The notes beneath the pieces are model-generated. The model ran no database searches. It saw only the letters and a list, made by a program, of their open reading frames with translations, and had not been told where the DNA came from. Position numbers and translations under genes: made by a program. Source: Verrucomicrobiota bacterium (GTDB lineage: Bacteria; Verrucomicrobiota; Verrucomicrobiia; Methylacidiphilales; JBCCWR01). Taken from it: DNA of 60,531 nucleotides. The stretch lies in NCBI GenBank assembly GCA_039193385.1, contig JBCCWR010000003.1, positions 1-60,531 of the forward strand, in the 5' to 3' direction. Positions 1 to 60,531 of this stretch are shown in pieces; the first letter of the stretch is position 1; every line of letters starts with the position of its first letter.

Positions 1-1128
1 AACAGGTAGCTCTAAGGCTTTCGCTGCTACTTTTCTTGTCATCTCATACGGTTTATAATAAGTTGAGGAAACAACCTCATAGCGCATCTTTTTGCGCACT
101 TTATCAAAATTAGCAACAACACCTCCCACATAATTTTCCGCATCATCAGAAACGGCAATGGGGTAATCTAAAGTCATCAACCAACGTTTGTAGTGAGGCA
201 TCAGTAGAATTTCCTGCCTGTAAACAGAGTCGTAGGGCTGCTTTATCTTTTCCAAATCATAACGTGAGATACTCTGAATTTGGTGCCCATGATCGTCAGC
301 ATCATCTCCTCTTATCCAGCTCATTCCATCCGTTGTTTGCCACAAAACAGCACCTCTCCAATATCTATGATTCTGTGGGGGAATGGCTCCATCTGGAAAA
401 CTGACACGAAAAGCTATTCTATAATCTGGCGTCACCTGAGAAATCGAGCCCGGGTTAACTTCATCCGTAAATCCTGTCTTAGCATCAAAAAGTGATATTC
501 CTATGGGTGTCTTAATACGTGGAAAGAAAATATAAAGAATAAAAACAAGAGGAAGAGATAAACCAAACATTTTAAGTAATAAGTATGCAACCTTAGACTT
601 TGAACGTATTGGTGAAACATGTGCCTGAGCCAGAAAATAACTAACCATGATGAATTGAATCAAAGCTAAAAGACAAGCAAAGATGGATTGAGATATAAGA
701 AGCGACAACATGGTAAGAAAATATGAAAAAGTAATAAGTACATAATAATCTTTTCTATTGTGTGTTTCTAAAAGTTTCAGGCCGTAAAAGCCGCATAAAA
801 AGACACCACCTGCATCTCGTCCCCACAACATTCCATAAGCTGTAAAGGTAGTTAGTAAAATCCCTATGACGGCAAAATTAAAAAATAGACGAGGAATAGG
901 AGGCCTCCGGTAAAGTAGCATATACCAGCGGTAGGCAACCGAACCTACTAGGAATAGAATCATCCATATGGGCAATTGAAAAATTAAAGGAGCTATAGAT
1001 AGAATAAAACAGAAAATAGCATGTAGCGTTGCTCTTTGATCAAGTTCTGGCGCACCAAACTCTCCCATAAAATCTGCCCGGAATAGCCTGATCGTATCAC
1101 TCTGTCTCAATGTCGTAACGGCTGGCAT
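1..1128 (-). CDS. DUF3488/transglutaminase (TgpA-like) membrane protein, 3' end runs off window
   Basis: Hand translation of the N-terminal part from ATG at 1128 (alternative 1068) gives a multi-TM region with GRDAG...LKLLE, typical of DUF3488. It lies downstream of MoxR and DUF58, the usual triad. Absent from the ORF track because it is truncated. Confidence 0.8.
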   Translation of the reverse strand, partial: MPAVTTLRQSDTIRLFRADFMGEFGAPELDQRATLHAIFCFILSIAPLIFQLPIWMILFLVGSVAYRWYMLLYRRPPIPRLFFNFAVIGILLTTFTAYGMLWGRDAGGVFLCGFYGLKLLETHNRKDYYVLITFSYFLTMLSLLISQSIFACLLALIQFIMVSYFLAQAHVSPIRSKSKVAYLLLKMFGLSLPLVFILYIFFPRIKTPIGISLFDAKTGFTDEVNPGSISQVTPDYRIAFRVSFPDGAIPPQNHRYWRGAVLWQTTDGMSWIRGDDADDHGHQIQSISRYDLEKIKQPYDSVYRQEILLMPHYKRWLMTLDYPIAVSDDAENYVGGVVANFDKVRKKMRYEVVSSTYYKPYEMTRKVAAKALELPV

Positions 1129-1130
1129 TA

Positions 1131-2036
1131 CTACTTACTTTTGAATTTAGGATATAAAGCCAAAGCTTTCATGATTGATCTATAGTGAGATTCACCTCGG
1201 CCAGCAGGAAAATACTGTTCGGGCAAGCAAACGCTAAATTCAATATGATCCTGTTTTGCATCAACTGCCCAGCATGCTAATTGAGAGAGACGAGCTTCTA
1301 TGTCCAGATGCCCAAGCTTATTAAAGTCAAAACAGAGAGAACCTTTGGCTCCACCTCGATAATCTTTTATTAATAATCCTTTACCTCTGGAAAAAGCCTT
1401 CCAGTCAATATGCCTCTGAGATTCACCTAGCACATAGGGTCTATGGCCTGCAAATGAGTCACCCGGTAAATGCGACCATTCATCCTCATCATCTTCAATG
1501 TTTGAAATTTCTTCAGGCCAGGGCCATTGACCTTCTGGTTTTGGATAAATTAAACATTCCAAATTGACAGAATAATTCTTCTCAAAACTAAAAAAACCTA
1601 AAGGATAAAATGAGCAAACATAAATTTGATCCAGATAAAGCGCACCGCGTTCATGAACAGGTAGAGCCATTTCATGAATAAAATTTTCATTAGGTGCTAC
1701 CTCAGCAATAAAGCGATATTTATCATGAACAGAAAGATCTCTAAAAAAACACTGAAGCGATTCCTTAGGATCAGAGCTATTATTCACCATGGAAATTTTG
1801 AGACGCAGTTCCGAGCCGGCAAAAGCATATGCTTTTCCATTGAGTCTGACATCCAGAGACATGAGATTTTTAAATCCGTAAAGTCCTGACACAAGACTTA
1901 GACTTATCAGCATAAAGAATACGAAATAGGCGGCGTTGTTTGAATAATTAACCGCTCCCCAGAGCATAAAAATTGAAATCATAACAACCAATATGCCCTG
2001 AGGCGTTATATTGATTTTTATGCCATGAAATACCAT
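1131..2036 (-). CDS. DUF58 family protein
   Basis: Two N-terminal TMs, YPLG and 'F.GHRPYVLGESQRHIDWKA' DUF58 motifs. Start moved to ATG 2036 to avoid overlap with MoxR (track start 2114). Confidence 0.85.
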   Translation of the reverse strand: MVFHGIKINITPQGILVVMISIFMLWGAVNYSNNAAYFVFFMLISLSLVSGLYGFKNLMSLDVRLNGKAYAFAGSELRLKISMVNNSSDPKESLQCFFRDLSVHDKYRFIAEVAPNENFIHEMALPVHERGALYLDQIYVCSFYPLGFFSFEKNYSVNLECLIYPKPEGQWPWPEEISNIEDDEDEWSHLPGDSFAGHRPYVLGESQRHIDWKAFSRGKGLLIKDYRGGAKGSLCFDFNKLGHLDIEARLSQLACWAVDAKQDHIEFSVCLPEQYFPAGRGESHYRSIMKALALYPKFKSK

Positions 2037-2040
2037 AAAA

Positions 2041-2967
2041 CTATCTGACCCGAACAGCATGGAGCAGCTCTTCGACAAGAGCGTATTCACCAAATTGCTC
2101 CATCTGCCCCGCAACTCCCATACGGTGCCCTAAGACGGCTGGAGCAACCTTTTGCACATCTTCAGGTATGACCATAGTGCGCCCCTCTATAAAAGCCCAT
2201 GCTTGTGAAGTTTTTTTCAAGGCAAGACCGCCTCGAGGAGATAAACCTGTACCAGAAGAATCTTGTTCACGACTTTTTTCCAATAAATCCAAAATATAGT
2301 CTGCAATCGGTTCTGAGACATAAATTTTATTTGCCTCGTCTTGTAACCCGACAAGCTCTTCTGCTGTTAGTTCAGGCTCCAAATCATTGATAAGATCACG
2401 TCTGTTTTTATTCTGTATTAACTCTTTTTCAGCTTCTCGATTCGGATAGCCAAGTGATAATTTCATAAGAAACCGATCAAGTTGAGATTCCGGCAGGGGA
2501 AATGTTCCACGCTGATAGCCTGGATTTTGTGTCGCCAAAACAAAAAAAGGTTTCGGCAGCTCATGCGTCACGCCATCCACAGTCACTTGACCTTCCTCCA
2601 TCGCCTCTAATAAGGCAGATTGTGTTTTAGGACTGGAACGGTTTACTTCATCCGCCATGACTACTTGAGTAAACAAAGGACCGGGATAAAATTGAAACTG
2701 TTGCTGGCCTTGATTAAAGATAGAGTTGCCTGTGATATCCCCTGGCAACAGATCGCTGGTAAATTGAATACGCGTCATTCCAAGTCCCAGACTTTTTGCC
2801 AGAGCTACGGCCAACATGGTTTTGCCAACACCAGGCACATCTTCTATTAATAAGTGGCCTCGTGATAAAATAGCGCATAGAGCCAGTTTTATAGTTTCAG
2901 GTTTTCCTAGAATGATTGTTTCAATCGCACTTTGAGCTTTTAAAATTTTTTTGTGGTTCACACTCAT
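2041..2967 (-). CDS. moxR: MoxR-family AAA+ ATPase
   Basis: GHLLIEDVPGVGKT, RIQFTSDLLPGD, DEVNR, ATQNP, LPESQLDRF. Confidence 0.95.
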   Translation of the reverse strand: MSVNHKKILKAQSAIETIILGKPETIKLALCAILSRGHLLIEDVPGVGKTMLAVALAKSLGLGMTRIQFTSDLLPGDITGNSIFNQGQQQFQFYPGPLFTQVVMADEVNRSSPKTQSALLEAMEEGQVTVDGVTHELPKPFFVLATQNPGYQRGTFPLPESQLDRFLMKLSLGYPNREAEKELIQNKNRRDLINDLEPELTAEELVGLQDEANKIYVSEPIADYILDLLEKSREQDSSGTGLSPRGGLALKKTSQAWAFIEGRTMVIPEDVQKVAPAVLGHRMGVAGQMEQFGEYALVEELLHAVRVR

Positions 2968-3111
2968 CTTACGAGGGCAAGCTAGGCTATATTCAATCCA
3001 AGGTAAACTTAAAGAATACTCTTACATCAGGAATACAAGCTGGACGGCAAGTTAATTTTTCGTAATAATCTCAATTCGCGCTTTAAGAAGCGTTGATAAC
3101 CGTTACTTTTT

Positions 3112-3693
3112 ATGGAAAAGCCTTCAAGAAATAAAGTTCTGAGTTCGCTGATTTGGTTAAATCACTACGAAAAACAAATAGCTGAGCTGCGCCCTACGCA
3201 ACATCAGGCACGAAAAAAAATTGAAGAGCTGGCTCTGAAGCACCGTAAAAAATTACCTGTTCCTATCCTGGCACATCACGACCGCATCACAAAAAAAGGT
3301 AAAATCAAAAAGCTGAGCACAAAGTTTGTGCGTAACTGGGTATGCCGAGGCTGCAACATCGCCGTACCGATGGGATTACGCTCTAGACTAGCACAGAAGG
3401 AAGATTTAATTATCTGTGAAAATTGTGGTTTGTATATTTATCTAGAAGAGGAAGAACAGGATATCTTAGGTAAAAAGAAATTTAAAGAGCTGCTAGAGCA
3501 AGATGAAATACGTGCTAAGCAATTCGAGATAAACCAAGCCGCAGCAAGGCAAGCAGCCGAAGAAGCAGCTGCTAAAAAAGCTGCTGAAGAAGAAGCTGCT
3601 GCCAAAAAAGCAGCCCGTGCCGCCAAGAAAGCAGCCTCAGCAGCTAAAAAGGCCGCTAAGAAAGCAGCCAAAAAATCTTCTCAAAATAAGTAG
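3112..3693 (+). CDS. C4 zinc-ribbon protein (DUF164-like) with Ala/Lys-rich C-terminal tail
   Basis: CRGC...CENC zinc ribbon followed by AAKK repeats. Confidence 0.7.
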   Translation: MEKPSRNKVLSSLIWLNHYEKQIAELRPTQHQARKKIEELALKHRKKLPVPILAHHDRITKKGKIKKLSTKFVRNWVCRGCNIAVPMGLRSRLAQKEDLIICENCGLYIYLEEEEQDILGKKKFKELLEQDEIRAKQFEINQAAARQAAEEAAAKKAAEEEAAAKKAARAAKKAASAAKKAAKKAAKKSSQNK

Positions 3694-3864
3694 TCCTTTC
3701 ATTTTAGATTTTATGTAGCAATTGGCAGATTTTACATATAAGCCAATTATCTTTGTGCTTTCGTAGAAATATTTTTCGCTATTAAGATAATTATGTAAAA
3801 ATAGAAAATCGTCCTACGTTTCTTTCACATCGACAATCGATTCATCCATTATTATAAGAAACGA

Positions 3865-4440
3865 ATGCTTGCATTTACGGCCGATAAATTTTTCATCGAA
3901 AAAGTCATTAGCCTGGTCGACAAGTATTGTCCCTGTGATGTTTTCAAAATGAGGCTGGCTAAGCTCTTTGTGATGTGGGATAAGCCCAACGCACGCCGCT
4001 CACTGGATCATTATATACTGGGCCGTGGAACAGATCTTTATTTCTCAACAGGTGAACTCTTGGCTCAGGATGATGGCGTTTGCAGTACTTTTTACGATGG
4101 GGTTCGGCAGCAGCTTGATAGTGGAGCTGATAAAGGACTGGTTTCTGTGCCTCAGTGGATGTTTAGATCAAAGGACTGGAAATATGCACTGGGTGGTGTT
4201 GATCTAAACTGGATGCGCACTGGCGATTGCATCGAGATACAATTTAAGAAAAAATACTCTTGGAGTCCTGTGGAAAGACGCGTCACGCAAAAGCTCCACG
4301 AGATTGCTGCCAGGCTCATTAAGAAAGGGGCCAAAAATTTCCACATGCAGGGTAGACCTGTGAAAGTTAATAGAAATTCTATTTATAAAAGCTCACTTTG
4401 TAAGAAGGAATATGCTGCACACAGGCAATACCTTCTATAG
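3865..4440 (+). CDS. hypothetical protein
   Basis: 191-aa ORF filling the gap between genes; no confident family. Confidence 0.6.
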   Translation: MLAFTADKFFIEKVISLVDKYCPCDVFKMRLAKLFVMWDKPNARRSLDHYILGRGTDLYFSTGELLAQDDGVCSTFYDGVRQQLDSGADKGLVSVPQWMFRSKDWKYALGGVDLNWMRTGDCIEIQFKKKYSWSPVERRVTQKLHEIAARLIKKGAKNFHMQGRPVKVNRNSIYKSSLCKKEYAAHRQYLL

Positions 4441-4478
4441 GAATTTATCAAAACAACTGAGTATCAACTTAATGTAGC

Positions 4479-5570
4479 TTAATGTTGATCACAAAAGTCA
4501 ATACCGACTTCACGACACATACGAACGAGCTGGTTATCATCCGTAACCTGTTTGAGTTTAGAAACAGCCTCTGCAAATGGTACACTCCCAACAAGATAAT
4601 TTTGATAACTTACCATATGTCCCCAAAGATCTTTATTCACTAATTCTATCGCCCCTACGCCAAAGCGTGTACCAAGAATACGATCCAGAGCCGTAGGTGC
4701 CCCTCCACGCTGCAAATGACCAAGAACAACATGGCGCGTCTCACGCCCAGTCATATCTTCTATACGCCGAGCCACTTGTGAAGCAATACCGCCAAGTTTA
4801 AATTCACCGCTTTTGCCATCATCCCCTTTCGTCACAATACCTGCATCTTGGGCATGAGCACCTTCTGCTACTACAACCATAGTATTTAAGGAACCGCTTG
4901 CTGTACTCTTTTTCACGGCTTCCGCCACTTGTTCATAATAAAAAGGAAGCTCTGGAATAAGAATAATGTCAGCGCCACCGGCTAGACCTCCGTGCAAAGC
5001 GATCCATCCTGCATAACGCCCCATGACTTCCACAACCATAACACGTTTATGACTCTTCGCAGTAGTATGCAAACGATCGAGAGCATCCACAACAACGCTT
5101 ACCGCTGAGTCAAAACCAAAAGTAATGGCTGTAGCTGAAAGATCATTATCAATCGTTTTGGGAACTCCAATGGTCTTAATACCAGCTTTAAAAAGATCAT
5201 AAGCTGTCGTCAAAGAACCATCTCCCCCAATGATGATAAGCCCCTCTACATTGAGATCTGAAAGCGTTTTTTTCGTTTGTTCAAGAACGCCATCTGCCAG
5301 CGTAAGCTTATCTCCTTGCCCCACTTTGGTGACAAAATGCCCTTTGTTGGTTGTGCCAAGAATCGTACCCCCTAGAGGCATAATATCCTCGGTTGCTTTT
5401 GTTTGAAGAATATCAAAACGCGAAGGCTGTAACAGACCTTCAAATCCATCATTAAAGCCGACGATTTCTCTTCCGGCATTTTTGCCCGCGTAAACAATAG
5501 CCCGTATCACTGCATTCAATCCGGGACAATCTCCACCACATGTTAAAACTCCAACTCTTTTCTCTGCCAT
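4479..5570 (-). CDS. pfkA: 6-phosphofructokinase (group III type)
   Basis: GGDCPGLN, GGTILGT, GGDGS, PKTIDND, EVMGR, LGHLQRGG. Confidence 0.95.
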   Translation of the reverse strand: MAEKRVGVLTCGGDCPGLNAVIRAIVYAGKNAGREIVGFNDGFEGLLQPSRFDILQTKATEDIMPLGGTILGTTNKGHFVTKVGQGDKLTLADGVLEQTKKTLSDLNVEGLIIIGGDGSLTTAYDLFKAGIKTIGVPKTIDNDLSATAITFGFDSAVSVVVDALDRLHTTAKSHKRVMVVEVMGRYAGWIALHGGLAGGADIILIPELPFYYEQVAEAVKKSTASGSLNTMVVVAEGAHAQDAGIVTKGDDGKSGEFKLGGIASQVARRIEDMTGRETRHVVLGHLQRGGAPTALDRILGTRFGVGAIELVNKDLWGHMVSYQNYLVGSVPFAEAVSKLKQVTDDNQLVRMCREVGIDFCDQH

Positions 5571-5680
5571 ACTGGTGGAAAGTTTTAAAGACCATTAGAA
5601 AAAACTTCCAGCGTAAACATTTCTAAAATTAACCATCAAAAGAAAAATCAAATGCTGGAAATCTCATTGCGGTCGTTTAA

Positions 5681-7693
<2,013 letters not shown>

Positions 7694-7714
7694 GTCTAAT
7701 TTACCCTTTCAATT

Positions 7715-8362
7715 ATGTTTAATACATATTTTAGCAATCTATCAAAATTGATTTGTGTTGATATCATAAAAATTTCTTTAAGATATTCATTTCATAAATT
7801 CAGCTCGTACATTGTTGCGTTTGTCTTTATCATAATTTTCACAACTTCTTTAAGTCACGCACAGTTTACAAACCCATCATCGCGGGAAGACGCTGCCATT
7901 GAGCGTGAAAAAATTCTCCGCACGGCAGATCAAATTGACATCTTATGGCAAAAAGTCGAAGCCATGCAAAAAGACATTACTTTTCTTAAGAGCCGCATCA
8001 AAGAACTTGAAACGGAAAACAGCCAGCTCACAGCACAGTTGGATGATCAAGTCAAAAGCCGTGAACAGAATAAGCAAAAATTGCTGAAAGAAGTAACGGC
8101 TATTGTTAAAGAAAATACCTCATCTTCACTCAACTCAAAAACGTCTATAAGCAAAACAATACCTTCGAATCAGCAAAACACTGGAACAAGTGAACGTGGT
8201 TATGAACATATCGTTGCTTCAGGTGAAACTATATGGGCCATTGCAAATGCTTATCAAAAACAGGGTGTTAAAGTAAAAGTGCAGGATATTTTGCAGGCCA
8301 ATAACCTTCAAAAAGCCGACCTCATTAAAGTAGGTCAAAAATTATTTATCCCTATCAAATAA
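7715..8362 (+). CDS. LysM-domain protein with signal/TM and coiled coil
   Basis: C-terminal HIVASGETIWAIA...ILQANNL...IKVGQKLFIP LysM; start uncertain. Confidence 0.85.
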   Translation: MFNTYFSNLSKLICVDIIKISLRYSFHKFSSYIVAFVFIIIFTTSLSHAQFTNPSSREDAAIEREKILRTADQIDILWQKVEAMQKDITFLKSRIKELETENSQLTAQLDDQVKSREQNKQKLLKEVTAIVKENTSSSLNSKTSISKTIPSNQQNTGTSERGYEHIVASGETIWAIANAYQKQGVKVKVQDILQANNLQKADLIKVGQKLFIPIK

Positions 8363-8366
8363 CGTT

Positions 8367-8987
8367 ATGTCAAAAGAAGAAACACGCTATTTTCTCAGAA
8401 AAATCAACGAAGACTATCCCATTGGTCCTCTTAAAAATAAGGAGCTTATTGAACTGGCGTTTTCCGCCCGCATTGCACCCGAAGACTTCATTAGCATTGA
8501 AGGAAAAGAGGATTGGCAACTTGCACCAGAGTATGATTTTTTGCAAATGGTCTGGAAAATCCCCCGTGATGAAGACTCTTTTTATGGTCCCACCACTGTT
8601 GGAACCCTGCACGATTTTCTTGTTACAGGAGAGCTGGATATGGACCAGGAAGTGGAACATATCAAAACAGGGAAAAAGAAAAAAATCTCCGATCTAGTCA
8701 AAGATCATGCCCAACCTAATATCCAAAGGGTTGAGAAAGAAACGATGCTGGTCAAGCTACCCACTCCTCCTCCAGAGCCTCCCGCTCCTGATCCACCCAC
8801 TGCTTCTGAGCCCAAAGCTGCCACAAACAGTAAACCTGACAACGAACTTGAGGAAGTAATGGAAACCGCTCGGGAATTACGCATACGACAACTTGAATAC
8901 GATATCCACATGACTCAAGATAAGTACGACGATCTTCTAAAGAAATACCGTAAGCTCTCAGAGCAAATGCTGCAAACTAAGAAGTAG
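8367..8987 (+). CDS. hypothetical protein (two GYF_2-like repeats, Pro-rich linker, coiled coil)
   Basis: PIGPL / FYGPT motifs and PPPEPPAP linker; 4 bp after the LysM gene. Confidence 0.6.
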   Translation: MSKEETRYFLRKINEDYPIGPLKNKELIELAFSARIAPEDFISIEGKEDWQLAPEYDFLQMVWKIPRDEDSFYGPTTVGTLHDFLVTGELDMDQEVEHIKTGKKKKISDLVKDHAQPNIQRVEKETMLVKLPTPPPEPPAPDPPTASEPKAATNSKPDNELEEVMETARELRIRQLEYDIHMTQDKYDDLLKKYRKLSEQMLQTKK

Positions 8988-9084
8988 TATCAAAAAAATT
9001 TCTTAAACCCGCATGATGTAGATTTAATAGAGAATAGGGTAAAAACCTTGTTCCTAACATATCTGTTGCTTAGTCTGCTCGTTG

Positions 9085-10422
9085 ATGAGTTACGAAGAGA
9101 TCAACCCCAAGTCAGAATTACCTCGGATATGTATGATATCAACCCATGGCTATGTTGCGGCCAACCCACCCTTAGGAGCAGCTGACACGGGAGGCCAGGT
9201 TGTCTTCGTCATCGAGCTTTCTAAAAAACTGGCCCAGCTAGGTTATGAAGTAGATATCTGGACGCGCCGATTCGAAGATCAACCTGAAATTGATGTTGTT
9301 GATGAACAAGTTCGAGTCATTCGTGTGCCTTGCGGCGGCAAAGAATTTATTACTAAAGAGTATCTGTATAAAAAGTTGCCCGAATGGACTGAAAATGCGC
9401 TACGTTTAATAAGTCAGACAGAAATTAAATACGAATTTATCAACAGCCATTACTGGGATGCCGGTCTAGCGGGCCAGCATCTCGCAGAAGTTCTTAAAAT
9501 TCCTCACCTGCACACGCCGCACTCTGTCGGTATTTGGAAACAAAGACAAATGGAGCGGGACTACCCCGACGATAAAGATAAATTTGAAAAGACATTCAAT
9601 TTCAGTCGTCGCAACCACCATGAAAGAATCCTCTATTCTGAATGTGATATGCTCATTGCTACGACTCCTATCCAGGTCGATGTCTTCATAGATGACTATG
9701 ATGTTCCCAGAAATAAAGTTCGCATGATTCCTCCTGGATATGATGACAATCGTTTCTTTCCCGTCAGCAGCGCATCTCGAGAAGCCGCCCGCCAGAAATT
9801 TAATATCAAAGGAAAAACGATTATGTCTTTAGGACGCTTGGCGACGAACAAAGGCTATGACTTGCTCATTGAAGGATTTGCTGTAGCTGCACGAAGATTG
9901 CCGGACATCAAACTACAATTAGCTGTCGGCGGAGATAAAATGGATGATCTCGAAACACGTATTCTTACCGAGTTAAAAACACTTGTTCGTGATTTAAATA
10001 TTGAAGATAAAGTTATCTTCTCAGGCTATGTATCAGATGAAGACCTACCAGACTTTTACCGCGCCGCTGACGTCTTTGTTCTCTCCAGCCGCTATGAACC
10101 CTTTGGAATGACGGCTATCGAAGCCATGGCTAGCGGCACTCCAACTGTAGCTACAGTTCATGGTGGTTTATATCGTGTTCTTGAATATGGTAGCCACGGA
10201 CTCTTTGCAGATACTTTTGATAAGGAAGATCTTGGCATAACCATCATCAAACCTATGCGCTACCCTCGTATCTGGACTCGCCTATCTAGAAATGGAGCTC
10301 AACTCGCTCGAAGCCTATTCACTTGGACCGGTATCGCTCAGCAACTTATCAGTGCCGTTGAACAACGCACCTCGACAAACTTTGGTATGGAAGATATTGA
10401 ACCTGAAACGGGTTGGAATTAA
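9085..10422 (+). CDS. mfpsA: GT4 glycosyltransferase, mannosylfructose-phosphate synthase / sucrose-phosphate synthase-like
   Basis: ISTHGYVAANPPLGAADTGGQVV, HYWDAG, HTPHS, EPFGMTAIEAMASG. Resembles Agrobacterium MfpsA as I recall it; substrate not proven. Confidence 0.75.
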   Translation: MSYEEINPKSELPRICMISTHGYVAANPPLGAADTGGQVVFVIELSKKLAQLGYEVDIWTRRFEDQPEIDVVDEQVRVIRVPCGGKEFITKEYLYKKLPEWTENALRLISQTEIKYEFINSHYWDAGLAGQHLAEVLKIPHLHTPHSVGIWKQRQMERDYPDDKDKFEKTFNFSRRNHHERILYSECDMLIATTPIQVDVFIDDYDVPRNKVRMIPPGYDDNRFFPVSSASREAARQKFNIKGKTIMSLGRLATNKGYDLLIEGFAVAARRLPDIKLQLAVGGDKMDDLETRILTELKTLVRDLNIEDKVIFSGYVSDEDLPDFYRAADVFVLSSRYEPFGMTAIEAMASGTPTVATVHGGLYRVLEYGSHGLFADTFDKEDLGITIIKPMRYPRIWTRLSRNGAQLARSLFTWTGIAQQLISAVEQRTSTNFGMEDIEPETGWN

Positions 10423-10475
10423 ATATACTAGTAGTACAATTGAAATTTCAGACACAATGACCTGGAAATAAAGAT

Positions 10476-12614
10476 ATGGATAAGACAACTGAAAAGACGA
10501 CGAAAAAGAATGTAATCAAACTTTTTTCTAGTGATCTGGACGGCACCTTACTAGGAAACCCGGAAGCTACCGCTCGTTTCAAAGCAGCGTGGGAAAGTAT
10601 TCCTAAAAACAAAACACCTTTGCTTTGTTTTAATTCTGGCCGCCCTTACCCACAGATCGATAGCGTTCTCAAAAAGGACATTCTTCCCAAACCTGATTAC
10701 ATTATCAGCCTGCTTGGAACAGATGTTTTTGATGCCAAGAATAACAGCCCCATTCCAGAATTTTATGAACATTACCGGGAAGGTTGGGATCTGAAAAAAG
10801 TTGAAAAAATTGTCCAATCCATACCCAATTCTGAGAAACAGTCATCCCAATACCTACACTCCTATAAATCAAGTTGGTTTCTGGAAAATGCCACAGATGA
10901 ATCCATCGAACTCCTAAAAGATAAGTTTAAAAATGCCGGACTCGATGTGGCTGTAAACTACTCCCGTTACCGCTATCTTGATATCCTACCCAGGAACGCC
11001 AACAAAGACCAAGCTCTGGATTGGCTCTGCAAGTGGCTAGACCTGTCTTTAGAGAACGTGCTCGTTGCCGGTGATAGTGGAACAGACGCCTGTATGTTTC
11101 ATCTAGATGGCGTTCAGGGTATTGTTGTTGAAAATGCACAACCAGAGCTTTTTGAAGCCGTCGTTAGCCATGAAAACACCTTTCATTCCAAGGAAATCAT
11201 GGCCGACGGAGTCTTACTTGGGCTAAGACATTTCGGAGTCATTAAAGAGCTGCCCAAAGGGTATGCAGCCGGGGAAATCCGAGTTGATGTCGACCCTTCA
11301 TTACGCATGCTCTTTGACGAAGAGACAATTCCCTCCCTCAGCAAACAAGAGCAAAAGCTTCTGGAAACAGGCTATTTGAAAGCAATCGAAACCTTAGAGC
11401 GTAACATCACTCCCATGGGCTTCTCCGCCGCTTCTCTGGAGGATAATACTGTAACTGGTACGGATGAAAACTATCGTAGCGTCTGGGGTAGAGACGGAGC
11501 TATTACCACTATTTTCAGTATTGATCTTGATAAGCCCGAAATTCGAGCTGCTCAAAAACAAACGCTTAAAACTTTGTTCGACAGCATCACGCCCAGCGGT
11601 CAGATCCCCAGTAATGTCCGTATTGACTCTGGAAAACCAGACTACTCAGGCGTGGGTGGTATCTGCTCTATAGACAGTGGACTATGGGCCATCATCGCTT
11701 TTTATACTTATGTCAATGTGACTGAGGATATGGAATTCCTCAATGAGTATGCAGAAAAACTCGACCGTGTTATGAATTGGCTGAGTGCGCATGATAGTAA
11801 TAATGATGGACTGCTGGAGATTCCTGAAGCTGGAGACTGGACGGATCTTTTCGGCCGCAGTTATAACATTCTTTATGATGAAGTCCTTTGGTATAGAGCC
11901 AACATTTGCTATGGACACATTATGGAAATGGGTGGCGACCATGAGCGTGCCGCCGACTACTTTAGATGGGCACAGCATATTCAAACCGAACTGCTGGCCA
12001 CATTTTGGCCTTCTACAAAAACCAATGAAGATGCTGAAAACACCGTTACCTTCGCCGATCGTCAATTCTCAGTGGGAGATTCACAATATCTCCTGGCGCA
12101 GATCTCACCCTTTAACTTCAACTGGCGTTGTGACACCTTTGGCAACCTACTCGCTTTTGTCTTTAACCTACTGGACATAGACCGTGCTAAAACGGCATTT
12201 AAATTCATGTGGGGCGTTGGTGTTAATGAACCTTGGCCTGTTGCCAATCTTTATCCCACAGTACAGGCAGGGGATCCAGACTGGATGCCCTATTACACCG
12301 TTAATTTGCTCAACCTTCCACACCACTATCATAATGGCGGTATCTGGCCACTGATCGGTGGCATCTGGATCGTCTTCATTCATCGTCTCGGGTTAACTGA
12401 CATTGCCGCACGTGAGCTCGTCAAACTTGCCGAGTTAAATAAACTGGGTACCGAGGAAGAGTGGGAGTTTAACGAGTGGGCTCACGGCAAAACAGGACGC
12501 CCCATGGGCAAACGTTACCAGGCCTGGTCTGCTGCCTCCTTCATTCTAGCTTGCCGCGAAATGCGCGTTAAATCTGATAAAAACGGAAGTCTCAAAAATG
12601 ACAAAAACTCATAA
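10476..12614 (+). CDS. Fusion of HAD-IIB (SPP/MfppA-like) phosphatase and GH100 alkaline/neutral invertase-like domain
   Basis: N-term DLDGTL...GDSGTD; C-term WGRD, SIDSGLW, EAGDWTD, YHNGGIWP, FNEW, QAWSAA. Confidence 0.8.
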   Translation: MDKTTEKTTKKNVIKLFSSDLDGTLLGNPEATARFKAAWESIPKNKTPLLCFNSGRPYPQIDSVLKKDILPKPDYIISLLGTDVFDAKNNSPIPEFYEHYREGWDLKKVEKIVQSIPNSEKQSSQYLHSYKSSWFLENATDESIELLKDKFKNAGLDVAVNYSRYRYLDILPRNANKDQALDWLCKWLDLSLENVLVAGDSGTDACMFHLDGVQGIVVENAQPELFEAVVSHENTFHSKEIMADGVLLGLRHFGVIKELPKGYAAGEIRVDVDPSLRMLFDEETIPSLSKQEQKLLETGYLKAIETLERNITPMGFSAASLEDNTVTGTDENYRSVWGRDGAITTIFSIDLDKPEIRAAQKQTLKTLFDSITPSGQIPSNVRIDSGKPDYSGVGGICSIDSGLWAIIAFYTYVNVTEDMEFLNEYAEKLDRVMNWLSAHDSNNDGLLEIPEAGDWTDLFGRSYNILYDEVLWYRANICYGHIMEMGGDHERAADYFRWAQHIQTELLATFWPSTKTNEDAENTVTFADRQFSVGDSQYLLAQISPFNFNWRCDTFGNLLAFVFNLLDIDRAKTAFKFMWGVGVNEPWPVANLYPTVQAGDPDWMPYYTVNLLNLPHHYHNGGIWPLIGGIWIVFIHRLGLTDIAARELVKLAELNKLGTEEEWEFNEWAHGKTGRPMGKRYQAWSAASFILACREMRVKSDKNGSLKNDKNS

Positions 12615-13476
12615 CGTACTCTGCTTTGGCGAAGTGCTATGGGATTGTCTGCCCCGAGGGCTATTTATGGGAGGCGCACCGTGCAACGTCGCCTACCACC
12701 TTCAACAAAGTGGCATCACAGCTAACCCTGTTACGGCTGTAGGTCAGGATTTTCTAGGACATGAAATCGTACGGCGCATCAAAAATGCGGGACTCTCCGA
12801 TCAGTTTGTTCAAACCATCCCGGATAAAATGACAGGCGTTGTGCAGGTGCAAATCAATGAATTAGGCAATGCAAAATATGACATTACGGAAGACGTTGCC
12901 TGGGATTATATCTCCCTAGCTCAAGGCCTGGAAGAAGCCGCTATAAAGGCTAGTGCCATTGTATTTGGAAGTCTCGCACAACGCTCTCTACCCAACCGCG
13001 CTGTCCTGGGTGCCCTGCTTCATGATGCATCTGATGCCATGAAAGTTTTCGACGTCAACCTGCGCCCCCCTTTTGATGATTTACATCTTGTGCAAACACT
13101 CTGCTCAGAATCTGACCTCATCAAAATGAATGGAGACGAACTGAAACGTCTGACCGGCACTTCAAGCAATGACCTCGAAAAACATGCCCGTAAATTTGCT
13201 GAACTTTTATCAGGTAAGGATAAAATTTTTTGTATTACAGATGGAGCCAACGGTGCAGGATTACTTATCAAAAATAAATGGCTGTGGGAGAAAGCCAAGA
13301 AAATCGAAGTAAAAGATACCGTTGGCGCGGGAGATTCCTTCCTTGCCGCACTGATCAGTGAATTACTCCATGATAAAAAGCCGGCTGAAGCCCTTGTCAA
13401 AGCATGTCGTCTAGGTGATTTCGTTGCCTCATCTGATGGAGCTATGCCCTCATACAAATGGGAAGATATTGGTTAA
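12598..13476 (+). CDS. PfkB-family fructokinase
   Basis: GEVLWD, GGAPCNVA, FDVNLRP, DTVGAGDSF; overlaps the upstream gene. Confidence 0.9.
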   Translation: MTKTHNVLCFGEVLWDCLPRGLFMGGAPCNVAYHLQQSGITANPVTAVGQDFLGHEIVRRIKNAGLSDQFVQTIPDKMTGVVQVQINELGNAKYDITEDVAWDYISLAQGLEEAAIKASAIVFGSLAQRSLPNRAVLGALLHDASDAMKVFDVNLRPPFDDLHLVQTLCSESDLIKMNGDELKRLTGTSSNDLEKHARKFAELLSGKDKIFCITDGANGAGLLIKNKWLWEKAKKIEVKDTVGAGDSFLAALISELLHDKKPAEALVKACRLGDFVASSDGAMPSYKWEDIG

Positions 13477-13489
13477 GGCGGGTTAAATC

Positions 13490-15205
13490 CTATTCCGAAC
13501 GTTCCAGAAGCGTCTGCTGATCTCGCAGGAGGTCATGAAGACTAATAACCCCAAGCAGTTGTCTTTTATTCTCATCGCCAACAAGAGCCATGTCATAAGC
13601 CGCTTCGATAAATTTATTTTGCAATTCTCCAAATGTTTCTCGAGAGGTGGTCCATATTGGATGAAGTAACTCTGGTATCCTGTCTTCGGCAAAAGCCGTC
13701 TCTGCATCTTTTCGTCTCAACACCCCCTTCACTTCTCCATCCATCACCACAGGAAAACGATTATAAGGATGCTTAACAAACATCCTCTCGAGGTATTCAT
13801 GATCTAACTGCTCTAGAACAACCACATTATAGCTGGCGGATGTAGCCACCGTGCGCTGTTGCCACTGACGCAGATCTCGCGGCGGAACCATACTACTAAG
13901 ATTATGCCCATCCTGCTCCAATGCCTGCTCATAAAAATTATTTTTCAAATAAACACGAGCAATCAACTGACTCACCAACGTAGCCAGCATGAGTGGTGGA
14001 ATAAACAAAAACTCATGTGTCATCTCAAAAATCATAAGAATAGCCGTAATAGGCGCACGCACGACTGCCCCTAAGCAAGCACACATACCAACAACCGCCA
14101 ACAAAGTCCCATCACCATCCGTCACAGGCATGACTTCTTTGAAGACACCCGATAGCGAAGCACCTATCATGCCTCCAAAGAAAAGGGTCGGAGCAAAGAT
14201 GCCACCACAGCCACCGGTTCCATAAGAAAACATTGTCGCAATGAACTTAGCCACTAAAAGTGCCAACGCCACCTGCCATAACATATGACCATGCAAAGCA
14301 TCATTGAGATCAACATAGCCTAAACTAAAAACACCCAGTCGTTTAAAAGCATAAAAAATGACCATCGCGCTAATCCAGGTCACCAAACCACCCACGCATG
14401 GTTTTAACCAGGGCGGCATACGTATCCACTTTTTACATTTACCGCGCAACCACAAACACTGACGCTGAAACTGCAACCCAACAATGGCAGCAACCACAGC
14501 CACCACAGGAGTTAAGACATAACCAACCCAGGTCACCTTTTCGATATCTCCGATAATAAAGGCCGGATGATCGCCTAAAAAAGCATGCGTTACCAGAGCT
14601 CCCATAACCGATGCCAGAAGAACTCCACCCAAGAAACGACTGTTAAGGTCTCCAACGATTTCTTCCAAAACAAAGGTGATGGCTGCAAGCGGCGTATTGA
14701 AAGCAGCCGCCAAGCCAGAAGCGGCTCCCGCAGCCGCTGCACTGCGACGTTTCTGTTTAGGAGTGCCCAACCATCCACTTACCCAGGACGCCAGACCTCC
14801 GGCCAGTTGAACCGTCGGGCCCTCACGTCCTAAACTAAGCCCACCGCCCACACTGAGTGAACCAGCAACAAATTTAACCAGAACTGTTTTCAAAGGCACG
14901 TAGCCAAAATCTTTCCAGAAAGCGAGCTTCATTTGTGGAATACCACTACCTGCAGCATCTGGCGCAAAGTGGCTCAAAAGCCAGCCTGATATAAGACTAC
15001 AGAGCATGATGACCAGGAAACTGCCCCCGGCAAAAACCTCCAGAGACATTTCTGATAAATGCTCCTGAGTATGAACGAAGATCAATTCAATACTTTTATG
15101 AAAGGCAACCGCAACCAGCCCCGCAATAAGACCCAGCACCACACTAGTCACAATATAAGGAGCGCGCGCCCATTGCTTACGTAATGCTTGAACGACTCTC
15201 TTCAT
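13490..15205 (-). CDS. CLC chloride channel/H+ antiporter with CBS domains
   Basis: GSGIPQ, GREGPTV, GGIFAP, C-terminal CBS pair. Confidence 0.92.
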   Translation of the reverse strand: MKRVVQALRKQWARAPYIVTSVVLGLIAGLVAVAFHKSIELIFVHTQEHLSEMSLEVFAGGSFLVIMLCSLISGWLLSHFAPDAAGSGIPQMKLAFWKDFGYVPLKTVLVKFVAGSLSVGGGLSLGREGPTVQLAGGLASWVSGWLGTPKQKRRSAAAAGAASGLAAAFNTPLAAITFVLEEIVGDLNSRFLGGVLLASVMGALVTHAFLGDHPAFIIGDIEKVTWVGYVLTPVVAVVAAIVGLQFQRQCLWLRGKCKKWIRMPPWLKPCVGGLVTWISAMVIFYAFKRLGVFSLGYVDLNDALHGHMLWQVALALLVAKFIATMFSYGTGGCGGIFAPTLFFGGMIGASLSGVFKEVMPVTDGDGTLLAVVGMCACLGAVVRAPITAILMIFEMTHEFLFIPPLMLATLVSQLIARVYLKNNFYEQALEQDGHNLSSMVPPRDLRQWQQRTVATSASYNVVVLEQLDHEYLERMFVKHPYNRFPVVMDGEVKGVLRRKDAETAFAEDRIPELLHPIWTTSRETFGELQNKFIEAAYDMALVGDENKRQLLGVISLHDLLRDQQTLLERSE

Positions 15206-15422
15206 CCACTCAGACGACTCCTACGAGTTGGAGCTATTAATTCCATCCATTCCACTCTCAAAACAGCACGAAAATGTATAGACACTCGCACACCTTGTCA
15301 CTCACGGTTTTAAGATAAAATAAAAAAACTTACCTAGGAGAAATGATATTGGAGGATAGCATCAGATTGACAGAAACTTGTGATCTGACTTTCAGAAGAA
15401 AGACACACCAAAACTCTAGCCT

Positions 15423-16733
15423 CTAGCTTCGATTCTTTACCCCAGCATTAATGGTTTTGTGCCAGTTGCGAACAACTTCAAGGAGATCACGAACAAGCTC
15501 GGGATATTGAGTGGCCACATTATTCTTCTCACCGATGTCTTCTTTGAGATTATAGAGTTCCGTATTCTTAAAATTCCTGTCTGTGATCAGCTTATAATCA
15601 CCACGCCGGACAATCAGATTTCTTTTTATGCCCCAGAAGACATCCCGGCTCGGTAGCGATGTCGCCTCAACGAGATGCGGCACAAGATTCACTCCATCAA
15701 TCTCTAATGAATCCGGCAATCTCGCGCCGGTCAAAGCAACAACCGTCGGCAATAAGTCGGCTCCCATTAGGGTTTCATCAGACACGCGCCCGGGTTGAAT
15801 GGCCCCGGGCCACCATGCAAGCGTGGGCACACGATGCCCACCCTCGTAGTGGCTGCCCTTGGTGCCTCTCAAAACACCAGCCGACCCTTGGCCGACAGGA
15901 CCATTATCCGATGTAAAAACTATGAGCGTATTATCGGCCAAACCAGCTGCTTCAACCGCCTGTCGAATAAGCCCGATCCCTTCGTCCATAACTTCTATCA
16001 TCTCTTTGTAGATTTCAGGAGTTGCTTTGTCGAGGCGACCTTTCTTGCCTTCCCCGGGAATATACTGCGGTGCGCTTTTGCGACCCTGAAAAGGGTAATG
16101 CGGAGATTCATGAGCAAGATAAAGAAAGAAAGGTCGATCCTTATGCCGATGAATAAATTCGGCGCCGTGCTTCGTAATGAGATCCGTAGTATAGCCCTCC
16201 TCAGGGACCAACTGATCCTGTTTCCACCAGTCCTCGACTCCAGTCTGATCGATGTGGATGTGATAATCGACATTGCCACTGACAAAGCCGATAAATTCAT
16301 CAAAGCCTTGGTGAATCGGGTTAAATTCTGGACCGTAGCCGAGGTGCCATTTGCCAAAGAGTGCTGTGGCATACCCGGCAGACTGCGCAACTTCAGCAAT
16401 CGTCAACTCCTCAAGCGCAAGACCTGTGTGTCGATGACCTGCGGCTGTGACGACGCCGGTGATACCCGTACGTTGTTGGTAGCGCCCAGTCAATAAGGCT
16501 GCACGCGATGGGCTGCAAACGGCCCCATTTGAATGAAAGTCGGTGAACAGAATGCCGTCTCTAGCGAGCGCATCAATATTCGGAGTTTCAGCTAGTTGAC
16601 TCCCGAAGCAACCAATATCTGCATAGCCGAGATCATCGGCCACGATCAGGATAATATTCGGTTTGCGTTCCGCGTTGACCGTCTGAGCCAATAGCAAGAG
16701 TGCCATGAGGAGTTGCATTACGGTTATTTTCAT
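15423..16733 (-). CDS. Secreted arylsulfatase (FGly-dependent)
   Basis: PNIILIVADDLG, CSPSRA, GKWHLG, FTSDNG; signal peptide from ATG 16733 (track start 16757). Confidence 0.93.
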   Translation of the reverse strand: MKITVMQLLMALLLLAQTVNAERKPNIILIVADDLGYADIGCFGSQLAETPNIDALARDGILFTDFHSNGAVCSPSRAALLTGRYQQRTGITGVVTAAGHRHTGLALEELTIAEVAQSAGYATALFGKWHLGYGPEFNPIHQGFDEFIGFVSGNVDYHIHIDQTGVEDWWKQDQLVPEEGYTTDLITKHGAEFIHRHKDRPFFLYLAHESPHYPFQGRKSAPQYIPGEGKKGRLDKATPEIYKEMIEVMDEGIGLIRQAVEAAGLADNTLIVFTSDNGPVGQGSAGVLRGTKGSHYEGGHRVPTLAWWPGAIQPGRVSDETLMGADLLPTVVALTGARLPDSLEIDGVNLVPHLVEATSLPSRDVFWGIKRNLIVRRGDYKLITDRNFKNTELYNLKEDIGEKNNVATQYPELVRDLLEVVRNWHKTINAGVKNRS

Positions 16734-16762
16734 TGGCTTACAAATCTGGATAACCATCAGGC

Positions 16763-17737
16763 TTAGTTGAGGCTTTCTGGCAAGGTAAAGAGATCATTTT
16801 CAGAAATTTCCTGCCTATCAACACCTGGACCTTCAAACTCCAGTTGCAAGCGTCCAGCCCCTGGCACATTGTAGTATTCCACTTCAATGCGATAGAAGCT
16901 TGGTGTGTCTATCTCCACCGATGCGGAAAGATTACGCCATCCACTAAATCCGGTGCTCTCAATCAAAGGTGTCGGATCATCGTTTAGATAGAGACGACTA
17001 CCACCTTCGGAGCCGAGATAAAAATTCCAAATCCCGCTCGAGGGTATGTTGATATAACCTACAAAGAATGTCGTAGTGGACGAGTATGCAGAGATTTCAG
17101 AAGATTGGTTAGCAAAGTTAATCCTATCGCTGGTGCCAGTGAAGGTTAGATTGATGGGGTCAGATTGAGAGTCCACCAATACCGCAGAAGATAAATCTGT
17201 ATCATAAGTATATGTGGAGACACCTTTTTCAAAAAAATTGAAAAAATCATCTTGAGGCATTTCTTGCCGTTCAACGCCTGGACCCTCATACTCCAGTCTC
17301 AGCTCGCTAGCTCCAACTTCATTTTGGAAATAAAGAACTTCTATTGGATAGTATCCAGCGTTGAGTTGAACCGTATTAGATTCCGTCTTCAGTCTATGTT
17401 TTCCGTCATTGTCAACTGTCGGAGTAGTAGAGCCGTCAAGGTACAACCGACTCCCATCGTCTGAACTCAAATGAAAAGTCCAAGTGCCACTCGTAGGGAT
17501 GTAAACCGTGCTAAGAAATCTCAAAGCAAAAGCCCGATCTGACGTTCTGGGGTCTATATTTATCTGATCCGCCAGCCCAACCGCAGTCGGGCTGAACTCA
17601 TTAAAATCTATACCCTCTAATTGCGTAAGGTTTACTTCATATGCCTCATAGTAGATACCTCGGGACATCGACCAAACCGATGATAGACCAAAAGACAGCA
17701 AAAAAAGTATCGTCGCAGGGCTTTTAAAAGTTTTCAT
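16763..17737 (-). CDS. Secreted tandem PA14-domain protein
   Basis: Signal peptide; two copies of 'IPxSGxWxFxLxS(D/E)xGSRLYL...IEVxY...LxLEy/fEGPGV.RQE'. Confidence 0.85.
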   Translation of the reverse strand: MKTFKSPATILFLLSFGLSSVWSMSRGIYYEAYEVNLTQLEGIDFNEFSPTAVGLADQINIDPRTSDRAFALRFLSTVYIPTSGTWTFHLSSDDGSRLYLDGSTTPTVDNDGKHRLKTESNTVQLNAGYYPIEVLYFQNEVGASELRLEYEGPGVERQEMPQDDFFNFFEKGVSTYTYDTDLSSAVLVDSQSDPINLTFTGTSDRINFANQSSEISAYSSTTTFFVGYINIPSSGIWNFYLGSEGGSRLYLNDDPTPLIESTGFSGWRNLSASVEIDTPSFYRIEVEYYNVPGAGRLQLEFEGPGVDRQEISENDLFTLPESLN

Positions 17738-18127
17738 GGCGGGGAGGGGAGGGGGTAATCTTATATGCGGACAATATTCAATAACCTAAATAGTAATACT
17801 TGTAAAAACAAAAAATGGCCTATTTATAATATATTCCATATACTTGGAGATCAACTTCCGCATCCAATGCGACGGCGTCACTCTTTCCTCAAAGTCGGAC
17901 AAGCGATTGCTCCGCCTTTTGGCTAAAAGCTTGTTTAACCCCTGGCAAGTTCCGCTAAGCCTATTTCATTAAGACCATTACTTGCTAATGAACTAAGCGA
18001 TCTTGCAATGACAGCAGTGGCAAAGCCTTTGAAGAAAAAGCCCCACAAATAACGGACCATAAAAGTCCAGCTAACCATTCTTTTTCCATTTGCCCTGACA
18101 CTAACAGCTTATTACAACTATTAGTTC

Positions 18128-19138
18128 ATGAAAGTCGCAGTTGTTTTAGGCGGAGCCAGTGCTGAACGGGATATCTCACTGGCCAGTGGAGCACAAGTTC
18201 TTCAGGCACTACAATCCAAAGGGCACAAGGTGATAGCAGTTGATACCGCGCACGGCCTTCTTTCTTCGGATGCCTGTGAGCAATTGATTCATACCACCAT
18301 TCAAACAGCACCTCCCTCCAGCGAGGAATTAGCGCGTTTATCCCAACAAACGGCTCAGGTTTTGAGCCATACCAAAGAATTGAGCGAAGTCGATGTGGCT
18401 TTTCTGACTTTGCATGGCGGAGCCGGGGAGGACGGTACCATCCAGGCATTTTTAGATACTATGCAAATTCCCTACACAGGCTCCGAACACAAGGGAAGTG
18501 CTCTAGCTATGGATAAAGACATTTCCAAACAACTTTTTACCCATGCTGGTGTGCCTACGGCTCCATGGATGATGGCACCTACAACTCGCGATACCATAGC
18601 CTCAAAGTTCAGCTACCCTGTGGTGGTAAAAGCAAATAAACAAGGTTCATCCGTAGGACTTTATATTGTTCAAACATGGGAAGAGCTCGAAAAGTCTATA
18701 GAGAAAACCTTCCAATTTGATGATGAGGTGATGATCGAACAATTCATCGCCGGCCGTGAACTCACTGTCGGCATTCTAGGCGATGAACCGCTTTCTGTGG
18801 GCGAAATCTTTCCGCTTGGTTCGGATGTCTTTGACTACCAGAGTAAATATCAGGCCGATGGCGCGCGCGAAGTTTTTCCGGCAGATCTCAGCACGGAGTT
18901 AACATACAAGGCACAGAGCCTGGCACTCAAAGCGCATCGTGCCTTGAAACTTCGCGACTACAGCCGAGTCGATTTCCGCCTTGATGCAAATAATCAATTC
19001 TGGTGCCTGGAAGTGAATACGCTTCCCGGTATGACCTCACGCAGCCTTCTCCCCCAAAGTGCTGCCGTGAGTGGTTATAGTTTTCCCGACTTTTGTGAAA
19101 AAATTTGCCTTATGGCTCTCGAAAGAAAGAATACTTAA
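18128..19138 (+). CDS. ddl: D-alanine--D-alanine ligase
   Basis: GGASAERDIS, LHGGAGEDG, GSSVG, DYQSKY, EVNTLPG. Confidence 0.95.
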   Translation: MKVAVVLGGASAERDISLASGAQVLQALQSKGHKVIAVDTAHGLLSSDACEQLIHTTIQTAPPSSEELARLSQQTAQVLSHTKELSEVDVAFLTLHGGAGEDGTIQAFLDTMQIPYTGSEHKGSALAMDKDISKQLFTHAGVPTAPWMMAPTTRDTIASKFSYPVVVKANKQGSSVGLYIVQTWEELEKSIEKTFQFDDEVMIEQFIAGRELTVGILGDEPLSVGEIFPLGSDVFDYQSKYQADGAREVFPADLSTELTYKAQSLALKAHRALKLRDYSRVDFRLDANNQFWCLEVNTLPGMTSRSLLPQSAAVSGYSFPDFCEKICLMALERKNT

Positions 19139-19147
19139 GCCTGACGT

Positions 19148-20335
19148 ATGAAATACCGCCGATTTGGTCGAACCGAACTTCAGATGCCCGTCTTTTCCTG
19201 TGGTGGTATGCGCTACCAGCATAAGTGGGAGGATGTAGCTCCTGCTGACATCCCGAAAAAAAATCAAGAAAACCTCGAAGCCACCATTCATCGCGCTGTG
19301 GAAGTTGGTATCAACCATATTGAAACAGCTCGAGGCTATGGCACATCTGAAATGCAGCTGGGTTGGGTACTGCCTCAATTGCCTCGTGAATCTATTATCG
19401 TACAAACTAAAGTTGCCCCGAGTGCGGATCCTCAAGAATTCCTTGATACGTTTGAAAAATCCATAAGCTACCTCCAGCTTGACTATGTCGATCTCCTCTC
19501 AATTCATGGTATTAACAACAAGGAACTTCTGGAATGGACGATGCGGCCAGGCGGTTGCCTCGAAAAAGCGCAACAATTTCAGAAAGAGGGACGGGTTCGC
19601 CACATTGGCTTCTCCACACATGCGCTATGCCATGACATTCTAAATGCCATTGAAACGAACGCCTTTGATTACGTCAACCTGCACTGGTACTTCGTCAATG
19701 AATTTAACTGGCCTGCTATCGAGGCTGCACATAAGCAGGATATGGGAGTCTTTATCATCTCTCCCAACGACAAAGGTGGTATGCTCTACAAACCATCCCC
19801 TGAGCTGGTTGAACTCTGCCACCCCCTCCACCCCATGCAGTTCAATGATCTATTCTGCCTCCACCGCCCTGAAGTACATACCTTGAGCCTTGGTGCAGAC
19901 AAACCTTCAGACTTTGATGAACATGTCTCCGCCTTACAGTGGTATGATGACATTGCACAAACCATCACACCTATTGAACAGCGCTTGCGTCAAAAACTAG
20001 AAGACACCCATGGTAAAGAATGGATGGCAACCTGGTGGCAGGGTATCCCGCACTGGCATGATTGTCCGGGAGAACTGCAAGTTCATGAAATGCTCCGACT
20101 CTTCACCTTCGTCAAAGCATTTCATTTAGCTGAATATGGGCAGATGCGTTACAACCTCCTGGGTAATGCGGATCACTGGTTTGCCGGTAAAAACGCCAAA
20201 GCAGATTTTGATGAAATCGCCTTAGTCGAAGCTTTAAAAAACAATCCCTTTGCTCAAGAGATCCCGGCCAAACTACGTGAACTCAACCGGCTTTGTGCAG
20301 GCGAAGAAAAGAAACGTCTCAGTCAGGGGGATTAA
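19148..20335 (+). CDS. Aldo/keto reductase family protein
   Basis: MKYRRFGRT, IETARGYGTSE, QTK, HIGFSTH. Confidence 0.9.
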   Translation: MKYRRFGRTELQMPVFSCGGMRYQHKWEDVAPADIPKKNQENLEATIHRAVEVGINHIETARGYGTSEMQLGWVLPQLPRESIIVQTKVAPSADPQEFLDTFEKSISYLQLDYVDLLSIHGINNKELLEWTMRPGGCLEKAQQFQKEGRVRHIGFSTHALCHDILNAIETNAFDYVNLHWYFVNEFNWPAIEAAHKQDMGVFIISPNDKGGMLYKPSPELVELCHPLHPMQFNDLFCLHRPEVHTLSLGADKPSDFDEHVSALQWYDDIAQTITPIEQRLRQKLEDTHGKEWMATWWQGIPHWHDCPGELQVHEMLRLFTFVKAFHLAEYGQMRYNLLGNADHWFAGKNAKADFDEIALVEALKNNPFAQEIPAKLRELNRLCAGEEKKRLSQGD

Positions 20336-21230
20336 GCTTTTTACTGTTAACACAAAAAACCAATAAAATTAAGCCAAGCATCACAAAAGAAACCAGTCCA
20401 CTGACGAGATCATAACCCCATAAATAATTTTTCCAGAATTCAATCTCATTAAAATTCACACGGTCTGTTAATTTCTCCAATGATTTCTGGGAGAAGACCC
20501 ACCCCGCATGTAACCCTGCCGCTGCCCAGATAGTGCGATATTTATAGACGAGCGCACATAGGCAGAGCCCAATGAGAAAAAGTCCACAGCCTCGCATACC
20601 CAGGCTAACCCAGCCTCGCTCATCCTGAAAAAGAGTTCCCCAGACTTCAAAGCCACTCAACCAAGTGACATCCCCTTGAATGTGCCTGGCCTTAGCAAAA
20701 TGGGCCACAGAATAGAAAAGCGAACTTAGGACAGCTACAAGCATAGGCAGCTTCTTCTTCTTATGATTCAAGCCGTCTACCAGGTAGAGAATGGCTAGAA
20801 AAAACACCCCACGAAACAGAACCTCCTCCAGCAGCCCAACCACACCGCCTGCGGCCAGATAGCTCAAAACTTTTCCAAAGCTCAACTCAGGCACCCATGT
20901 TCTGCCACCCGCCAACAACATAAATGCCACAAGCACAACCAAACTGCCTACACCCAGCAGCCATCCTCTTAAAAAACTTTGGCCCCCATTTTTATCTGCC
21001 GCTAATCCTATTTTGTCTCGCCACCCTGATCCTGTGATTTTCCAGTACCACAACAACGGCACCAATAACAACAGCGCATCGATCATCAGGACTCGGTTAA
21101 ATACACGCTTAAATGGAAATGCATGGGGCCATAAGGCATCCACAGCCCAAAACGCAGGAGGACTCAAGAGGGCCGTCAGCACAAACAACCCCAGGAGAAA
21201 GATTAAAAATCCATTCAGCAAACGCCACAT
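20319..21230 (-). CDS. CPBP/CAAX (Abi) intramembrane protease
   Basis: EEVLFRG, FYSVAH, LHAGW motifs; multi-TM; probable ATG 21230. Confidence 0.85.
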   Translation of the reverse strand: MWRLLNGFLIFLLGLFVLTALLSPPAFWAVDALWPHAFPFKRVFNRVLMIDALLLLVPLLWYWKITGSGWRDKIGLAADKNGGQSFLRGWLLGVGSLVVLVAFMLLAGGRTWVPELSFGKVLSYLAAGGVVGLLEEVLFRGVFFLAILYLVDGLNHKKKKLPMLVAVLSSLFYSVAHFAKARHIQGDVTWLSGFEVWGTLFQDERGWVSLGMRGCGLFLIGLCLCALVYKYRTIWAAAGLHAGWVFSQKSLEKLTDRVNFNEIEFWKNYLWGYDLVSGLVSFVMLGLILLVFCVNSKKLNPPD

Positions 21231-21369
21231 TTCCTTATCCTGCCACTGTATCCTTAATCTTAAACAAAAATTCCTTCGCACGCTCCTTGTCGAATCAGTT
21301 GACTCATCATCGCCTATCTGAAACAATTCATCCCCTTAGACTAAAATTTTATCTGATAAATTGATTCAC

Positions 21370-22335
21370 ATGAAAGACATTGCTCCCTTGGAATTTGAAA
21401 AACCAATCGTTGAATTGGAAAAAATGCTCGCTGATCTAAGCAAGCATTCCGGCAAGCATAACATTGATATTGAAAGTGAGACCAACCGGCTTGAAAAGAA
21501 AATCGCTGACACACGTCGAGAGATCTATAGCAGCTTAACACCCTGGCATCGTGTGCAAATAGTGAGGCACCCCAAACGCCCCTACACGTTGGACTACCTT
21601 AAAAGTATTGCGGATGATTTTTCTGAGCTTCATGGCGACCGTCGCTATATGGATGACAACGCGCTTGTGGGAGGCTTCGCCACCATCGATGGAGAAAAAG
21701 TTATGGTCATAGGCCATCAGAAAGGAAGAGACACAAAGGAGAATGTCATGCGTAACTTCGGCTGTGCTCACCCGGAGGGCTACCGTAAAGCACTCCGCCT
21801 TATGCAAATGGCTGATAAATTCAGTTTACCCATTATTACTTTTATTGACACTCCGGGAGCCTACCCTGGCGTTACGGCTGAAGAACGACACATTGCAGAA
21901 GCTATCGCTGTGAATATACGCGAAATGTTTACCTTAAAAGTTCCTATACTGGGCATTGTTATCGGGGAAGGCGGAAGCGGTGGTGCTTTAGGTGTCGGGG
22001 TAACAGACCGTGTTCTTATTATGGAGAATGCTTATTACTCGGTTATTTCACCTGAAGGCTGTGCCAGTATTCTCTGGAAAGATAGAGCGTACGCACCGGA
22101 CGCGGCTTCCGCATTGAAGATGAGCGCCCATGATCTTCTGGAAATGAAATTAGTAGATGAAATTATTGCGGAACCTCAGGGTGGTGCTCACTACGACTGG
22201 GACACTGCAGCCATCAACCTGAAATCGTCTCTGCTTAAGAATCTGCGAGAGTTAAAAACAAAATCAGTCGAAGAATTACAGGAAATGCGCCACGGTCGTT
22301 ATCGTGCCCTTGGGCACTTCATTGAAAATGCTTAA
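21370..22335 (+). CDS. accA: Acetyl-CoA carboxylase carboxyltransferase alpha
   Basis: LEFEKPI, RHPKRP, ELHGDR, IDTPGAYPG, GEGGSGGAL. Confidence 0.98.
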   Translation: MKDIAPLEFEKPIVELEKMLADLSKHSGKHNIDIESETNRLEKKIADTRREIYSSLTPWHRVQIVRHPKRPYTLDYLKSIADDFSELHGDRRYMDDNALVGGFATIDGEKVMVIGHQKGRDTKENVMRNFGCAHPEGYRKALRLMQMADKFSLPIITFIDTPGAYPGVTAEERHIAEAIAVNIREMFTLKVPILGIVIGEGGSGGALGVGVTDRVLIMENAYYSVISPEGCASILWKDRAYAPDAASALKMSAHDLLEMKLVDEIIAEPQGGAHYDWDTAAINLKSSLLKNLRELKTKSVEELQEMRHGRYRALGHFIENA

Positions 22336-22471
22336 TACTGATATCTTTGGTTTCAGGTAGTAAGCATGAGCATAGGATGAAGAATATCTTCTACTTCCTG
22401 TTAATAGTTGAATTATTAGAAAACTGAGAGCTGCATAAAGTGACCGACTGGCAGCACCCAAAATAATTCGA

Positions 22472-23005
22472 TTATTCCTTAGGCTCTTTAGTCTCCTTAG
22501 GCTCGGCCGCTTTCTTAGCTGCGGTCTTCTTTTTTGTAGTTTTCTTAGCCGCTTTTTTAGCCGTTGCCGCAGCTTTCTTCTCAGCCTTAGCTTCCTTTTT
22601 AGCTTTTGCTTTTTCGCTCTTGGCTTTCTTTTTCGCAGCTTTTTCTTCGCTACTCTTAATAAGCGCGCGCTTGTCCGCCTTTACGATCATCTGACCTCGG
22701 CTGTTACGCAAATAGAAAAGTTTAGCACGACGTGGTGCTCCAGGACGTTCTACTTCGATGCCCACCACTCGTGGTGAATGGAGAGGAAACACTCTTTCTA
22801 CGCCTTCACCATGACTGATGCGACGTACGGTAAAGCTTTCATTGATACCACGCCCTTTACGTGCAATCACGATACCTGAGAAAGCTTGAGGTCTTTCTTT
22901 TTTACCCTCAACTACCATTGTTGTTACTTTAACCGTGTCGCCCACTTTGAAGTTTGGGACTTCTTCTTTAAGTTGATCGCTCTCGATCTTATCAATAATC
23001 ATCAT
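22472..23005 (-). CDS. rplS: 50S ribosomal protein L19 with Lys/Ala-rich tail
   Basis: [30 protein letters not shown]. Confidence 0.97.
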
Positions 23006-23021
23006 AACGTTTCCTCAATTT

Positions 23022-23705
23022 TTATATTAAATCTTTTCTTCGTTCTTCCGTTCTTTTTAAACCCTGTTTCTGCCTCCAGGCTGCGATAGCTTCATGATTA
23101 CCACTGAAGAGGATCTCTGGTGCTTTCATACCTTTAAATTCTGCGGGCCTGGTGTAATGGGGACCTTCAAGGATCCCTTCTCCACTGAATGAATCTTTTT
23201 CAGCAGATTCCTCATTTCCCAGCACACCAGGCAACAGTCTGATAACGGCGTCCATTATGACCAGAGCGGGAATCACTCCGTTGGTTACTATATAATCTCC
23301 AATAGAAACTTCATCATCTATCCATCCATCTCGAACACGTTCATCGATTCCTTCGTAATGACCACTGACTAAGAGAATTCTTTTTTCCTGTGCCAGCTCT
23401 GCCGCTACGGCTTGATTAAAACGCCTGCCTTCTGGAGTCAGATAAATCGTCTTCGTTTGTGTTGCTTCCTCCTGTTTTTTAATGGCTTCGATAGCTTCAA
23501 CCAGTGGTTCACATTTTAGAACCATTCCGGGTCCGCCACCAAAGGGCCTGTCATCTACTGTCTTATGTTTGTCTTTTGCGAAATTTCTAAGATCATGCGT
23601 GGTGATCTGAACGGCTTGTTTATCCTGCGCTCTTCCCATAATGCTGGATGATAGAACACCGTTCATCATCTCAGGAAAAAGCGAGAGCACTTCGATTTTC
23701 AACAC
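23022..23705 (-). CDS. trmD: tRNA (guanine-N1)-methyltransferase
   Basis: DDRPFGGGPGMV, GHYEGIDER, SIGDY. Confidence 0.98.
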   Translation of the reverse strand: MLKIEVLSLFPEMMNGVLSSSIMGRAQDKQAVQITTHDLRNFAKDKHKTVDDRPFGGGPGMVLKCEPLVEAIEAIKKQEEATQTKTIYLTPEGRRFNQAVAAELAQEKRILLVSGHYEGIDERVRDGWIDDEVSIGDYIVTNGVIPALVIMDAVIRLLPGVLGNEESAEKDSFSGEGILEGPHYTRPAEFKGMKAPEILFSGNHEAIAAWRQKQGLKRTEERRKDLI

Positions 23706-23709
23706 TGCA

Positions 23710-23949
23710 TTAATTTGTCTCGTCTATAAGTTCGAGCACCACACGCTGCTTCGTCTTCATAGCGGCAGCGTTCAGCAATCCGCGAATCGAGCTGATGGTG
23801 CGACCATTTTTTCCAATGACACGACCCACATCCGCTGCATTGACTCGAACTTGAAACTTCGTCATTTTGTTCACTGATGTTTCCTGAACATCCACTTCTT
23901 CAGGATGATCTACGAGCGTGCTTATCACAAACTCGAGGAAATATTTCAT
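23710..23949 (-). CDS. khpA: KH-domain RNA-binding protein
   Basis: DVGRVIGKNGRTI; located between rpsP and trmD. Confidence 0.9.
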   Translation of the reverse strand: MKYFLEFVISTLVDHPEEVDVQETSVNKMTKFQVRVNAADVGRVIGKNGRTISSIRGLLNAAAMKTKQRVVLELIDETN

Positions 23950-23983
23950 AAAGTCTCTCCGAAATAATGTTTAACCCGTATAC

Positions 23984-24271
23984 CTAAGCGACTGCTTCAG
24001 TCTTTTCGGAAGTCGCATCCGTAGTAGCTACAGCCTTACGAGCCTTTTTAAGCATATGCTTTACTGTCTGGGAAGGTTGTGCTCCCTTTGCTACCCATTG
24101 ATCTATCTTTTCGATATCCAGAGTAAAATTATCATCCTTCTTAATAGGATCATAGGTACCCACCTGCTCAATGAACTTTCCGTCGCGAGGTGAACGGGAA
24201 TCTGCTACAACAACGCGATAATACGCGCGGTTTTTATTACCTCCTCGACGCAGTCTGATTGATACTGCCAT
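23984..24271 (-). CDS. rpsP: 30S ribosomal protein S16
   Basis: [18 protein letters not shown]. Confidence 0.98.
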
Positions 24272-24333
24272 AACGTTTTCCTCTTATTTACCTTCGTTAG
24301 TTTTTACTGTTATGCTGGTTGCTCTTTTTTAGC

Positions 24334-25674
24334 TTAGCCAGCCATTCCGCCCAGATTTCCGAGCATCTTCTTCATCTTGGCTTCTGGATTTCCACCTTTG
24401 GCAAGCTTACCCATCATTTTCTTCATCATCTTAAAGCGACGAAGAAGCTCATTAACATCCTGAACTCGGGTTCCACTGCCTGATGCGATCCGTTGCCTCC
24501 TCCGTGCATTAAGAACTTCTGGCCTTCTTCGTTCCTGTTTCGTCATGGAACAGATGATGGCCTCAGTCCTTACCATCGATTTCTCATCGATTGAGGAACT
24601 GGAGATGTTACCCATTCCTGGCATCATGCCAAGTATATTTTGCAAGGGGCCTAATTTCTTCATCTGGCGCATTTGATCGAGAAAATCCTGCAGATCAAAA
24701 CTCTGTTTTTTCATCTTGGCCTGCATTTGTTCAGCATCCGCTATATCAAATGCATCCTGCGCTGCCTCAACAAGACCGACGACATCTCCCATTCCCAGCA
24801 TACGATCCACCAGGCGTGACGGATCAAAAACTTCTAGCGCATCCACTTTTTCACCCGCACCCAGAAACTTAATGGGACAATCCGTTACAGACTGCAATGA
24901 CAAGGCTGCGCCACCGCGTGCATCGCCATCAAACTTAGAAAGAACCAGGCCAGTCAATGGCGCAGCCTCCTTAAATTGAGTTGCCACTTCAACAGCCTGC
25001 TGTCCCATAGCGGCGTCGGCAACAAGAAGACATTCGTCCGGCTTGATCAGCCCCATCACTTCTTTTAACTCCTGGAGTAATTCCTCATTCGCCTCCGTGC
25101 GGCCTGCAGTATCAAAAAGCGTCACATCCACTTTCCGTTTCTTGGATTCCTCAAGTGCTTGCTGAATATGCTGCTTGATCTTGACCCCTTCTACAGGAGC
25201 ATAAACGGGCACTTCAATCTGCTCACCCAGTGTCTGAAGCTGTTGTACGGCTGCAGGCCGGGATAAATCCGCCGCAACGAGCAAGACGGACTTGCGCATC
25301 TTCTTTTTCAGGTGACGAGCCAGCTTGGCCGCCGTGGTCGTTTTACCTGCTCCATTCAAACCACAGAGCGCAATACGCGCTCCATGTTTTTCCGTGAGAT
25401 CATTGTCTGTGCTTTGAAAGGTATGGATGAGTTCATCGTGAACCACCTTCACAAACATATCACCCGGACGAATGCTCTTTTGAAATTCTTCCCCCAGCGC
25501 CTGTTCTTTGACACGGTTACAAAAGTCGCGTGCGACACCATAGTTGACATCAGCCGCCAGCAGTGCCAGACGCACCTCACGCAAAGCTTCAGAAATATTT
25601 GACTCTGTCAGCTTGCCGTAGCCGCGAACGTGCTTGAAGACATCCTGTAGTTTTTCTCCGAGAGCTGTTATCAT
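24334..25674 (-). CDS. ffh: Signal recognition particle protein
   Basis: ALLAADV, GLNGAGKTT, DTAGR, DGDARGGAALS, M-domain. Confidence 0.98.
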   Translation of the reverse strand: MITALGEKLQDVFKHVRGYGKLTESNISEALREVRLALLAADVNYGVARDFCNRVKEQALGEEFQKSIRPGDMFVKVVHDELIHTFQSTDNDLTEKHGARIALCGLNGAGKTTTAAKLARHLKKKMRKSVLLVAADLSRPAAVQQLQTLGEQIEVPVYAPVEGVKIKQHIQQALEESKKRKVDVTLFDTAGRTEANEELLQELKEVMGLIKPDECLLVADAAMGQQAVEVATQFKEAAPLTGLVLSKFDGDARGGAALSLQSVTDCPIKFLGAGEKVDALEVFDPSRLVDRMLGMGDVVGLVEAAQDAFDIADAEQMQAKMKKQSFDLQDFLDQMRQMKKLGPLQNILGMMPGMGNISSSSIDEKSMVRTEAIICSMTKQERRRPEVLNARRRQRIASGSGTRVQDVNELLRRFKMMKKMMGKLAKGGNPEAKMKKMLGNLGGMAG

Positions 25675-25679
25675 TTCAA

Positions 25680-26255
25680 TTAATTAAAACACTCCTCAAC
25701 ATATTCTAACATCACATGCAGCAACCAGGTATGCATCTCCTGAATGCGTGCTGTATTTTTACTTGGTATAATAATTTCAAAATCCGCTATCCCTTTGCAA
25801 CGACCACCATCTTTTCCCATAAAAGCTACGGTTATGAGGCCTCCAGCCTTGGCCGTCTCCAAGGCCTTGAAAATATTTGTCGAGTTCCCCGAAGTCGTAA
25901 AAGCGACCAACATATCGCCTCTCCGGCCCAATCCCTCCACCTGACGACAATAAACATGGTCAAAATCCCAGTCGTTGGCAATGCAACTCATAACGGAAGC
26001 ATCTCCATTTAAGCTTACCGCAGGAAGTGAACGACGGTCCCCACGATAGCGACCCACTAACTCTTCAACTAAATGCATAGAATCGGTAGCACTGCCTCCA
26101 TTCCCACAAGCCAAAATTTTATTCCCATCACGTAAGCAAGTCTCAAAAGCAGGCAACAAGCGCTTTAGCTCCGGTAAAACGGACTCGCTGGCGGACACTG
26201 TTTCAAGCAATTCCTTGAGTTGTTCTTCAGGTTGCGGCATAAGATGTGAAAACAT
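25680..26255 (-). CDS. gmhA: Phosphoheptose isomerase (SIS)
   Basis: CGNGGSA, ELVGRY, IANDW, TSGNS, RIQEMH; start at ATG 26255 or 26240. Confidence 0.92.
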   Translation of the reverse strand: MFSHLMPQPEEQLKELLETVSASESVLPELKRLLPAFETCLRDGNKILACGNGGSATDSMHLVEELVGRYRGDRRSLPAVSLNGDASVMSCIANDWDFDHVYCRQVEGLGRRGDMLVAFTTSGNSTNIFKALETAKAGGLITVAFMGKDGGRCKGIADFEIIIPSKNTARIQEMHTWLLHVMLEYVEECFN

Positions 26256-26277
26256 ACCGTCAGAAATAATTGATGTC

Positions 26278-27408
26278 ATGAAGATTATTACCAGATACTT
26301 TCTCTTTTCCCTGATCAAGCCTCTCATCTATTGCGTCTTAGGTTTTTATTTTCTCATGATCATCTTCGACCTCTTTGGTAATGCTGATGATTTTATTAAT
26401 TCGCAATCCAGCATCTGGCTCATCGTAAAACTCTACATTGTGCAATTCCCGCGCTTTGCCATGATCATTCTGCCTGTTTCATTTCTAGTCTCGGCGCTTT
26501 ATGTCATGGCAGATTTTTCTCACAATCGGGAGACCATAGGCATTCAAAGCGCAGGTATTAGTATATCCAAAATGGCCAGGCCTTTTTTCTTCGTCGCCAT
26601 CATCATCGGTGCTTTACTTTACTTCTTTTATCTGGACCTTGCTCCGACCAGTGAAGCACGTCGCCGATCGATCGAAGCTGTTATTAAAGGAAAAGAAACC
26701 AGCCACATTACCTATAAAGGCGTTGTTTACCGCAACCCGGAAACGAATACCCTGTGGTTTCTACAGGAGGTCGATGTCACAGCTGGCACTTTCAAGCAGG
26801 CAGAAATCTTGCTCAGAGATCCCGTAGGCAATGACATAACCAAACTATTCGTCGCTCAAGGAACATACCGTGACGGATACTGGGATCTCGCCCATGTAAG
26901 ACGGATAGACTTTAACAAAAAAGGCATTTCATCCAAACCGACCATCATGCAGCAAATAAAGGCAGACTACCTGACCGAACCACCTGCGAAACTCGTCGCT
27001 GTGCTACGTCCTGCAGGACAACTCACCTGGTCCGAATTACAGAACTTTCTCTTTGGCCCGCGCGAGCATGCAACCATCCGCATGGCACCTTACTTTACCG
27101 AATACTACAAACGCTTAGCCTATCCTTTTCTGCCCACTGTTCTTTGTCTCTACGCTATTGCTCTGGGAGTGACCCATAGTAGAAAAAATGTGGGAGCTGT
27201 TGTTCTGAACTGCATCTTCATCTTACTCGCCTTCTTAGTCTGGAATGAAATATCACTCGCTCTGGGGCGGGGCGCACGTATCTCTCCACTCGCAGCGGGC
27301 ACAAGCGGCATCGTACTCTTCGGATCATGTGGCCTGGTGCTTTTCTCCCAACGGGCGGGTTGGATCTGGGATCTCAAAGGTCTTCTTAGTGAAAACAAAA
27401 AGCTATAA
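26278..27408 (+). CDS. LptF/LptG-family LPS export permease
   Basis: MKIITRY start, 'E..GIQSAGIS' motif, 3 TM + periplasmic domain + 3 TM. Confidence 0.88.
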   Translation: MKIITRYFLFSLIKPLIYCVLGFYFLMIIFDLFGNADDFINSQSSIWLIVKLYIVQFPRFAMIILPVSFLVSALYVMADFSHNRETIGIQSAGISISKMARPFFFVAIIIGALLYFFYLDLAPTSEARRRSIEAVIKGKETSHITYKGVVYRNPETNTLWFLQEVDVTAGTFKQAEILLRDPVGNDITKLFVAQGTYRDGYWDLAHVRRIDFNKKGISSKPTIMQQIKADYLTEPPAKLVAVLRPAGQLTWSELQNFLFGPREHATIRMAPYFTEYYKRLAYPFLPTVLCLYAIALGVTHSRKNVGAVVLNCIFILLAFLVWNEISLALGRGARISPLAAGTSGIVLFGSCGLVLFSQRAGWIWDLKGLLSENKKL

Positions 27409-27433
27409 ACCCGCATTAAACACCAGTCTAATA

Positions 27434-27456
27434 ACATCTGACATCTGACTCCTGAC
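27434..27456. repeat. Heptamer tandem repeat (ACATCTG x2, ACTCCTG) between convergent genes
   Basis: acatctg acatctg actcctg ac read directly. Confidence 0.6.
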
Positions 27457-27470
27457 ACTTATTCATCCCA

Positions 27471-28202
27471 TCAAGAATCAAAAGGCAGCTTCCGAATATC
27501 CGCATAAGATCCGGAAGACATATTGAGGAGTCCCGGAATGCAGCGCTGAACTTTTTCAGCAGCCGCACGACCATCCGGCATGTCTTCGGTACCGCGTGCT
27601 GCCTTGAGTCGCTTGACGGACACATACGTTTCAGCATCGACCTCATCACAAAGATAATCCTGCATCGCAGTATCAATCAATCCAGGGGCTAGCGAAGTAA
27701 AATGCGTACCTTCCTCTTCCTGCGCATAAAGCTGAATGAGCATGTTCAAGGATGCTTTTGAAATAGCATAACCTGCCCAGCCACGATTTCCATTAACCGA
27801 AGCGCCCGATGAGATGGCCACAACTTGTGCAACCTCTTTTCCAGCACGAAAAAGTGCATCCAGAATAATTTTATTGGCCCAGACATTCGTCTGCATAATG
27901 TCATGCAGTGTCTTCAAGGAAGTCGCTCGCATATCACGGACTTGCCCCAGAATCCCTGCGTTCAGAATAACAAGATCTAACTTCGGCACACCCTCTGTGA
28001 GTTCATGAATACCAGCCTCTGTGTCACTGACATCAGCCAGATCCGTCCCTTTGAAAACAAAGCCCGGGGTTGAAATAAGAGTTTCAGGCGTGCGCCGACT
28101 TAAGCCTAGGACATTCCAACCGCTTTGCAGATAAATTTCAGCAAGCCCCTTACCCAGACCGGAACTCACACCCGTAATCAATACAACATTTTGCTCATCC
28201 AT
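27471..28202 (-). CDS. Short-chain dehydrogenase/reductase
   Basis: TGVSSGLG, NAG, YAISK, PGLIDT. Confidence 0.92.
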   Translation of the reverse strand: MDEQNVVLITGVSSGLGKGLAEIYLQSGWNVLGLSRRTPETLISTPGFVFKGTDLADVSDTEAGIHELTEGVPKLDLVILNAGILGQVRDMRATSLKTLHDIMQTNVWANKIILDALFRAGKEVAQVVAISSGASVNGNRGWAGYAISKASLNMLIQLYAQEEEGTHFTSLAPGLIDTAMQDYLCDEVDAETYVSVKRLKAARGTEDMPDGRAAAEKVQRCIPGLLNMSSGSYADIRKLPFDS

Positions 28203-28247
28203 TCAGTCATCTTTAAAAAACATCATGGAAAGGCAAGAACTTTACCC

Positions 28248-28514
28248 CTACTGCATAACGCGGGTTAAAAGAGTCTTTTCTGTTCTCTTGGTTTGAAATA
28301 GCTTCACCTTTGTACGACTTGGTTCAATAAGGTAAGTCGTCTGATTTTCGTTATCAAAAGCGCGTAGCACCCCATTCTTCTGCTCACACACCACATCCAG
28401 ACCTTTGTTCAGCCATTCAGATCCATGAACCGCCATACGCAGCGCATCATAGATGTTATCCGCCTCTACCTTCCTGTCTGGATGTCCATTGACCACAACT
28501 ATATAATATTTCAT
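28248..28514 (-). CDS. small hypothetical protein
   Basis: 88-aa ORF with GGGAGA RBS upstream. Confidence 0.6.
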   Translation of the reverse strand: MKYYIVVVNGHPDRKVEADNIYDALRMAVHGSEWLNKGLDVVCEQKNGVLRAFDNENQTTYLIEPSRTKVKLFQTKRTEKTLLTRVMQ

Positions 28515-28827
28515 TCCGTATTCTCCCTTAAAACTGTGCCTCCGAAGGCAAGTTAACAGATCACAAATGGGAACTATCGGATCATGTATCCGGGAACTTT
28601 AACCCTATGTCTAAAACGGAAAATCTATCCCGCACACCTTTGATTTTAAGCATAAAAAAAACGCTCATCCTGGCACTCAAAAATTCGCAGAATCCTTTGT
28701 TTGCGCATGAAGGACACATTTTATAATTGATAATACGTTTAAAATATTACGCAAAATAATATAGATTAAGTTGGCTATTGAATGAACTTGAACTTATCCA
28801 GTTCGTCCTTCTTACTGAAACGGCATC

Positions 28828-29307
28828 ATGAAAAAGATGAAATTACTTTTTGTATGTATGGGAAACATTTGTCGTTCTCCTGCGGCTGAAGGCGTTATGC
28901 AAACGCTTATCGAAAAGGCGGAGCTGCAAGATACTATTTTCTGTGACTCCGCAGGTACCATTGGTTACCACGAAGGGAATCCCGCTGATAGACGTATGTC
29001 TTCCGCCGCCAAAAAACGCGGCTACCATCTTACCAGCACCGCGCGTAAAATCATTCCTGACGATTTAGAAAAATTTGATCTCATACTAACCATGGATGAA
29101 GAAAACTATGACAACGTATGCGCTTTGGCGGATTCCCCAGAAAAAGAAAAAAAGATCAAGGCTCTTTGCGACTACTGCACCAGCCATGATGACACAGAGG
29201 TGCCCGATCCGTATTATGGGGGCAATCAAGGCTTCGAGCATGTGCTGGACCTACTGGAAGATGGATGTTCCAACCTACTGGCAAGCATCAAAAAACAAGA
29301 AGGTTAG
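28828..29307 (+). CDS. Low molecular weight protein-tyrosine phosphatase
   Basis: CMGNICRS, DSAGT, VPDPYY. Confidence 0.95.
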   Translation: MKKMKLLFVCMGNICRSPAAEGVMQTLIEKAELQDTIFCDSAGTIGYHEGNPADRRMSSAAKKRGYHLTSTARKIIPDDLEKFDLILTMDEENYDNVCALADSPEKEKKIKALCDYCTSHDDTEVPDPYYGGNQGFEHVLDLLEDGCSNLLASIKKQEG

Positions 29308-30128
29308 CCAAAGACCATCTCGCGAAAGACTTGCCACATAATAAACAAAGTCCCCCGCCAGGAGTAGTGCACGTCTTCCTGAGCCTGGCCATTTGATTTA
29401 AGCAACCCGATGCTTAAGTTATGCGACATCATCGTGCGAAAAAATTCCTCGAAGAAAGTTTGCCCATTCTCCGGCTGCAAATCATTCGGAGCGACGTCCA
29501 CATCATTGAGTTTTAAAAAGGCCTCATGCCTCTCATAGAGTTCATCTGACGAGCTTGTCTCCAGACAACGAAATACTTTGAAGTGAGGCGGCATTTCCAG
29601 CCCATAAGCCAGAGGATAATTCCATGTAATCCACACGCTGCCATCTCGTGCTTGTGATCCGAAGATCGTATAGACTAAGCCAATATTTCCCTGAAGCGTC
29701 AACGCCACCGTAGCAAACACTGGTTTCTCCCGGTGTCTCAAAAGACGGAACCCCTGCTCATGAGGAGAAGGCTTTAACCAGTGATCGCCCTCCGTTAAAA
29801 AACCTACCTTGCGTAAATGACTGGATAGCTCATGCACCTCAGGAAATTCTTCAACATTCAGTGCTCCCTGCTTGAGGGAACGCTTGGATGAATAGCGTAA
29901 TTTACGTGACATAATGAAGACCTGACATATGGGAAAAACAAACCACATGGATACAGCAGCAAGCGCCAGGACAAGACTATCTGTCCAAAAGTATAGTGCC
30001 GTGCCGATGGTTCCTAATACAAGCCAGCTGGCCAGCTTTTTTGAAAGGCTTGAGCTAAATTGAAAAAGCGAATACGCCAGCAAAAACAATCCCGCCAATA
30101 GGCCCGTCTCTATCATCCATGATTCCAT
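29304..30128 (-). CDS. hypothetical membrane protein
   Basis: N-terminal TMs plus soluble domain. Confidence 0.7.
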   Translation of the reverse strand: MESWMIETGLLAGLFLLAYSLFQFSSSLSKKLASWLVLGTIGTALYFWTDSLVLALAAVSMWFVFPICQVFIMSRKLRYSSKRSLKQGALNVEEFPEVHELSSHLRKVGFLTEGDHWLKPSPHEQGFRLLRHREKPVFATVALTLQGNIGLVYTIFGSQARDGSVWITWNYPLAYGLEMPPHFKVFRCLETSSSDELYERHEAFLKLNDVDVAPNDLQPENGQTFFEEFFRTMMSHNLSIGLLKSNGQAQEDVHYSWRGTLFIMWQVFREMVFG

Positions 30129-30194
30129 GAACTAGAAAATATAGCAAAGCCTGAGCATTCTGCGAAGAAAAGATGTTAATTTTATGAAGATTCA

Positions 30195-30223
30195 TTGACA
30201 CCCCTATGACCTTGTGAGACTAT
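30195..30223 (+). promoter_or_regulatory. sigma70-type promoter of tRNA-fMet
   Basis: TTGACA (30195-30200)-N17-GACTAT, 13 bp before the tRNA. Confidence 0.6.
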
Positions 30224-30236
30224 TTTCGGTTCAGAC

Positions 30237-30310
<74 letters not shown>

Positions 30311-30388
30311 TACTCCGCCAGGAGTATGAAGGGAGATTCTATCATCCGCTGGAAGCGCATCCCGATTAGCGGAGGGGTGACTGGGCCG

Positions 30389-30409
30389 CAAATCCTGCTC
30401 CCGCAACCA
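30389..30409 (+). repeat. Duplicated tRNA-fMet 3' end (att-like), this copy carrying CCA
   Basis: CAAATCCTGCTCCCGCAA at 30293-30310 and 30389-30406, the second followed by CCA. Confidence 0.9.
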
Positions 30410-30416
30410 TTTTAAC

Positions 30417-30447
30417 AACCTCTTAGCAAACAGCTTAGAGGTTTTTT
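30417..30447 (+). terminator. Rho-independent terminator after tRNA
   Basis: AACCTCTTAGC-AAACA-GCTTAGAGGTT followed by TTTT. Confidence 0.7.
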
Positions 30448-30513
30448 CTTGCCCGAATTTGGAAATTGAATTTTGCAGTAAAATGCAGCGAAATGCCAGT
30501 TTTAACACAATCT

Positions 30514-30535
30514 ATTGCAGGAACCATTGCAGGAA
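30514..30535. repeat. ATTGCAGGAA direct repeat x2 (possible integrase arm-type sites)
   Basis: Copies at 30514-30523 and 30526-30535, about 105 bp from the att-like site. Confidence 0.5.
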
Positions 30536-30559
30536 AAATCTAAACAGTAATCAGGTTCT

Positions 30560-31660
30560 TCATTCTTCGTAGGCTTCAAGCAAGCCGCCACGATGACAGC
30601 CTTCCAAAAAGGCGACCTTAAGAAAATTGCTATTGGCTAGTGGGTCTATCTGAGCCAGCTCTTTGGCATCGTTGATTGATTCAGATGCATCAATGTTTCG
30701 TTTATCCTTCTGTATTCGAATAGTCTCCAGCCAATCTTTGCCATCCCTTCCGCTACACTTAGCCTTATACCTCTCTTCTATGCCATAGAGATCGCACCAA
30801 GTGGAAATTTCTTCTCTGAGCGTTTCAGGACCGAAAGTTAATTGAATGTTCTCCTTTTTTATATGGCCATCTTCTATTCCTGTTACATTTACGGCAACCG
30901 ATATCCCAACCTGAGTTTCAGAATAAGGGTAAAAGGCTTTTCTTCGCTGTGTTGTTCCAGCTGGATCTTTGGGTTTGTAACTTGGCTCTTTTGTGCTTTT
31001 GTAGCTGCTATTGCAATGATGACACGCTGGGGCCAAATTCCTGAAATTGATTGAATTGAAAGGATACAATGCCTTAGGCAAGTAATGATCGTAAGAATCG
31101 CGTTTTGAGTGATCGACAAGCATATCTGTGATTCCACAGAATGGGCATTTACTGGGTCTCCCATTCTCTTTCATCAATTCCTCATAGTGATCATCGATTT
31201 CACCAATGACATCCCTAATCTTTTCAAGTCTCAGTAAACTTTGAGAATATAGACCCTTGAAAAATTCGGCCAACATGCCGCTAAGACTGCTATGCTTGTA
31301 GCTTATAGCACTAAGGTCAGTGTAGCGGAGCAAAACACTGTTTGGGTTGTTACAAATTGCCTCAATATCGTTGTTAGCTCTATACCAAGTTCTAAGTTGT
31401 TGGATATCCTCAGAACTCAGATCAGCAAATTGAGTGTATATATTTTTTATGTCAGTGAAAAACTGCTTACCTCGTTGAGGAGGGTTCTGCGAGTAGCCAA
31501 AAGACGCTATTACTTTTTCGAGATCGGTATAACCAGCAAACAAATCCCTACCAAATAACAAACCCTCAGGAGCCTTACACCATACCTCAAAAAAGATGTA
31601 GTCGATGAACTCCTGCATCTTCTCCATTTTATGAGGGATATATTTATAGGGACGTAACAT
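30560..31660 (-). CDS. HNH endonuclease-domain protein (PtuB-like)
   Basis: CPFC...YDHYLPK..YP....NFRNLAPACHHCN. Confidence 0.85.
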   Translation of the reverse strand: MLRPYKYIPHKMEKMQEFIDYIFFEVWCKAPEGLLFGRDLFAGYTDLEKVIASFGYSQNPPQRGKQFFTDIKNIYTQFADLSSEDIQQLRTWYRANNDIEAICNNPNSVLLRYTDLSAISYKHSSLSGMLAEFFKGLYSQSLLRLEKIRDVIGEIDDHYEELMKENGRPSKCPFCGITDMLVDHSKRDSYDHYLPKALYPFNSINFRNLAPACHHCNSSYKSTKEPSYKPKDPAGTTQRRKAFYPYSETQVGISVAVNVTGIEDGHIKKENIQLTFGPETLREEISTWCDLYGIEERYKAKCSGRDGKDWLETIRIQKDKRNIDASESINDAKELAQIDPLANSNFLKVAFLEGCHRGGLLEAYEE

Positions 31661-33399
31661 TAGTCGTTTGTTTTTTCAGAGTTAAGAATGCTTTTGATGG
31701 CTAGCATTTTCTCGATGGAATCGCCTAGTTGACTATTCATTAATTCAATGATTTCTTCTTTACTTTCACCTGCTTCAACACGGTTCTTCAATTCCTCCAA
31801 AATCGTTTGGGCACGGCGGCCAATCGTTTCTTCCTTATTGAAAGTGTTCATGGTGATTTTGTTGATTGAGGCACCCAGTGTATTGTATTCGGGATGTTGT
31901 ACGGAAACAATGCCGTCCTCTTTACTGAAAACCAAAACCTTGTCGGGTTGACTGTCTGAAATGAGAAACGGCGTGTGAGTTGTTATGAGCATTTCACGAT
32001 GTCCTGTGGAGTCTTTGAAACACTGGTGTAAACGAGTAATAAAGTTGGAACGCCAATCGGGATTAAAATGAGTTTCAGGCTCATCAAGGAGAAACAAGCT
32101 ATTTGTATTCTTGAAAAGCATACAAAGACCAAGGCTATGCAACAACTGGTGCTCTCCGTCGGACAAGCTTTTGAGCATAAAGTAATCATCACTATCCTCT
32201 TTCATGAACCGAACATATTTGAAACGCATGATGCGCTCATCTGAAGCAAGCGTTGGCACAGTCTCGTTTACATAGTGACTGTCTGAGTGATAAAGCTCTT
32301 CTTTTAGCTTTAGGCTGACAGAGTACAGATTCAGAGTCAGCAAAACCTGAAATGCCTGGAAGAGCGCAATCGGGGATTCGTTTTCTGCGAAGTCGAAGTT
32401 TTTACTGAATGCCTCACGAGTCGCATCATTTACCCAGTAATCAAGGTGTAAAGTATCTGTCGCTTCTTCGACAAAGTAACAGGTCGCACATCGTTTGAGG
32501 CGTGTGACAATCGGATCGAAATTCTCGGCCGAGTCATCATCTGCTTCAAGCAGTTTTATAACATCAACGGTATAGGTTCCTGTTTCGCTGTCATGAATGA
32601 GAGCTGGATTTTTATCTTCGAACAGACTAGCGGTTTCTGCATCTACTTGAATGCTACGACGAATGACGATGCGAAACTCTTTCAATGCACCGATACCGAT
32701 ATCTTCTTTAAATGGAGCAAGTTCATTTTCCTGATAAAATAGAAGATTCGTGATGAGAATGGCTTGGCTAAAACTATTATCCAGATATGCCATACGAGTT
32801 TCGGGACGTCCAGGATACGGCAACTGCTTTTGTAAGGCATTTAAGTATTCATCATACTGAATGAAGCGCATTTTGAAAAAGGAAAGACTTAAAATTTCGT
32901 TTTCGCCAGATGAATAACCCAAAACAAATTCGGGAAGAAGTGAACTTCTTGTAGAATCCTCTGATACATAGGGGTCTTCAGATTTTGGTTCAAATAAATT
33001 TACATCATTGCAATAAATATCAGGAGATTCCCCTTTAATTTTAGAAACTAAAACATCCGTCCAGGAATCAAAATCCTTGAGATAAATTTGGTACTCCAGC
33101 TCATAAGCATCAAGGATATCATGATGAACTTCGGCATCTGCCACGACGTCCTCTTCTCCGGGAAAATTTTCAGGAAGAAAACGGCGGCGGACGCGTAAAA
33201 CTTCAAGTTGATAAAAAATGAGGGCTAGAGCTTCCAGTAGATTTGATTTGCCACTACCATTAGGACCAGCACATACAAAAGGAGCAAATGCGATTTTTCC
33301 TTCATCGAGTTGCCAATCCCTTCTAAAGTGATACTCAAAGCCTTCCTGCAAGCTGCGAAAGCCTTTAGGATCAGTTATCTTTAGGCGGAGGAGTTTCAC
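31660..33399 (-). CDS. Restriction system-associated ABC/AAA_21 ATPase (PtuA-like)
   Basis: Walker A GPNGSGKS, signature LSDGE, Walker B LLDEPETH, H-loop TTHTP; GTG start. Confidence 0.9.
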   Translation of the reverse strand: MKLLRLKITDPKGFRSLQEGFEYHFRRDWQLDEGKIAFAPFVCAGPNGSGKSNLLEALALIFYQLEVLRVRRRFLPENFPGEEDVVADAEVHHDILDAYELEYQIYLKDFDSWTDVLVSKIKGESPDIYCNDVNLFEPKSEDPYVSEDSTRSSLLPEFVLGYSSGENEILSLSFFKMRFIQYDEYLNALQKQLPYPGRPETRMAYLDNSFSQAILITNLLFYQENELAPFKEDIGIGALKEFRIVIRRSIQVDAETASLFEDKNPALIHDSETGTYTVDVIKLLEADDDSAENFDPIVTRLKRCATCYFVEEATDTLHLDYWVNDATREAFSKNFDFAENESPIALFQAFQVLLTLNLYSVSLKLKEELYHSDSHYVNETVPTLASDERIMRFKYVRFMKEDSDDYFMLKSLSDGEHQLLHSLGLCMLFKNTNSLFLLDEPETHFNPDWRSNFITRLHQCFKDSTGHREMLITTHTPFLISDSQPDKVLVFSKEDGIVSVQHPEYNTLGASINKITMNTFNKEETIGRRAQTILEELKNRVEAGESKEEIIELMNSQLGDSIEKMLAIKSILNSEKTND

Positions 33400-33404
33400 G
33401 GTAT

Positions 33405-34958
33405 TTAGCTGCGAATTAACTGGATCGTATTGGTATCCTTATCAAATTTTTGCCGGAGGTTTTTCGCTGATAATTTATCATAAACTACTTTAGATAGTTT
33501 ATCATAGACACCGACATCAACAGAAACTGGATCATCCATCAGATCTTCAAGGCGGCGGTTAACCAGATCAACAAACCGATGCGTTTCAATCGCCTCTTTT
33601 CCTCTTTCGTTTTGGTAAAACTCAAACCACTTTTCAATCATTTGCTCGCGCCCCTCTTCAGTATTGGCATCGTGCTCTGAGAGTTTGGGCAATACCATCT
33701 CAGATATGCTTTCACTGTCCTCTTTTCCATGAATAGAGGAAGTTCCCATATGTTGGACTTCAAATGTTAAGTGAACTTTGGATAAGTCTAATTCACCAGC
33801 GAAGGCTTTTTGGCTTAAGGAGCCGTAGAGGTTTTCGAGGTTGGATAAGCTATTTTTAATTCTATTTATAATATTTTGAGTCTTTATGTAACGTTCCTCA
33901 AAGAGGTTTTGAAGATCAATAGGTGGTCTATAAATTTTTGTTTCTTTGATTATGGTAAGATTTAGCCCACTCATAATTGCCCCTCTGGTACGGGCTTTAA
34001 ATTGTTTTAAGATATAAGGACTGGAGTGAATAGCAAAAGACAAGAATATAGGATTAGCGATTTCTTTGTTTAATGTAATGGCTGCCAAGTGCTTAGTATT
34101 AATTGCTAGAGGTATATCATCAGGAATTACTGCAGAACGTCCAATTGTTCCCATTATTGTGACAATGACATCTCTAGGATGAATTGTATAATTTTTAAGT
34201 TCTTGATATTTTGACGCAGTAATAAAACGACGTTCCCCCCAACAAAACTGATTGTTAACAGCGTTATCAATACCAAGAACCGCTACTGGACCTTCTGATA
34301 CGAATTCACTATGTAATAAATTTGATCCAAAAGGTCCTGTTCTCATGGCTCCTTTATGATTCGAAGCAAGAGTTTTGATTTCTACATAAGGCCAGTTTTC
34401 ATCTTCAGCCTTGCTTGGTGAGAACATGTCGAGAAAAACGCTTTTGAGGAAATCGTCGAGATCTTGAAGATGCTGCTTGCGTTGTGCGATAAGTCCTTCA
34501 ACTTTACTCAGCAAATAGGCTATGCGTTGTTGGTCTTCCAGTTTAATCTTAGGTAGCTCTATCCTCTCTAATGAAGGTCTACTAATATGAGGAATCGTTG
34601 CTCCAGTTGCGTTTTTTCTGAGATAAGTGAGTTTTGACCTTAATAACAGTCCAAGAAAAGTTGAATCAAGCTGTTTAGGGTCATTTATTCTAAGTCTTGC
34701 TATGGTGCTACCAGCAAATCCTGATTTCCCATAACCTATTGTACCAGCATTTGCACCATCCCAAGCAATTAAAACATCATTTTTGTCTACTTTAGTCCCT
34801 TTACTATCTTCCGTGTATTTGATTACCCCATCATGACGAAGATCTTCTATGCTAATTACTCTTGTTGAAGACTCTCCCTTTGATTCTTGAGTAGAGTGCT
34901 TTTTGCCTTTCTTTATTGAAATAAATGAGCCAAGACTTGGTGTCTCTTTATTTATCAT
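33405..34958 (-). CDS. hsdS: Type I RM specificity subunit with C-terminal extension
   Basis: GATIPHI, EDQQRIA, GPFGSNL, PPIDLQ, LSQKAFAGEL. Confidence 0.92.
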   Translation of the reverse strand: MINKETPSLGSFISIKKGKKHSTQESKGESSTRVISIEDLRHDGVIKYTEDSKGTKVDKNDVLIAWDGANAGTIGYGKSGFAGSTIARLRINDPKQLDSTFLGLLLRSKLTYLRKNATGATIPHISRPSLERIELPKIKLEDQQRIAYLLSKVEGLIAQRKQHLQDLDDFLKSVFLDMFSPSKAEDENWPYVEIKTLASNHKGAMRTGPFGSNLLHSEFVSEGPVAVLGIDNAVNNQFCWGERRFITASKYQELKNYTIHPRDVIVTIMGTIGRSAVIPDDIPLAINTKHLAAITLNKEIANPIFLSFAIHSSPYILKQFKARTRGAIMSGLNLTIIKETKIYRPPIDLQNLFEERYIKTQNIINRIKNSLSNLENLYGSLSQKAFAGELDLSKVHLTFEVQHMGTSSIHGKEDSESISEMVLPKLSEHDANTEEGREQMIEKWFEFYQNERGKEAIETHRFVDLVNRRLEDLMDDPVSVDVGVYDKLSKVVYDKLSAKNLRQKFDKDTNTIQLIRS

Positions 34959-36649
34959 CGAATCATTCCCTTCAATTCAAGGAGTTCTTTCACAATGCCT
35001 GTATTAATCTTTTTCAAACTTGCTTCGCTGGCATCTCCAACCTCAGCCTTAATGAGCTTATCTATGATATCAGCAGGAGCATCATATTCGATATGCTCTA
35101 ACTCGTCTTCTTTATATCTCCCGAGAGAAAGGTCGTAGGCTTCCTCTGCCTCGATATCTGATCGAGGCACCATGAAATATTTTTCTTTACGATCCGTATC
35201 CGTTTCAGGATTTCGAGCGTGGTATTTGGCAATGATGTCTTGTAAATCGCCATGGTTATCTTGCTTCGTTCGTTTATCATCTAAAGAGTAGCCATCTGAA
35301 TCCATCTGATAGAACCAAACATGTTCGGTTGCGGGTTTGCTGACTTTTTCTTTGGGACCCCAAACTTTAGTGAAGAGCAAGATCGCTGTTGCTACTCCAG
35401 CATAGGGTTTAAAAACACCGCTGGGCATCGTGATGACTGCTTTGAGTTCACAACGATCTATCAAGGTTTTGCGTAGGTCTTTGAATGCTTTTCCCGAACC
35501 GAAGAGCACACCTTGAGGAACGATCACACAAGCAGTGCCCCCTTTTTTCAGCAGACGGTAGATGTTTTCCACAAAAAGCAACTCTGACTTGGTTGTGCCG
35601 AGGGTAAGGTTTTCATTGATGTCCCCTTTGTCGATACTGCCTGTAAAGGGAGGGTTCGCCATCACTACATCGTATTCAGATTCTTGGTTGTAGCTTTTGC
35701 TAAGCGTGTCTTTGTAGTCGATAAGCGGCTCATCAATGCCGTGCATCATTAAATTCATCAAACCAAGCCGAACCATGGTACTATCAATATCGTAACCATA
35801 GAGTGAACTTTGCAAAATTATCTGCGCCTTCTCAGTTAGACCTGCTGCGACAGAGGTGCGAGTAAAACCATCTTCATCGGGCTGAAGGTTTTTGCTTCCC
35901 GCCTTGATCGCCAGTTGAGTCACAATGTATTGATAGGCTCCTAGCAGGAACCCACCTGAACCACAGGCAGGATCACAAATACGATGGCCTAGTTGTGGTT
36001 TCACCAAATCAGCCATGAGCTTTATAATGTGACGTGGAGTGCGGAATTGGCCATTCTTACCTGCTGTGGCTATCTCCGAGAGCAGCATCTCATAGACGTC
36101 TCCCTGGATGTCCTGAAAAGCTTGCCCCTTCTCTTGGGAGTCTTTCTCCATGACCTCGAATATCTCATCGATGGTTTTCACCGCTTCTACTAACAGTGCG
36201 GGTTTAGGGATGATGAAGACAGCATTCTTCATATGGTGGGTGAAGTTAGACTCTTCACCGTTCATATCCTTCAGGAACGGGAATACCTTGCTCTGGACAT
36301 GTTGCAGCATGTCTTCCGCCTGCATACGTTTAAATTCACTCCAACGTAGAGAACTTTTCGAAATACCAAGCTGCTTAGTCAGTTCATTACGTTCTTTTTT
36401 AGACTTGGTTTCATCGATCTTGGCTTTGTGCTCCGGTGGAATCCAAACACCTTCAAATTTTGATGTATAGCTTTCCTCGCTCCACTCAGAATCAGCCTGT
36501 TTCTTTTGATCGAGATCATCCAATCGCTTCATAAAGAGCAGGTAGGTAATCTGTTCGATCGCTGTTAATGGATTGGATATGCCACCGCTCCAGAATTTAT
36601 TCCAGAGTTGGTCGATTTTACTTTTTAGTTCAGGATTGTTTTGAAGCAT
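34955..36649 (-). CDS. hsdM: Type I RM N6-adenine methyltransferase
   Basis: GQFRTPRHI, DPACGSGGFL, NPPF. Confidence 0.96.
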   Translation of the reverse strand: MLQNNPELKSKIDQLWNKFWSGGISNPLTAIEQITYLLFMKRLDDLDQKKQADSEWSEESYTSKFEGVWIPPEHKAKIDETKSKKERNELTKQLGISKSSLRWSEFKRMQAEDMLQHVQSKVFPFLKDMNGEESNFTHHMKNAVFIIPKPALLVEAVKTIDEIFEVMEKDSQEKGQAFQDIQGDVYEMLLSEIATAGKNGQFRTPRHIIKLMADLVKPQLGHRICDPACGSGGFLLGAYQYIVTQLAIKAGSKNLQPDEDGFTRTSVAAGLTEKAQIILQSSLYGYDIDSTMVRLGLMNLMMHGIDEPLIDYKDTLSKSYNQESEYDVVMANPPFTGSIDKGDINENLTLGTTKSELLFVENIYRLLKKGGTACVIVPQGVLFGSGKAFKDLRKTLIDRCELKAVITMPSGVFKPYAGVATAILLFTKVWGPKEKVSKPATEHVWFYQMDSDGYSLDDKRTKQDNHGDLQDIIAKYHARNPETDTDRKEKYFMVPRSDIEAEEAYDLSLGRYKEDELEHIEYDAPADIIDKLIKAEVGDASEASLKKINTGIVKELLELKGMIR

Positions 36650-36665
36650 TTTCTTAAATTCATTG

Positions 36666-39476
36666 TTATGCGGCGAGTGCAGTCGTCAGTCTGAGAACCT
36701 CGTCGATCTCAGCCGGGCTAAAAACGCCACGAATTCCTTGAGGGTGAATAACGGTGAAAGGTGCGCGAATAAGGTCTTTCTTCTCAACCTTTTCACGTTC
36801 AATGATAAATCCCTTCAACAGATTGAGGAATTCCATCTGACGGCTACTTAGGTTTGTATGTTCGCGATAAAATTTTTCAAAAGCTTCGCTTACTGTTTCG
36901 GGAAAGCTTTTCAGGATTTCAATACCAAGAATATGTCGAATAAATTGGATGAACGTTGCTTTTCGATTCTGGTAAACCTGACGTAGCAGGTCTTCAGTAA
37001 TGTGCGGATGCTCCGAAAGTAGCAGGTCGGCTAGGGAGTTAGCTTCTTCAGAAGAGACTTCTTCACCGTTCTTGATTTTAAGTAAGACAGGATTCGCCTC
37101 CGTAAGTTCAGCGATGAGATTTTCAACCATTTCACGGTAACGGCTTATGCTGACAGCTTCATTTTCCGGGCCGAACTCAACCCGCTCTTTGTTATGCAAC
37201 ACATCGGTCAAATCGAGTTGAATGGGATCGGAACTCTTGTCGCCCTCACGGAATTTCATTAATGGCCCAAGCCTGCTATTCAACGCATCTAAAGAATCCT
37301 CCAGCTGAATGATGTTTTCACGTTTCCAGAAGGATTCTCTTTGGGCGTCTCTGATGAGATCAGCTTCAACTTTGACAAAACCAACGGAAAGTGGGAGTTC
37401 GCCAATCTGTTCGATGATGCCACTCCTAAGCGTTGCCGCCTTGTCGGATTCTTTAGAAAGAACAGAAAGCGAATATTCGATCAAATCGCGCTCAAAACGC
37501 ATGGCCTTGAAATCCACCTCTGAAATCGTTCGCATGAGAGGCTTAATTTCGGATCTAAGAAATTCAACTTTTTCATGTGTGAGTTTGATCCAATAGTTTT
37601 CATCTTCAACCTTCGTGAGCATTTCAGCAGCTTCAATCACAACAACTGAATTTTGAGGCAGGTCTTTGATTTGTGTTCTAAGCTTAGCGGCTTCTCTGGA
37701 GCAGATTAATTCTTCGTTTGTTTCAATCGCTTTCTCAGTTTTATCGAGGCGAAGACCAAATAACCTAACAGGTAAGGGAAGCTGTGGCTTCAATTCCTTT
37801 CCTTTGGGTTGCAGTTTAAAATACTCAAAGTTGTCCCAGCAATCGAGAATGAGAAAGACATCTTTTTCAGTACACCAGGGTTTCACTTTACCGGGATCTA
37901 ACAATCGCGTGCCGCGACCGATCATTTGCCAAAATTTAGTGTAAGAATAAACGGGTTTGGCAAAGACTAAATTGACGAGTTCTCGGACGTCGATTCCTGT
38001 ATCCAGCATATCCACACTGATAGCGATACGCGGCATGTCATTATGGATAAACTGATCCAGAAGCCCACTTTTTCCATAAACGCGTGGATCATCAGAAACA
38101 AGCACTTTGGCTAACTCACCTTTATATTGAGGATAGAGCTTATCAAAGATTTCTTCGATACGTCTTGCATGAGATTTCGATGAACAAAAGAAGATGGATT
38201 TACCAGGCAGCACCCCATTGGCATCCTTGATGGATTCCTCCATGAATTCACGGACGATGAGCGTATTAGTTCCCTGGTTTATGACTTTTTTCTCAAGCTG
38301 AGTGCCTTCGAAATTAATTTCTTCAACTTCCTTGCCTTCAAGCATCAGCTTCTTTTGGTCTTCAAGTGTAATGGTGCGCTTACTTATACCCTCCATCTGA
38401 AAGCGCGTCTGAATCTTCATAACCTGAAAATTGCACAGATAAGGAGGCATATTATTTACGGCTTCTTCAAATGTATAGGCGAAGGTCGGCAAACCATCTT
38501 CACAGTGAAAAAGTTGAAAAGTATTATGATCGATGATATCCGTTGGCGTTGCCGTTAAACCTACTGTTATGGTTTTAAAATAATCCAATACCTCACAATA
38601 AGTGTTGTAAATGGAGCGGTGACTCTCATCGACGACGATAAAGTCAAAAAAATGAGGTGAAAGGTGCTGAATATCATCGCGAATAATGTTCAGCATGGTG
38701 GGGTAGGTAGAAACGTAGATACGTCTATCTTGAGCTATCAACTTTTCCCCTACATTTGGCCACCGTGGTTCATTGGGAAGGTGCTCCTTGAAAGCTGAGA
38801 TTGCCTGCTCTCGAAGCGCTATTCGGTCGACCAAAAACAAAATACGCTCTGCATGTCCTGATCGCATGAGTGTATCAACCAATGAAATGCAGGTGCGTGT
38901 CTTTCCTGTTCCTGTGGCCATAACCAAGAGAAAGTCTCGCTTCTTATTTTCAATTCCCTCTAAAACCGCTCGAATGGCTCTGATCTGGTAATCACGTCCA
39001 GCGATATCCGTGTTGATCAATTCTTGAGTCAGTGGTTTGCGATTCCTACGAATATATTGAAACCGCTCCATATCGTCTCTAGTGGGGAATCCCACAACTT
39101 TGCGAGGAGGATAGTTTTCTAAATCCCAGAAAAAAGTATTCAGCCCATTGGTGTAAAAACAAAAGGGTAATTCTCCACCAAGTTGTTTCTGAATGTTATA
39201 ACAGTATTGCTTTGCTTGCTCGCGCCCTATCGCCGCATCTTTGCTTGATTTTTTGGCTTCAACCACCGCAAGCGGTTTACCGTCTTTTCCAAGTAGCACA
39301 TAGTCGCTAAATTGGTGGCCTGCATATGGGGCAGAAGCTTCCTTAAGGCTGTTTAAAGGTTCCGTGAGAATATCAAACTCCTCGATAACTTGAGTTGGAT
39401 CTGAAATATTCCAACCAGACTGGGCAAGCTGCTGATCAATCAATTGTGACCGAGTCTGTGCCTCCGTTTTGCTCAT
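36666..39476 (-). CDS. hsdR: Type I RM restriction subunit (EcoAI/EcoEI-like)
   Basis: SDYVL...VVEAKK nuclease, MATGTGKT, DESH, TATP, QMIGRGTR. Confidence 0.96.
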   Translation of the reverse strand: MSKTEAQTRSQLIDQQLAQSGWNISDPTQVIEEFDILTEPLNSLKEASAPYAGHQFSDYVLLGKDGKPLAVVEAKKSSKDAAIGREQAKQYCYNIQKQLGGELPFCFYTNGLNTFFWDLENYPPRKVVGFPTRDDMERFQYIRRNRKPLTQELINTDIAGRDYQIRAIRAVLEGIENKKRDFLLVMATGTGKTRTCISLVDTLMRSGHAERILFLVDRIALREQAISAFKEHLPNEPRWPNVGEKLIAQDRRIYVSTYPTMLNIIRDDIQHLSPHFFDFIVVDESHRSIYNTYCEVLDYFKTITVGLTATPTDIIDHNTFQLFHCEDGLPTFAYTFEEAVNNMPPYLCNFQVMKIQTRFQMEGISKRTITLEDQKKLMLEGKEVEEINFEGTQLEKKVINQGTNTLIVREFMEESIKDANGVLPGKSIFFCSSKSHARRIEEIFDKLYPQYKGELAKVLVSDDPRVYGKSGLLDQFIHNDMPRIAISVDMLDTGIDVRELVNLVFAKPVYSYTKFWQMIGRGTRLLDPGKVKPWCTEKDVFLILDCWDNFEYFKLQPKGKELKPQLPLPVRLFGLRLDKTEKAIETNEELICSREAAKLRTQIKDLPQNSVVVIEAAEMLTKVEDENYWIKLTHEKVEFLRSEIKPLMRTISEVDFKAMRFERDLIEYSLSVLSKESDKAATLRSGIIEQIGELPLSVGFVKVEADLIRDAQRESFWKRENIIQLEDSLDALNSRLGPLMKFREGDKSSDPIQLDLTDVLHNKERVEFGPENEAVSISRYREMVENLIAELTEANPVLLKIKNGEEVSSEEANSLADLLLSEHPHITEDLLRQVYQNRKATFIQFIRHILGIEILKSFPETVSEAFEKFYREHTNLSSRQMEFLNLLKGFIIEREKVEKKDLIRAPFTVIHPQGIRGVFSPAEIDEVLRLTTALAA

Positions 39477-39477
39477 A

Positions 39478-39681
39478 TTATAGCTTTCCTTCCTTCTTCA
39501 TTCCTATGCAGAAGGTATCGAACGATTTCTGTGCTAGTCGGGAGGGAGTTGTTTTCCCGTTTTCCCATCGATTTACCGTCGAAAAACTAATACCCAATTC
39601 ACGCGCAAGGTCTTCTTGGCTGATACCAAGTTTTTCTCTTACCGATTTAACTGTATCAGAAAATTGTCTGGTGTTGGTCAC
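39478..39681 (-). CDS. XRE HTH regulator leading the RM operon
   Basis: ISQEDLARELGISFSTVNRWENGKTTP; 1 bp before hsdR. Confidence 0.9.
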   Translation of the reverse strand: MTNTRQFSDTVKSVREKLGISQEDLARELGISFSTVNRWENGKTTPSRLAQKSFDTFCIGMKKEGKL

Positions 39682-39700
39682 ATCTCGAATTCAACCCAAC

Positions 39701-39710
39701 TGCTATAGCA
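39701..39710. promoter_or_regulatory. Palindrome TGCTATAGCA, candidate operator overlapping an extended -10
   Basis: Perfect 10-bp palindrome about 20 bp upstream of the HTH start. Confidence 0.4.
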
Positions 39711-39740
39711 TCTGCAAGCATATTAAGTCGACAGAGAAAA

Positions 39741-39971
39741 CTAATAATCCTTCTCTGATAGGTAAGAACCAACACTAAAGCCGAGGGCATTAGCTACTTT
39801 TAAAAGCGTGTAAAGTGTTGGGTTTATCTCAAGGCTTTCTAAGTGTCTTAGCCCTGTTCGACTGATTCCTGCCAGTTCGCTGAGCCTTTGCTGTGAGATT
39901 TCCTGACGCTTTCTTTTCAGCCTTGAATGAATAAATGATGAGCGATAAGCCATTTCCATTTTTAAACTCAT
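39741..39971 (-). CDS. XRE HTH protein
   Basis: ISQQRLSELAGISRTGLRHLE...NPTLYTLLKVANALG. Confidence 0.8.
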   Translation of the reverse strand: MSLKMEMAYRSSFIHSRLKRKRQEISQQRLSELAGISRTGLRHLESLEINPTLYTLLKVANALGFSVGSYLSEKDY

Positions 39972-40009
39972 AGTGCTCTTTGATTATAAGATAAAATCAC
40001 CGCTGCTTT

Positions 40010-41098
40010 TTAAGACCTAACCAGCACTGCCAGGCATTCTATGTGCGCGGTCCGAGGAAACATATCAACAGGTTGGAAGGCATCGGCTTTCCATTTTGGA
40101 CTCAAGCGTTTGAGGTCACGCGCCAGGGTGGACGGATTACAAGACAGGTAAATGATCTGCTCAAAGTCCAACGTAGAGATCTGATCCACAACATCTTTGC
40201 TCAAACCTTCACGAGGCGGGTCAATCAATAAACCCACCGGCTCTGCTTCGCACCATTCATAGGCACGCTTTAAGTGATCTGCAAAATCCCCCTCAATCAA
40301 ACGAGTGCGCGAGGATAAGCTTTTCTGTGCCTCATCCACAGCACGCTTATCGGACTCAATACTAATGATAAACTCCACCTCCTGCTCTATGACTTCAGAG
40401 AAAAAACCCACTCCGGCATAACCTTCTACAATGGAACGCAAGCGATGATCTACCGCTTCGCGCACCAGCTTTCTCAGAGGCTCAAGCAAAAAGCGATTTG
40501 CCTGAAAAAAAGCCGCATGAGGAATATCTGTAGCGCGTAGCGAATAATGCTCCCGCATAGAACCGCGTCGCTGACGCAGCTCGGTTAATTTTAAATTCAC
40601 CTCCTTTGAGGCGATGGCGCATTGATCAATATCAATAACATCACGTGAATCCTTACCATGATAGCCTATCTTTCCCCGCTGTGTATGAACACTGATGCGG
40701 TTGCGATAGCCATAGGCACTCTCACCACGTATGAAAGGTCGGATGCGAGGGTTTTCTATACCGCCAATTTTCTGCAACACATCACGCAGTTGCTTCTCCT
40801 TCACACGCAACTCTTCTGCATAACTCATATGCTGGTAATTACAGCCACCGCATACTCCGAAGTAAGCGCAATGTGGCTTTTCCCGCGCGCTGCTTGTTTC
40901 CAGCAATTCCAGGACAATGCCTCGGTAGAAATTCTTCCTATCCTGGGTTACTTGAACTAAAGCTCGTTCACCGACCAGAACATAAGGCACAAAAATAACT
41001 CTGCCTTTATGCCGGGCGACGCCTTCTCCACCGAAAGCAATATCCACAATCTCCACCTCCAGGACAGTGCCTACCTGAATACGCTTTTGTTCTCTCAC
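40010..41098 (-). CDS. TRAM-domain RNA m5U methyltransferase (RlmD/TrmA family)
   Basis: CAYFGVCGGC 4Fe-4S motif, FFQAN, DPPREG, YLSCNP, DMFPRTAHIE. Confidence 0.92.
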   Translation of the reverse strand: MREQKRIQVGTVLEVEIVDIAFGGEGVARHKGRVIFVPYVLVGERALVQVTQDRKNFYRGIVLELLETSSAREKPHCAYFGVCGGCNYQHMSYAEELRVKEKQLRDVLQKIGGIENPRIRPFIRGESAYGYRNRISVHTQRGKIGYHGKDSRDVIDIDQCAIASKEVNLKLTELRQRRGSMREHYSLRATDIPHAAFFQANRFLLEPLRKLVREAVDHRLRSIVEGYAGVGFFSEVIEQEVEFIISIESDKRAVDEAQKSLSSRTRLIEGDFADHLKRAYEWCEAEPVGLLIDPPREGLSKDVVDQISTLDFEQIIYLSCNPSTLARDLKRLSPKWKADAFQPVDMFPRTAHIECLAVLVRS

Positions 41099-41314
41099 TT
41101 TAACCGTTCTTATTGATTATCTCAGTTTATCACTAAAACACCCATCTTCTATCATACTATTACGTCCAGAATGATTTGAGGATTTTACTTCGCTGGATGT
41201 TCTCATCTATCATGCAATATGTCGTGGTTTTATTTAACCCGCATGGATGTAAAACACGTACATCCCTTTTCGCAAACAAAGTGATCAAGCTATGCTAGCC
41301 TAAACCAGCCCAAG

Positions 41315-43126
41315 CTAACTCAAACTAGCCATATAATGTCGCCAGCTGCCAAACTCCGTAATATCTTTGGCATCCACAATGGCATGACCTTCACAGATGA
41401 AACCGGAAACCCAGGTGCCATCGGCTAGTTCAAGCTTCCCTATTCCCAATGGTTGAGGGATGCCTGCAACAAAAGAACCAAAATACTCCAGAGGCATGTC
41501 CCAAACTTCCACTTCGATGCATGCTCCATGGGCCTCATCCCGGATAAGCCCCGGTCGATAGGGAGGACCGCCAGCCAGAGCATAAAAGCGGTAATTTTCT
41601 GAAGTCGTTGTTTTTAGCTTCAAGGAAGCTTCCCGCTCCGTAAGTTGAGCATTCAGAGGAAACCCTTCCAGATGCGCTCCACAAACTGCCACAGAAACTG
41701 TTTCCACAGAATCGTCTCTTTCAAGTTGTGGTGTATCCGTGATACATATTTTTGTTTTGCCAATATTAAGTTCTGTCTCTCTGTGATAAGCATCCGCAAC
41801 TCGCAAAAGAAACACATCATGATGAGCAGGTGCGATTAATGTTGCACCAAAAGGAAGCCCATTCTCATCGAAACCCACAGGTACGGCCACTGCACTCAAA
41901 TCGAGCAAGTTCATGAAGTTTGTATAGTAGCCCAGATTCGTATTGAGCTGAATAGGGTCGTTTGCGACTTCTGTCATCTTATAAATTTTTCCGACTGTGG
42001 GCGTGATGATGAGATCAAAGTTCTCCCATAGTTTTTCACTGGCACGTTTTAATTCCTTCAGACGATACATGGCCTTAAAGGTATCCGCGGCGGAGGGCTT
42101 TGCACCGCCCTCAATAATCTGTCGCGTTACGGGGAAAACCGCATCAGCGTGATCTTTGAGAAAGTCTCTGATAGCGACATACCGTTCTGCAACCCAGGGT
42201 CCTTGATAAAGCAGTGCGGCTGCATCAAGTAAGGGCGAAAAGTCTGCCTCGATCATGTGATGGCCTAAATTCTTAAAATGTGTCAGACCATTCTTAAACA
42301 ATGCTTCATTCTGAGTTTCACCCCAAAAATTCAATTGTGATTTTTGAGGAGTGGCGATGCGGAGCGAATCCAATGCACCCCATTTTTTAGATGCCGTCTG
42401 AATGGGTCTGGCATAAACATCATGCTCATCATATTGCGCCGCACACTGGAAAACTTGTTGAGCATCCTTTGCTGTTAAGGCAAAAATGGAGACACAGTCC
42501 AGGCTACGACATGCCGGAACAACACCGCTTGTGCTTAAAGCACCATGCGTCGGTTTCAATCCTATCAGATTATTGAATCCAGCCGGGACACGCCCGGAAC
42601 CTGCTGTATCCGTACCCAGAGAAAAACTAACCCATGCATGAGCCACAGCAACGGCAGAACCTGAACTGGAGCCACCCGAGATATATTCGACATCAAAGGC
42701 ATTGGGACATGCCCCATAAGGTGAACGTGTTCCTACCAACCCCGTAGCAAACTGATCCATGTTTGTTTTACCCAATGGAATGGCTCCGGCATCGGTGAGC
42801 TTTTGTACGACAAAGGCAGATTTCTCCGGAGTGTAGGCAAATTCAGGACAGGCGGCAGTGGTTGGAATGCCGGCCAAGTCAATATTATCTTTAATGGCAA
42901 AGGGCACCCCAAAGAGAGGTAGATCTTCTATAGTATGAGTTTCCAGACGCGATAAGTAGGACTCAAGATCGTCCATGTTGAATAGATGAATCCATACTCG
43001 CATCCAGTCATCCGTCTGGCGTATCTCAAGGAGAAGTTTTTCTATCAACATTCGCGGCGTCGTGCTGCCGGACTGATAAGCCTTGCGCAACGCATCAATG
43101 CCCATGTATTCAACAGAAGAATTCAT
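41315..43126 (-). CDS. atzF: Allophanate hydrolase
   Basis: KDNID, GGSSSGS, GTDTAGSGRVPA; C-terminal VAVCGAHL domain. Confidence 0.96.
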   Translation of the reverse strand: MNSSVEYMGIDALRKAYQSGSTTPRMLIEKLLLEIRQTDDWMRVWIHLFNMDDLESYLSRLETHTIEDLPLFGVPFAIKDNIDLAGIPTTAACPEFAYTPEKSAFVVQKLTDAGAIPLGKTNMDQFATGLVGTRSPYGACPNAFDVEYISGGSSSGSAVAVAHAWVSFSLGTDTAGSGRVPAGFNNLIGLKPTHGALSTSGVVPACRSLDCVSIFALTAKDAQQVFQCAAQYDEHDVYARPIQTASKKWGALDSLRIATPQKSQLNFWGETQNEALFKNGLTHFKNLGHHMIEADFSPLLDAAALLYQGPWVAERYVAIRDFLKDHADAVFPVTRQIIEGGAKPSAADTFKAMYRLKELKRASEKLWENFDLIITPTVGKIYKMTEVANDPIQLNTNLGYYTNFMNLLDLSAVAVPVGFDENGLPFGATLIAPAHHDVFLLRVADAYHRETELNIGKTKICITDTPQLERDDSVETVSVAVCGAHLEGFPLNAQLTEREASLKLKTTTSENYRFYALAGGPPYRPGLIRDEAHGACIEVEVWDMPLEYFGSFVAGIPQPLGIGKLELADGTWVSGFICEGHAIVDAKDITEFGSWRHYMASLS

Positions 43127-46100
43127 GCCTTTGTTTCCTTATGCTTAACTTTACCTTTATCTTTATCTTTAATCAAAACCGTAACTGTTTGACCTGCCTG
43201 AATGGGTTTACCTTCTTCACAATGCACACTATGAATGGTGCCATCAAAGGGCGCTAGAATGCGTGTTTCCATTTTCATCGCCTCCACTATGATGATGGTA
43301 TCTCCTTCATCAACGACCTGACCTTCTTCAACTTCGATTTTCCAGACATTGCCCGTAATCACTGAGGGAATCTCTTCACCATTCTCTGGCACATCGATAG
43401 TGCAATCATTGTCATGGTCTCGAGTGAGTGATGGATCAACTGAAGTAAAAATGTTCTGACCTGCCGCCACCCATCGTTCACGTTCTTCTATAAAGGCTTT
43501 CTGCTGGGTTGTTTTAAATTCACTAATCGATTGGGCATTGTCTTTCAGGAAAGCATTGTAGTCTTTCAGGCTGAAGGTTTTCTCCTCTACCTTTAATTTA
43601 AACTGACCTTGTGGAAAGTCAGACCGTATCTGCATAAGTTCATCGTGACTCACGGGGTAGAAACGGAGTTGATCAAAAAACCGTAGCAACCAGGGCTTGC
43701 CCTCTTTAAAATCTGCAGTCTGTTTGTACGTATTCCAGACTTGGATTGTTCTGCCGCATAACTGATAGCCACCCGGACCTTCCATACCATAAATACAAAG
43801 ATAAGCTCCACCTATACCGACAGCATTCTCCGGCGTCCAGGTCCTGGCCGGGTTATACTTGGTCGTCACCAAACGGTGGCGTGGGTCAATGGGAGTAGCC
43901 ACAGGAGCACCCAGGTACACATCCCCCAAACCAAGAACCATATAACTGGCATCAAAGAAAATACGATAAACATCATCTATGGAATTAAGTCCATTGATAC
44001 GACGAATAAATTCAATATTGCTGGGACACCACGGGGCGTTCTGACGGACACTTTGAGAATAATGATCAATGGCTTTTTGAATAGAGTCGTCATTCCATGC
44101 CAGTGGAAGGTGCACAAGGCGTGAACTCACTTCCATATCTTCGACAGAAGGGAGATTGTGCTCCGCTTCTACAAGAAGATCCATGAGATCTTTTAAGGGA
44201 AGAGTGCCATTATCAAAGTGAATCTGTAACGAACGAATACCGGGCGTGAGATCAATGATGCCTGGTAACACCAGTTTTTGCAGATACTCCATCAAGGCAT
44301 GAACCCGAAAACGTATGTTCATATCCAAGGCCATAGGACCATACTCTACGAGGACATACTTATCACCTGCTCCACGATATACGACACTGAGATTAAGGTC
44401 TTTTTCGGGTAATTGATGAATAACCGCTTCATCTAATCTATGTTCCTTTTGTTCTGAAGAGGAGCGTTCAACCGTGACCATGGACAAGGCTTGAATCGTT
44501 TTGTTTTGTGCCTCTTCCCGCGCACAGGCCTCATCATAACTCCAACGGATAAAACGCACGGCATCTCCCGCTTTGAGCTGACCCAGCTTCCATAGCTCTG
44601 CCTGGACCACTACAGCAGGACAGACAAATCCACCCAGACTAGGACCATCCTGCCCGAGGATGATGGGCATATCTCCGGTAAAATCTATGGTTCCTACAGC
44701 ATAGGCATTATCATGAATATTTGACGGATGGAGACCTGCTTCCCCCCCATCTTTTCTAGCCCATGTCGGCTTGGGACCTATCAGACGAATGCCTGTACGA
44801 TCTGAGTTATAATGAATTTCCCAATCCGTGGAGAAAAACATTTCAATGTCTTCATCAGTGAAAAAATCTGGCGCACCGTGAGGACCATATAAGACGCCGA
44901 TTTCCCATGAATTGCTGTATGAGGGAATAAGTGAACTATCGATAGTTTGAAAAGAATTTTCTAAAACCCCTACTTGTGCTTGTTCTTTTTCCTTTTCTTT
45001 TTGCAGATGCAGGACATCCGTAGCTTGCAAAGGACGTCCCCCATGACCTCCAAATTGACCAAGACTGAATGTAGTGCAACTCCCCATAAACTCAGGCACA
45101 TCCCATCCATTTTTAATAGTTAAATACGCGCGTGCGCCTGCACCTTTAAGTTTTCCTATCTTTAAAATCTGACCTGGTTTGATAGAAACAACTTTCCAGT
45201 ATTCGATCGCTTCATCATCCAACTTTGCCTCCATAAAGGCACCGGTTAGAACAATATGGGTAGCCGTATTAAATTTTAAACTGCAGCCCGTGATCGTCAT
45301 CTCCAGTCCGGGAGCGCTTTCTTCATTACCCAGCATACGATTACCTAAACGAAGCGCATAATGGTCCATAGGTCCGGAAGGCGGAACACCGACAGCCCAG
45401 TAACCCAAACGACCGGGATAATCGACCACCAACGTCATGGTGCCGGCTTGCAATACTTCTACCGTATGGGGATGATGGATAAAATCCTTAAGAAATGTTG
45501 TGGTCATCTTACCGTCGACAAAGGTTGCATCCTGTAAAATATCGATCAGGTATTCTTTATTGGTTTCGATACCATGCAGCTTTGTCTTCTGCAGCCCATC
45601 CTTAAGGTGTTGGATAGATTGTTCACGGGTCCCGCTGTAAGAAATGATCTTGGCGATCATCGGATCATAAAATGCCGTTATGTCCGAACCCGACTCCACC
45701 CATGTTTCACAACGCAGTGACTCAGGAAAATGAGTCAAGGTCAGTTTGCCTGCGCTGGGGCGAAAATCAGCAGAGGGGTTTTCTGCATAAATACGAACTT
45801 CGATGGCTGAGCCCTCGGGTTTGAAGCCAAAATGATCTAAAGGCTCAAGCTCTCCCGCAGCCTGCTTAACCATGAATTCGACGAGATCCACTTTATAAAC
45901 TTCTTCCGTCACCCCATGCTCAACCTGAAGACGTGCATTAACCTCCAGGAAATAAAATGCTTCCGTATCATCATCATAAATAAATTCAACCGTTCCGGCA
46001 TTGCGGTAAGAAACGGTCTGGCCCAGCTTCACGGCGGCATCACACATAGCCGCTCTGATGTTATCGCTCAGTCGAGGTGCTGGGCATTCTTCAATAACTT

Positions 46101-46809
46101 TCTGGTTTCTTCTCTGCGTGGAGCAGTCACGCTCACCCAGTGCTATGACAGACCCTTTTCCATCGCCAAAGATTTGCACTTCAATGTGGCGGGCACGTTC
46201 AATGTATTTTTCGATGAATAACCCGCTATCGCCAAAGTTATTCTTGCCCAGCATCTTGACAGATGAGATGGCTTCGATGAGTTCCTCTTTTTTTCTTACC
46301 AGCCGGATTCCGATACCACCGCCGCCCGCTGTGCTTTTAACCATCAATGGATAACCTATCTCTTCCGCTGCATGAATCGCTTCGTCTTCCGCTTGAATCA
46401 ATCCAGTTCCAGGACACAGCGGCACTTGAACACTCTGGGCCAATTCACGAGCAGCGTGCTTCAGTCCAAACGCACGCATTTGTTCAGCAGTGGGACCAAT
46501 GAAAGTAAGCCCTGCCTCATCACAGGCTTCAACAAATGCAGGATTTTCACTTAAAAAGCCATAGCCGGGATGAATCGCTTGTGCCCCTGTTGCTTGGGCC
46601 GCTTTTATAACTTGATCCGCATTAAGATAACTCGCTTGAACCGGAGCCGGGCCAAGGCAAAAAGCTTCATCTGCATCAAGCACATGTTTTGCATAACGAT
46701 CCGCCTCCGAGTAAACAGCAACGGACTTGATATCCATCCGCTTCAGAGTTCGCATCACTCTACAGGCAATGGCGCCACGGTTAGCGATAAGAACCTTATC
46801 AAACATCAT
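43123..46809 (-). CDS. uca: Urea/guanidine carboxylase (Asp-type, guanidine-preferring)
   Basis: Biotin carboxylase ([13 protein letters not shown]), CT domain [25 protein letters not shown] biotin site. Confidence 0.96.
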
Positions 46810-47447
46810 TCATTCCAAATAAGCACTTGGGCTGGGGTCGGATTGTATGCGTTACATGGATTATTCAGTTGGGGACAGTTTGATATAAGACAAACAGTAT
46901 CCATCTCAGCTTTTAGCTCGACATAACGACCTGGAGCAGAGATTCCATCTGCAAAGGTAAGTCCTCCCTCGGGGGTCACCGGCACGTTCATGAAGAAGTT
47001 AATATTGTTCGTTATATCACGTTTGGAAACAGGTTGAGGCCATAAAGAAGCAAACTTAGTAAAAGTATCTCTACAAGCATGCATACCATGTTTGTTCAGG
47101 GAATAGCGAACGGTATTGCTCTCTGTGGAACAAGCACCACCCAGCGTGTCGTGTCTCCCACAGGTGTCTGCCGTGATCGTCATCAAGACATTCCCCCGGG
47201 TGGTTATTAACTGCGCACCTGCAGTCAGGTAGATATTCCCCTGCTCTCGCATTGTGTCCACTGCACTGTAGCGGTCTGCAAAATCATGAGCATTGTAAAA
47301 AAGAGTATCAACGGCCTGATTCCCTTCCAGGTCAACAATACGCAATGTTTGTCCACTACTAATTTCATGCATCCAACCATCTCCCGCATCAATGACTTTG
47401 TCATAAGCGGCCTCTTCTGTCTTTAATGTGCTTTCTACGGTCTTCAT
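46806..47447 (-). CDS. cgdB: Carboxyguanidine deiminase subunit B (UAAP2, DUF1989)
   Basis: [34 protein letters not shown]. Confidence 0.92.
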
Positions 47448-47488
47448 CTTTTTTAACTAATGGGGTTACTCATCTCGGAGCTATTGAA

Positions 47489-48211
47489 CTATAGGAAATA
47501 TCTTTCTGTATTAATAAAACCACGTTGATTCTCAGGACATGATGTTCGACACAGGTCATCATCGGCTACTTCGGCTACCTCCCAGATAATGGCTTTAACC
47601 CGTTTTGCAGTATAGGTCTCCGATGTATCGAGCGGATGAGGGCATGTGTTTAAAATAACCAGCGTGTTCATCTCAGAACGAAGATCCACAAAATCCCCGG
47701 CTTGTGAATTACCAGCTTGATATGAGAGCTGGCCCTCAGAGTCCGTAACGACCTTGCTAAAAAAATTCACACAGGGAATGATATCGCGTAGCCCCATATT
47801 ATATTTAGCAAGCTCTTGAAGAAACCCGTCTCGCGCGTTGCGGTAGTATTTATTACGAAGTTTCTGGAAAGATCCCTCACCATACTTTTCATGAATGATT
47901 TTTGGTGTTGAATGTCCTGCTACGGTGTCATGCCAGCCTACTGTATCCTTGATAATGGAAACAAGAATACGCCCCATATCAGAATAGAGACAATGGCCTT
48001 GTGTGAGTAAGAAGGTATGTTGGGCCTTTAATGTATCTGGCATATTATAACGTTCCGTCAGACATACTGAATTGTAAAGCATGGTGGAAATATTGGCTCC
48101 TCCTTCCAAGTCAATAAGACGCAGAGCTGTGCCACGTTTGAGAATATGGGACCAGTTTTCTCCGGGAGCCAGGTTGACTTCAAAACGAATTTTTTCTTCA
48201 GGTATATCCAT
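47489..48211 (-). CDS. cgdA: Carboxyguanidine deiminase subunit A (UAAP1, DUF1989)
   Basis: ERYNMPDTLKAQ, SDMGR, WHD, VNFFSKV, CPHPLD. Confidence 0.92.
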   Translation of the reverse strand: MDIPEEKIRFEVNLAPGENWSHILKRGTALRLIDLEGGANISTMLYNSVCLTERYNMPDTLKAQHTFLLTQGHCLYSDMGRILVSIIKDTVGWHDTVAGHSTPKIIHEKYGEGSFQKLRNKYYRNARDGFLQELAKYNMGLRDIIPCVNFFSKVVTDSEGQLSYQAGNSQAGDFVDLRSEMNTLVILNTCPHPLDTSETYTAKRVKAIIWEVAEVADDDLCRTSCPENQRGFINTERYFL

Positions 48212-48220
48212 AAATGATAC

Positions 48221-48673
48221 TCAATAAATTTGTGGCAAGATAGTTGAACTGAGTTCCAGCTTGCCCTGGGTAACTCCCTTACATGTTATAAGTTCATCAG
48301 AAATCTTCTTGAGGCGTTTGGCCGGCCCCTGCATGAGAAGAACCTGTAAAGAATGCCCCCGTTCGAGATGCACAACCTGAACGGTAATAATCTCTTTAAG
48401 ATACTTATGCTGTAAATCTGTAAGTTTATTCTGCACATCACGCTTGCGGTGCTCATAAACCAGGGTCAGCACGCCCGTCATCACCGCATTACTATGCTTC
48501 ACACGATGTTCGCCAACAGCCCGACTGACTAACTCCGCAATGGCTTGTGAGCGACTGGCAAACCCGCGTTGCTCACTGATGCGTTCAAAGTCATGAAAGA
48601 GTGCGCTGGGCAGGCATACCGTAAAACGCTCCACACCATCATTCGATTCCATTCGCTTTTTACTTACACTCAT
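48221..48673 (-). CDS. NikR-like ribbon-helix-helix regulator with degenerate Ni site
   Basis: RFTVCL beta strand, SRSQAI, LVYEH..RD, QH...VH ACT-like domain. Confidence 0.88.
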   Translation of the reverse strand: MSVSKKRMESNDGVERFTVCLPSALFHDFERISEQRGFASRSQAIAELVSRAVGEHRVKHSNAVMTGVLTLVYEHRKRDVQNKLTDLQHKYLKEIITVQVVHLERGHSLQVLLMQGPAKRLKKISDELITCKGVTQGKLELSSTILPQIY

Positions 48674-48741
48674 AATATGAATATTTTATTAAATAGTATG
48701 AATAGAGGATCAATACTTTTATTCATTCTGGTTTATTTTAC

Positions 48742-49656
48742 TTACTCTACCTCATCCCCAACGCGGGTCATTTTGACGATGGGCAACCCATTCTCACCCT
48801 CCGGCTTTTCCGGATGAATGAGATGTTCCAGGCGCTTTTTGATCGATAAAAATAGTGGACTTAAAAACTGATCAGGATTTCGAGGACGAGGCACGCCCAC
48901 TTCAATAATTTCTCTAACTCTACCAGGGTGGCTGTCCAGTATGGTAATACGATCTCCCAAATAAGTCGCCTCATCCAGGTCATGCGTAATAAATAAAATG
49001 GTCACATCCACCTCCCGCCATATCTGCAAAAGATGAGACTGCATTTGCGCACGCGTCTGCGCATCGAGCGCGGCAAAGGGTTCATCCATGATGAGGATAC
49101 GTGGCTGGTTGGCCAGTGCTCTGGCAATAGCAACGCGCTGTTTCATGCCGCCAGAAAGTTGACAGGGATAGTGGTTGGCAAATTTTGCCAAGCCGACCAG
49201 ATCAATCCATTCCATGGCTTCAGACTCAACGCTGGTGGAACGTCCTTGTTTGATTTCCAAGCCAAACATGACGTTTTTCTTCACCGTTAACCAGGGAAAG
49301 AGCGTATAACCCTGAAAAACCATGCCGCGATCCGATCCAGGACCCAACACAGGGTTACCATCCAGCAAAGCCTCACCTGAGGTTGGATAATCCAGGCCTG
49401 CAATAATGCGTATCAAAGTGGATTTGCCACATCCCGAAGGGCCGACAATCATATGAAATTCCCGTCGATACAACTGCAGGTTCACATCCTGCAGAGCGAC
49501 TGTCGTTTTGTCACCCGCACAAAATTCACGCCCCAGCGATTGAATATCCAGTATCACGGGACGTTGCTTCAACTCCTCAAAACGTTGCTTCATCTCAGGA
49601 GTCTTATCCTTATAATCAGGCAACTCTAAGGCTTTAACTTCCTCGTTTAGATTCAT
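48742..49656 (-). CDS. ABC transporter ATP-binding protein (TauB/SsuB-like)
   Basis: [21 protein letters not shown]. Confidence 0.95.
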
Positions 49657-51002
49657 GCCGCTGACTCCGTCTGCTTCTTTTTAAAGAGCGTGCTTAAGAA
49701 AGTTTTTTGTTTCTTCTTGTAATGCCAGGGGAAAAGATACACGCGCAGCCAGGATAAAAACTGATCTGTAAAAAACCCTAAGAGGCCGATCGAAATGATA
49801 ACCGGAAAGACTCGCTCAAAGTTTCTCCAACGTCCCTGGGTTTCAATAAATTCCGTTAGACCTGTTTTAACCCCAACTAATTCAGCAATAACCAGCCAGG
49901 TCCATGACCAACCCAGAAGAATACGTAAGTCATTATATAAATTGGGAAGAATACCAGGAACAATGACTTTACCTAACACATGCCTGTCTTTAGCGCCTAG
50001 AGTTTGAGCCGCCTCAATCAATGAACAATCCAACTGTCTGGTTGTTTTGGAGATAACTAGAACCATTTGAAAAAAGGTTCCTATAAAAACGAGAGCTATT
50101 TTGGGTGCATCATACGCCATGAAGATAGCAACTAGCAATGTGCTGAAAGCCGGGGCAGGCATATAACGAAAGAAATCAATAAACGGTTCAAACAATCTGG
50201 AAAAAAAATCATACGTTCCACAAAGAACACCCAGCGGAACACCAATCAGACAGGACAAGAGAAACCCTCCAAAGACTATCTTCAGAGAATGAAGAAACCG
50301 CTCATACATCCATGGTTTGTCGCCCGTCGGTTCTCGAAAAAAATCTATAATACCTGCCTTAACAATCTCATGGGGTGCTGGAAGATACACCGGATTGGAA
50401 GCCTTCCCTTGCGGAATAAGTTTAAGCAGCTGCTCTTCCGGCAAAGATTTGTAATCATATTCTTCGGCAAGGGATGATAAATATGTCCAGTTTTTCTGAA
50501 TAATTTCCAGATTTTCCGAACTAAGAGCAGGTCTGGTTGCTTTGATAGAACCAACAGCTATCTGCTGCCAAAGGGCATAAATGGCTTTATCATCTTCTTT
50601 TTGCGTATCTGACAAAAAGCCATTTTCAATACCGAGTGATGCAAGTTGACGCAGGATTCTCTGGTTAACCCGTTTGGTTGTTTGAATGGGAGAGGCCTTT
50701 GCTTTAGCCTGGAGGACATCTTGATTCTCCGCTCGTATAGCCTCCTGAAAGGAAGGCATAAATTCTTTATCAATTCGGTCTCCTGCCGTGTAGACCGTCT
50801 TAACATCTTTCTGCTCCGCGGAAATTTCTAATTTAACATCGGGATGCCAGGCAAACGGCGGCACATAACTCAACAAGCACCAGAAGAGAATAGGAATCAA
50901 GAAAGAGCATATCGTAAGAATGACCTGCCTTTTTCGAGATAAGTCGTGCCTGATAACAAACCACCCGAACTGAGGCCTTGCTTTCGATTGTTGCTCCGTC
51001 AT
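49653..51002 (-). CDS. ABC transporter permease with large N-terminal loop insertion
   Basis: [27 protein letters not shown]; probable ATG 51002. Confidence 0.92.
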
Positions 51003-51013
51003 GGATCTTGCTG

Positions 51014-51050
51014 AAAAACCAGCCTGCGGTCTCAAATAACCACAGACTGG
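51014..51050 (-). terminator. Intra-operon terminator-like hairpin after the SBP gene
   Basis: Minus strand CCAGTCTGTGGT-TATTTGAG-ACCGCAGGCTGG-TTTTT. Confidence 0.65.
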
Positions 51051-51067
51051 CACCGTTTTATTTTATC

Positions 51068-52126
51068 TTAATCTACCATCACTTCTGTCAGAGCAGGCTC
51101 AAGGTATTTTTCAATTTCCAGAGGAGCTTCATAAACCCCATACTTTACATTGAATTCATCCACTATTTTGGAGGAGCCGTACACAGAACCCAGCCCTTCA
51201 GCTGATTTCCATTTTTCTAGAGCTTCTTCTAGGCTCAAAATATAAGTTCCCTTGAAGAAAGGTTCATATTCTTCAGGAGAAATATTTACCCGCGCAGAAA
51301 GAATCTTCAGTGCCTCATCAATGTTGGCTTCATCTTTCAAGAAATCAACGATCCTGTACCAGACCTTAACCACTTTGGCCCAATCCTCAGTATGAGCGGC
51401 CAGACTTTCAGGCGATACATAAAGAAGGTCATAGATGATTCCCGGAGCATCCGCGGAGGTGAAAACAGGTGTAGAGCCCGCAACTGTTTTCAAAGCCTGC
51501 CCGGAGTTTGGCTGCCATGCGCCGATCGCATCCACATCACCCGAAGCAAGCACCTGGGGCGTTTCATTGGTAGGTGTATTAACAATGGTTACGTCCGTGT
51601 CAGAAAGTCCGGCACTTTCCAGGCCTTTCAGTAAAAGCAGATGACAGACAAACCCTTCTTCCACACCAATCTTCTTCCCTTTAAGATCAGCCACCGTTTT
51701 AATACCGGGTTGTGCCACGATCATGTCATTCCCATTAGAAAAGTCATTGATAATAATGCCTACAGAAGGTTTACCGGTAGCACCTGTAACCAAGGCATCA
51801 CCATTTGTCATACATACCGCATCTACATTACCCGCGACATAGGCATCCATAGAGGCCACATAGTCATACCACTCAAACTTGACGTTGACGCCTTCTTCAG
51901 CAAACCATTTCTTGGCTATACCGATTTCCCATGCCACCCAACCAGGCCAGTCGCTGTAGGCGATTTTTAAGGGTGTTTCTGCTGCTGTTTCTACAGGAAC
52001 TTCTGCAGGTTTGGATTCCTCTGTAGTGGTTACAGGCGCTTCACTTGCCGGTTCACTACAGCCGATGATTATTAATGTGGATAGTGCGATTGCTGGCACC
52101 ATACCTAACCATTTCATTTTTATCAT
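51068..52126 (-). CDS. ABC substrate-binding lipoprotein (urea carboxylase-region type)
   Basis: Lipobox IIGC, SDWPGW, MTNGDAL, SNGND, WQP. Confidence 0.9.
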
Positions 52127-52230
52127 TATTTACCTCTCTTTTATTTTTATTTTTACTGAATAAATTCAGTAAATATCAGAATAAATTTTATTTCAAACCA
52201 GGTTGTATTTCTTTTAGATCTAACCCTTTA

Positions 52231-52258
52231 GTATGAATTTTTAAAGAATTATTCATAC
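52231..52258. promoter_or_regulatory. NikR-type operator GTATGA-N16-TCATAC
   Basis: GTATGA 52231-52236, 16-bp spacer, TCATAC 52253-52258; the arms extend to AGTATGAAT/ATTCATACT; 105 bp upstream of the operon start. Confidence 0.85.
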
Positions 52259-52573
52259 TTAACCTCAAAAATTAAAGCATCCTGAGACACTTTTTTCTTC
52301 AATTTCAGATCTAAAACCACCAAGGCCCCACGAAGCAAATACCATACCAGCCAAATGAAGCCTGCTGTGGTGGAATTTTAGCTTATTTTTAAACAGCGGC
52401 TGTTCACATTTAGCCATCTTGTAGGATGTTTTTAAACTAAGTGCTCTTTCAAAAAGCCCCTCACACCAAAGGCTCGAGCTTCCAAGATCTAACACAGATG
52501 GTCATGTCGCTATTGCATCATACAGGTTTAATGATCTTGTCATGAGCTTATTTTTATGACAGAGGTAAAGTGA

Positions 52574-53563
52574 ATGGCAGATAAGAAGTACGATATTATT
52601 GGTATTGGATCACCCATTGTTGATTCACTGGCTCATGTCGATGAAGCATTTATCGAGAACATCAAGGGCTCTAAAGGCGGCATGGAGCTCGTCACCAGCG
52701 AGGAGATGTCTGAGCTGATAAGTAAAGTTTCAGGACAAGTCCGCGAAGCTGCAGGAGGTTCCTCAGGAAATACCATCTTTGCTATGCAAAGGTTAGGACT
52801 CTCAACCGCTTTTCTGGGAAAACTTGGCAACGGAGCAGATGGCCGCTTCTACAGCAGAAGCTATCAGTTTCTCGGAGGCAGCACGGACTATTTTAAAACG
52901 GGAGATATTGCTAATGCACGCTGCCTGTCCCTCATTACGCCGGACTCTGAACGCACCATGCGTACAGATCTGGGAGCTGCCGCCACCCTTTCGATCGATG
53001 AAATTTCTTCGAGCGATTTTTCACTATCCCGCCACGCCCATATAGAAGGCTATATGTTGTTCAACAGAGACCTCATGATGCATGTTCTTAAATGTATTCA
53101 AGCCGCTGATTGCTCCATAAGTCTTGACCTGGCTTCATTTGAAGTCGTCGGAGCCGCTCGTGATATTCTTGCTGATATTCTACGTGACTATGTGGATGTG
53201 GTTTTCGCCAATGAAGAAGAAGCAGCTGCCTTTTGCGGAGGTGGGGATGATTATGAAGCCATGGCCCAACAACTGGGCGAATTATGCCGCATAGCCGTAG
53301 TAAAACTAGGTAAGAAAGGTTCCTTAATTTATCATGAAGGTGACCTGGTACGTGTGCCGGCTGTCAAAGTTAAAAATGCCATTGATACCACAGCGGCAGG
53401 CGACCTTTGGGCTGCCGGGTTTCTCTATGGTTGGATCACCGGCCAACCCATGGCGGAATGCGGGCGTTATGGGTCCATTACCTCCGCCGAAGTTGTGCAG
53501 GTGATCGGGTCTGAAATTTCCGATGAAACCTGGCAGGGAAGAATTTTACCTGCTCTTACATAA
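52574..53563 (+). CDS. PfkB-family adenosine kinase-like sugar kinase
   Basis: GSPIVD, GGSSGNT, ERTMRT, ANEEEA, DTTAAGD. Confidence 0.88.
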   Translation: MADKKYDIIGIGSPIVDSLAHVDEAFIENIKGSKGGMELVTSEEMSELISKVSGQVREAAGGSSGNTIFAMQRLGLSTAFLGKLGNGADGRFYSRSYQFLGGSTDYFKTGDIANARCLSLITPDSERTMRTDLGAAATLSIDEISSSDFSLSRHAHIEGYMLFNRDLMMHVLKCIQAADCSISLDLASFEVVGAARDILADILRDYVDVVFANEEEAAAFCGGGDDYEAMAQQLGELCRIAVVKLGKKGSLIYHEGDLVRVPAVKVKNAIDTTAAGDLWAAGFLYGWITGQPMAECGRYGSITSAEVVQVIGSEISDETWQGRILPALT

Positions 53564-53622
53564 TGCTTCAGTTTCCTAAGTGCCAGCCGATTTAAGCATT
53601 TAGATTAATAGATGTTTAAAAT

Positions 53623-54174
53623 ATGCAAGGCAGCAAAAGAATACCAGATATTCGGGAAGCTCTCCTATATAAAGCAGAGCAGTGTGAAACAGACTGTATT
53701 CATAGCGTGATCGAATATAAAAGCCGCTTAGGCCTCGAGCTTGTCATAACATTCACTCTGTTCGCGCTTGGAATGATTGGTGGCGGCGTTTATCTGATTA
53801 CTCTTGGCGCAGTGACTTTGGGCTCCCTACTCATCGGCATCCTGCTTCTTCTGGCAGGTGCTGCATTTGTTCTGGGATACCCGATTACCTACACTTTTAC
53901 TGAAGAACAATTCATGATTCGTTGTGGAGCATTCTATCGTAAATCCATTCCTCTGGGCATTATTAAAGGAGCTTACCCCTGCTTCACCGTGGATGCTGCG
54001 CCAGCCTGGTCTTGCAGAAAACTGAAAATCACCTTCTCCATCTACATGAATCTGGCCTCGGTATCGATCTCACCCCGAAATGAAGATGCTTTTCTGGAGG
54101 ATCTTATCCGCAAATGTCCTCAGTTAAACCGGCAAGATAATAAAGCCATACCCCATACCGCCTGGGAGCAATAA
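53623..54174 (+). CDS. Bacterial PH-domain membrane protein
   Basis: Two TMs then 'L.IRCG...IPL..I...APAWS..KL...ISP..ED.F'. Confidence 0.65.
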   Translation: MQGSKRIPDIREALLYKAEQCETDCIHSVIEYKSRLGLELVITFTLFALGMIGGGVYLITLGAVTLGSLLIGILLLLAGAAFVLGYPITYTFTEEQFMIRCGAFYRKSIPLGIIKGAYPCFTVDAAPAWSCRKLKITFSIYMNLASVSISPRNEDAFLEDLIRKCPQLNRQDNKAIPHTAWEQ

Positions 54175-54528
54175 GCCAGCGAGCTATGCGTTTATAGGAT
54201 TTCCCATAGATTCACAGATACGCATATTTGTTTATAATAAGAGTGCAGACATAGCTTCAAGCAATGAACCTACGACCTCTGGATTAAGTGCAAATTAAAA
54301 CCGCATGATACAGTAGGGCTACAACCATCTGTGCAAGATTCAGGGATCTTGAAAGAGGGGACTTTAGAATCAACTTGTCGTATCACCTTTTGATACAACT
54401 GCGTTATCTCTAAAATCTCTTCTCCTCAAGCTTTGACACATCTGACTCGCCCTCTATGGCTTAATGCGGGTTTAATGACATATTTTCCTTTGCACAGCAT
54501 CGTAACTATGTTTTTATTTTCTTTCTGG

Positions 54529-54603
54529 TCCGGCGTAGCTCAGTGGCAGAGCAGGTGACTGTTAATCACTTGGTCGTTGGTTCGACCCCAACCGCCGGAG
54601 CCA
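54529..54603 (+). tRNA. tRNA-Asn (GTT)
   Basis: TCCGGCG...CGCCGGA-G-CCA cloverleaf, anticodon loop CTGTTAA. Confidence 0.97.
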
Positions 54604-54649
54604 TTTTAAGAAATTGTTTTTAAAACTACGTCTATCACATTCTAAATAT

Positions 54650-56131
54650 CTAAACACTAAACATCTTTTTATAGTGTTCATACCAGTCACTTGAAAAACG
54701 CTCTTGCGGATCATACTTTTTCTTCAACTCCAGTAACTGCTTCAATTGCGGATAAGCTCTCTCCACTTGATCTTTTCTTGCCCAACGGTGATAGGTCAGA
54801 AAATAGTTTCCATTCAATACTAAAGCTTGATCAATGAGCGCCCTGAAGTCCTCAGCTGCTTTTTCAAGGCCTTCTGGAGTATGGGCAACCTCTAAATTGA
54901 AAATAACACTGGCATAACTCTCATTTGCCCAAGGCAAGAAACTCTCATCATCTTTTTCAATGAACCTGACGGTACCGTATATAATGTTCATGCGTTTTTC
55001 ACGGGCAGCTCTTCTGGTGTTTTCCATAAAAGTCGTTAATTTGTCTCGCTGCACATACAACTCAGTAATCATGAGTGAAGCATTATGAGTGAGACCACGC
55101 GCTTCATTTAAAGTTTTATTCTGATCCTTAAGATAAGTGCTATATTGATGATGATCTGACCAATACACTTGGCCATTCGTGGATAAATAATAATCACGAT
55201 ATTGCTGATAAGCGCGTGTCTTATCCAAGTGTGCGAGAGCATAAAGCTTTTGCCAGTCTTCTAAATCAAGCCGTCTTTGCTTTGTTGAAATGGGCATATC
55301 CTTTGAGACCGGTTTGTAACAAGAGAATACACCTTTGCGCATAAAATCTTCCGACTGATCGTCCGTCATATACTGAAAATCACCATACAAGAAGCCGTCG
55401 GCAATACGTTCACTCACTGCAGGCATCAATTGATCCACTTCTATAACCTCAACCACACGCTGAACTTTAAGGCGATCCATCAAACGCAGCTTAACCGTGT
55501 CTATGATGCCAAAAAGACCATACCCACCAATAACCAGCTTAAATAACTCACTGTTCTTATGACGATGACATTCCAGCCGCTCGCCCTGCGCATTGACTAA
55601 GGTAAATGCCTCCACATCACCAATAATCGGCTTAAATATGAGACCACGACCATGTATATTGGCAGCTAAAGCACCCCCCATAGTTAATTCATCCGCCCCC
55701 GTTTGTTTTTGAATAATACTTAGTTCTGGTGCATTTGCATTAAGCCAAGCAATAAGTTTGGGCCATGTAATACCTGATTGCACCTCAACAACCTTATTTT
55801 TACGATCAAGGTTCAAAACTTTATCCATCTCCCGAATATCAACCAGCATTGTATTCGTTCCAAATTGTTGCGTTCCCATGGCATGGCGCGAACCTGAGAT
55901 GCTTATTTTGTAGCCTGCTGATTGAGATTCTTTGATGATCGCCTGTAAATCAGAAAAGGTTTTAGGTTTTGAAATTTTGTAAACCGTTGTCTTATTTAAT
56001 TGTGAGTGAACATCATTTACAATAATCCCCTGGGTGTGTTGAGGAAAAGCGTAAGCACGCATTGCCGACAAGGCCGAAGCAGACGCTATCGTTCCCGTGC
56101 TATATTTTAGAAAGTCACGCCGATCCAGCAT
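54650..56131 (-). CDS. Tat-exported FAD-binding oxidoreductase (ALO/DprE1-like)
   Basis: DRRDFLK Tat motif, GSRHAMG, TMGGALAANIHG, GGYGLFGII, KYDPQERF. Confidence 0.88.
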   Translation of the reverse strand: MLDRRDFLKYSTGTIASASALSAMRAYAFPQHTQGIIVNDVHSQLNKTTVYKISKPKTFSDLQAIIKESQSAGYKISISGSRHAMGTQQFGTNTMLVDIREMDKVLNLDRKNKVVEVQSGITWPKLIAWLNANAPELSIIQKQTGADELTMGGALAANIHGRGLIFKPIIGDVEAFTLVNAQGERLECHRHKNSELFKLVIGGYGLFGIIDTVKLRLMDRLKVQRVVEVIEVDQLMPAVSERIADGFLYGDFQYMTDDQSEDFMRKGVFSCYKPVSKDMPISTKQRRLDLEDWQKLYALAHLDKTRAYQQYRDYYLSTNGQVYWSDHHQYSTYLKDQNKTLNEARGLTHNASLMITELYVQRDKLTTFMENTRRAAREKRMNIIYGTVRFIEKDDESFLPWANESYASVIFNLEVAHTPEGLEKAAEDFRALIDQALVLNGNYFLTYHRWARKDQVERAYPQLKQLLELKKKYDPQERFSSDWYEHYKKMFSV

Positions 56132-56520
56132 AAATCTTCTCCGTATTTTCCATGAAATATTTTGTACTTAAAAACAGCAGCAAAAAGCGTAACCATCTGC
56201 ATAAAAGAGAACCGCGCATCATGATCAAAATAAGTAGAATGAAGTTTGCTATTAGCCTGTTGTACAAAAGGCCATGAACAGTAAGTATTATCGATGTTAT
56301 TCTCAACATGGTTGGCCATTCTCTTACTCTGAATGAACCATACATGAATACGCTAAGTAAAACAGCTAAACCTAATCCTGCTAAAGCGGCCAATCCAATG
56401 AATACAAAAAATAAGATGCCCGATTGCCACAGTAAACCGAAAACCCTATCGCTTAAAAAGTAGTGTGTACAAGAAAAGCCATCACGAAGCTATAGCATCA
56501 TCCATTGGCATTACATCAGG
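56107..56520 (-). pseudogene. Possible degraded membrane protein gene
   Basis: Hydrophobic frame (56115-56393 extends upstream to an in-frame TAG) overlapped by a second frame 56107-56319; fills the gap between co-oriented genes. Confidence 0.35.
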
Positions 56521-56525
56521 GCTAA

Positions 56526-56969
56526 TCATTGACGTACCCTAGCGTATCGTAAATGGTAGTGCCCCATGACAATTAAAAACGAGGCCAGCACTAAATGAAA
56601 AATTGTAGGTATTTTTACTAAAAACCAGCTGTGCGCATCAGGGTATATGATTCCTGTTAGTAATCTTCCAATCATTACCCCAAAGTAGCCCATACCAAAC
56701 AAAGCAAATAATTTTCCTTTTAAAAGCAAGGGTGAAACCTTCCCTTGAAAAAAATCGATGATTACCTTTAAGCATACAAGAAGAATAACAACCTGAAAAA
56801 TCACTAAAACCGGATACGGCAAGGTACCACTATGCCACTGATCAAAAGCAGGTAGAAAACTCGTAGGAAACAAAGACTGAACAAGCTGCGCTAGAACACG
56901 AAAAAGAAACAGTCCCCATAATACAGTCAATGCCACACCATATAGATTTTGTTTATTCTCCGTTTTCAT
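56526..56969 (-). CDS. hypothetical membrane protein (4 TM)
   Basis: Hydrophobic ORF, WHSGTLPYP motif. Confidence 0.7.
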   Translation of the reverse strand: MKTENKQNLYGVALTVLWGLFLFRVLAQLVQSLFPTSFLPAFDQWHSGTLPYPVLVIFQVVILLVCLKVIIDFFQGKVSPLLLKGKLFALFGMGYFGVMIGRLLTGIIYPDAHSWFLVKIPTIFHLVLASFLIVMGHYHLRYARVRQ

Positions 56970-57036
56970 ATAGTACCTGTAAGAAACAGAACATATAAAA
57001 CAGGATCGTATTTTGATACGAGGCCATTTTTGCTAT

Positions 57037-57059
57037 TGTATCATTTGAATCGGACCTGC
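57037..57059 (+). repeat. 23-bp direct repeat, copy 1 (TGTATCATTTGAATCGGACCTGC)
   Basis: 22/23 identical to 58440-58462. Confidence 0.85.
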
Positions 57060-57250
57060 CACTGGTCGTTGGTTGATGTTCATAGCCTTTGTCTGACTTA
57101 ATGGTCTCAAATCAAAAGTTGCTATAGCCTAGGAAAGGCCACTCATTACTTGAAATAAACCGATCTTCGGTTGATATATTCTAATGAAAACACCTTAATG
57201 CACTATTAAGCACCTTGATTTATTGGTGCAATATATTGTATATTGGTGCT

Positions 57251-58393
57251 ATGAGCCTTGCAGAGGAAATGAAACTATCCTTTCAACCAAGCATGAAGCT
57301 GGAAAAAGCCCTTAAGGCAATGCAATCGCATATCGAGCACCTGGCCCTTGAACTTCCAGATCAACAAGAGCAGGCATGGCTACATAGATGGGCTTTAATT
57401 AGCACCGTTGGAGCTTCCACCCGTATTGAAAATGCTGTTTTAACCGATGCGGAAATCGAATGGGTCGATACCACACTTTCTGAAAGTAATGGACAGACTG
57501 CCTTTGAAGAAAACAAACAGCATATCATCGATAAACTCTCTAAAGACCATGAGCGTAGTATAGAGGAAGTCGTAGGATGCAGAGAGGTCTTATCTCTTGT
57601 CTATCTACAGGCAGATCAGCTATTCCCCTTAACAGAAACTGCTATTCGCGGCCTTCATCATAAATTGCTCAATTTTTATCCAGAAGCTAAACGATATGCG
57701 GGACGCTATAAAGAAACCACTAATCAGGTTGTTTCGATCAATCATGATACCGGGCAAAAGCGTATTGTCCTTGATCCCACACCTCCAGGCCCTCAGACCG
57801 AAGCCGCCATGCAAGAGCTTGTGAACTGGTATAACCAGATTTTACCTGTTCACCCCTGGCCACTCCTGGTTGCCACAGAATTTGTTTTCCGTTTTCTGGC
57901 TATCCATCCATTTCAAGACGGTAATGGCCGCTTGGGTAGAGCTCTTTTCTTGATGAGCCTCCTACATGCAGAGGATCAAGCACTTAATAATATTGTAAGA
58001 TTAATATCCATTGACCGGCAAATAGAACGCCACCGCCCCCTTTACTATTCCGTGCTTCAGCAAACATCCAACGGTCGCTTCCGAAATAATGCTAAAGACT
58101 ATGATCTTGAACCATTAGCATGGTTTTTTCTGAAAATGTTTGATCATGCATGCAAAGATATTGCAGTTTTAAGAAATAAGTATGCGGCTCTACAAAGACT
58201 TTCTGAAAGTGCGACTAGGGTATTAGCATGTTTTCGTATGGCTCCTGAACGACGTATGAAACTTGCCGACTTGATAGCTGAAACTGGACTGGTGCGAAGA
58301 ACAGTTCAAAATGCACTTCAACCTCTTCTAGCTGCTGGCTTTATTCAGCGCAAGGGAACAGGGCCGGCAACGCGTTATCAGCTTATCTTTTAA
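57251..58393 (+). CDS. Class II Fic protein with C-terminal HTH
   Basis: HPFQDGNGRLGR Fic motif, STRIEN inhibitory motif, C-terminal wHTH. Confidence 0.93.
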   Translation: MSLAEEMKLSFQPSMKLEKALKAMQSHIEHLALELPDQQEQAWLHRWALISTVGASTRIENAVLTDAEIEWVDTTLSESNGQTAFEENKQHIIDKLSKDHERSIEEVVGCREVLSLVYLQADQLFPLTETAIRGLHHKLLNFYPEAKRYAGRYKETTNQVVSINHDTGQKRIVLDPTPPGPQTEAAMQELVNWYNQILPVHPWPLLVATEFVFRFLAIHPFQDGNGRLGRALFLMSLLHAEDQALNNIVRLISIDRQIERHRPLYYSVLQQTSNGRFRNNAKDYDLEPLAWFFLKMFDHACKDIAVLRNKYAALQRLSESATRVLACFRMAPERRMKLADLIAETGLVRRTVQNALQPLLAAGFIQRKGTGPATRYQLIF

Positions 58394-58439
58394 GATTGAA
58401 CCAATCTAACTGATGAAATGATTGCTTTGTTAACCTTTA

Positions 58440-58462
58440 TGTATCATTTGAATCTGACCTGC
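58440..58462 (+). repeat. 23-bp direct repeat, copy 2 (TGTATCATTTGAATCTGACCTGC)
   Basis: Matches 57037-57059 with one mismatch. Confidence 0.85.
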
Positions 58463-59020
58463 TCAAGATGTCAGCTCTTTAGGAAGCGTCGTACCGCGAG
58501 GTCTAAGCATCTTTACTGCTTCAAGATACGCTTCCGCTTGACTAGCTAAAGCATCATCACTGAGTTCACCGCCAACAGCAAAGGCAGGCAGGTAAAGCAT
58601 TTCACAAAATACAGCTGTCGCTTGCAGTGGCCTCAAGAGTTCACTCAATGTGAATTGACCCATACCGCCAGCTCGGTACACATCTGGATGAACCCCCAGA
58701 GTAGTAGCGACCATAAACTGCTTTCCTTTGAGCTTCCAACCTCCCTCTCCAAAAGCCCAGCCATATTCAAAGACATCATCCACATACTTTTTCAGCAAAG
58801 GAGGTGTCGAATACCAATACAGAGGAAATTGAAAAACAATGCGCTCATGTTGCGACAAGAGTGTTTGTTCCCGAGAAATATCAATCTTCCAGTCTGGGTA
58901 TTCTTGATATATGTCATGTGTTGTAATATTCGTTTCACTCTGAACTTTATCAAAAAGTGTTCGATTTAACCTTGAGCTCTCAAGGTTAGGATGGGCGAGT
59001 ATAATAAGGACTTTCATCAT
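58463..59020 (-). CDS. NAD(P)H-dependent quinone oxidoreductase (flavodoxin_2, KefF/KefG-like)
   Basis: AHP, QFPLYWYSTPPLLKKYVD, GWAFG. Confidence 0.92.
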   Translation of the reverse strand: MMKVLIILAHPNLESSRLNRTLFDKVQSETNITTHDIYQEYPDWKIDISREQTLLSQHERIVFQFPLYWYSTPPLLKKYVDDVFEYGWAFGEGGWKLKGKQFMVATTLGVHPDVYRAGGMGQFTLSELLRPLQATAVFCEMLYLPAFAVGGELSDDALASQAEAYLEAVKMLRPRGTTLPKELTS

Positions 59021-59150
59021 TCTAAAACTAAGAGAACTTTAGTTGTTACGTTTTGTAGGCACAATTAAATCTCTCTACAGCATACTCAAATAATCTTCTA
59101 AAGGCATTCTCTAAAATACTTACCTTTATCACAAAGCACTCCAACGCATT

Positions 59151-59645
59151 TTAAAATTGTAAAAGAATCATCATCAAAATGACTGAAGTCACCACCGCCA
59201 TGAAGGTCCTGAAAGTATTTGAAGGTATCCATTTTGATTCAAATGCCTGTCTCAGCCCACGCATTTCTTTTTCAGTCGCTGAGGCAAGCTCAAGACGCTG
59301 TAATTTATTATTCAAAGGAACATTGATGATAAAGGTTGGTAACTGCACCCCTAGGATATAAATACAGCAAGAGATTAGAATCCATAAAGACTGCGTCCCC
59401 TCCAGATGTCCAAAACTCATGATTGTTAAAATCAATAGAAGCACAATTGACCCTAGCCAAACCAAAACAAATAGCACTTGATTCTCTTGAATGATTTTGT
59501 CCATCGCTTTAAAAGCTTGTAGAAATGCCTTATCTTCTAAGGTCTTCATTCCAGGCATCACCACCACAGCAAAGGCAAAAACAAATCCCGCCACCAAAGA
59601 ACAAAATAAAGTTGTTACGATTAATAGAATAGATAATAAATTCAT
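59151..59645 (-). CDS. DUF1772/anthrone oxygenase-family membrane protein
   Basis: AGFVFAF..VVMPG, NVPLNN, W...NTFR. Confidence 0.85.
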   Translation of the reverse strand: MNLLSILLIVTTLFCSLVAGFVFAFAVVVMPGMKTLEDKAFLQAFKAMDKIIQENQVLFVLVWLGSIVLLLILTIMSFGHLEGTQSLWILISCCIYILGVQLPTFIINVPLNNKLQRLELASATEKEMRGLRQAFESKWIPSNTFRTFMAVVTSVILMMILLQF

Positions 59646-59688
59646 CCTTTTTCTTTCTCATCTCATTATAAGCATCAAGACAACCATG

Positions 59689-59716
59689 CCCTTTACCCTT
59701 TACCCTTTACCCTTTG
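59689..59716. repeat. Heptamer tandem repeat (CCCTTTA x3 + CCCTTTG)
   Basis: Read directly, upstream of the DUF1772 gene. Confidence 0.7.
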
Positions 59717-60099
59717 CTCGATGCCTCTGCCAGAGCAAGATCTCGAGCATACGTAATGAACACACTACAGTCACACCCTCTAAACGGAGCTCCCAACCAC
59801 TTTCATGATTCCAATTAAAAGAGAGAGCAACTGATCCCGAGCTCACTCTTGAAATGATAACCTATTTGTCAAAGGCCATTCGACGTATAAATCAAAACCC
59901 CACAAAGTCTTAGAAGATTGCAAAGAGACTGGATCTTGAATCTTTCAAATGCATACTGAAAAGACAATTAGACGAAGAACACCTTCCTTATTACGAAATG
60001 CAAAGAAGTTGTATTTATGGCCTCTGTCTCCTCGTCTAAGCTAAATAGCTTTCAGTCTTTGATTAAAATTTCGACAACTTGAAGTGGCTTTATAAAAGG

Positions 60100-60297
60100 T
60101 TATTTCGCCTTACGTAGTTTCATTGCTTCAGCACTCAGTGCTCTGACAGATTTATCTTCAAATAAATTATTCTGCCACTGAGTATAATCAAAAGGTTCTC
60201 TAAGCAAGAGACTGATAAATCTTTCAGCTTCCACCTCTCCCAAATTTTTTGTCAAAACTTGAATACCTTTAACACGAATTTCTGTATCAGTCGTCAT
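60100..60297 (-). CDS. Small putative antitoxin partner of PIN toxin
   Basis: 65 aa, ATGA-type overlap with the PIN gene; 'LGEVEAERFI...DYTQW'. Confidence 0.7.
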   Translation of the reverse strand: MTTDTEIRVKGIQVLTKNLGEVEAERFISLLLREPFDYTQWQNNLFEDKSVRALSAEAMKLRKAK

Positions 60298-60531
60298 TGT
60301 AAGTTCTCCTTGATAAAATCAATAGGATCAACAATCTTTATATCGTCAATTTCACTGCTTTTGCTCAATATTTGCTTATCAGTCGTCAAAAAATGGTTTG
60401 CATTTGCATATACTGAGCAAGCGATATGCAGACTGTCTTTACTCCTAAGTCCCAAATCGGATAGTTTTTCAGCATGAACCAATAATTCTTCGTTTTCTTC
60501 AATATCTACAATTGTCTGTTCTTTCCAAAGT
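60294..60531 (-). CDS. PIN-domain (VapC-like) toxin, 5' end off window
   Basis: DSLHIACS...FLTTD; frame stays open to the window end. Confidence 0.8.
   Translation of the reverse strand, partial: LWKEQTIVDIEENEELLVHAEKLSDLGLRSKDSLHIACSVYANANHFLTTDKQILSKSSEIDDIKIVDPIDFIKENLQ

Follow-up and report, generated by a model that had tools for sequence, protein, structure and literature searches.

A Type I restriction-modification operon extended by a Septu-like ATPase-HNH pair, with a predicted winged-helix tail on HsdS that tracks the pair

Septu-type modules, composed of an ATPase and an HNH nuclease, are widespread, and to our knowledge their activation is known for the retron-linked form only. 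In retron I-A, PtuA-PtuB is described as kept inactive on the RT-msDNA, a restraint that lasts until the msDNA is cut by a phage nuclease (PMC12673091, PMC12475279, PMC11555353). For PrrC, latency is described as ending once the restriction enzyme is inhibited (PMC12707154). PrrC, PARIS and Ronin are reported to respond to anti-restriction proteins (bioRxiv 10.1101/2023.04.06.535777; PMC12707154), and the available text on Ronin has it employing HsdMS without HsdR (bioRxiv 10.1101/2023.04.06.535777).

The locus considered here lies in a stretch of 60,531 nucleotides from a Verrucomicrobiota bacterium, which is called the window. An earlier note on this DNA had described six co-oriented genes at 30560..39681, separated by gaps of 1, 16, -4, 5 and -1, and these coordinates and junctions were verified. 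The features of the locus are the following.

39478-39681, minus strand: small Xre-type HTH gene, 67 aa (Pfam HTH_3, E 9.7e-15)
36666-39476, minus strand: hsdR, Type I restriction subunit, 936 aa
34955-36649, minus strand: hsdM, N6-adenine methyltransferase subunit, 564 aa
33405-34958, minus strand: hsdS, whole open reading frame, 517 aa
33774..34958, minus strand: hsdS core, residues 1-395, two target recognition domains and conserved helices
33408..33773, minus strand: HsdS C-terminal extension, residues 396-517, made up of a variable acidic linker and, after it, a predicted winged-helix domain of ~90 aa
31660-33399, minus strand: ABC/SMC-type ATPase (TIGR04435, PtuA-like), 579 aa, GTG start
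30560-31660, minus strand: HNH nuclease partner (PtuB/PDC-M01B-like), 366 aa
30237..30406, plus strand: tRNA-Met (ARAGORN) and a repeated copy of its 3' end (direct repeat D1)

Read directly from the DNA, the TAA stop of the HTH gene is followed by a single T and the ATG of hsdR, and the TAA of hsdR is followed by 16 nt and the ATG of hsdM. The hsdM and hsdS genes overlap by four bases in ATGA, the TAA of hsdS precedes the GTG of the ATPase gene by 5 nt, and the ATPase and HNH genes share one base in TAATG. The order hsdR-hsdM-hsdS-ATPase-HNH recurs in related loci, whereas a homologue of the HTH gene was found directly upstream of hsdR in 4 of the 60 related loci with at least 800 bp of upstream sequence; the HTH gene is a local addition, outside the conserved cassette. 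Since the five-gene order recurs across 80 genome loci, barring losses at contig ends, the arrangement goes far beyond chance. A promoter and terminator scan gave fewer sites than shuffled sequences and nothing usable. Next to where the cassette ends, the last 18 nt of tRNA-Met are repeated without mismatch 96 nt downstream of the original (30293-30310 and 30389-30406), and the tRNA and its repeat are probably an integration scar. A third copy inside rlmD was considered as an attachment site; it matched at 78% only and was taken as chance.

The restriction-modification core has the sequence characteristics of a complete Type I system. HsdR matched Pfam ResIII, HSDR_N, Helicase_C and EcoEI_R_C and the PADLOC profile REase_I (E 1.6e-165). 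Its nuclease motif (D58, E72-x-K74) and its GTGKT and DESH motifs are conserved over 62 aligned HsdR, as predicted for a PD-(D/E)xK nuclease joined to an SF2 helicase motor. HsdM matched N6_Mtase (E 2e-58) and HsdM_N, aligns with the motifs NPPF and DPACGSGGF, and carries a 15-residue insert characteristic of the main pair-linked clade. Methylase_S matched the HsdS core in two stretches, and PADLOC identified it as Specificity_I (E 3e-67); an HsdM with catalytic and SAM motifs is accompanied by an HsdS with two target recognition domains. The possibility that the HNH protein substitutes for a dead HsdR nuclease was ruled out at the window's locus, where the HsdR motifs are intact.

Over its full length, the ATPase belongs to TIGR04435, the curated NCBIfam family "restriction system-associated AAA family ATPase" (E 5.1e-222; 738.6 bits where 300 is the cut-off; the match covers profile positions 1-567 of 568), and PGAP uses the same name for the ATPase in E. 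coli and plasmid records. This name records neighbourhood only, and the sources consulted give no mechanism, partner or HsdS tail for the family. The PADLOC profile of PtuA (PDLC00293) matched at E 5.5e-49, and the full ABC-type motif set is present (Walker A GPNGSGKS, signature LSDGE, Walker B LLDEPE and H-loop TTH), with core residues that do not vary, or hardly vary, over 77 sequences. Among solved chains, PtuA and AriA come closest, for the C-terminal lobe only. A Pfam search found no family for the middle region, and SMC_N and RecF-like matches to the protein were weak.

Other ATPase-based systems fitted less well. The profile of the retron I-A effector PtuA (NF041760) scored 47.8 bits against a cut-off of 500, and family scans of the neighbouring open reading frames revealed no reverse transcriptase, which sets the locus apart from retron I-A. 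The AriA profile of PARIS (E 7.8e-18) was weaker than that of PtuA, and the partner here is an HNH protein. The MADS profiles MAD2, MAD3 and MAD5 reached 116, 35 and 57 bits, with NCBIfam cut-offs of 720, 420 and 400, respectively, which places the locus outside MADS too. No relatives of the ATPase were found in phage records.

For the HNH protein, the best PADLOC match was PDC-M01B (E 2e-15), and PtuB profiles matched weakly over ~60 residues (E 4.4e-9 to 3.5e-7). No Pfam family matched at default settings (HNH appeared at E 0.019), and no solved chain matched by sequence. The motif CPFCG...DHY...N...C..CN does not vary among 22 sequences. The N-terminus is conserved in 22 of 22 aligned homologues, which supports the long start, and the protein has family-specific helical domains at both its N- and C-terminus. 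Its homologues fall into 1963 clusters. The AF2 model has a pLDDT of 72.7, with a low-confidence catalytic core (residues 181-248), and Foldseek found nothing in the PDB at E 0.001 or better for this model.

Together, the PtuA, PtuB and PDC-M01B matches support the likeness to Septu that had been proposed for the two proteins. As in Septu and retron I-A (Retron-Eco7/Ec78), an ABC/SMC-type ATPase and an HNH protein with the same motif set are encoded by adjacent genes. In contrast with Septu, however, the similarity of the ATPase to PtuA is mainly in the C-terminal lobe, the HNH protein is larger, with N- and C-terminal domains of its own and no solved sequence relative, and in the loci examined this type of pair was always behind hsdS and never alone.

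This linkage was followed across genomes. The hsdS gene was directly upstream of the ATPase gene in all 80 related genome loci, which span many phyla; the HNH gene was directly downstream in 79, the remaining one being cut by a contig end, and hsdR was seen in 65, the others being cut by contig ends, although these loci are kin and the counts overstate independent support. The layout hsdS-ATPase-HNH was also found in 4 of 4 plasmid records. On the plasmids of Hymenobacter, Sphingobium and Priestia, hsdM-hsdS-ATPase-HNH is kept at 26-29% ATPase identity, and in Kovacikia only a 224-aa hsdS fragment is annotated. Of 5426 complete E. coli genomes, 96 carry the pair; a subunit S accompanied 14 of the 15 matches listed from these, and the one high-identity copy examined has all five genes of the cassette and sits on an integrative element (ICE). 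In a phylum sample, 3 of 401 genomes were above the cut-off.

No member of the ATPase family was seen away from hsdS among the 80 genome loci, the four plasmids and the E. coli matches listed, and no solitary pair, as would characterize a self-standing two-gene Septu system, among the genome and plasmid loci. The earlier note had tied the ATPase family to restriction-modification loci and had named homologues occurring mostly without hsd genes as the observation that would speak against its reading; the opposite was found, and the genetic tie is strongly supported. Cargo inserted between the hsd genes varies (KilA-N/Bro-N, YhcG, RhuM/Fic, Schlafen).

The same HsdR/HsdM subfamily was also observed without the pair, in loci G295 and G085 and in 24 assessable metagenome loci. 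These pair-less members, together with the retained HsdR motifs, indicate that the restriction system can do without the pair. The reverse was observed as well. No HsdR or ResIII gene lies within 8 kb of locus L190, whose neighbours are GmrSD-like only, and locus L178 comprises four genes without hsdR. ResIII matches are absent from the entire Hymenobacter plasmid, and the sole ResIII match of the Priestia plasmid is in a DUF2075 gene. Because such hsdR-less four-gene loci exist, the tie of the pair is to hsdM-hsdS and not to hsdR; with the pair-less restriction loci, this identifies the pair as an accessory module that is connected with the methyltransferase core. In 85 E. coli genomes, the pair and the HsdS tail are intact, hsdM is split and hsdR is absent. 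An intact restriction complex is therefore not required for the pair to be harmless, the tail still being present in these genomes.

The HsdS tail has no Pfam family. Its AF2 model (residues 426-517, pLDDT 83.4) consists of three helices and a beta hairpin, and in VIA-align the top rows for this model were all winged-helix domains, with Z up to 8.4; Foldseek gave weak winged-helix rows only (E 0.1-1). A resemblance to kleisin winged-helix domains, for which rows of MukE/F, ScpA and JetABC appeared, was taken as no more than an analogy, many unrelated winged-helix rows being as good.

In pair-linked genome loci, every full-length HsdS (77 of 77) ends in a tail of 118-186 aa, and in the pair-less G295 and G085 HsdS ends 3 and 1 residues past the last conserved helix. 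A metagenome sample of 80 loci was drawn with HsdM as the sole criterion; in it, the tail profile matched 16 of 19 pair-bearing loci, 2 of 2 loci with an ATPase remnant and 0 of 24 assessable pair-less loci, and it matched HsdS C-termini exclusively. The exceptions are L170, where the pair is present and the tail is 3 residues long, and L157 and L187, pair-bearing loci whose long HsdS tails fall outside the recognition of the profile. Pair and tail were found on three HsdM backgrounds. The pair-less L142, L150 and L158 of the main clade retain linker stubs of only 13-38 aa, which indicates joint loss of tail and pair.

Distances between tails correlate with those between ATPases (r 0.61; partial 0.37 given HsdR), a correlation that could stem from the adjacency of the two in the DNA; the partial correlation of tail with HNH distances is -0.06. 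In the same loci, ATPase, HNH protein and tail diverge at two to four times the rate of HsdR and HsdM. An HsdS C-terminal winged-helix tail that tracks the pair is new here. Its near confinement to pair-bearing loci suggests a probable docking of the pair onto the restriction complex, with the tail as the predicted docking domain for the ATPase.

The mechanism that we consider most likely, and advance tentatively, is that the docked PtuAB-like pair guards the restriction-modification core and is freed by anti-restriction proteins as an abortive back-up. The pair, apparently a fixed addition at the 3' end of the complete Type I operon, would be held through its ATPase by the HsdS tail, and the methyltransferase core would keep the docked nuclease silent. 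When a DNA-mimic or other anti-restriction protein of a phage blocks the restriction complex, the nuclease would be freed and growth arrest would follow through DNA or tRNA cleavage. The guard trigger is drawn from analogy with PrrC, PARIS, Ronin and retron I-A. The long flexible linker provides a tether, yet no obvious path by which it could signal to the nuclease that the DNA groove is occupied. DNA binding is frequent among winged-helix domains, and the role of the tail may be unrelated to the pair. A literature search found no published binding, toxicity or phage tests of the ATPase-HNH family, and a search for the TIGR04435 name or a Septu-hsd combination found no study of the cassette.

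Restraint of the pair by a sensor scaffold would be shared with retron I-A, the presumed scaffold here being the HsdS winged-helix tail and not RT-msDNA. With PrrC of EcoprrI the likeness is in gene position only: in both, the gene of an ABC-type NTPase-linked nuclease comes directly behind hsdS in a Type I operon. PrrC, however, is a single polypeptide with an anticodon-nuclease domain, whereas here there are two proteins and an HNH nuclease, and the available text on the PrrC system reports no appended HsdS domain (PMC12707154). Ronin, as described in its source, couples HsdM-HsdS without HsdR to a death effector freed by anti-restriction proteins and thereby resembles the hsdR-less four-gene loci (bioRxiv 10.1101/2023.04.06.535777); its effector RonA is a 61-aa membrane peptide in place of an HNH nuclease. 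In PARIS, the related ABC ATPase AriA senses Ocr, but the nuclease AriB is a TOPRIM protein without hsd linkage. Most loci here also differ from both Ronin and PARIS in keeping a motif-intact hsdR.

The main rival, which we regard as doubtful, is a second restriction arm. The tail would recruit the pair to the core at unmethylated sites, where the ATPase engages DNA and the HNH protein cuts; hsdM-hsdS-ATPase-HNH would be self-contained and hsdR optional. This agrees with the four-gene loci L190 and L178 and those of the Hymenobacter and Priestia plasmids, in which HsdM keeps NPPF and, mostly, the SAM-binding motif. That the E. coli lineage with a broken hsdM tolerates the intact pair would be expected if activity needs target recognition by M2S1. 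However, hsdR is motif-intact in nearly all close loci (65/80, the others being contig-cut), and its absence from the plasmids was judged on the plasmid records alone. Moreover, a flexible tether alone cannot report methylation state, so that self-DNA would be endangered under a second restriction arm, and the known PtuAB modules are described as restrained toxins and not as site-directed enzymes (available text of PMC11555353, PMC12673091 and PMC12475279). A broader formulation is also rather unlikely: the HsdS winged-helix domain would be an adaptor that plugs a Septu-type pair into the methyltransferase core, giving a modular family with two effectors, and in the hsdR-less loci the pair would replace HsdR as the restriction module.

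Co-travel of an autonomous Septu-type system in a mobile defence island, with no physical or regulatory link to the restriction enzyme, appears improbable. The tail would then serve the restriction enzyme, for example as an extra DNA contact, DNA binding being common among winged-helix domains. Septu functions with two genes, and defence genes are described as clustering and embedding in one another (available text of PMC8565338 and PMC12255303), as the further cargo genes of these same operons also suggest. Unlike this variable cargo, the position and overlaps of the pair are fixed in 80/80 loci, the ATPase family was never seen apart from hsdS in the loci examined, and tail and pair were lost jointly. 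Highly improbable is a host service in which the pair processes or repairs the DNA ends that the Type I enzyme leaves, or aids restriction alleviation, like SbcCD/Rad50-Mre11-type machines: the weak SMC_N and RecF-like matches and the tethering of an ATPase to an enzyme that makes double-strand breaks fit it, but the best matches are defence effectors (PtuA, AriA, PDC-M01, a retron ATPase), pair and tail evolve fast, which is unusual for housekeeping repair, and the distribution is patchy and mobile (3/401 phylum-sample genomes; E. coli copies on an ICE).

If the guard mechanism is true, this family would be the second natural case of a Septu-type module plugged into a sensor, the sensor being the best-studied class of restriction enzymes. 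Its presence in 96 of 5426 complete E. coli genomes, with a whole five-gene copy on an integrative element, makes the cassette tractable in E. coli with standard phages. The HsdS tail provides a deletable handle on whether restriction complexes physically carry back-up effectors, and the hsdR-less loci, if they work alone, would represent a new effector type for Type I-like restriction.

The ATPase encoded downstream of hsdS in the window (31660-33399, minus strand; 579 aa) belongs over its full length to NCBIfam TIGR04435 ("restriction system-associated AAA family ATPase"), with 738.6 bits (E 5.1e-222) against a cut-off of 300. Its best match among defence systems was PtuA of Septu (PADLOC PDLC00293, E 5.5e-49); the PADLOC profiles for AriA, PDC-M01A and the ATPase of retron I-A matched less strongly. 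Among solved chains, PtuA and AriA come nearest by sequence, with the similarity confined to the C-terminal lobe. The protein has a Walker A motif, an ABC signature, a Walker B motif including the glutamate, and an H-loop; across 77 sequences, the core residues of these motifs vary little or not at all. At default thresholds, neither Pfam nor NCBIfam gave a family for the adjacent HNH protein (30560-31660, minus strand; 366 aa). Its residues ~157-232 match PADLOC PDC-M01B (E 2e-15) and PtuB (E 4.4e-9), and the motif CPFCG...DHY...N...C..CN is invariant among aligned homologues. Clustered at 90% identity, the ATPase family holds more than 3452 clusters and the HNH family 1963.

The six co-oriented ORFs described in the earlier note were all found in place on the minus strand, and the gaps given there (1, 16, -4, 5 and -1) agree with the junctions read from the sequence: TAA-T-ATG for HTH/hsdR (gap 1), TAA, 16 nt and ATG for hsdR/hsdM, ATGA for hsdM/hsdS (overlap 4), TAA, 5 nt and GTG for hsdS/ATPase, and TAATG for ATPase/HNH (overlap 1). 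The conserved N-terminus of the HNH protein supports its long start and thereby the one-base overlap. An Xre-type HTH protein and complete HsdR, HsdM and HsdS were likewise borne out by Pfam, PADLOC and NCBIfam. A homologue of this HTH precedes hsdR in 4 of 60 related loci, and the HTH is outside the invariant unit. A second small HTH gene upstream of it (39741-39971, 76 aa) has weak PADLOC "control protein" matches and no homologue upstream of hsdR in any of the 60.

The cassette, somewhat lower in GC content than its flanks, has an rlmD-like gene on one side and a tRNA-Met gene on the other. The final 18 nt of the tRNA-Met gene recur as an exact copy 96 nt downstream, close to where the HNH gene ends (30293-30310 and 30389-30406). 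This repeat suggests a scar left by integration. There is no integrase between it and rlmD, and a matching far boundary was not found either. The rlmD-like methyltransferase (40010-41098) seems to miss an internal part, since its 362 aa match the 432 profile positions in two stretches. Beyond the tRNA, a 274-aa ORF (29304-30128, minus strand) with hydrophobic N-terminal segments matched nothing in the family libraries.

To define the neighbourhood, a one-genome-per-species scan gave 185 confirmed ATPase relatives, and six-frame ORFs of the best 80 (53-65% identity) were searched with profiles built from the window's proteins. These loci span Chlorobiaceae, Desulfobacterota, Pseudomonadota, Cyanobacteria, Nitrospirota, Verrucomicrobiota, Lentisphaeria, Planctomycetota and others. 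Among these best 80 of 185, hsdS lay directly upstream of the ATPase gene in every one and the HNH gene directly downstream in 79, the remaining locus being cut by a contig end. hsdM was present in 76 and hsdR in 65, with the remainder cut by contig ends. All genes lie on one strand in the order hsdR-hsdM-hsdS-ATPase-HNH, and the one-base overlap is kept in nearly all loci. Since this set holds the closest relatives, more distant members were also examined. Plasmid records of Hymenobacter, Sphingobium and Priestia, annotated with the same family name at only 26-29% ATPase identity, show hsdM, hsdS and the ATPase gene in this order, with a protein bearing an HNH motif encoded next. Of 5426 complete E. 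coli genomes, 96 carry the pair, always on the chromosome; subunit S also stands under the match in 14 of the 15 E. coli rows among the matches listed (96 genomes in total), and one copy examined is an entire five-gene cassette within an integrative conjugative element. Phage records held no ATPase relative. The genome, plasmid and E. coli sets thus do not show what the earlier note named as refuting its reading, homologues that occur mostly apart from hsd genes.

The restriction system can, in turn, be found without the pair. The window HsdR was searched in 401 genomes of its own phylum, and close relatives (at least 58% identity) were found in seven other genomes, the next tier reaching only 33-38%. 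Two of the seven, genomes G295 and G085, carry hsdR-hsdM-hsdS with no downstream ATPase or HNH gene. The PD-ExK and helicase motifs of HsdR are kept in 62 aligned sequences, so the system is complete without the pair. Together with a TIGR04435 ATPase not seen without hsdS, this is what one would expect of an accessory module. In genome G354 the ATPase of the cassette is frameshifted, and in G395 it is truncated at the N-terminus. At the G354 locus (L119), the split ATPase gene spans 10882-12653, and an extra AAA_21/AAA_15 ATPase gene (5366-6817) lies between hsdR and hsdM.

In contrast to the fixed position of the pair, the cargo inserted between hsdR, hsdM and hsdS of related loci is variable (KilA-N or Bro-N with PDDEXK_3, YhcG/DUF1016, RhuM/Fic, Schlafen-like). 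Twelve otherwise identical cassettes (L012, L016, L019, L020, L026, L029, L038, L039, L040, L047, L083 and L086) carry such genes between hsdR and hsdM or hsdM and hsdS, including a YhcG/DUF1016 nuclease and a Schlafen AlbA_2 protein with Fic-like_C.

Several loci lack hsdR, which reduces the invariant unit to hsdM-hsdS(tail)-ATPase-HNH. The neighbours of L190 within 8 kb are limited to GmrSD-like genes and one for a MORN-repeat protein; no hsdR lies near L178; the Hymenobacter plasmid gave zero ResIII matches, and the sole ResIII match of the Priestia plasmid sits in a DUF2075 gene. HsdM retains NPPF in all four. An 85-genome E. coli lineage has no hsdR and a split hsdM, yet keeps the tailed HsdS, the ATPase and the HNH gene intact. 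This decayed form (L129, NZ_CP029973.1, and 84 more genomes) lies beside yeeJ and tRNA-Asn, with hsdM in two parts and motifs kept in the HsdS-tail, ATPase and HNH ORFs.

HsdS of pair-linked loci is unusually long, with 118-186 residues past the last conserved helix in all 77 full-length aligned sequences; in the pair-less G295 and G085 it ends 3 and 1 residues past this helix. The extension consists of a variable, mostly acidic linker and a conserved domain of ~90 residues, and matches no Pfam family. In the window it is:

33408-33773, minus strand, HsdS tail (HsdS residues 396-517)

Residues 426-517, folded with the 77 sequences, gave a confident predicted model of three helices and a beta hairpin (pLDDT 83.4, pTM 0.70). 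Winged-helix domains take all the top places among its structural neighbours (E2F-DP, Z 8.4; cullin WHB, 7.8; DpnI, 7.7); such Z values are common in small domains, and the claim for the predicted tail is therefore limited to the winged-helix fold class.

The co-occurrence of tail and pair was assessed independently of the pair by scanning metagenome contigs with an HsdM alignment that includes pair-less members. This gave 80 loci, of which 51 have a complete HsdS after hsdM and were scored. The other 29 had no HsdS detected (14), an HsdS cut by the contig end (9) or hsdS upstream of hsdM (6). The loci counted are kin.

Tail profile matches in metagenome loci with a complete HsdS
Pair present: 19 loci, 16 matches
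ATPase remnant only: 2 loci, 2 matches
No pair, at least 600 bp downstream: 24 loci, 0 matches
Too little DNA downstream: 6 loci, 0 matches

Across all ORFs of all loci, the profile matches HsdS C-termini exclusively. In two of the three unmatched pair-bearing loci, L157 and L187, the tail is long and escapes the profile; L170 is a real exception, with a tail of 3 residues. It is the only locus with the pair after a tail-less HsdS (L170:9566-13385; HsdS 385 aa), and it has a shorter ATPase (529 aa) and a longer HNH protein (385 aa). Pair and tail occur on three HsdM backgrounds, told apart by a 15-, 12- or 6-residue segment (L170 sits on the last), and pair-less loci on at least two of them. 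The association thus exceeds a single-clade effect. In three pair-less loci of the main clade (L142, L150, L158), HsdS stubs of 13-38 residues resemble the start of the linker, which indicates that winged helix and pair were deleted together, as is partly expected from geometry because tail and ATPase gene are adjacent on the DNA. At L163:1388-3313, HsdS passes in frame from the first half of the winged-helix tail into an unrelated C-terminal region, apparently through a deletion that took out the pair. HsdM of the main pair-linked clade (window 34955-36649) has three small insertions relative to pair-less relatives, one being the 15-residue segment (VWGPKDKV..PATE.) and another lengthening the C-terminal helix. 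In known Type I enzymes, this helix packs against HsdS.

Distances were compared over 54 loci in which every protein is full-length.

Mean pairwise distance
HsdR: 0.165
HsdM: 0.176
ATPase: 0.336
HNH protein: 0.453
HsdS tail: 0.625

The ATPase, HNH protein and tail thus evolve at two to four times the rate of the restriction core. The distances of the tail correlate most closely with those of the ATPase (r 0.61; partial 0.37 given HsdR, 0.41 given HsdM) and not with those of the HNH protein (partial -0.06). This fits a tail-ATPase contact; a shared recombination history could also produce it.

According to three reports on retron type I-A (PMC12673091, PMC12475279, PMC11555353), a PtuA-PtuB toxin is held on RT-msDNA until a phage nuclease cuts the msDNA, and the freed pair then cleaves tRNA. 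Two others (bioRxiv 10.1101/2023.04.06.535777, PMC12707154) describe PrrC, PARIS and Ronin as firing upon anti-restriction protein action, the Ronin effector being restrained by HsdMS without HsdR. By analogy, we tentatively infer docking, restraint, trigger and target for the present pair: the HsdS winged helix would dock the ATPase, the methyltransferase core would serve as restraining scaffold in place of RT-msDNA, and a phage anti-restriction factor would release the nuclease pair. We hold this guarding role as quite possible, somewhat short of probable. The main rival, for which we see a smaller but real chance, is a second restriction arm, in which the tether would carry the nuclease to target sites that lack methylation. 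The loci without hsdR, and the E. coli lineage that tolerates the pair with a broken hsdM, fit it better than they fit guarding, but a flexible tether leaves the discrimination of methylation state unexplained. That an autonomous Septu merely travels with the operon is improbable, and a role of the pair in repair or alleviation more improbable still.

Set against known systems, the locus resembles Septu and retron I-A in its putatively restrained ATPase-HNH effector, and PrrC and Ronin in an effector tied to HsdMS. It lacks the self-standing pair of Septu, its ATPase scores below the family cut-off of retron PtuA, and it falls outside the definitions of PARIS and MADS; TIGR04435 is the family to which the ATPase belongs. 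That family and its hsd neighbourhood are already catalogued by name. Literature searches returned no experimental or comparative paper on the cassette, and Krishnan et al. 2020 may already describe the arrangement. The present analysis adds the predicted winged-helix tail of HsdS and its co-occurrence with the pair, the four-gene form without hsdR, and the contrast in rate between the accessory parts and the restriction core, in a cassette that is directly testable in laboratory E. coli.

Follow-up and report, generated by a model that had tools for sequence, protein, structure and literature searches.

A NikR-like regulator without an intact nickel site and its predicted operator in guanidine carboxylase operons: a candidate protein sensor of guanidine

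The window, as we call the whole 60,531-nucleotide stretch of DNA analyzed here, contains a minus-strand operon that opens with an ABC transporter and closes with guanidine degradation genes. In order, it encodes an NMT1/SsuA-like ABC substrate-binding protein (SBP, 51068..52126), an ABC permease (49653..51053), an ABC ATPase (48742..49656), a NikR-like regulator (48221..48673), two DUF1989 carboxyguanidine deiminase subunits (TIGR03425 UAAP1, 47489..48211, 330 bits against a cut-off of 206; TIGR03424 UAAP2, 46806..47447, 327 bits against a cut-off of 285), a urea/guanidine carboxylase (43123..46809) and an allophanate hydrolase (41315..43126), the last two scoring over the cut-offs of TIGR02712 and TIGR02713, respectively. 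The two DUF1989 subunits, the carboxylase and the allophanate hydrolase thus lie in one operon, the composition of a guanidine carboxylase pathway operon. The names cgdA and cgdB are used below for the UAAP1 and UAAP2 genes, for which we take them to be the labels. These gene calls and profile matches bore out an earlier note on this DNA, which had placed a NikR-fold gene within an SBP-permease-ATPase-cgdA-cgdB-carboxylase-atzF operon. The SBP matched none of the solved guanidine-binding SBP structures; judged by residue numbers rather than by alignment, its W60, W63, D134, W204 and D233 match the spacing of the docked guanidinium site in cyanobacterial GimA, as given in an excerpt of the published description.

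Upstream of the operon, 104 bp from the SBP start codon, lies the palindrome GTATGAATTTTTAAAGAATTATTCATAC (52231..52258), a predicted operator recognized by both pattern and matrix. It is the sole exact GTATGA-N16-TCATAC match in the window and one of two in the 2.5-Mb genome, in which 0.19 would be expected, and all other spacers from 10 to 21 gave a single genomic match in total. It is also the top matrix site of the genome (25.4 bits). A minus-strand sigma-54 (-24/-12)-like motif, TGGTATGGTATTTGCT (52334..52349), is found 75 bp from this box, within the remnant of a creatininase-family gene (52334..52432, minus strand; 51% identity over 33 aa to an intact gene on contig C202, tblastn E 1e-6). 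In the window the motif is ambiguous, since it coincides with the end of that decayed gene. A search for sigma-70 promoters at 52100-52600 found none.

The regulator is a 150-aa protein with an intact frame, an N-terminal RHH domain and a C-terminal ACT-like NikR_C domain (Pfam, E 7e-24), and its structure was predicted with a pLDDT of 91.8. Its best Foldseek and VIA matches are NikR (VIA Z 14.7; 39% identity to P. horikoshii NikR), followed among non-NikR folds by ACT domains, and it passes two NCBIfam NikR cut-offs (PRK04460, 121 bits against 105). The nickel ligands of NikR, as given in an excerpt of PMC7055735, are H76', H87, H89 and C95. Aligned with phmmer to E. coli NikR (1q5v), the protein gave the same result as in the hand alignment made previously: the R3/T5 recognition strand is kept (R16/T18), as are H76 (H89) and H89 (H102), while H87, C95 and E97 are replaced by V100, S108 and Q110, leaving the square-planar nickel site incomplete at V100 and S108. 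The low-affinity K+/Ni site (E30, D34) is not retained either: glutamine occupies the E30 position in this protein (Q43) and in 29 of the 33 regulators from the window's phylum, across which the D34 position varies.

Comparison with homologs revealed that the regulator is a member of a conserved clade and not a decayed copy. This clade is widespread, GTDB genomes yielding no fewer than 607 matches, and in a tree of 186 proteins the 89-91 that lack C95 group on a single branch (FastTree support 88). All four nickel ligands are kept in none of 74 clade proteins and none of the 33 phylum members, versus 87 of 95 proteins outside the clade. The constant loss is that of C95, with H76 and H89 variable; 20/33 phylum members keep none or one of the four ligands, and 9/33 keep all three histidines. 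Because our search pattern for related loci fixed the C95 position, the C95 count in the resulting 80 loci was left out as evidence and unbiased protein sets were used in its place. The earlier note had treated the loss of H87 and C95 as a joint mark, which stands for C95 only: H87 is usually kept (25/33 phylum members, 68/80 loci), and its loss, like the additional E97-to-Q change, is particular to the sub-branch holding the window's copy. Newly conserved relative to NikR are M65, E94, Q115-G-P117 and a C-terminal tail of the PP[LI]H type; the window's protein bears E94, Q115-G-P117 and an ILPQIY tail. The clade is also closely linked to the pathway, with cgdA within 10 kb of the regulator in 76/80 loci and, in the reverse test, a NikR_C gene in 35 of the 41 cgdA-bearing genomes of the window's phylum. 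Among the carriers are cultured bacteria, namely Pelagicoccus (L067), Haloferula (L071) and Mangrovitalea (L030).

The predicted co-occurrence of box and regulator was supported. The box was detected in 74 of the 80 related loci, the remaining six having their 5' end cut off, and 64 intergenic boxes were found in 60/80 loci, versus 1-5 sites for other spacers. The palindrome was recovered de novo as the top dyad, and the matrix detected it in 14 of 20 held-out loci, the other six of which lack the 5' end. Two further samples of loci, one from the window's phylum and one of 30 gammaproteobacterial loci, were chosen by cgdA alone. In the phylum, the box accompanied 31/33 loci with the regulator and 0/6 without it (Fisher p 9e-6, among kin that are not independent). 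Boxes precede SBP, creatininase, glnT, carboxylase or cgdA genes (directly before cgdA in 11/33 phylum loci), or the regulator itself, which often has its own box, so that a NikR-type operator is predicted ahead of the target genes. The E. coli NikR operator previously noted is indeed perfect at 52231-52258, but this form is a minority in the clade, whose usual operator is GTA[TA][TG]AC-N14-GT[AC][AT]TAC. The box is conserved in a same-genus genome (G001) and in G003, and since the pattern occurs just once in each of the genomes G003 and G076, it is local to the guanidine locus. We considered and rejected a wider regulon: the extra pattern matches in G001 were at control level (7 vs 8) and mostly inside ORFs, one of them near urease. 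Loss of the box in genomes with a canonical NikR was likewise rejected, as loci L056, L060 and L065 bear variant boxes of 18-29 bits.

The window's operon lacks the guanidine-riboswitch head usual for carboxylase operons. No Rfam riboswitch reached the gathering score in the window, which was the scope of the guanidine-III and -IV scans, none appeared in 41000-52700 at E<=5, and guanidine-I and -II (RF00442 and RF01068) had no match in the whole genome (89% complete). In the 30 gammaproteobacterial cgdA loci, box and guanidine-I occupy the same positions: 22 loci have guanidine-I only, six the box only, two neither and none both (p 5e-5). For example, the SBP head and the cgdA head each have a guanidine-I riboswitch in L251, L263 and L267, and L254 and L256 have boxes at both places. 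Along the cgdA tree, the two labels switch 13 times, with strong branches forcing five or more of these switches, and guanidine-I was found in 7/8 genomes with cgdA detached from the regulator, versus 0/42 others. Within the SBP subfamily of the regulator operons, guanidine-I heads only L263 and L267, a single event on the SBP tree. Riboswitch absence alongside the regulator, as anticipated earlier, is confined to guanidine-I and to the head of the operon: a guanidine-II pattern, with Rfam matches, precedes the carboxylase in 19/80 loci. Such a pattern stands before the carboxylase inside 17 regulator-led operons, so that an RNA sensor of guanidine and the regulator protein occur side by side. 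Moreover, neither a box nor a riboswitch is present at six phylum loci, so riboswitch absence does not require the regulator protein.

Sigma-54 motifs were found upstream of 79/91 SBP genes (1.8 in shuffles) and ahead of the guanidine-I riboswitch in 13/22 riboswitch loci. Such a motif starts 15-36 nt before 58/132 boxes, most often 22-23 nt, compared with 0-2 in control windows; in L022 and L030, for instance, the distance is about 22 nt. The box is often predicted to cover the start of a sigma-54 promoter. Because regulator and palindrome stand where sister operons have their riboswitches, the regulator is likely a repressor. We consider it probable, from these genomic patterns, that the protein, a NikR fold whose nickel site is no longer intact, recognizes the palindrome at 52231-52258 and keeps the genes for guanidine import and the carboxylase repressed until it is released by guanidine or by a compound close to it in the pathway, thereby taking the role of the guanidine-I riboswitch of sister operons. 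The regulator would bind as a tetramer of the NikR type spanning the 16-bp spacer and would repress by occluding the site at which transcription from a nitrogen-starvation (sigma-54) promoter begins, yielding an AND gate of nitrogen starvation and ligand similar to that of NtcA plus riboswitch in cyanobacteria. The ligand would release the regulator from DNA, the reverse of NikR co-repression; as the ligand of NikR promotes DNA binding, this induction model needs reversed allostery. More speculatively, the clade-conserved E94, E/Q110 and Q115 might line a pocket replacing the nickel site.

The same repressor and operator could instead respond to a substituted guanidine or a cyclic amidine further upstream, or to downstream allophanate or urea, rather than to free guanidine, a possibility we regard as rather unlikely. 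Rieske oxygenase, deacetylase, creatininase-family and type III glutamine synthetase genes often join the regulator operons, with a creatininase-family gene in 35/80 loci and glnT in 41/80, and the window itself retains the creatininase remnant. In loci from which cgdAB-carboxylase has separated, the regulator remains beside the SBP-creatininase-glnT module (L030, L033, L036, L046, L051, L053 and L074), which fits an upstream substrate as effector, and in the 19 loci with guanidine-II before the carboxylase, guanidine is already sensed there. However, guanidine-I also heads the creatininase-glnT module itself, in L250, L251, L263 and L267, and nine loci have minimal regulons of regulator, cgdAB and carboxylase only (L026, L028, L031, L039, L068, L079, L194, L201 and L210). 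Some operons also contain both guanidine-I and guanidine-II (e.g., L261, L262, L270 and L277), so that redundancy is normal.

It is improbable that NikR logic is kept, with the ligand promoting DNA binding, and that nitrogen sufficiency, sensed through glutamine, ammonium or a partner such as type III glutamine synthetase, shuts the operon. This would require no reversal of allostery, and ACT domains, the closest non-NikR folds, commonly bind amino acids; glnT is also often directly upstream. Nevertheless, the sigma-54 promoters probably provide nitrogen control already, the box is restricted to the guanidine locus rather than marking global nitrogen genes, and the window has no glnT, nor did 39/80 loci, some of them incomplete, show it.

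Slightly more improbable still is a protein that remains a metal sensor, binding nickel or another divalent ion via its remaining His and Glu residues and activating a nickel-free carboxylase route when nickel enzymes fail. This backup route, raised in the earlier note, proved poorly supported. Besides the NikR cut-offs passed, many gammaproteobacterial and Chthoniobacter members have H76, H87, H89 and E97 all present, 36/54 genomes have a urease match (one weak), and in some Chthoniobacteraceae loci hupE/ureJ and urease genes come after the transporter, though they lie farther downstream in only 9-11/80 loci. Against this, conservation fails at every ligand position, the low-affinity site is altered as well, and the boxed genes are neither nickel transporters nor nickel enzymes, the targets of NikR. 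Urease, NiFe hydrogenase and HypA were not found in G000, G003 and G051 (86-95% complete), a canonical NikR with a full nickel site is present alongside in G097, G100, G106 and G606, and a guanidine riboswitch would not be exchangeable with a metal sensor. Finally, a decayed NikR beside a chance palindrome can practically be dismissed: the window's copy does sit on a sub-branch with extra losses, but its frame and predicted fold are sound, C95 is lost throughout a clade with conserved residues of its own (homologs mostly retaining H87 and C95 had been named as the sign of decay), and the box recurs in G001 and G003, among the 80 loci, held-out ones included, and in the phylum sample.

The proposed guanidine-responsive repressor resembles NikR (P. 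horikoshii 2bj1/2bj3, E. coli 1q5v/2hza, H. pylori 2ca9/6mrj) in its RHH and ACT-like fold, its R-x-S/T strand and the 6-16-6 geometry of its operator (that of E. coli as excerpted from PMC7055735). It differs in that the clade never keeps C95, has variable H76, H87 and H89 and mostly Q at E30, and in that its operator precedes genes for guanidine import and the carboxylase, at promoters of the sigma-54 type, instead of nickel uptake genes, with induction predicted in place of co-repression. The guanidine-I (ykkC) riboswitch RF00442 heads operons of the same two types, cgdAB-carboxylase and SBP-permease-ATPase-creatininase-glnT, standing at the two places where boxes stand and often preceded by a sigma-54 motif; unlike that leader RNA, the switch proposed here consists of a protein and a DNA operator, and the two never share an operon head in the 30 loci. 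The cyanobacterial gdmH/gimABC system, governed by NtcA and a guanidine-I riboswitch, has a comparable two-input logic of nitrogen starvation and substrate and a GimA-like binding protein, but relies on a nickel-dependent hydrolase where the window has the carboxylase route and, as we predict, a protein repressor as substrate input (PMC12704784, in excerpt).

A full-text literature search, whose reach stopped short of subscription papers on CgdAB, found no paper on this clade. Its genes are labeled nickel-responsive by their sources. Since they bear such labels and pass the NCBIfam NikR cut-offs, any nickel regulon deduced on their basis is probably wrong. These genes could also be mentioned in a comparative study of NikR regulons from 2006, in a review of regulons from 2007, or in the supplements of either.

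A broader claim, evenly balanced in our view, is that the clade represents the first protein receptor for guanidine, with a nickel site rebuilt for guanidinium, reversed allostery and repeated swaps with guanidine-I at the same operons, and that guanidine use in the window's phylum is chiefly under its control. The locus supplies a concrete protein, operator and promoter for testing. If true, this would be the first known protein switch responding to guanidine, a metal sensor turned into a sensor of an organic cation, and a case in which protein and RNA were swapped at one regulatory position several times over; the guanidine-inducible repressor would also be usable as a genetic switch.

The window operon lies on the minus strand and spans 52126 to 41315. 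By sequence and family profiles, it encodes an ABC substrate-binding protein (SBP), permease and ATPase, a 150-aa NikR-like protein (48221-48673), two DUF1989 subunits (cgdA and cgdB; TIGR03425 and TIGR03424), a urea/guanidine carboxylase (TIGR02712) and an allophanate hydrolase (TIGR02713), bearing out the gene arrangement proposed in the earlier note. The palindrome noted ahead of it, GTATGA-N16-TCATAC (hereafter, the box), is an exact match at 52231-52258. The regulator's predicted fold (pLDDT 91.8) has NikR as its best structural match, and alignment to E. coli NikR reproduced the residue calls made earlier by hand: R3, T5, H76 and H89 are kept, with H87 replaced by V, C95 by S and E97 by Q. 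A riboswitch search of the window gave no match, and its genome showed neither guanidine-I nor guanidine-II. That genome holds two exact boxes (0.19 expected), with matrix scores of 25.4 and 24.9; the next site scores 17.1. The second, on contig C202 (locus at 1-2607), lies immediately 5' of the start of glnT, a type III glutamine synthetase gene, past a creatininase-family gene. The pfkB and bPH_4 genes beside it share 78% and 66% identity with their window counterparts, and the stretch is probably the corresponding locus of a (possibly co-binned) relative, or else an old duplicate. A type I restriction R-subunit-like ORF (36666-39476) and a Fic-like ORF (57215-58393), both read from translations only, flank the region, and tRNA genes lie at 30237 and 54529; the neighborhood may be an island.

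We placed the regulator in a tree of 186 proteins (168 from two homologue searches and 18 locus proteins; four near-copies and one short row were dropped). Of the 96 rows lacking C95, 91 clustered together, 89 of them on one branch with FastTree support of 88. Upon re-alignment, all four nickel ligands (H76, H87, H89 and C95) were kept in none of 74 clade proteins, compared with 87 of 95 outside the clade. C95 is consistently lost in the clade, and H76, H87 and H89 vary freely within it; hence, of the paired H87/C95 loss highlighted earlier, the C95 change is general and the H87 change is local. At the low-affinity site, Q mostly replaces E30, and residues conserved specifically in the clade are M65, E94, Q115-G-P117, L121 and P147-P148. 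Judged from these alignments, the window gene is a member of this supported clade, contradicting the suggestion of a simply decayed copy. The clade protein resembles NikR in fold and operator and lacks its nickel site; although it passes two NCBIfam NikR cut-offs, we did not class it as NikR on account of that missing site. A pattern scan of GTDB returned at least 607 matches to the clade, which were excluded from the ligand counts because the search pattern fixed the C95 position.

Among the best 80 of these at least 607 matches, many on short contigs, the loci included cgdA in 76 cases, the carboxylase in 69, the binding protein in 59, glnT in 41 and a creatininase-family gene in 35. The top dyad in an unguided search was GTAT-N20-ATAC, present in 29 of 79 loci. 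Allowing one mismatch, the box occurred at 64 sites in 60 of these 80 loci, all outside mapped genes and no farther than 450 bp 5' of a gene in the operon, compared with 1-5 sites for each control spacer from 12 to 20 other than 16. A matrix built from the 64 sites and applied to the remaining 20 loci placed its top site just 5' of an operon gene in 14; the other six lacked an operon 5' end. Perfect boxes also head the operons of the same-genus genome G001 and of G003. Genome-wide, the pattern matched once each in G003 and G076, from which the regulator appears to be local in scope. In L070 and L256, an additional SBP-like gene, incomplete and with boxes of its own, forms a divergent insertion between cgdB and the carboxylase.

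The association also held when loci were picked on cgdA. This gene occurred in 41 of 400 genomes sampled from the window's phylum, Verrucomicrobiota by the labels of close homologues, and 35 of the 41 had a NikR_C gene. Across the 40 loci examined (G486 was left out), the clade gene was present at 33, absent at six and at a contig edge in one; a box (matrix score of at least 8) accompanied 31 of the 33, directly 5' of cgdA in 11, and none of the six. None of the 33 clade proteins has C95. Our own profile and pattern found no guanidine-I or guanidine-II in the 40 loci, nor did Rfam in the 10 rescanned. The six loci without box or clade gene (L198, L200, L204, L206, L207 and L211) belong to a lineage apart, with three DUF1989 genes in guanidine-carboxylase operons that have neither box nor Rfam riboswitch; five have a sigma-54 motif. 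A third kind of control, or nitrogen control only, are candidate readings.

In Gammaproteobacteria, the class of genome G085, the box and guanidine-I appeared to exchange places. Among 30 other cgdA-bearing genomes of 400, guanidine-I without a box preceded an operon gene in 22 loci, and a box without guanidine-I in six (clade gene in the locus for five, at the end of the next contig for one); two had neither (one truncated) and none had both (Fisher p 5e-5, overstated since kin are not independent). An Rfam rescan of 12 loci agreed on guanidine-I. In L251, L263 and L267, one guanidine-I heads an SBP-permease-ATPase-creatininase-glnT module and a second precedes cgdA; the boxes of L254 and L256 occupy the same two places. 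A cgdA tree with 86 rows showed 13 changes of label, at least five forced by strong branches (“box” rows L069, L073 and L186 were labeled from the clade gene, with no visible box). Across 50 regulator-chosen genomes, with 61 candidates scored per genome, guanidine-I matched in seven of the eight where cgdA is not behind the regulator and in none of the other 42. A guanidine-II pattern, however, lies 5' of the carboxylase in 19 of the best 80 loci, and in 17 of these the operon is led by the regulator. Guanidine-II also occurs alongside guanidine-I in gammaproteobacterial loci. Its presence with the regulator counts against a simple swap, as do G769 and G889, where the clade gene lies elsewhere in the genome and guanidine-I precedes cgdA.

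Upstream sequences suggest nitrogen control. A sigma-54-type motif occurs 5' of 79 of 91 binding-protein genes (1.8 in shuffles). For 58 of 132 boxes it begins 15-36 nt ahead of the box (0-2 in three control windows), most commonly at 22-23 nt, so that the box overlies the predicted start site. The motif also precedes guanidine-I in 13 of 22 riboswitch loci. An NtrC-type dyad lies upstream in 16 loci, its only control being its rank in the unguided search. The window genome has rpoN; its NtrC-like genes do not reach the family cut-off. In six loci (L026, L028, L031, L039, L041 and L043) the motif overlaps the box's left half-site (TGGTATTACTT.TGCT). The window copy of the motif (52334-52349), 75 bp away from the box, is read from the last codons of a decayed creatininase-family fragment (52334-52432, minus strand). 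The 16-mer is also preserved in C202 and in G001; of 52 creatininase genes, only three have a motif of this type, suggesting a putative retained promoter. Since G001 has the order box-glnT-SBP and the window a creatininase fragment, both genes were apparently lost, and the box kept, in the window lineage.

A candidate substrate is suggested by the window binding protein, whose W60, W63, D134, W204 and D233 agree in spacing, as a match of positions rather than an alignment, with the docked guanidinium site of GimA (W59, W62, D135, F205 and D233). For GimA, PMC12704784 gives guanidine binding at about 97 nM. Four of the five window residues are kept in 56-57 of 57 locus proteins. Seven loci (L002, L007, L011, L048, L052, L076 and L173) share an undescribed module of creatininase-family hydrolase, type III glutamine synthetase (TIGR03105), Rieske oxygenase, PuuE-like deacetylase and AP_endonuc_2 TIM barrel, which may supply the carboxylase route with a substituted or cyclic guanidine.

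A nickel role, including the metal sensor of a nickel-free route raised earlier, fits poorly. In its favor, urease is present in 36 of 54 genomes and lies behind the transporter in some loci of Chthoniobacteraceae, but no nickel ligand is conserved in the clade, canonical NikR coexists in G097, G100, G106 and G606, and we found no urease, NiFe hydrogenase or HypA in the incomplete genomes G000 (the window's own), G003 and G051. In L005, L009, L010 and L013, hupE/ureJ (checked in L009) and urease genes lie 3' of SBP-permease-ATPase on the same strand, with urea ABC (urtB) genes beyond the carboxylase; the hupE/ureJ-urease neighbors are possibly a trace of the clade's origin from a nickel/urease regulator.

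Most likely, the clade protein would bind the box as a NikR-type tetramer, block the nitrogen-starvation promoter and its own gene, and be released by imported guanidine. DNA binding and repression are predicted with high confidence; the prediction that guanidine, or a compound close to it in the pathway, releases the protein is less firm, and guanidinium itself has about an even chance of being the ligand. From the NikR topology, E94 could face the neighboring subunit's old nickel site, and a pocket there is speculation. Full-text literature searches found no published description of the clade. The model shares its two-input logic with cyanobacterial NtcA plus riboswitch, as described in PMC12704784, and a 2025 review gives riboswitches as the only known guanidine receptors. 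The clade and its accompanying box are real, and the predicted control is directly testable.
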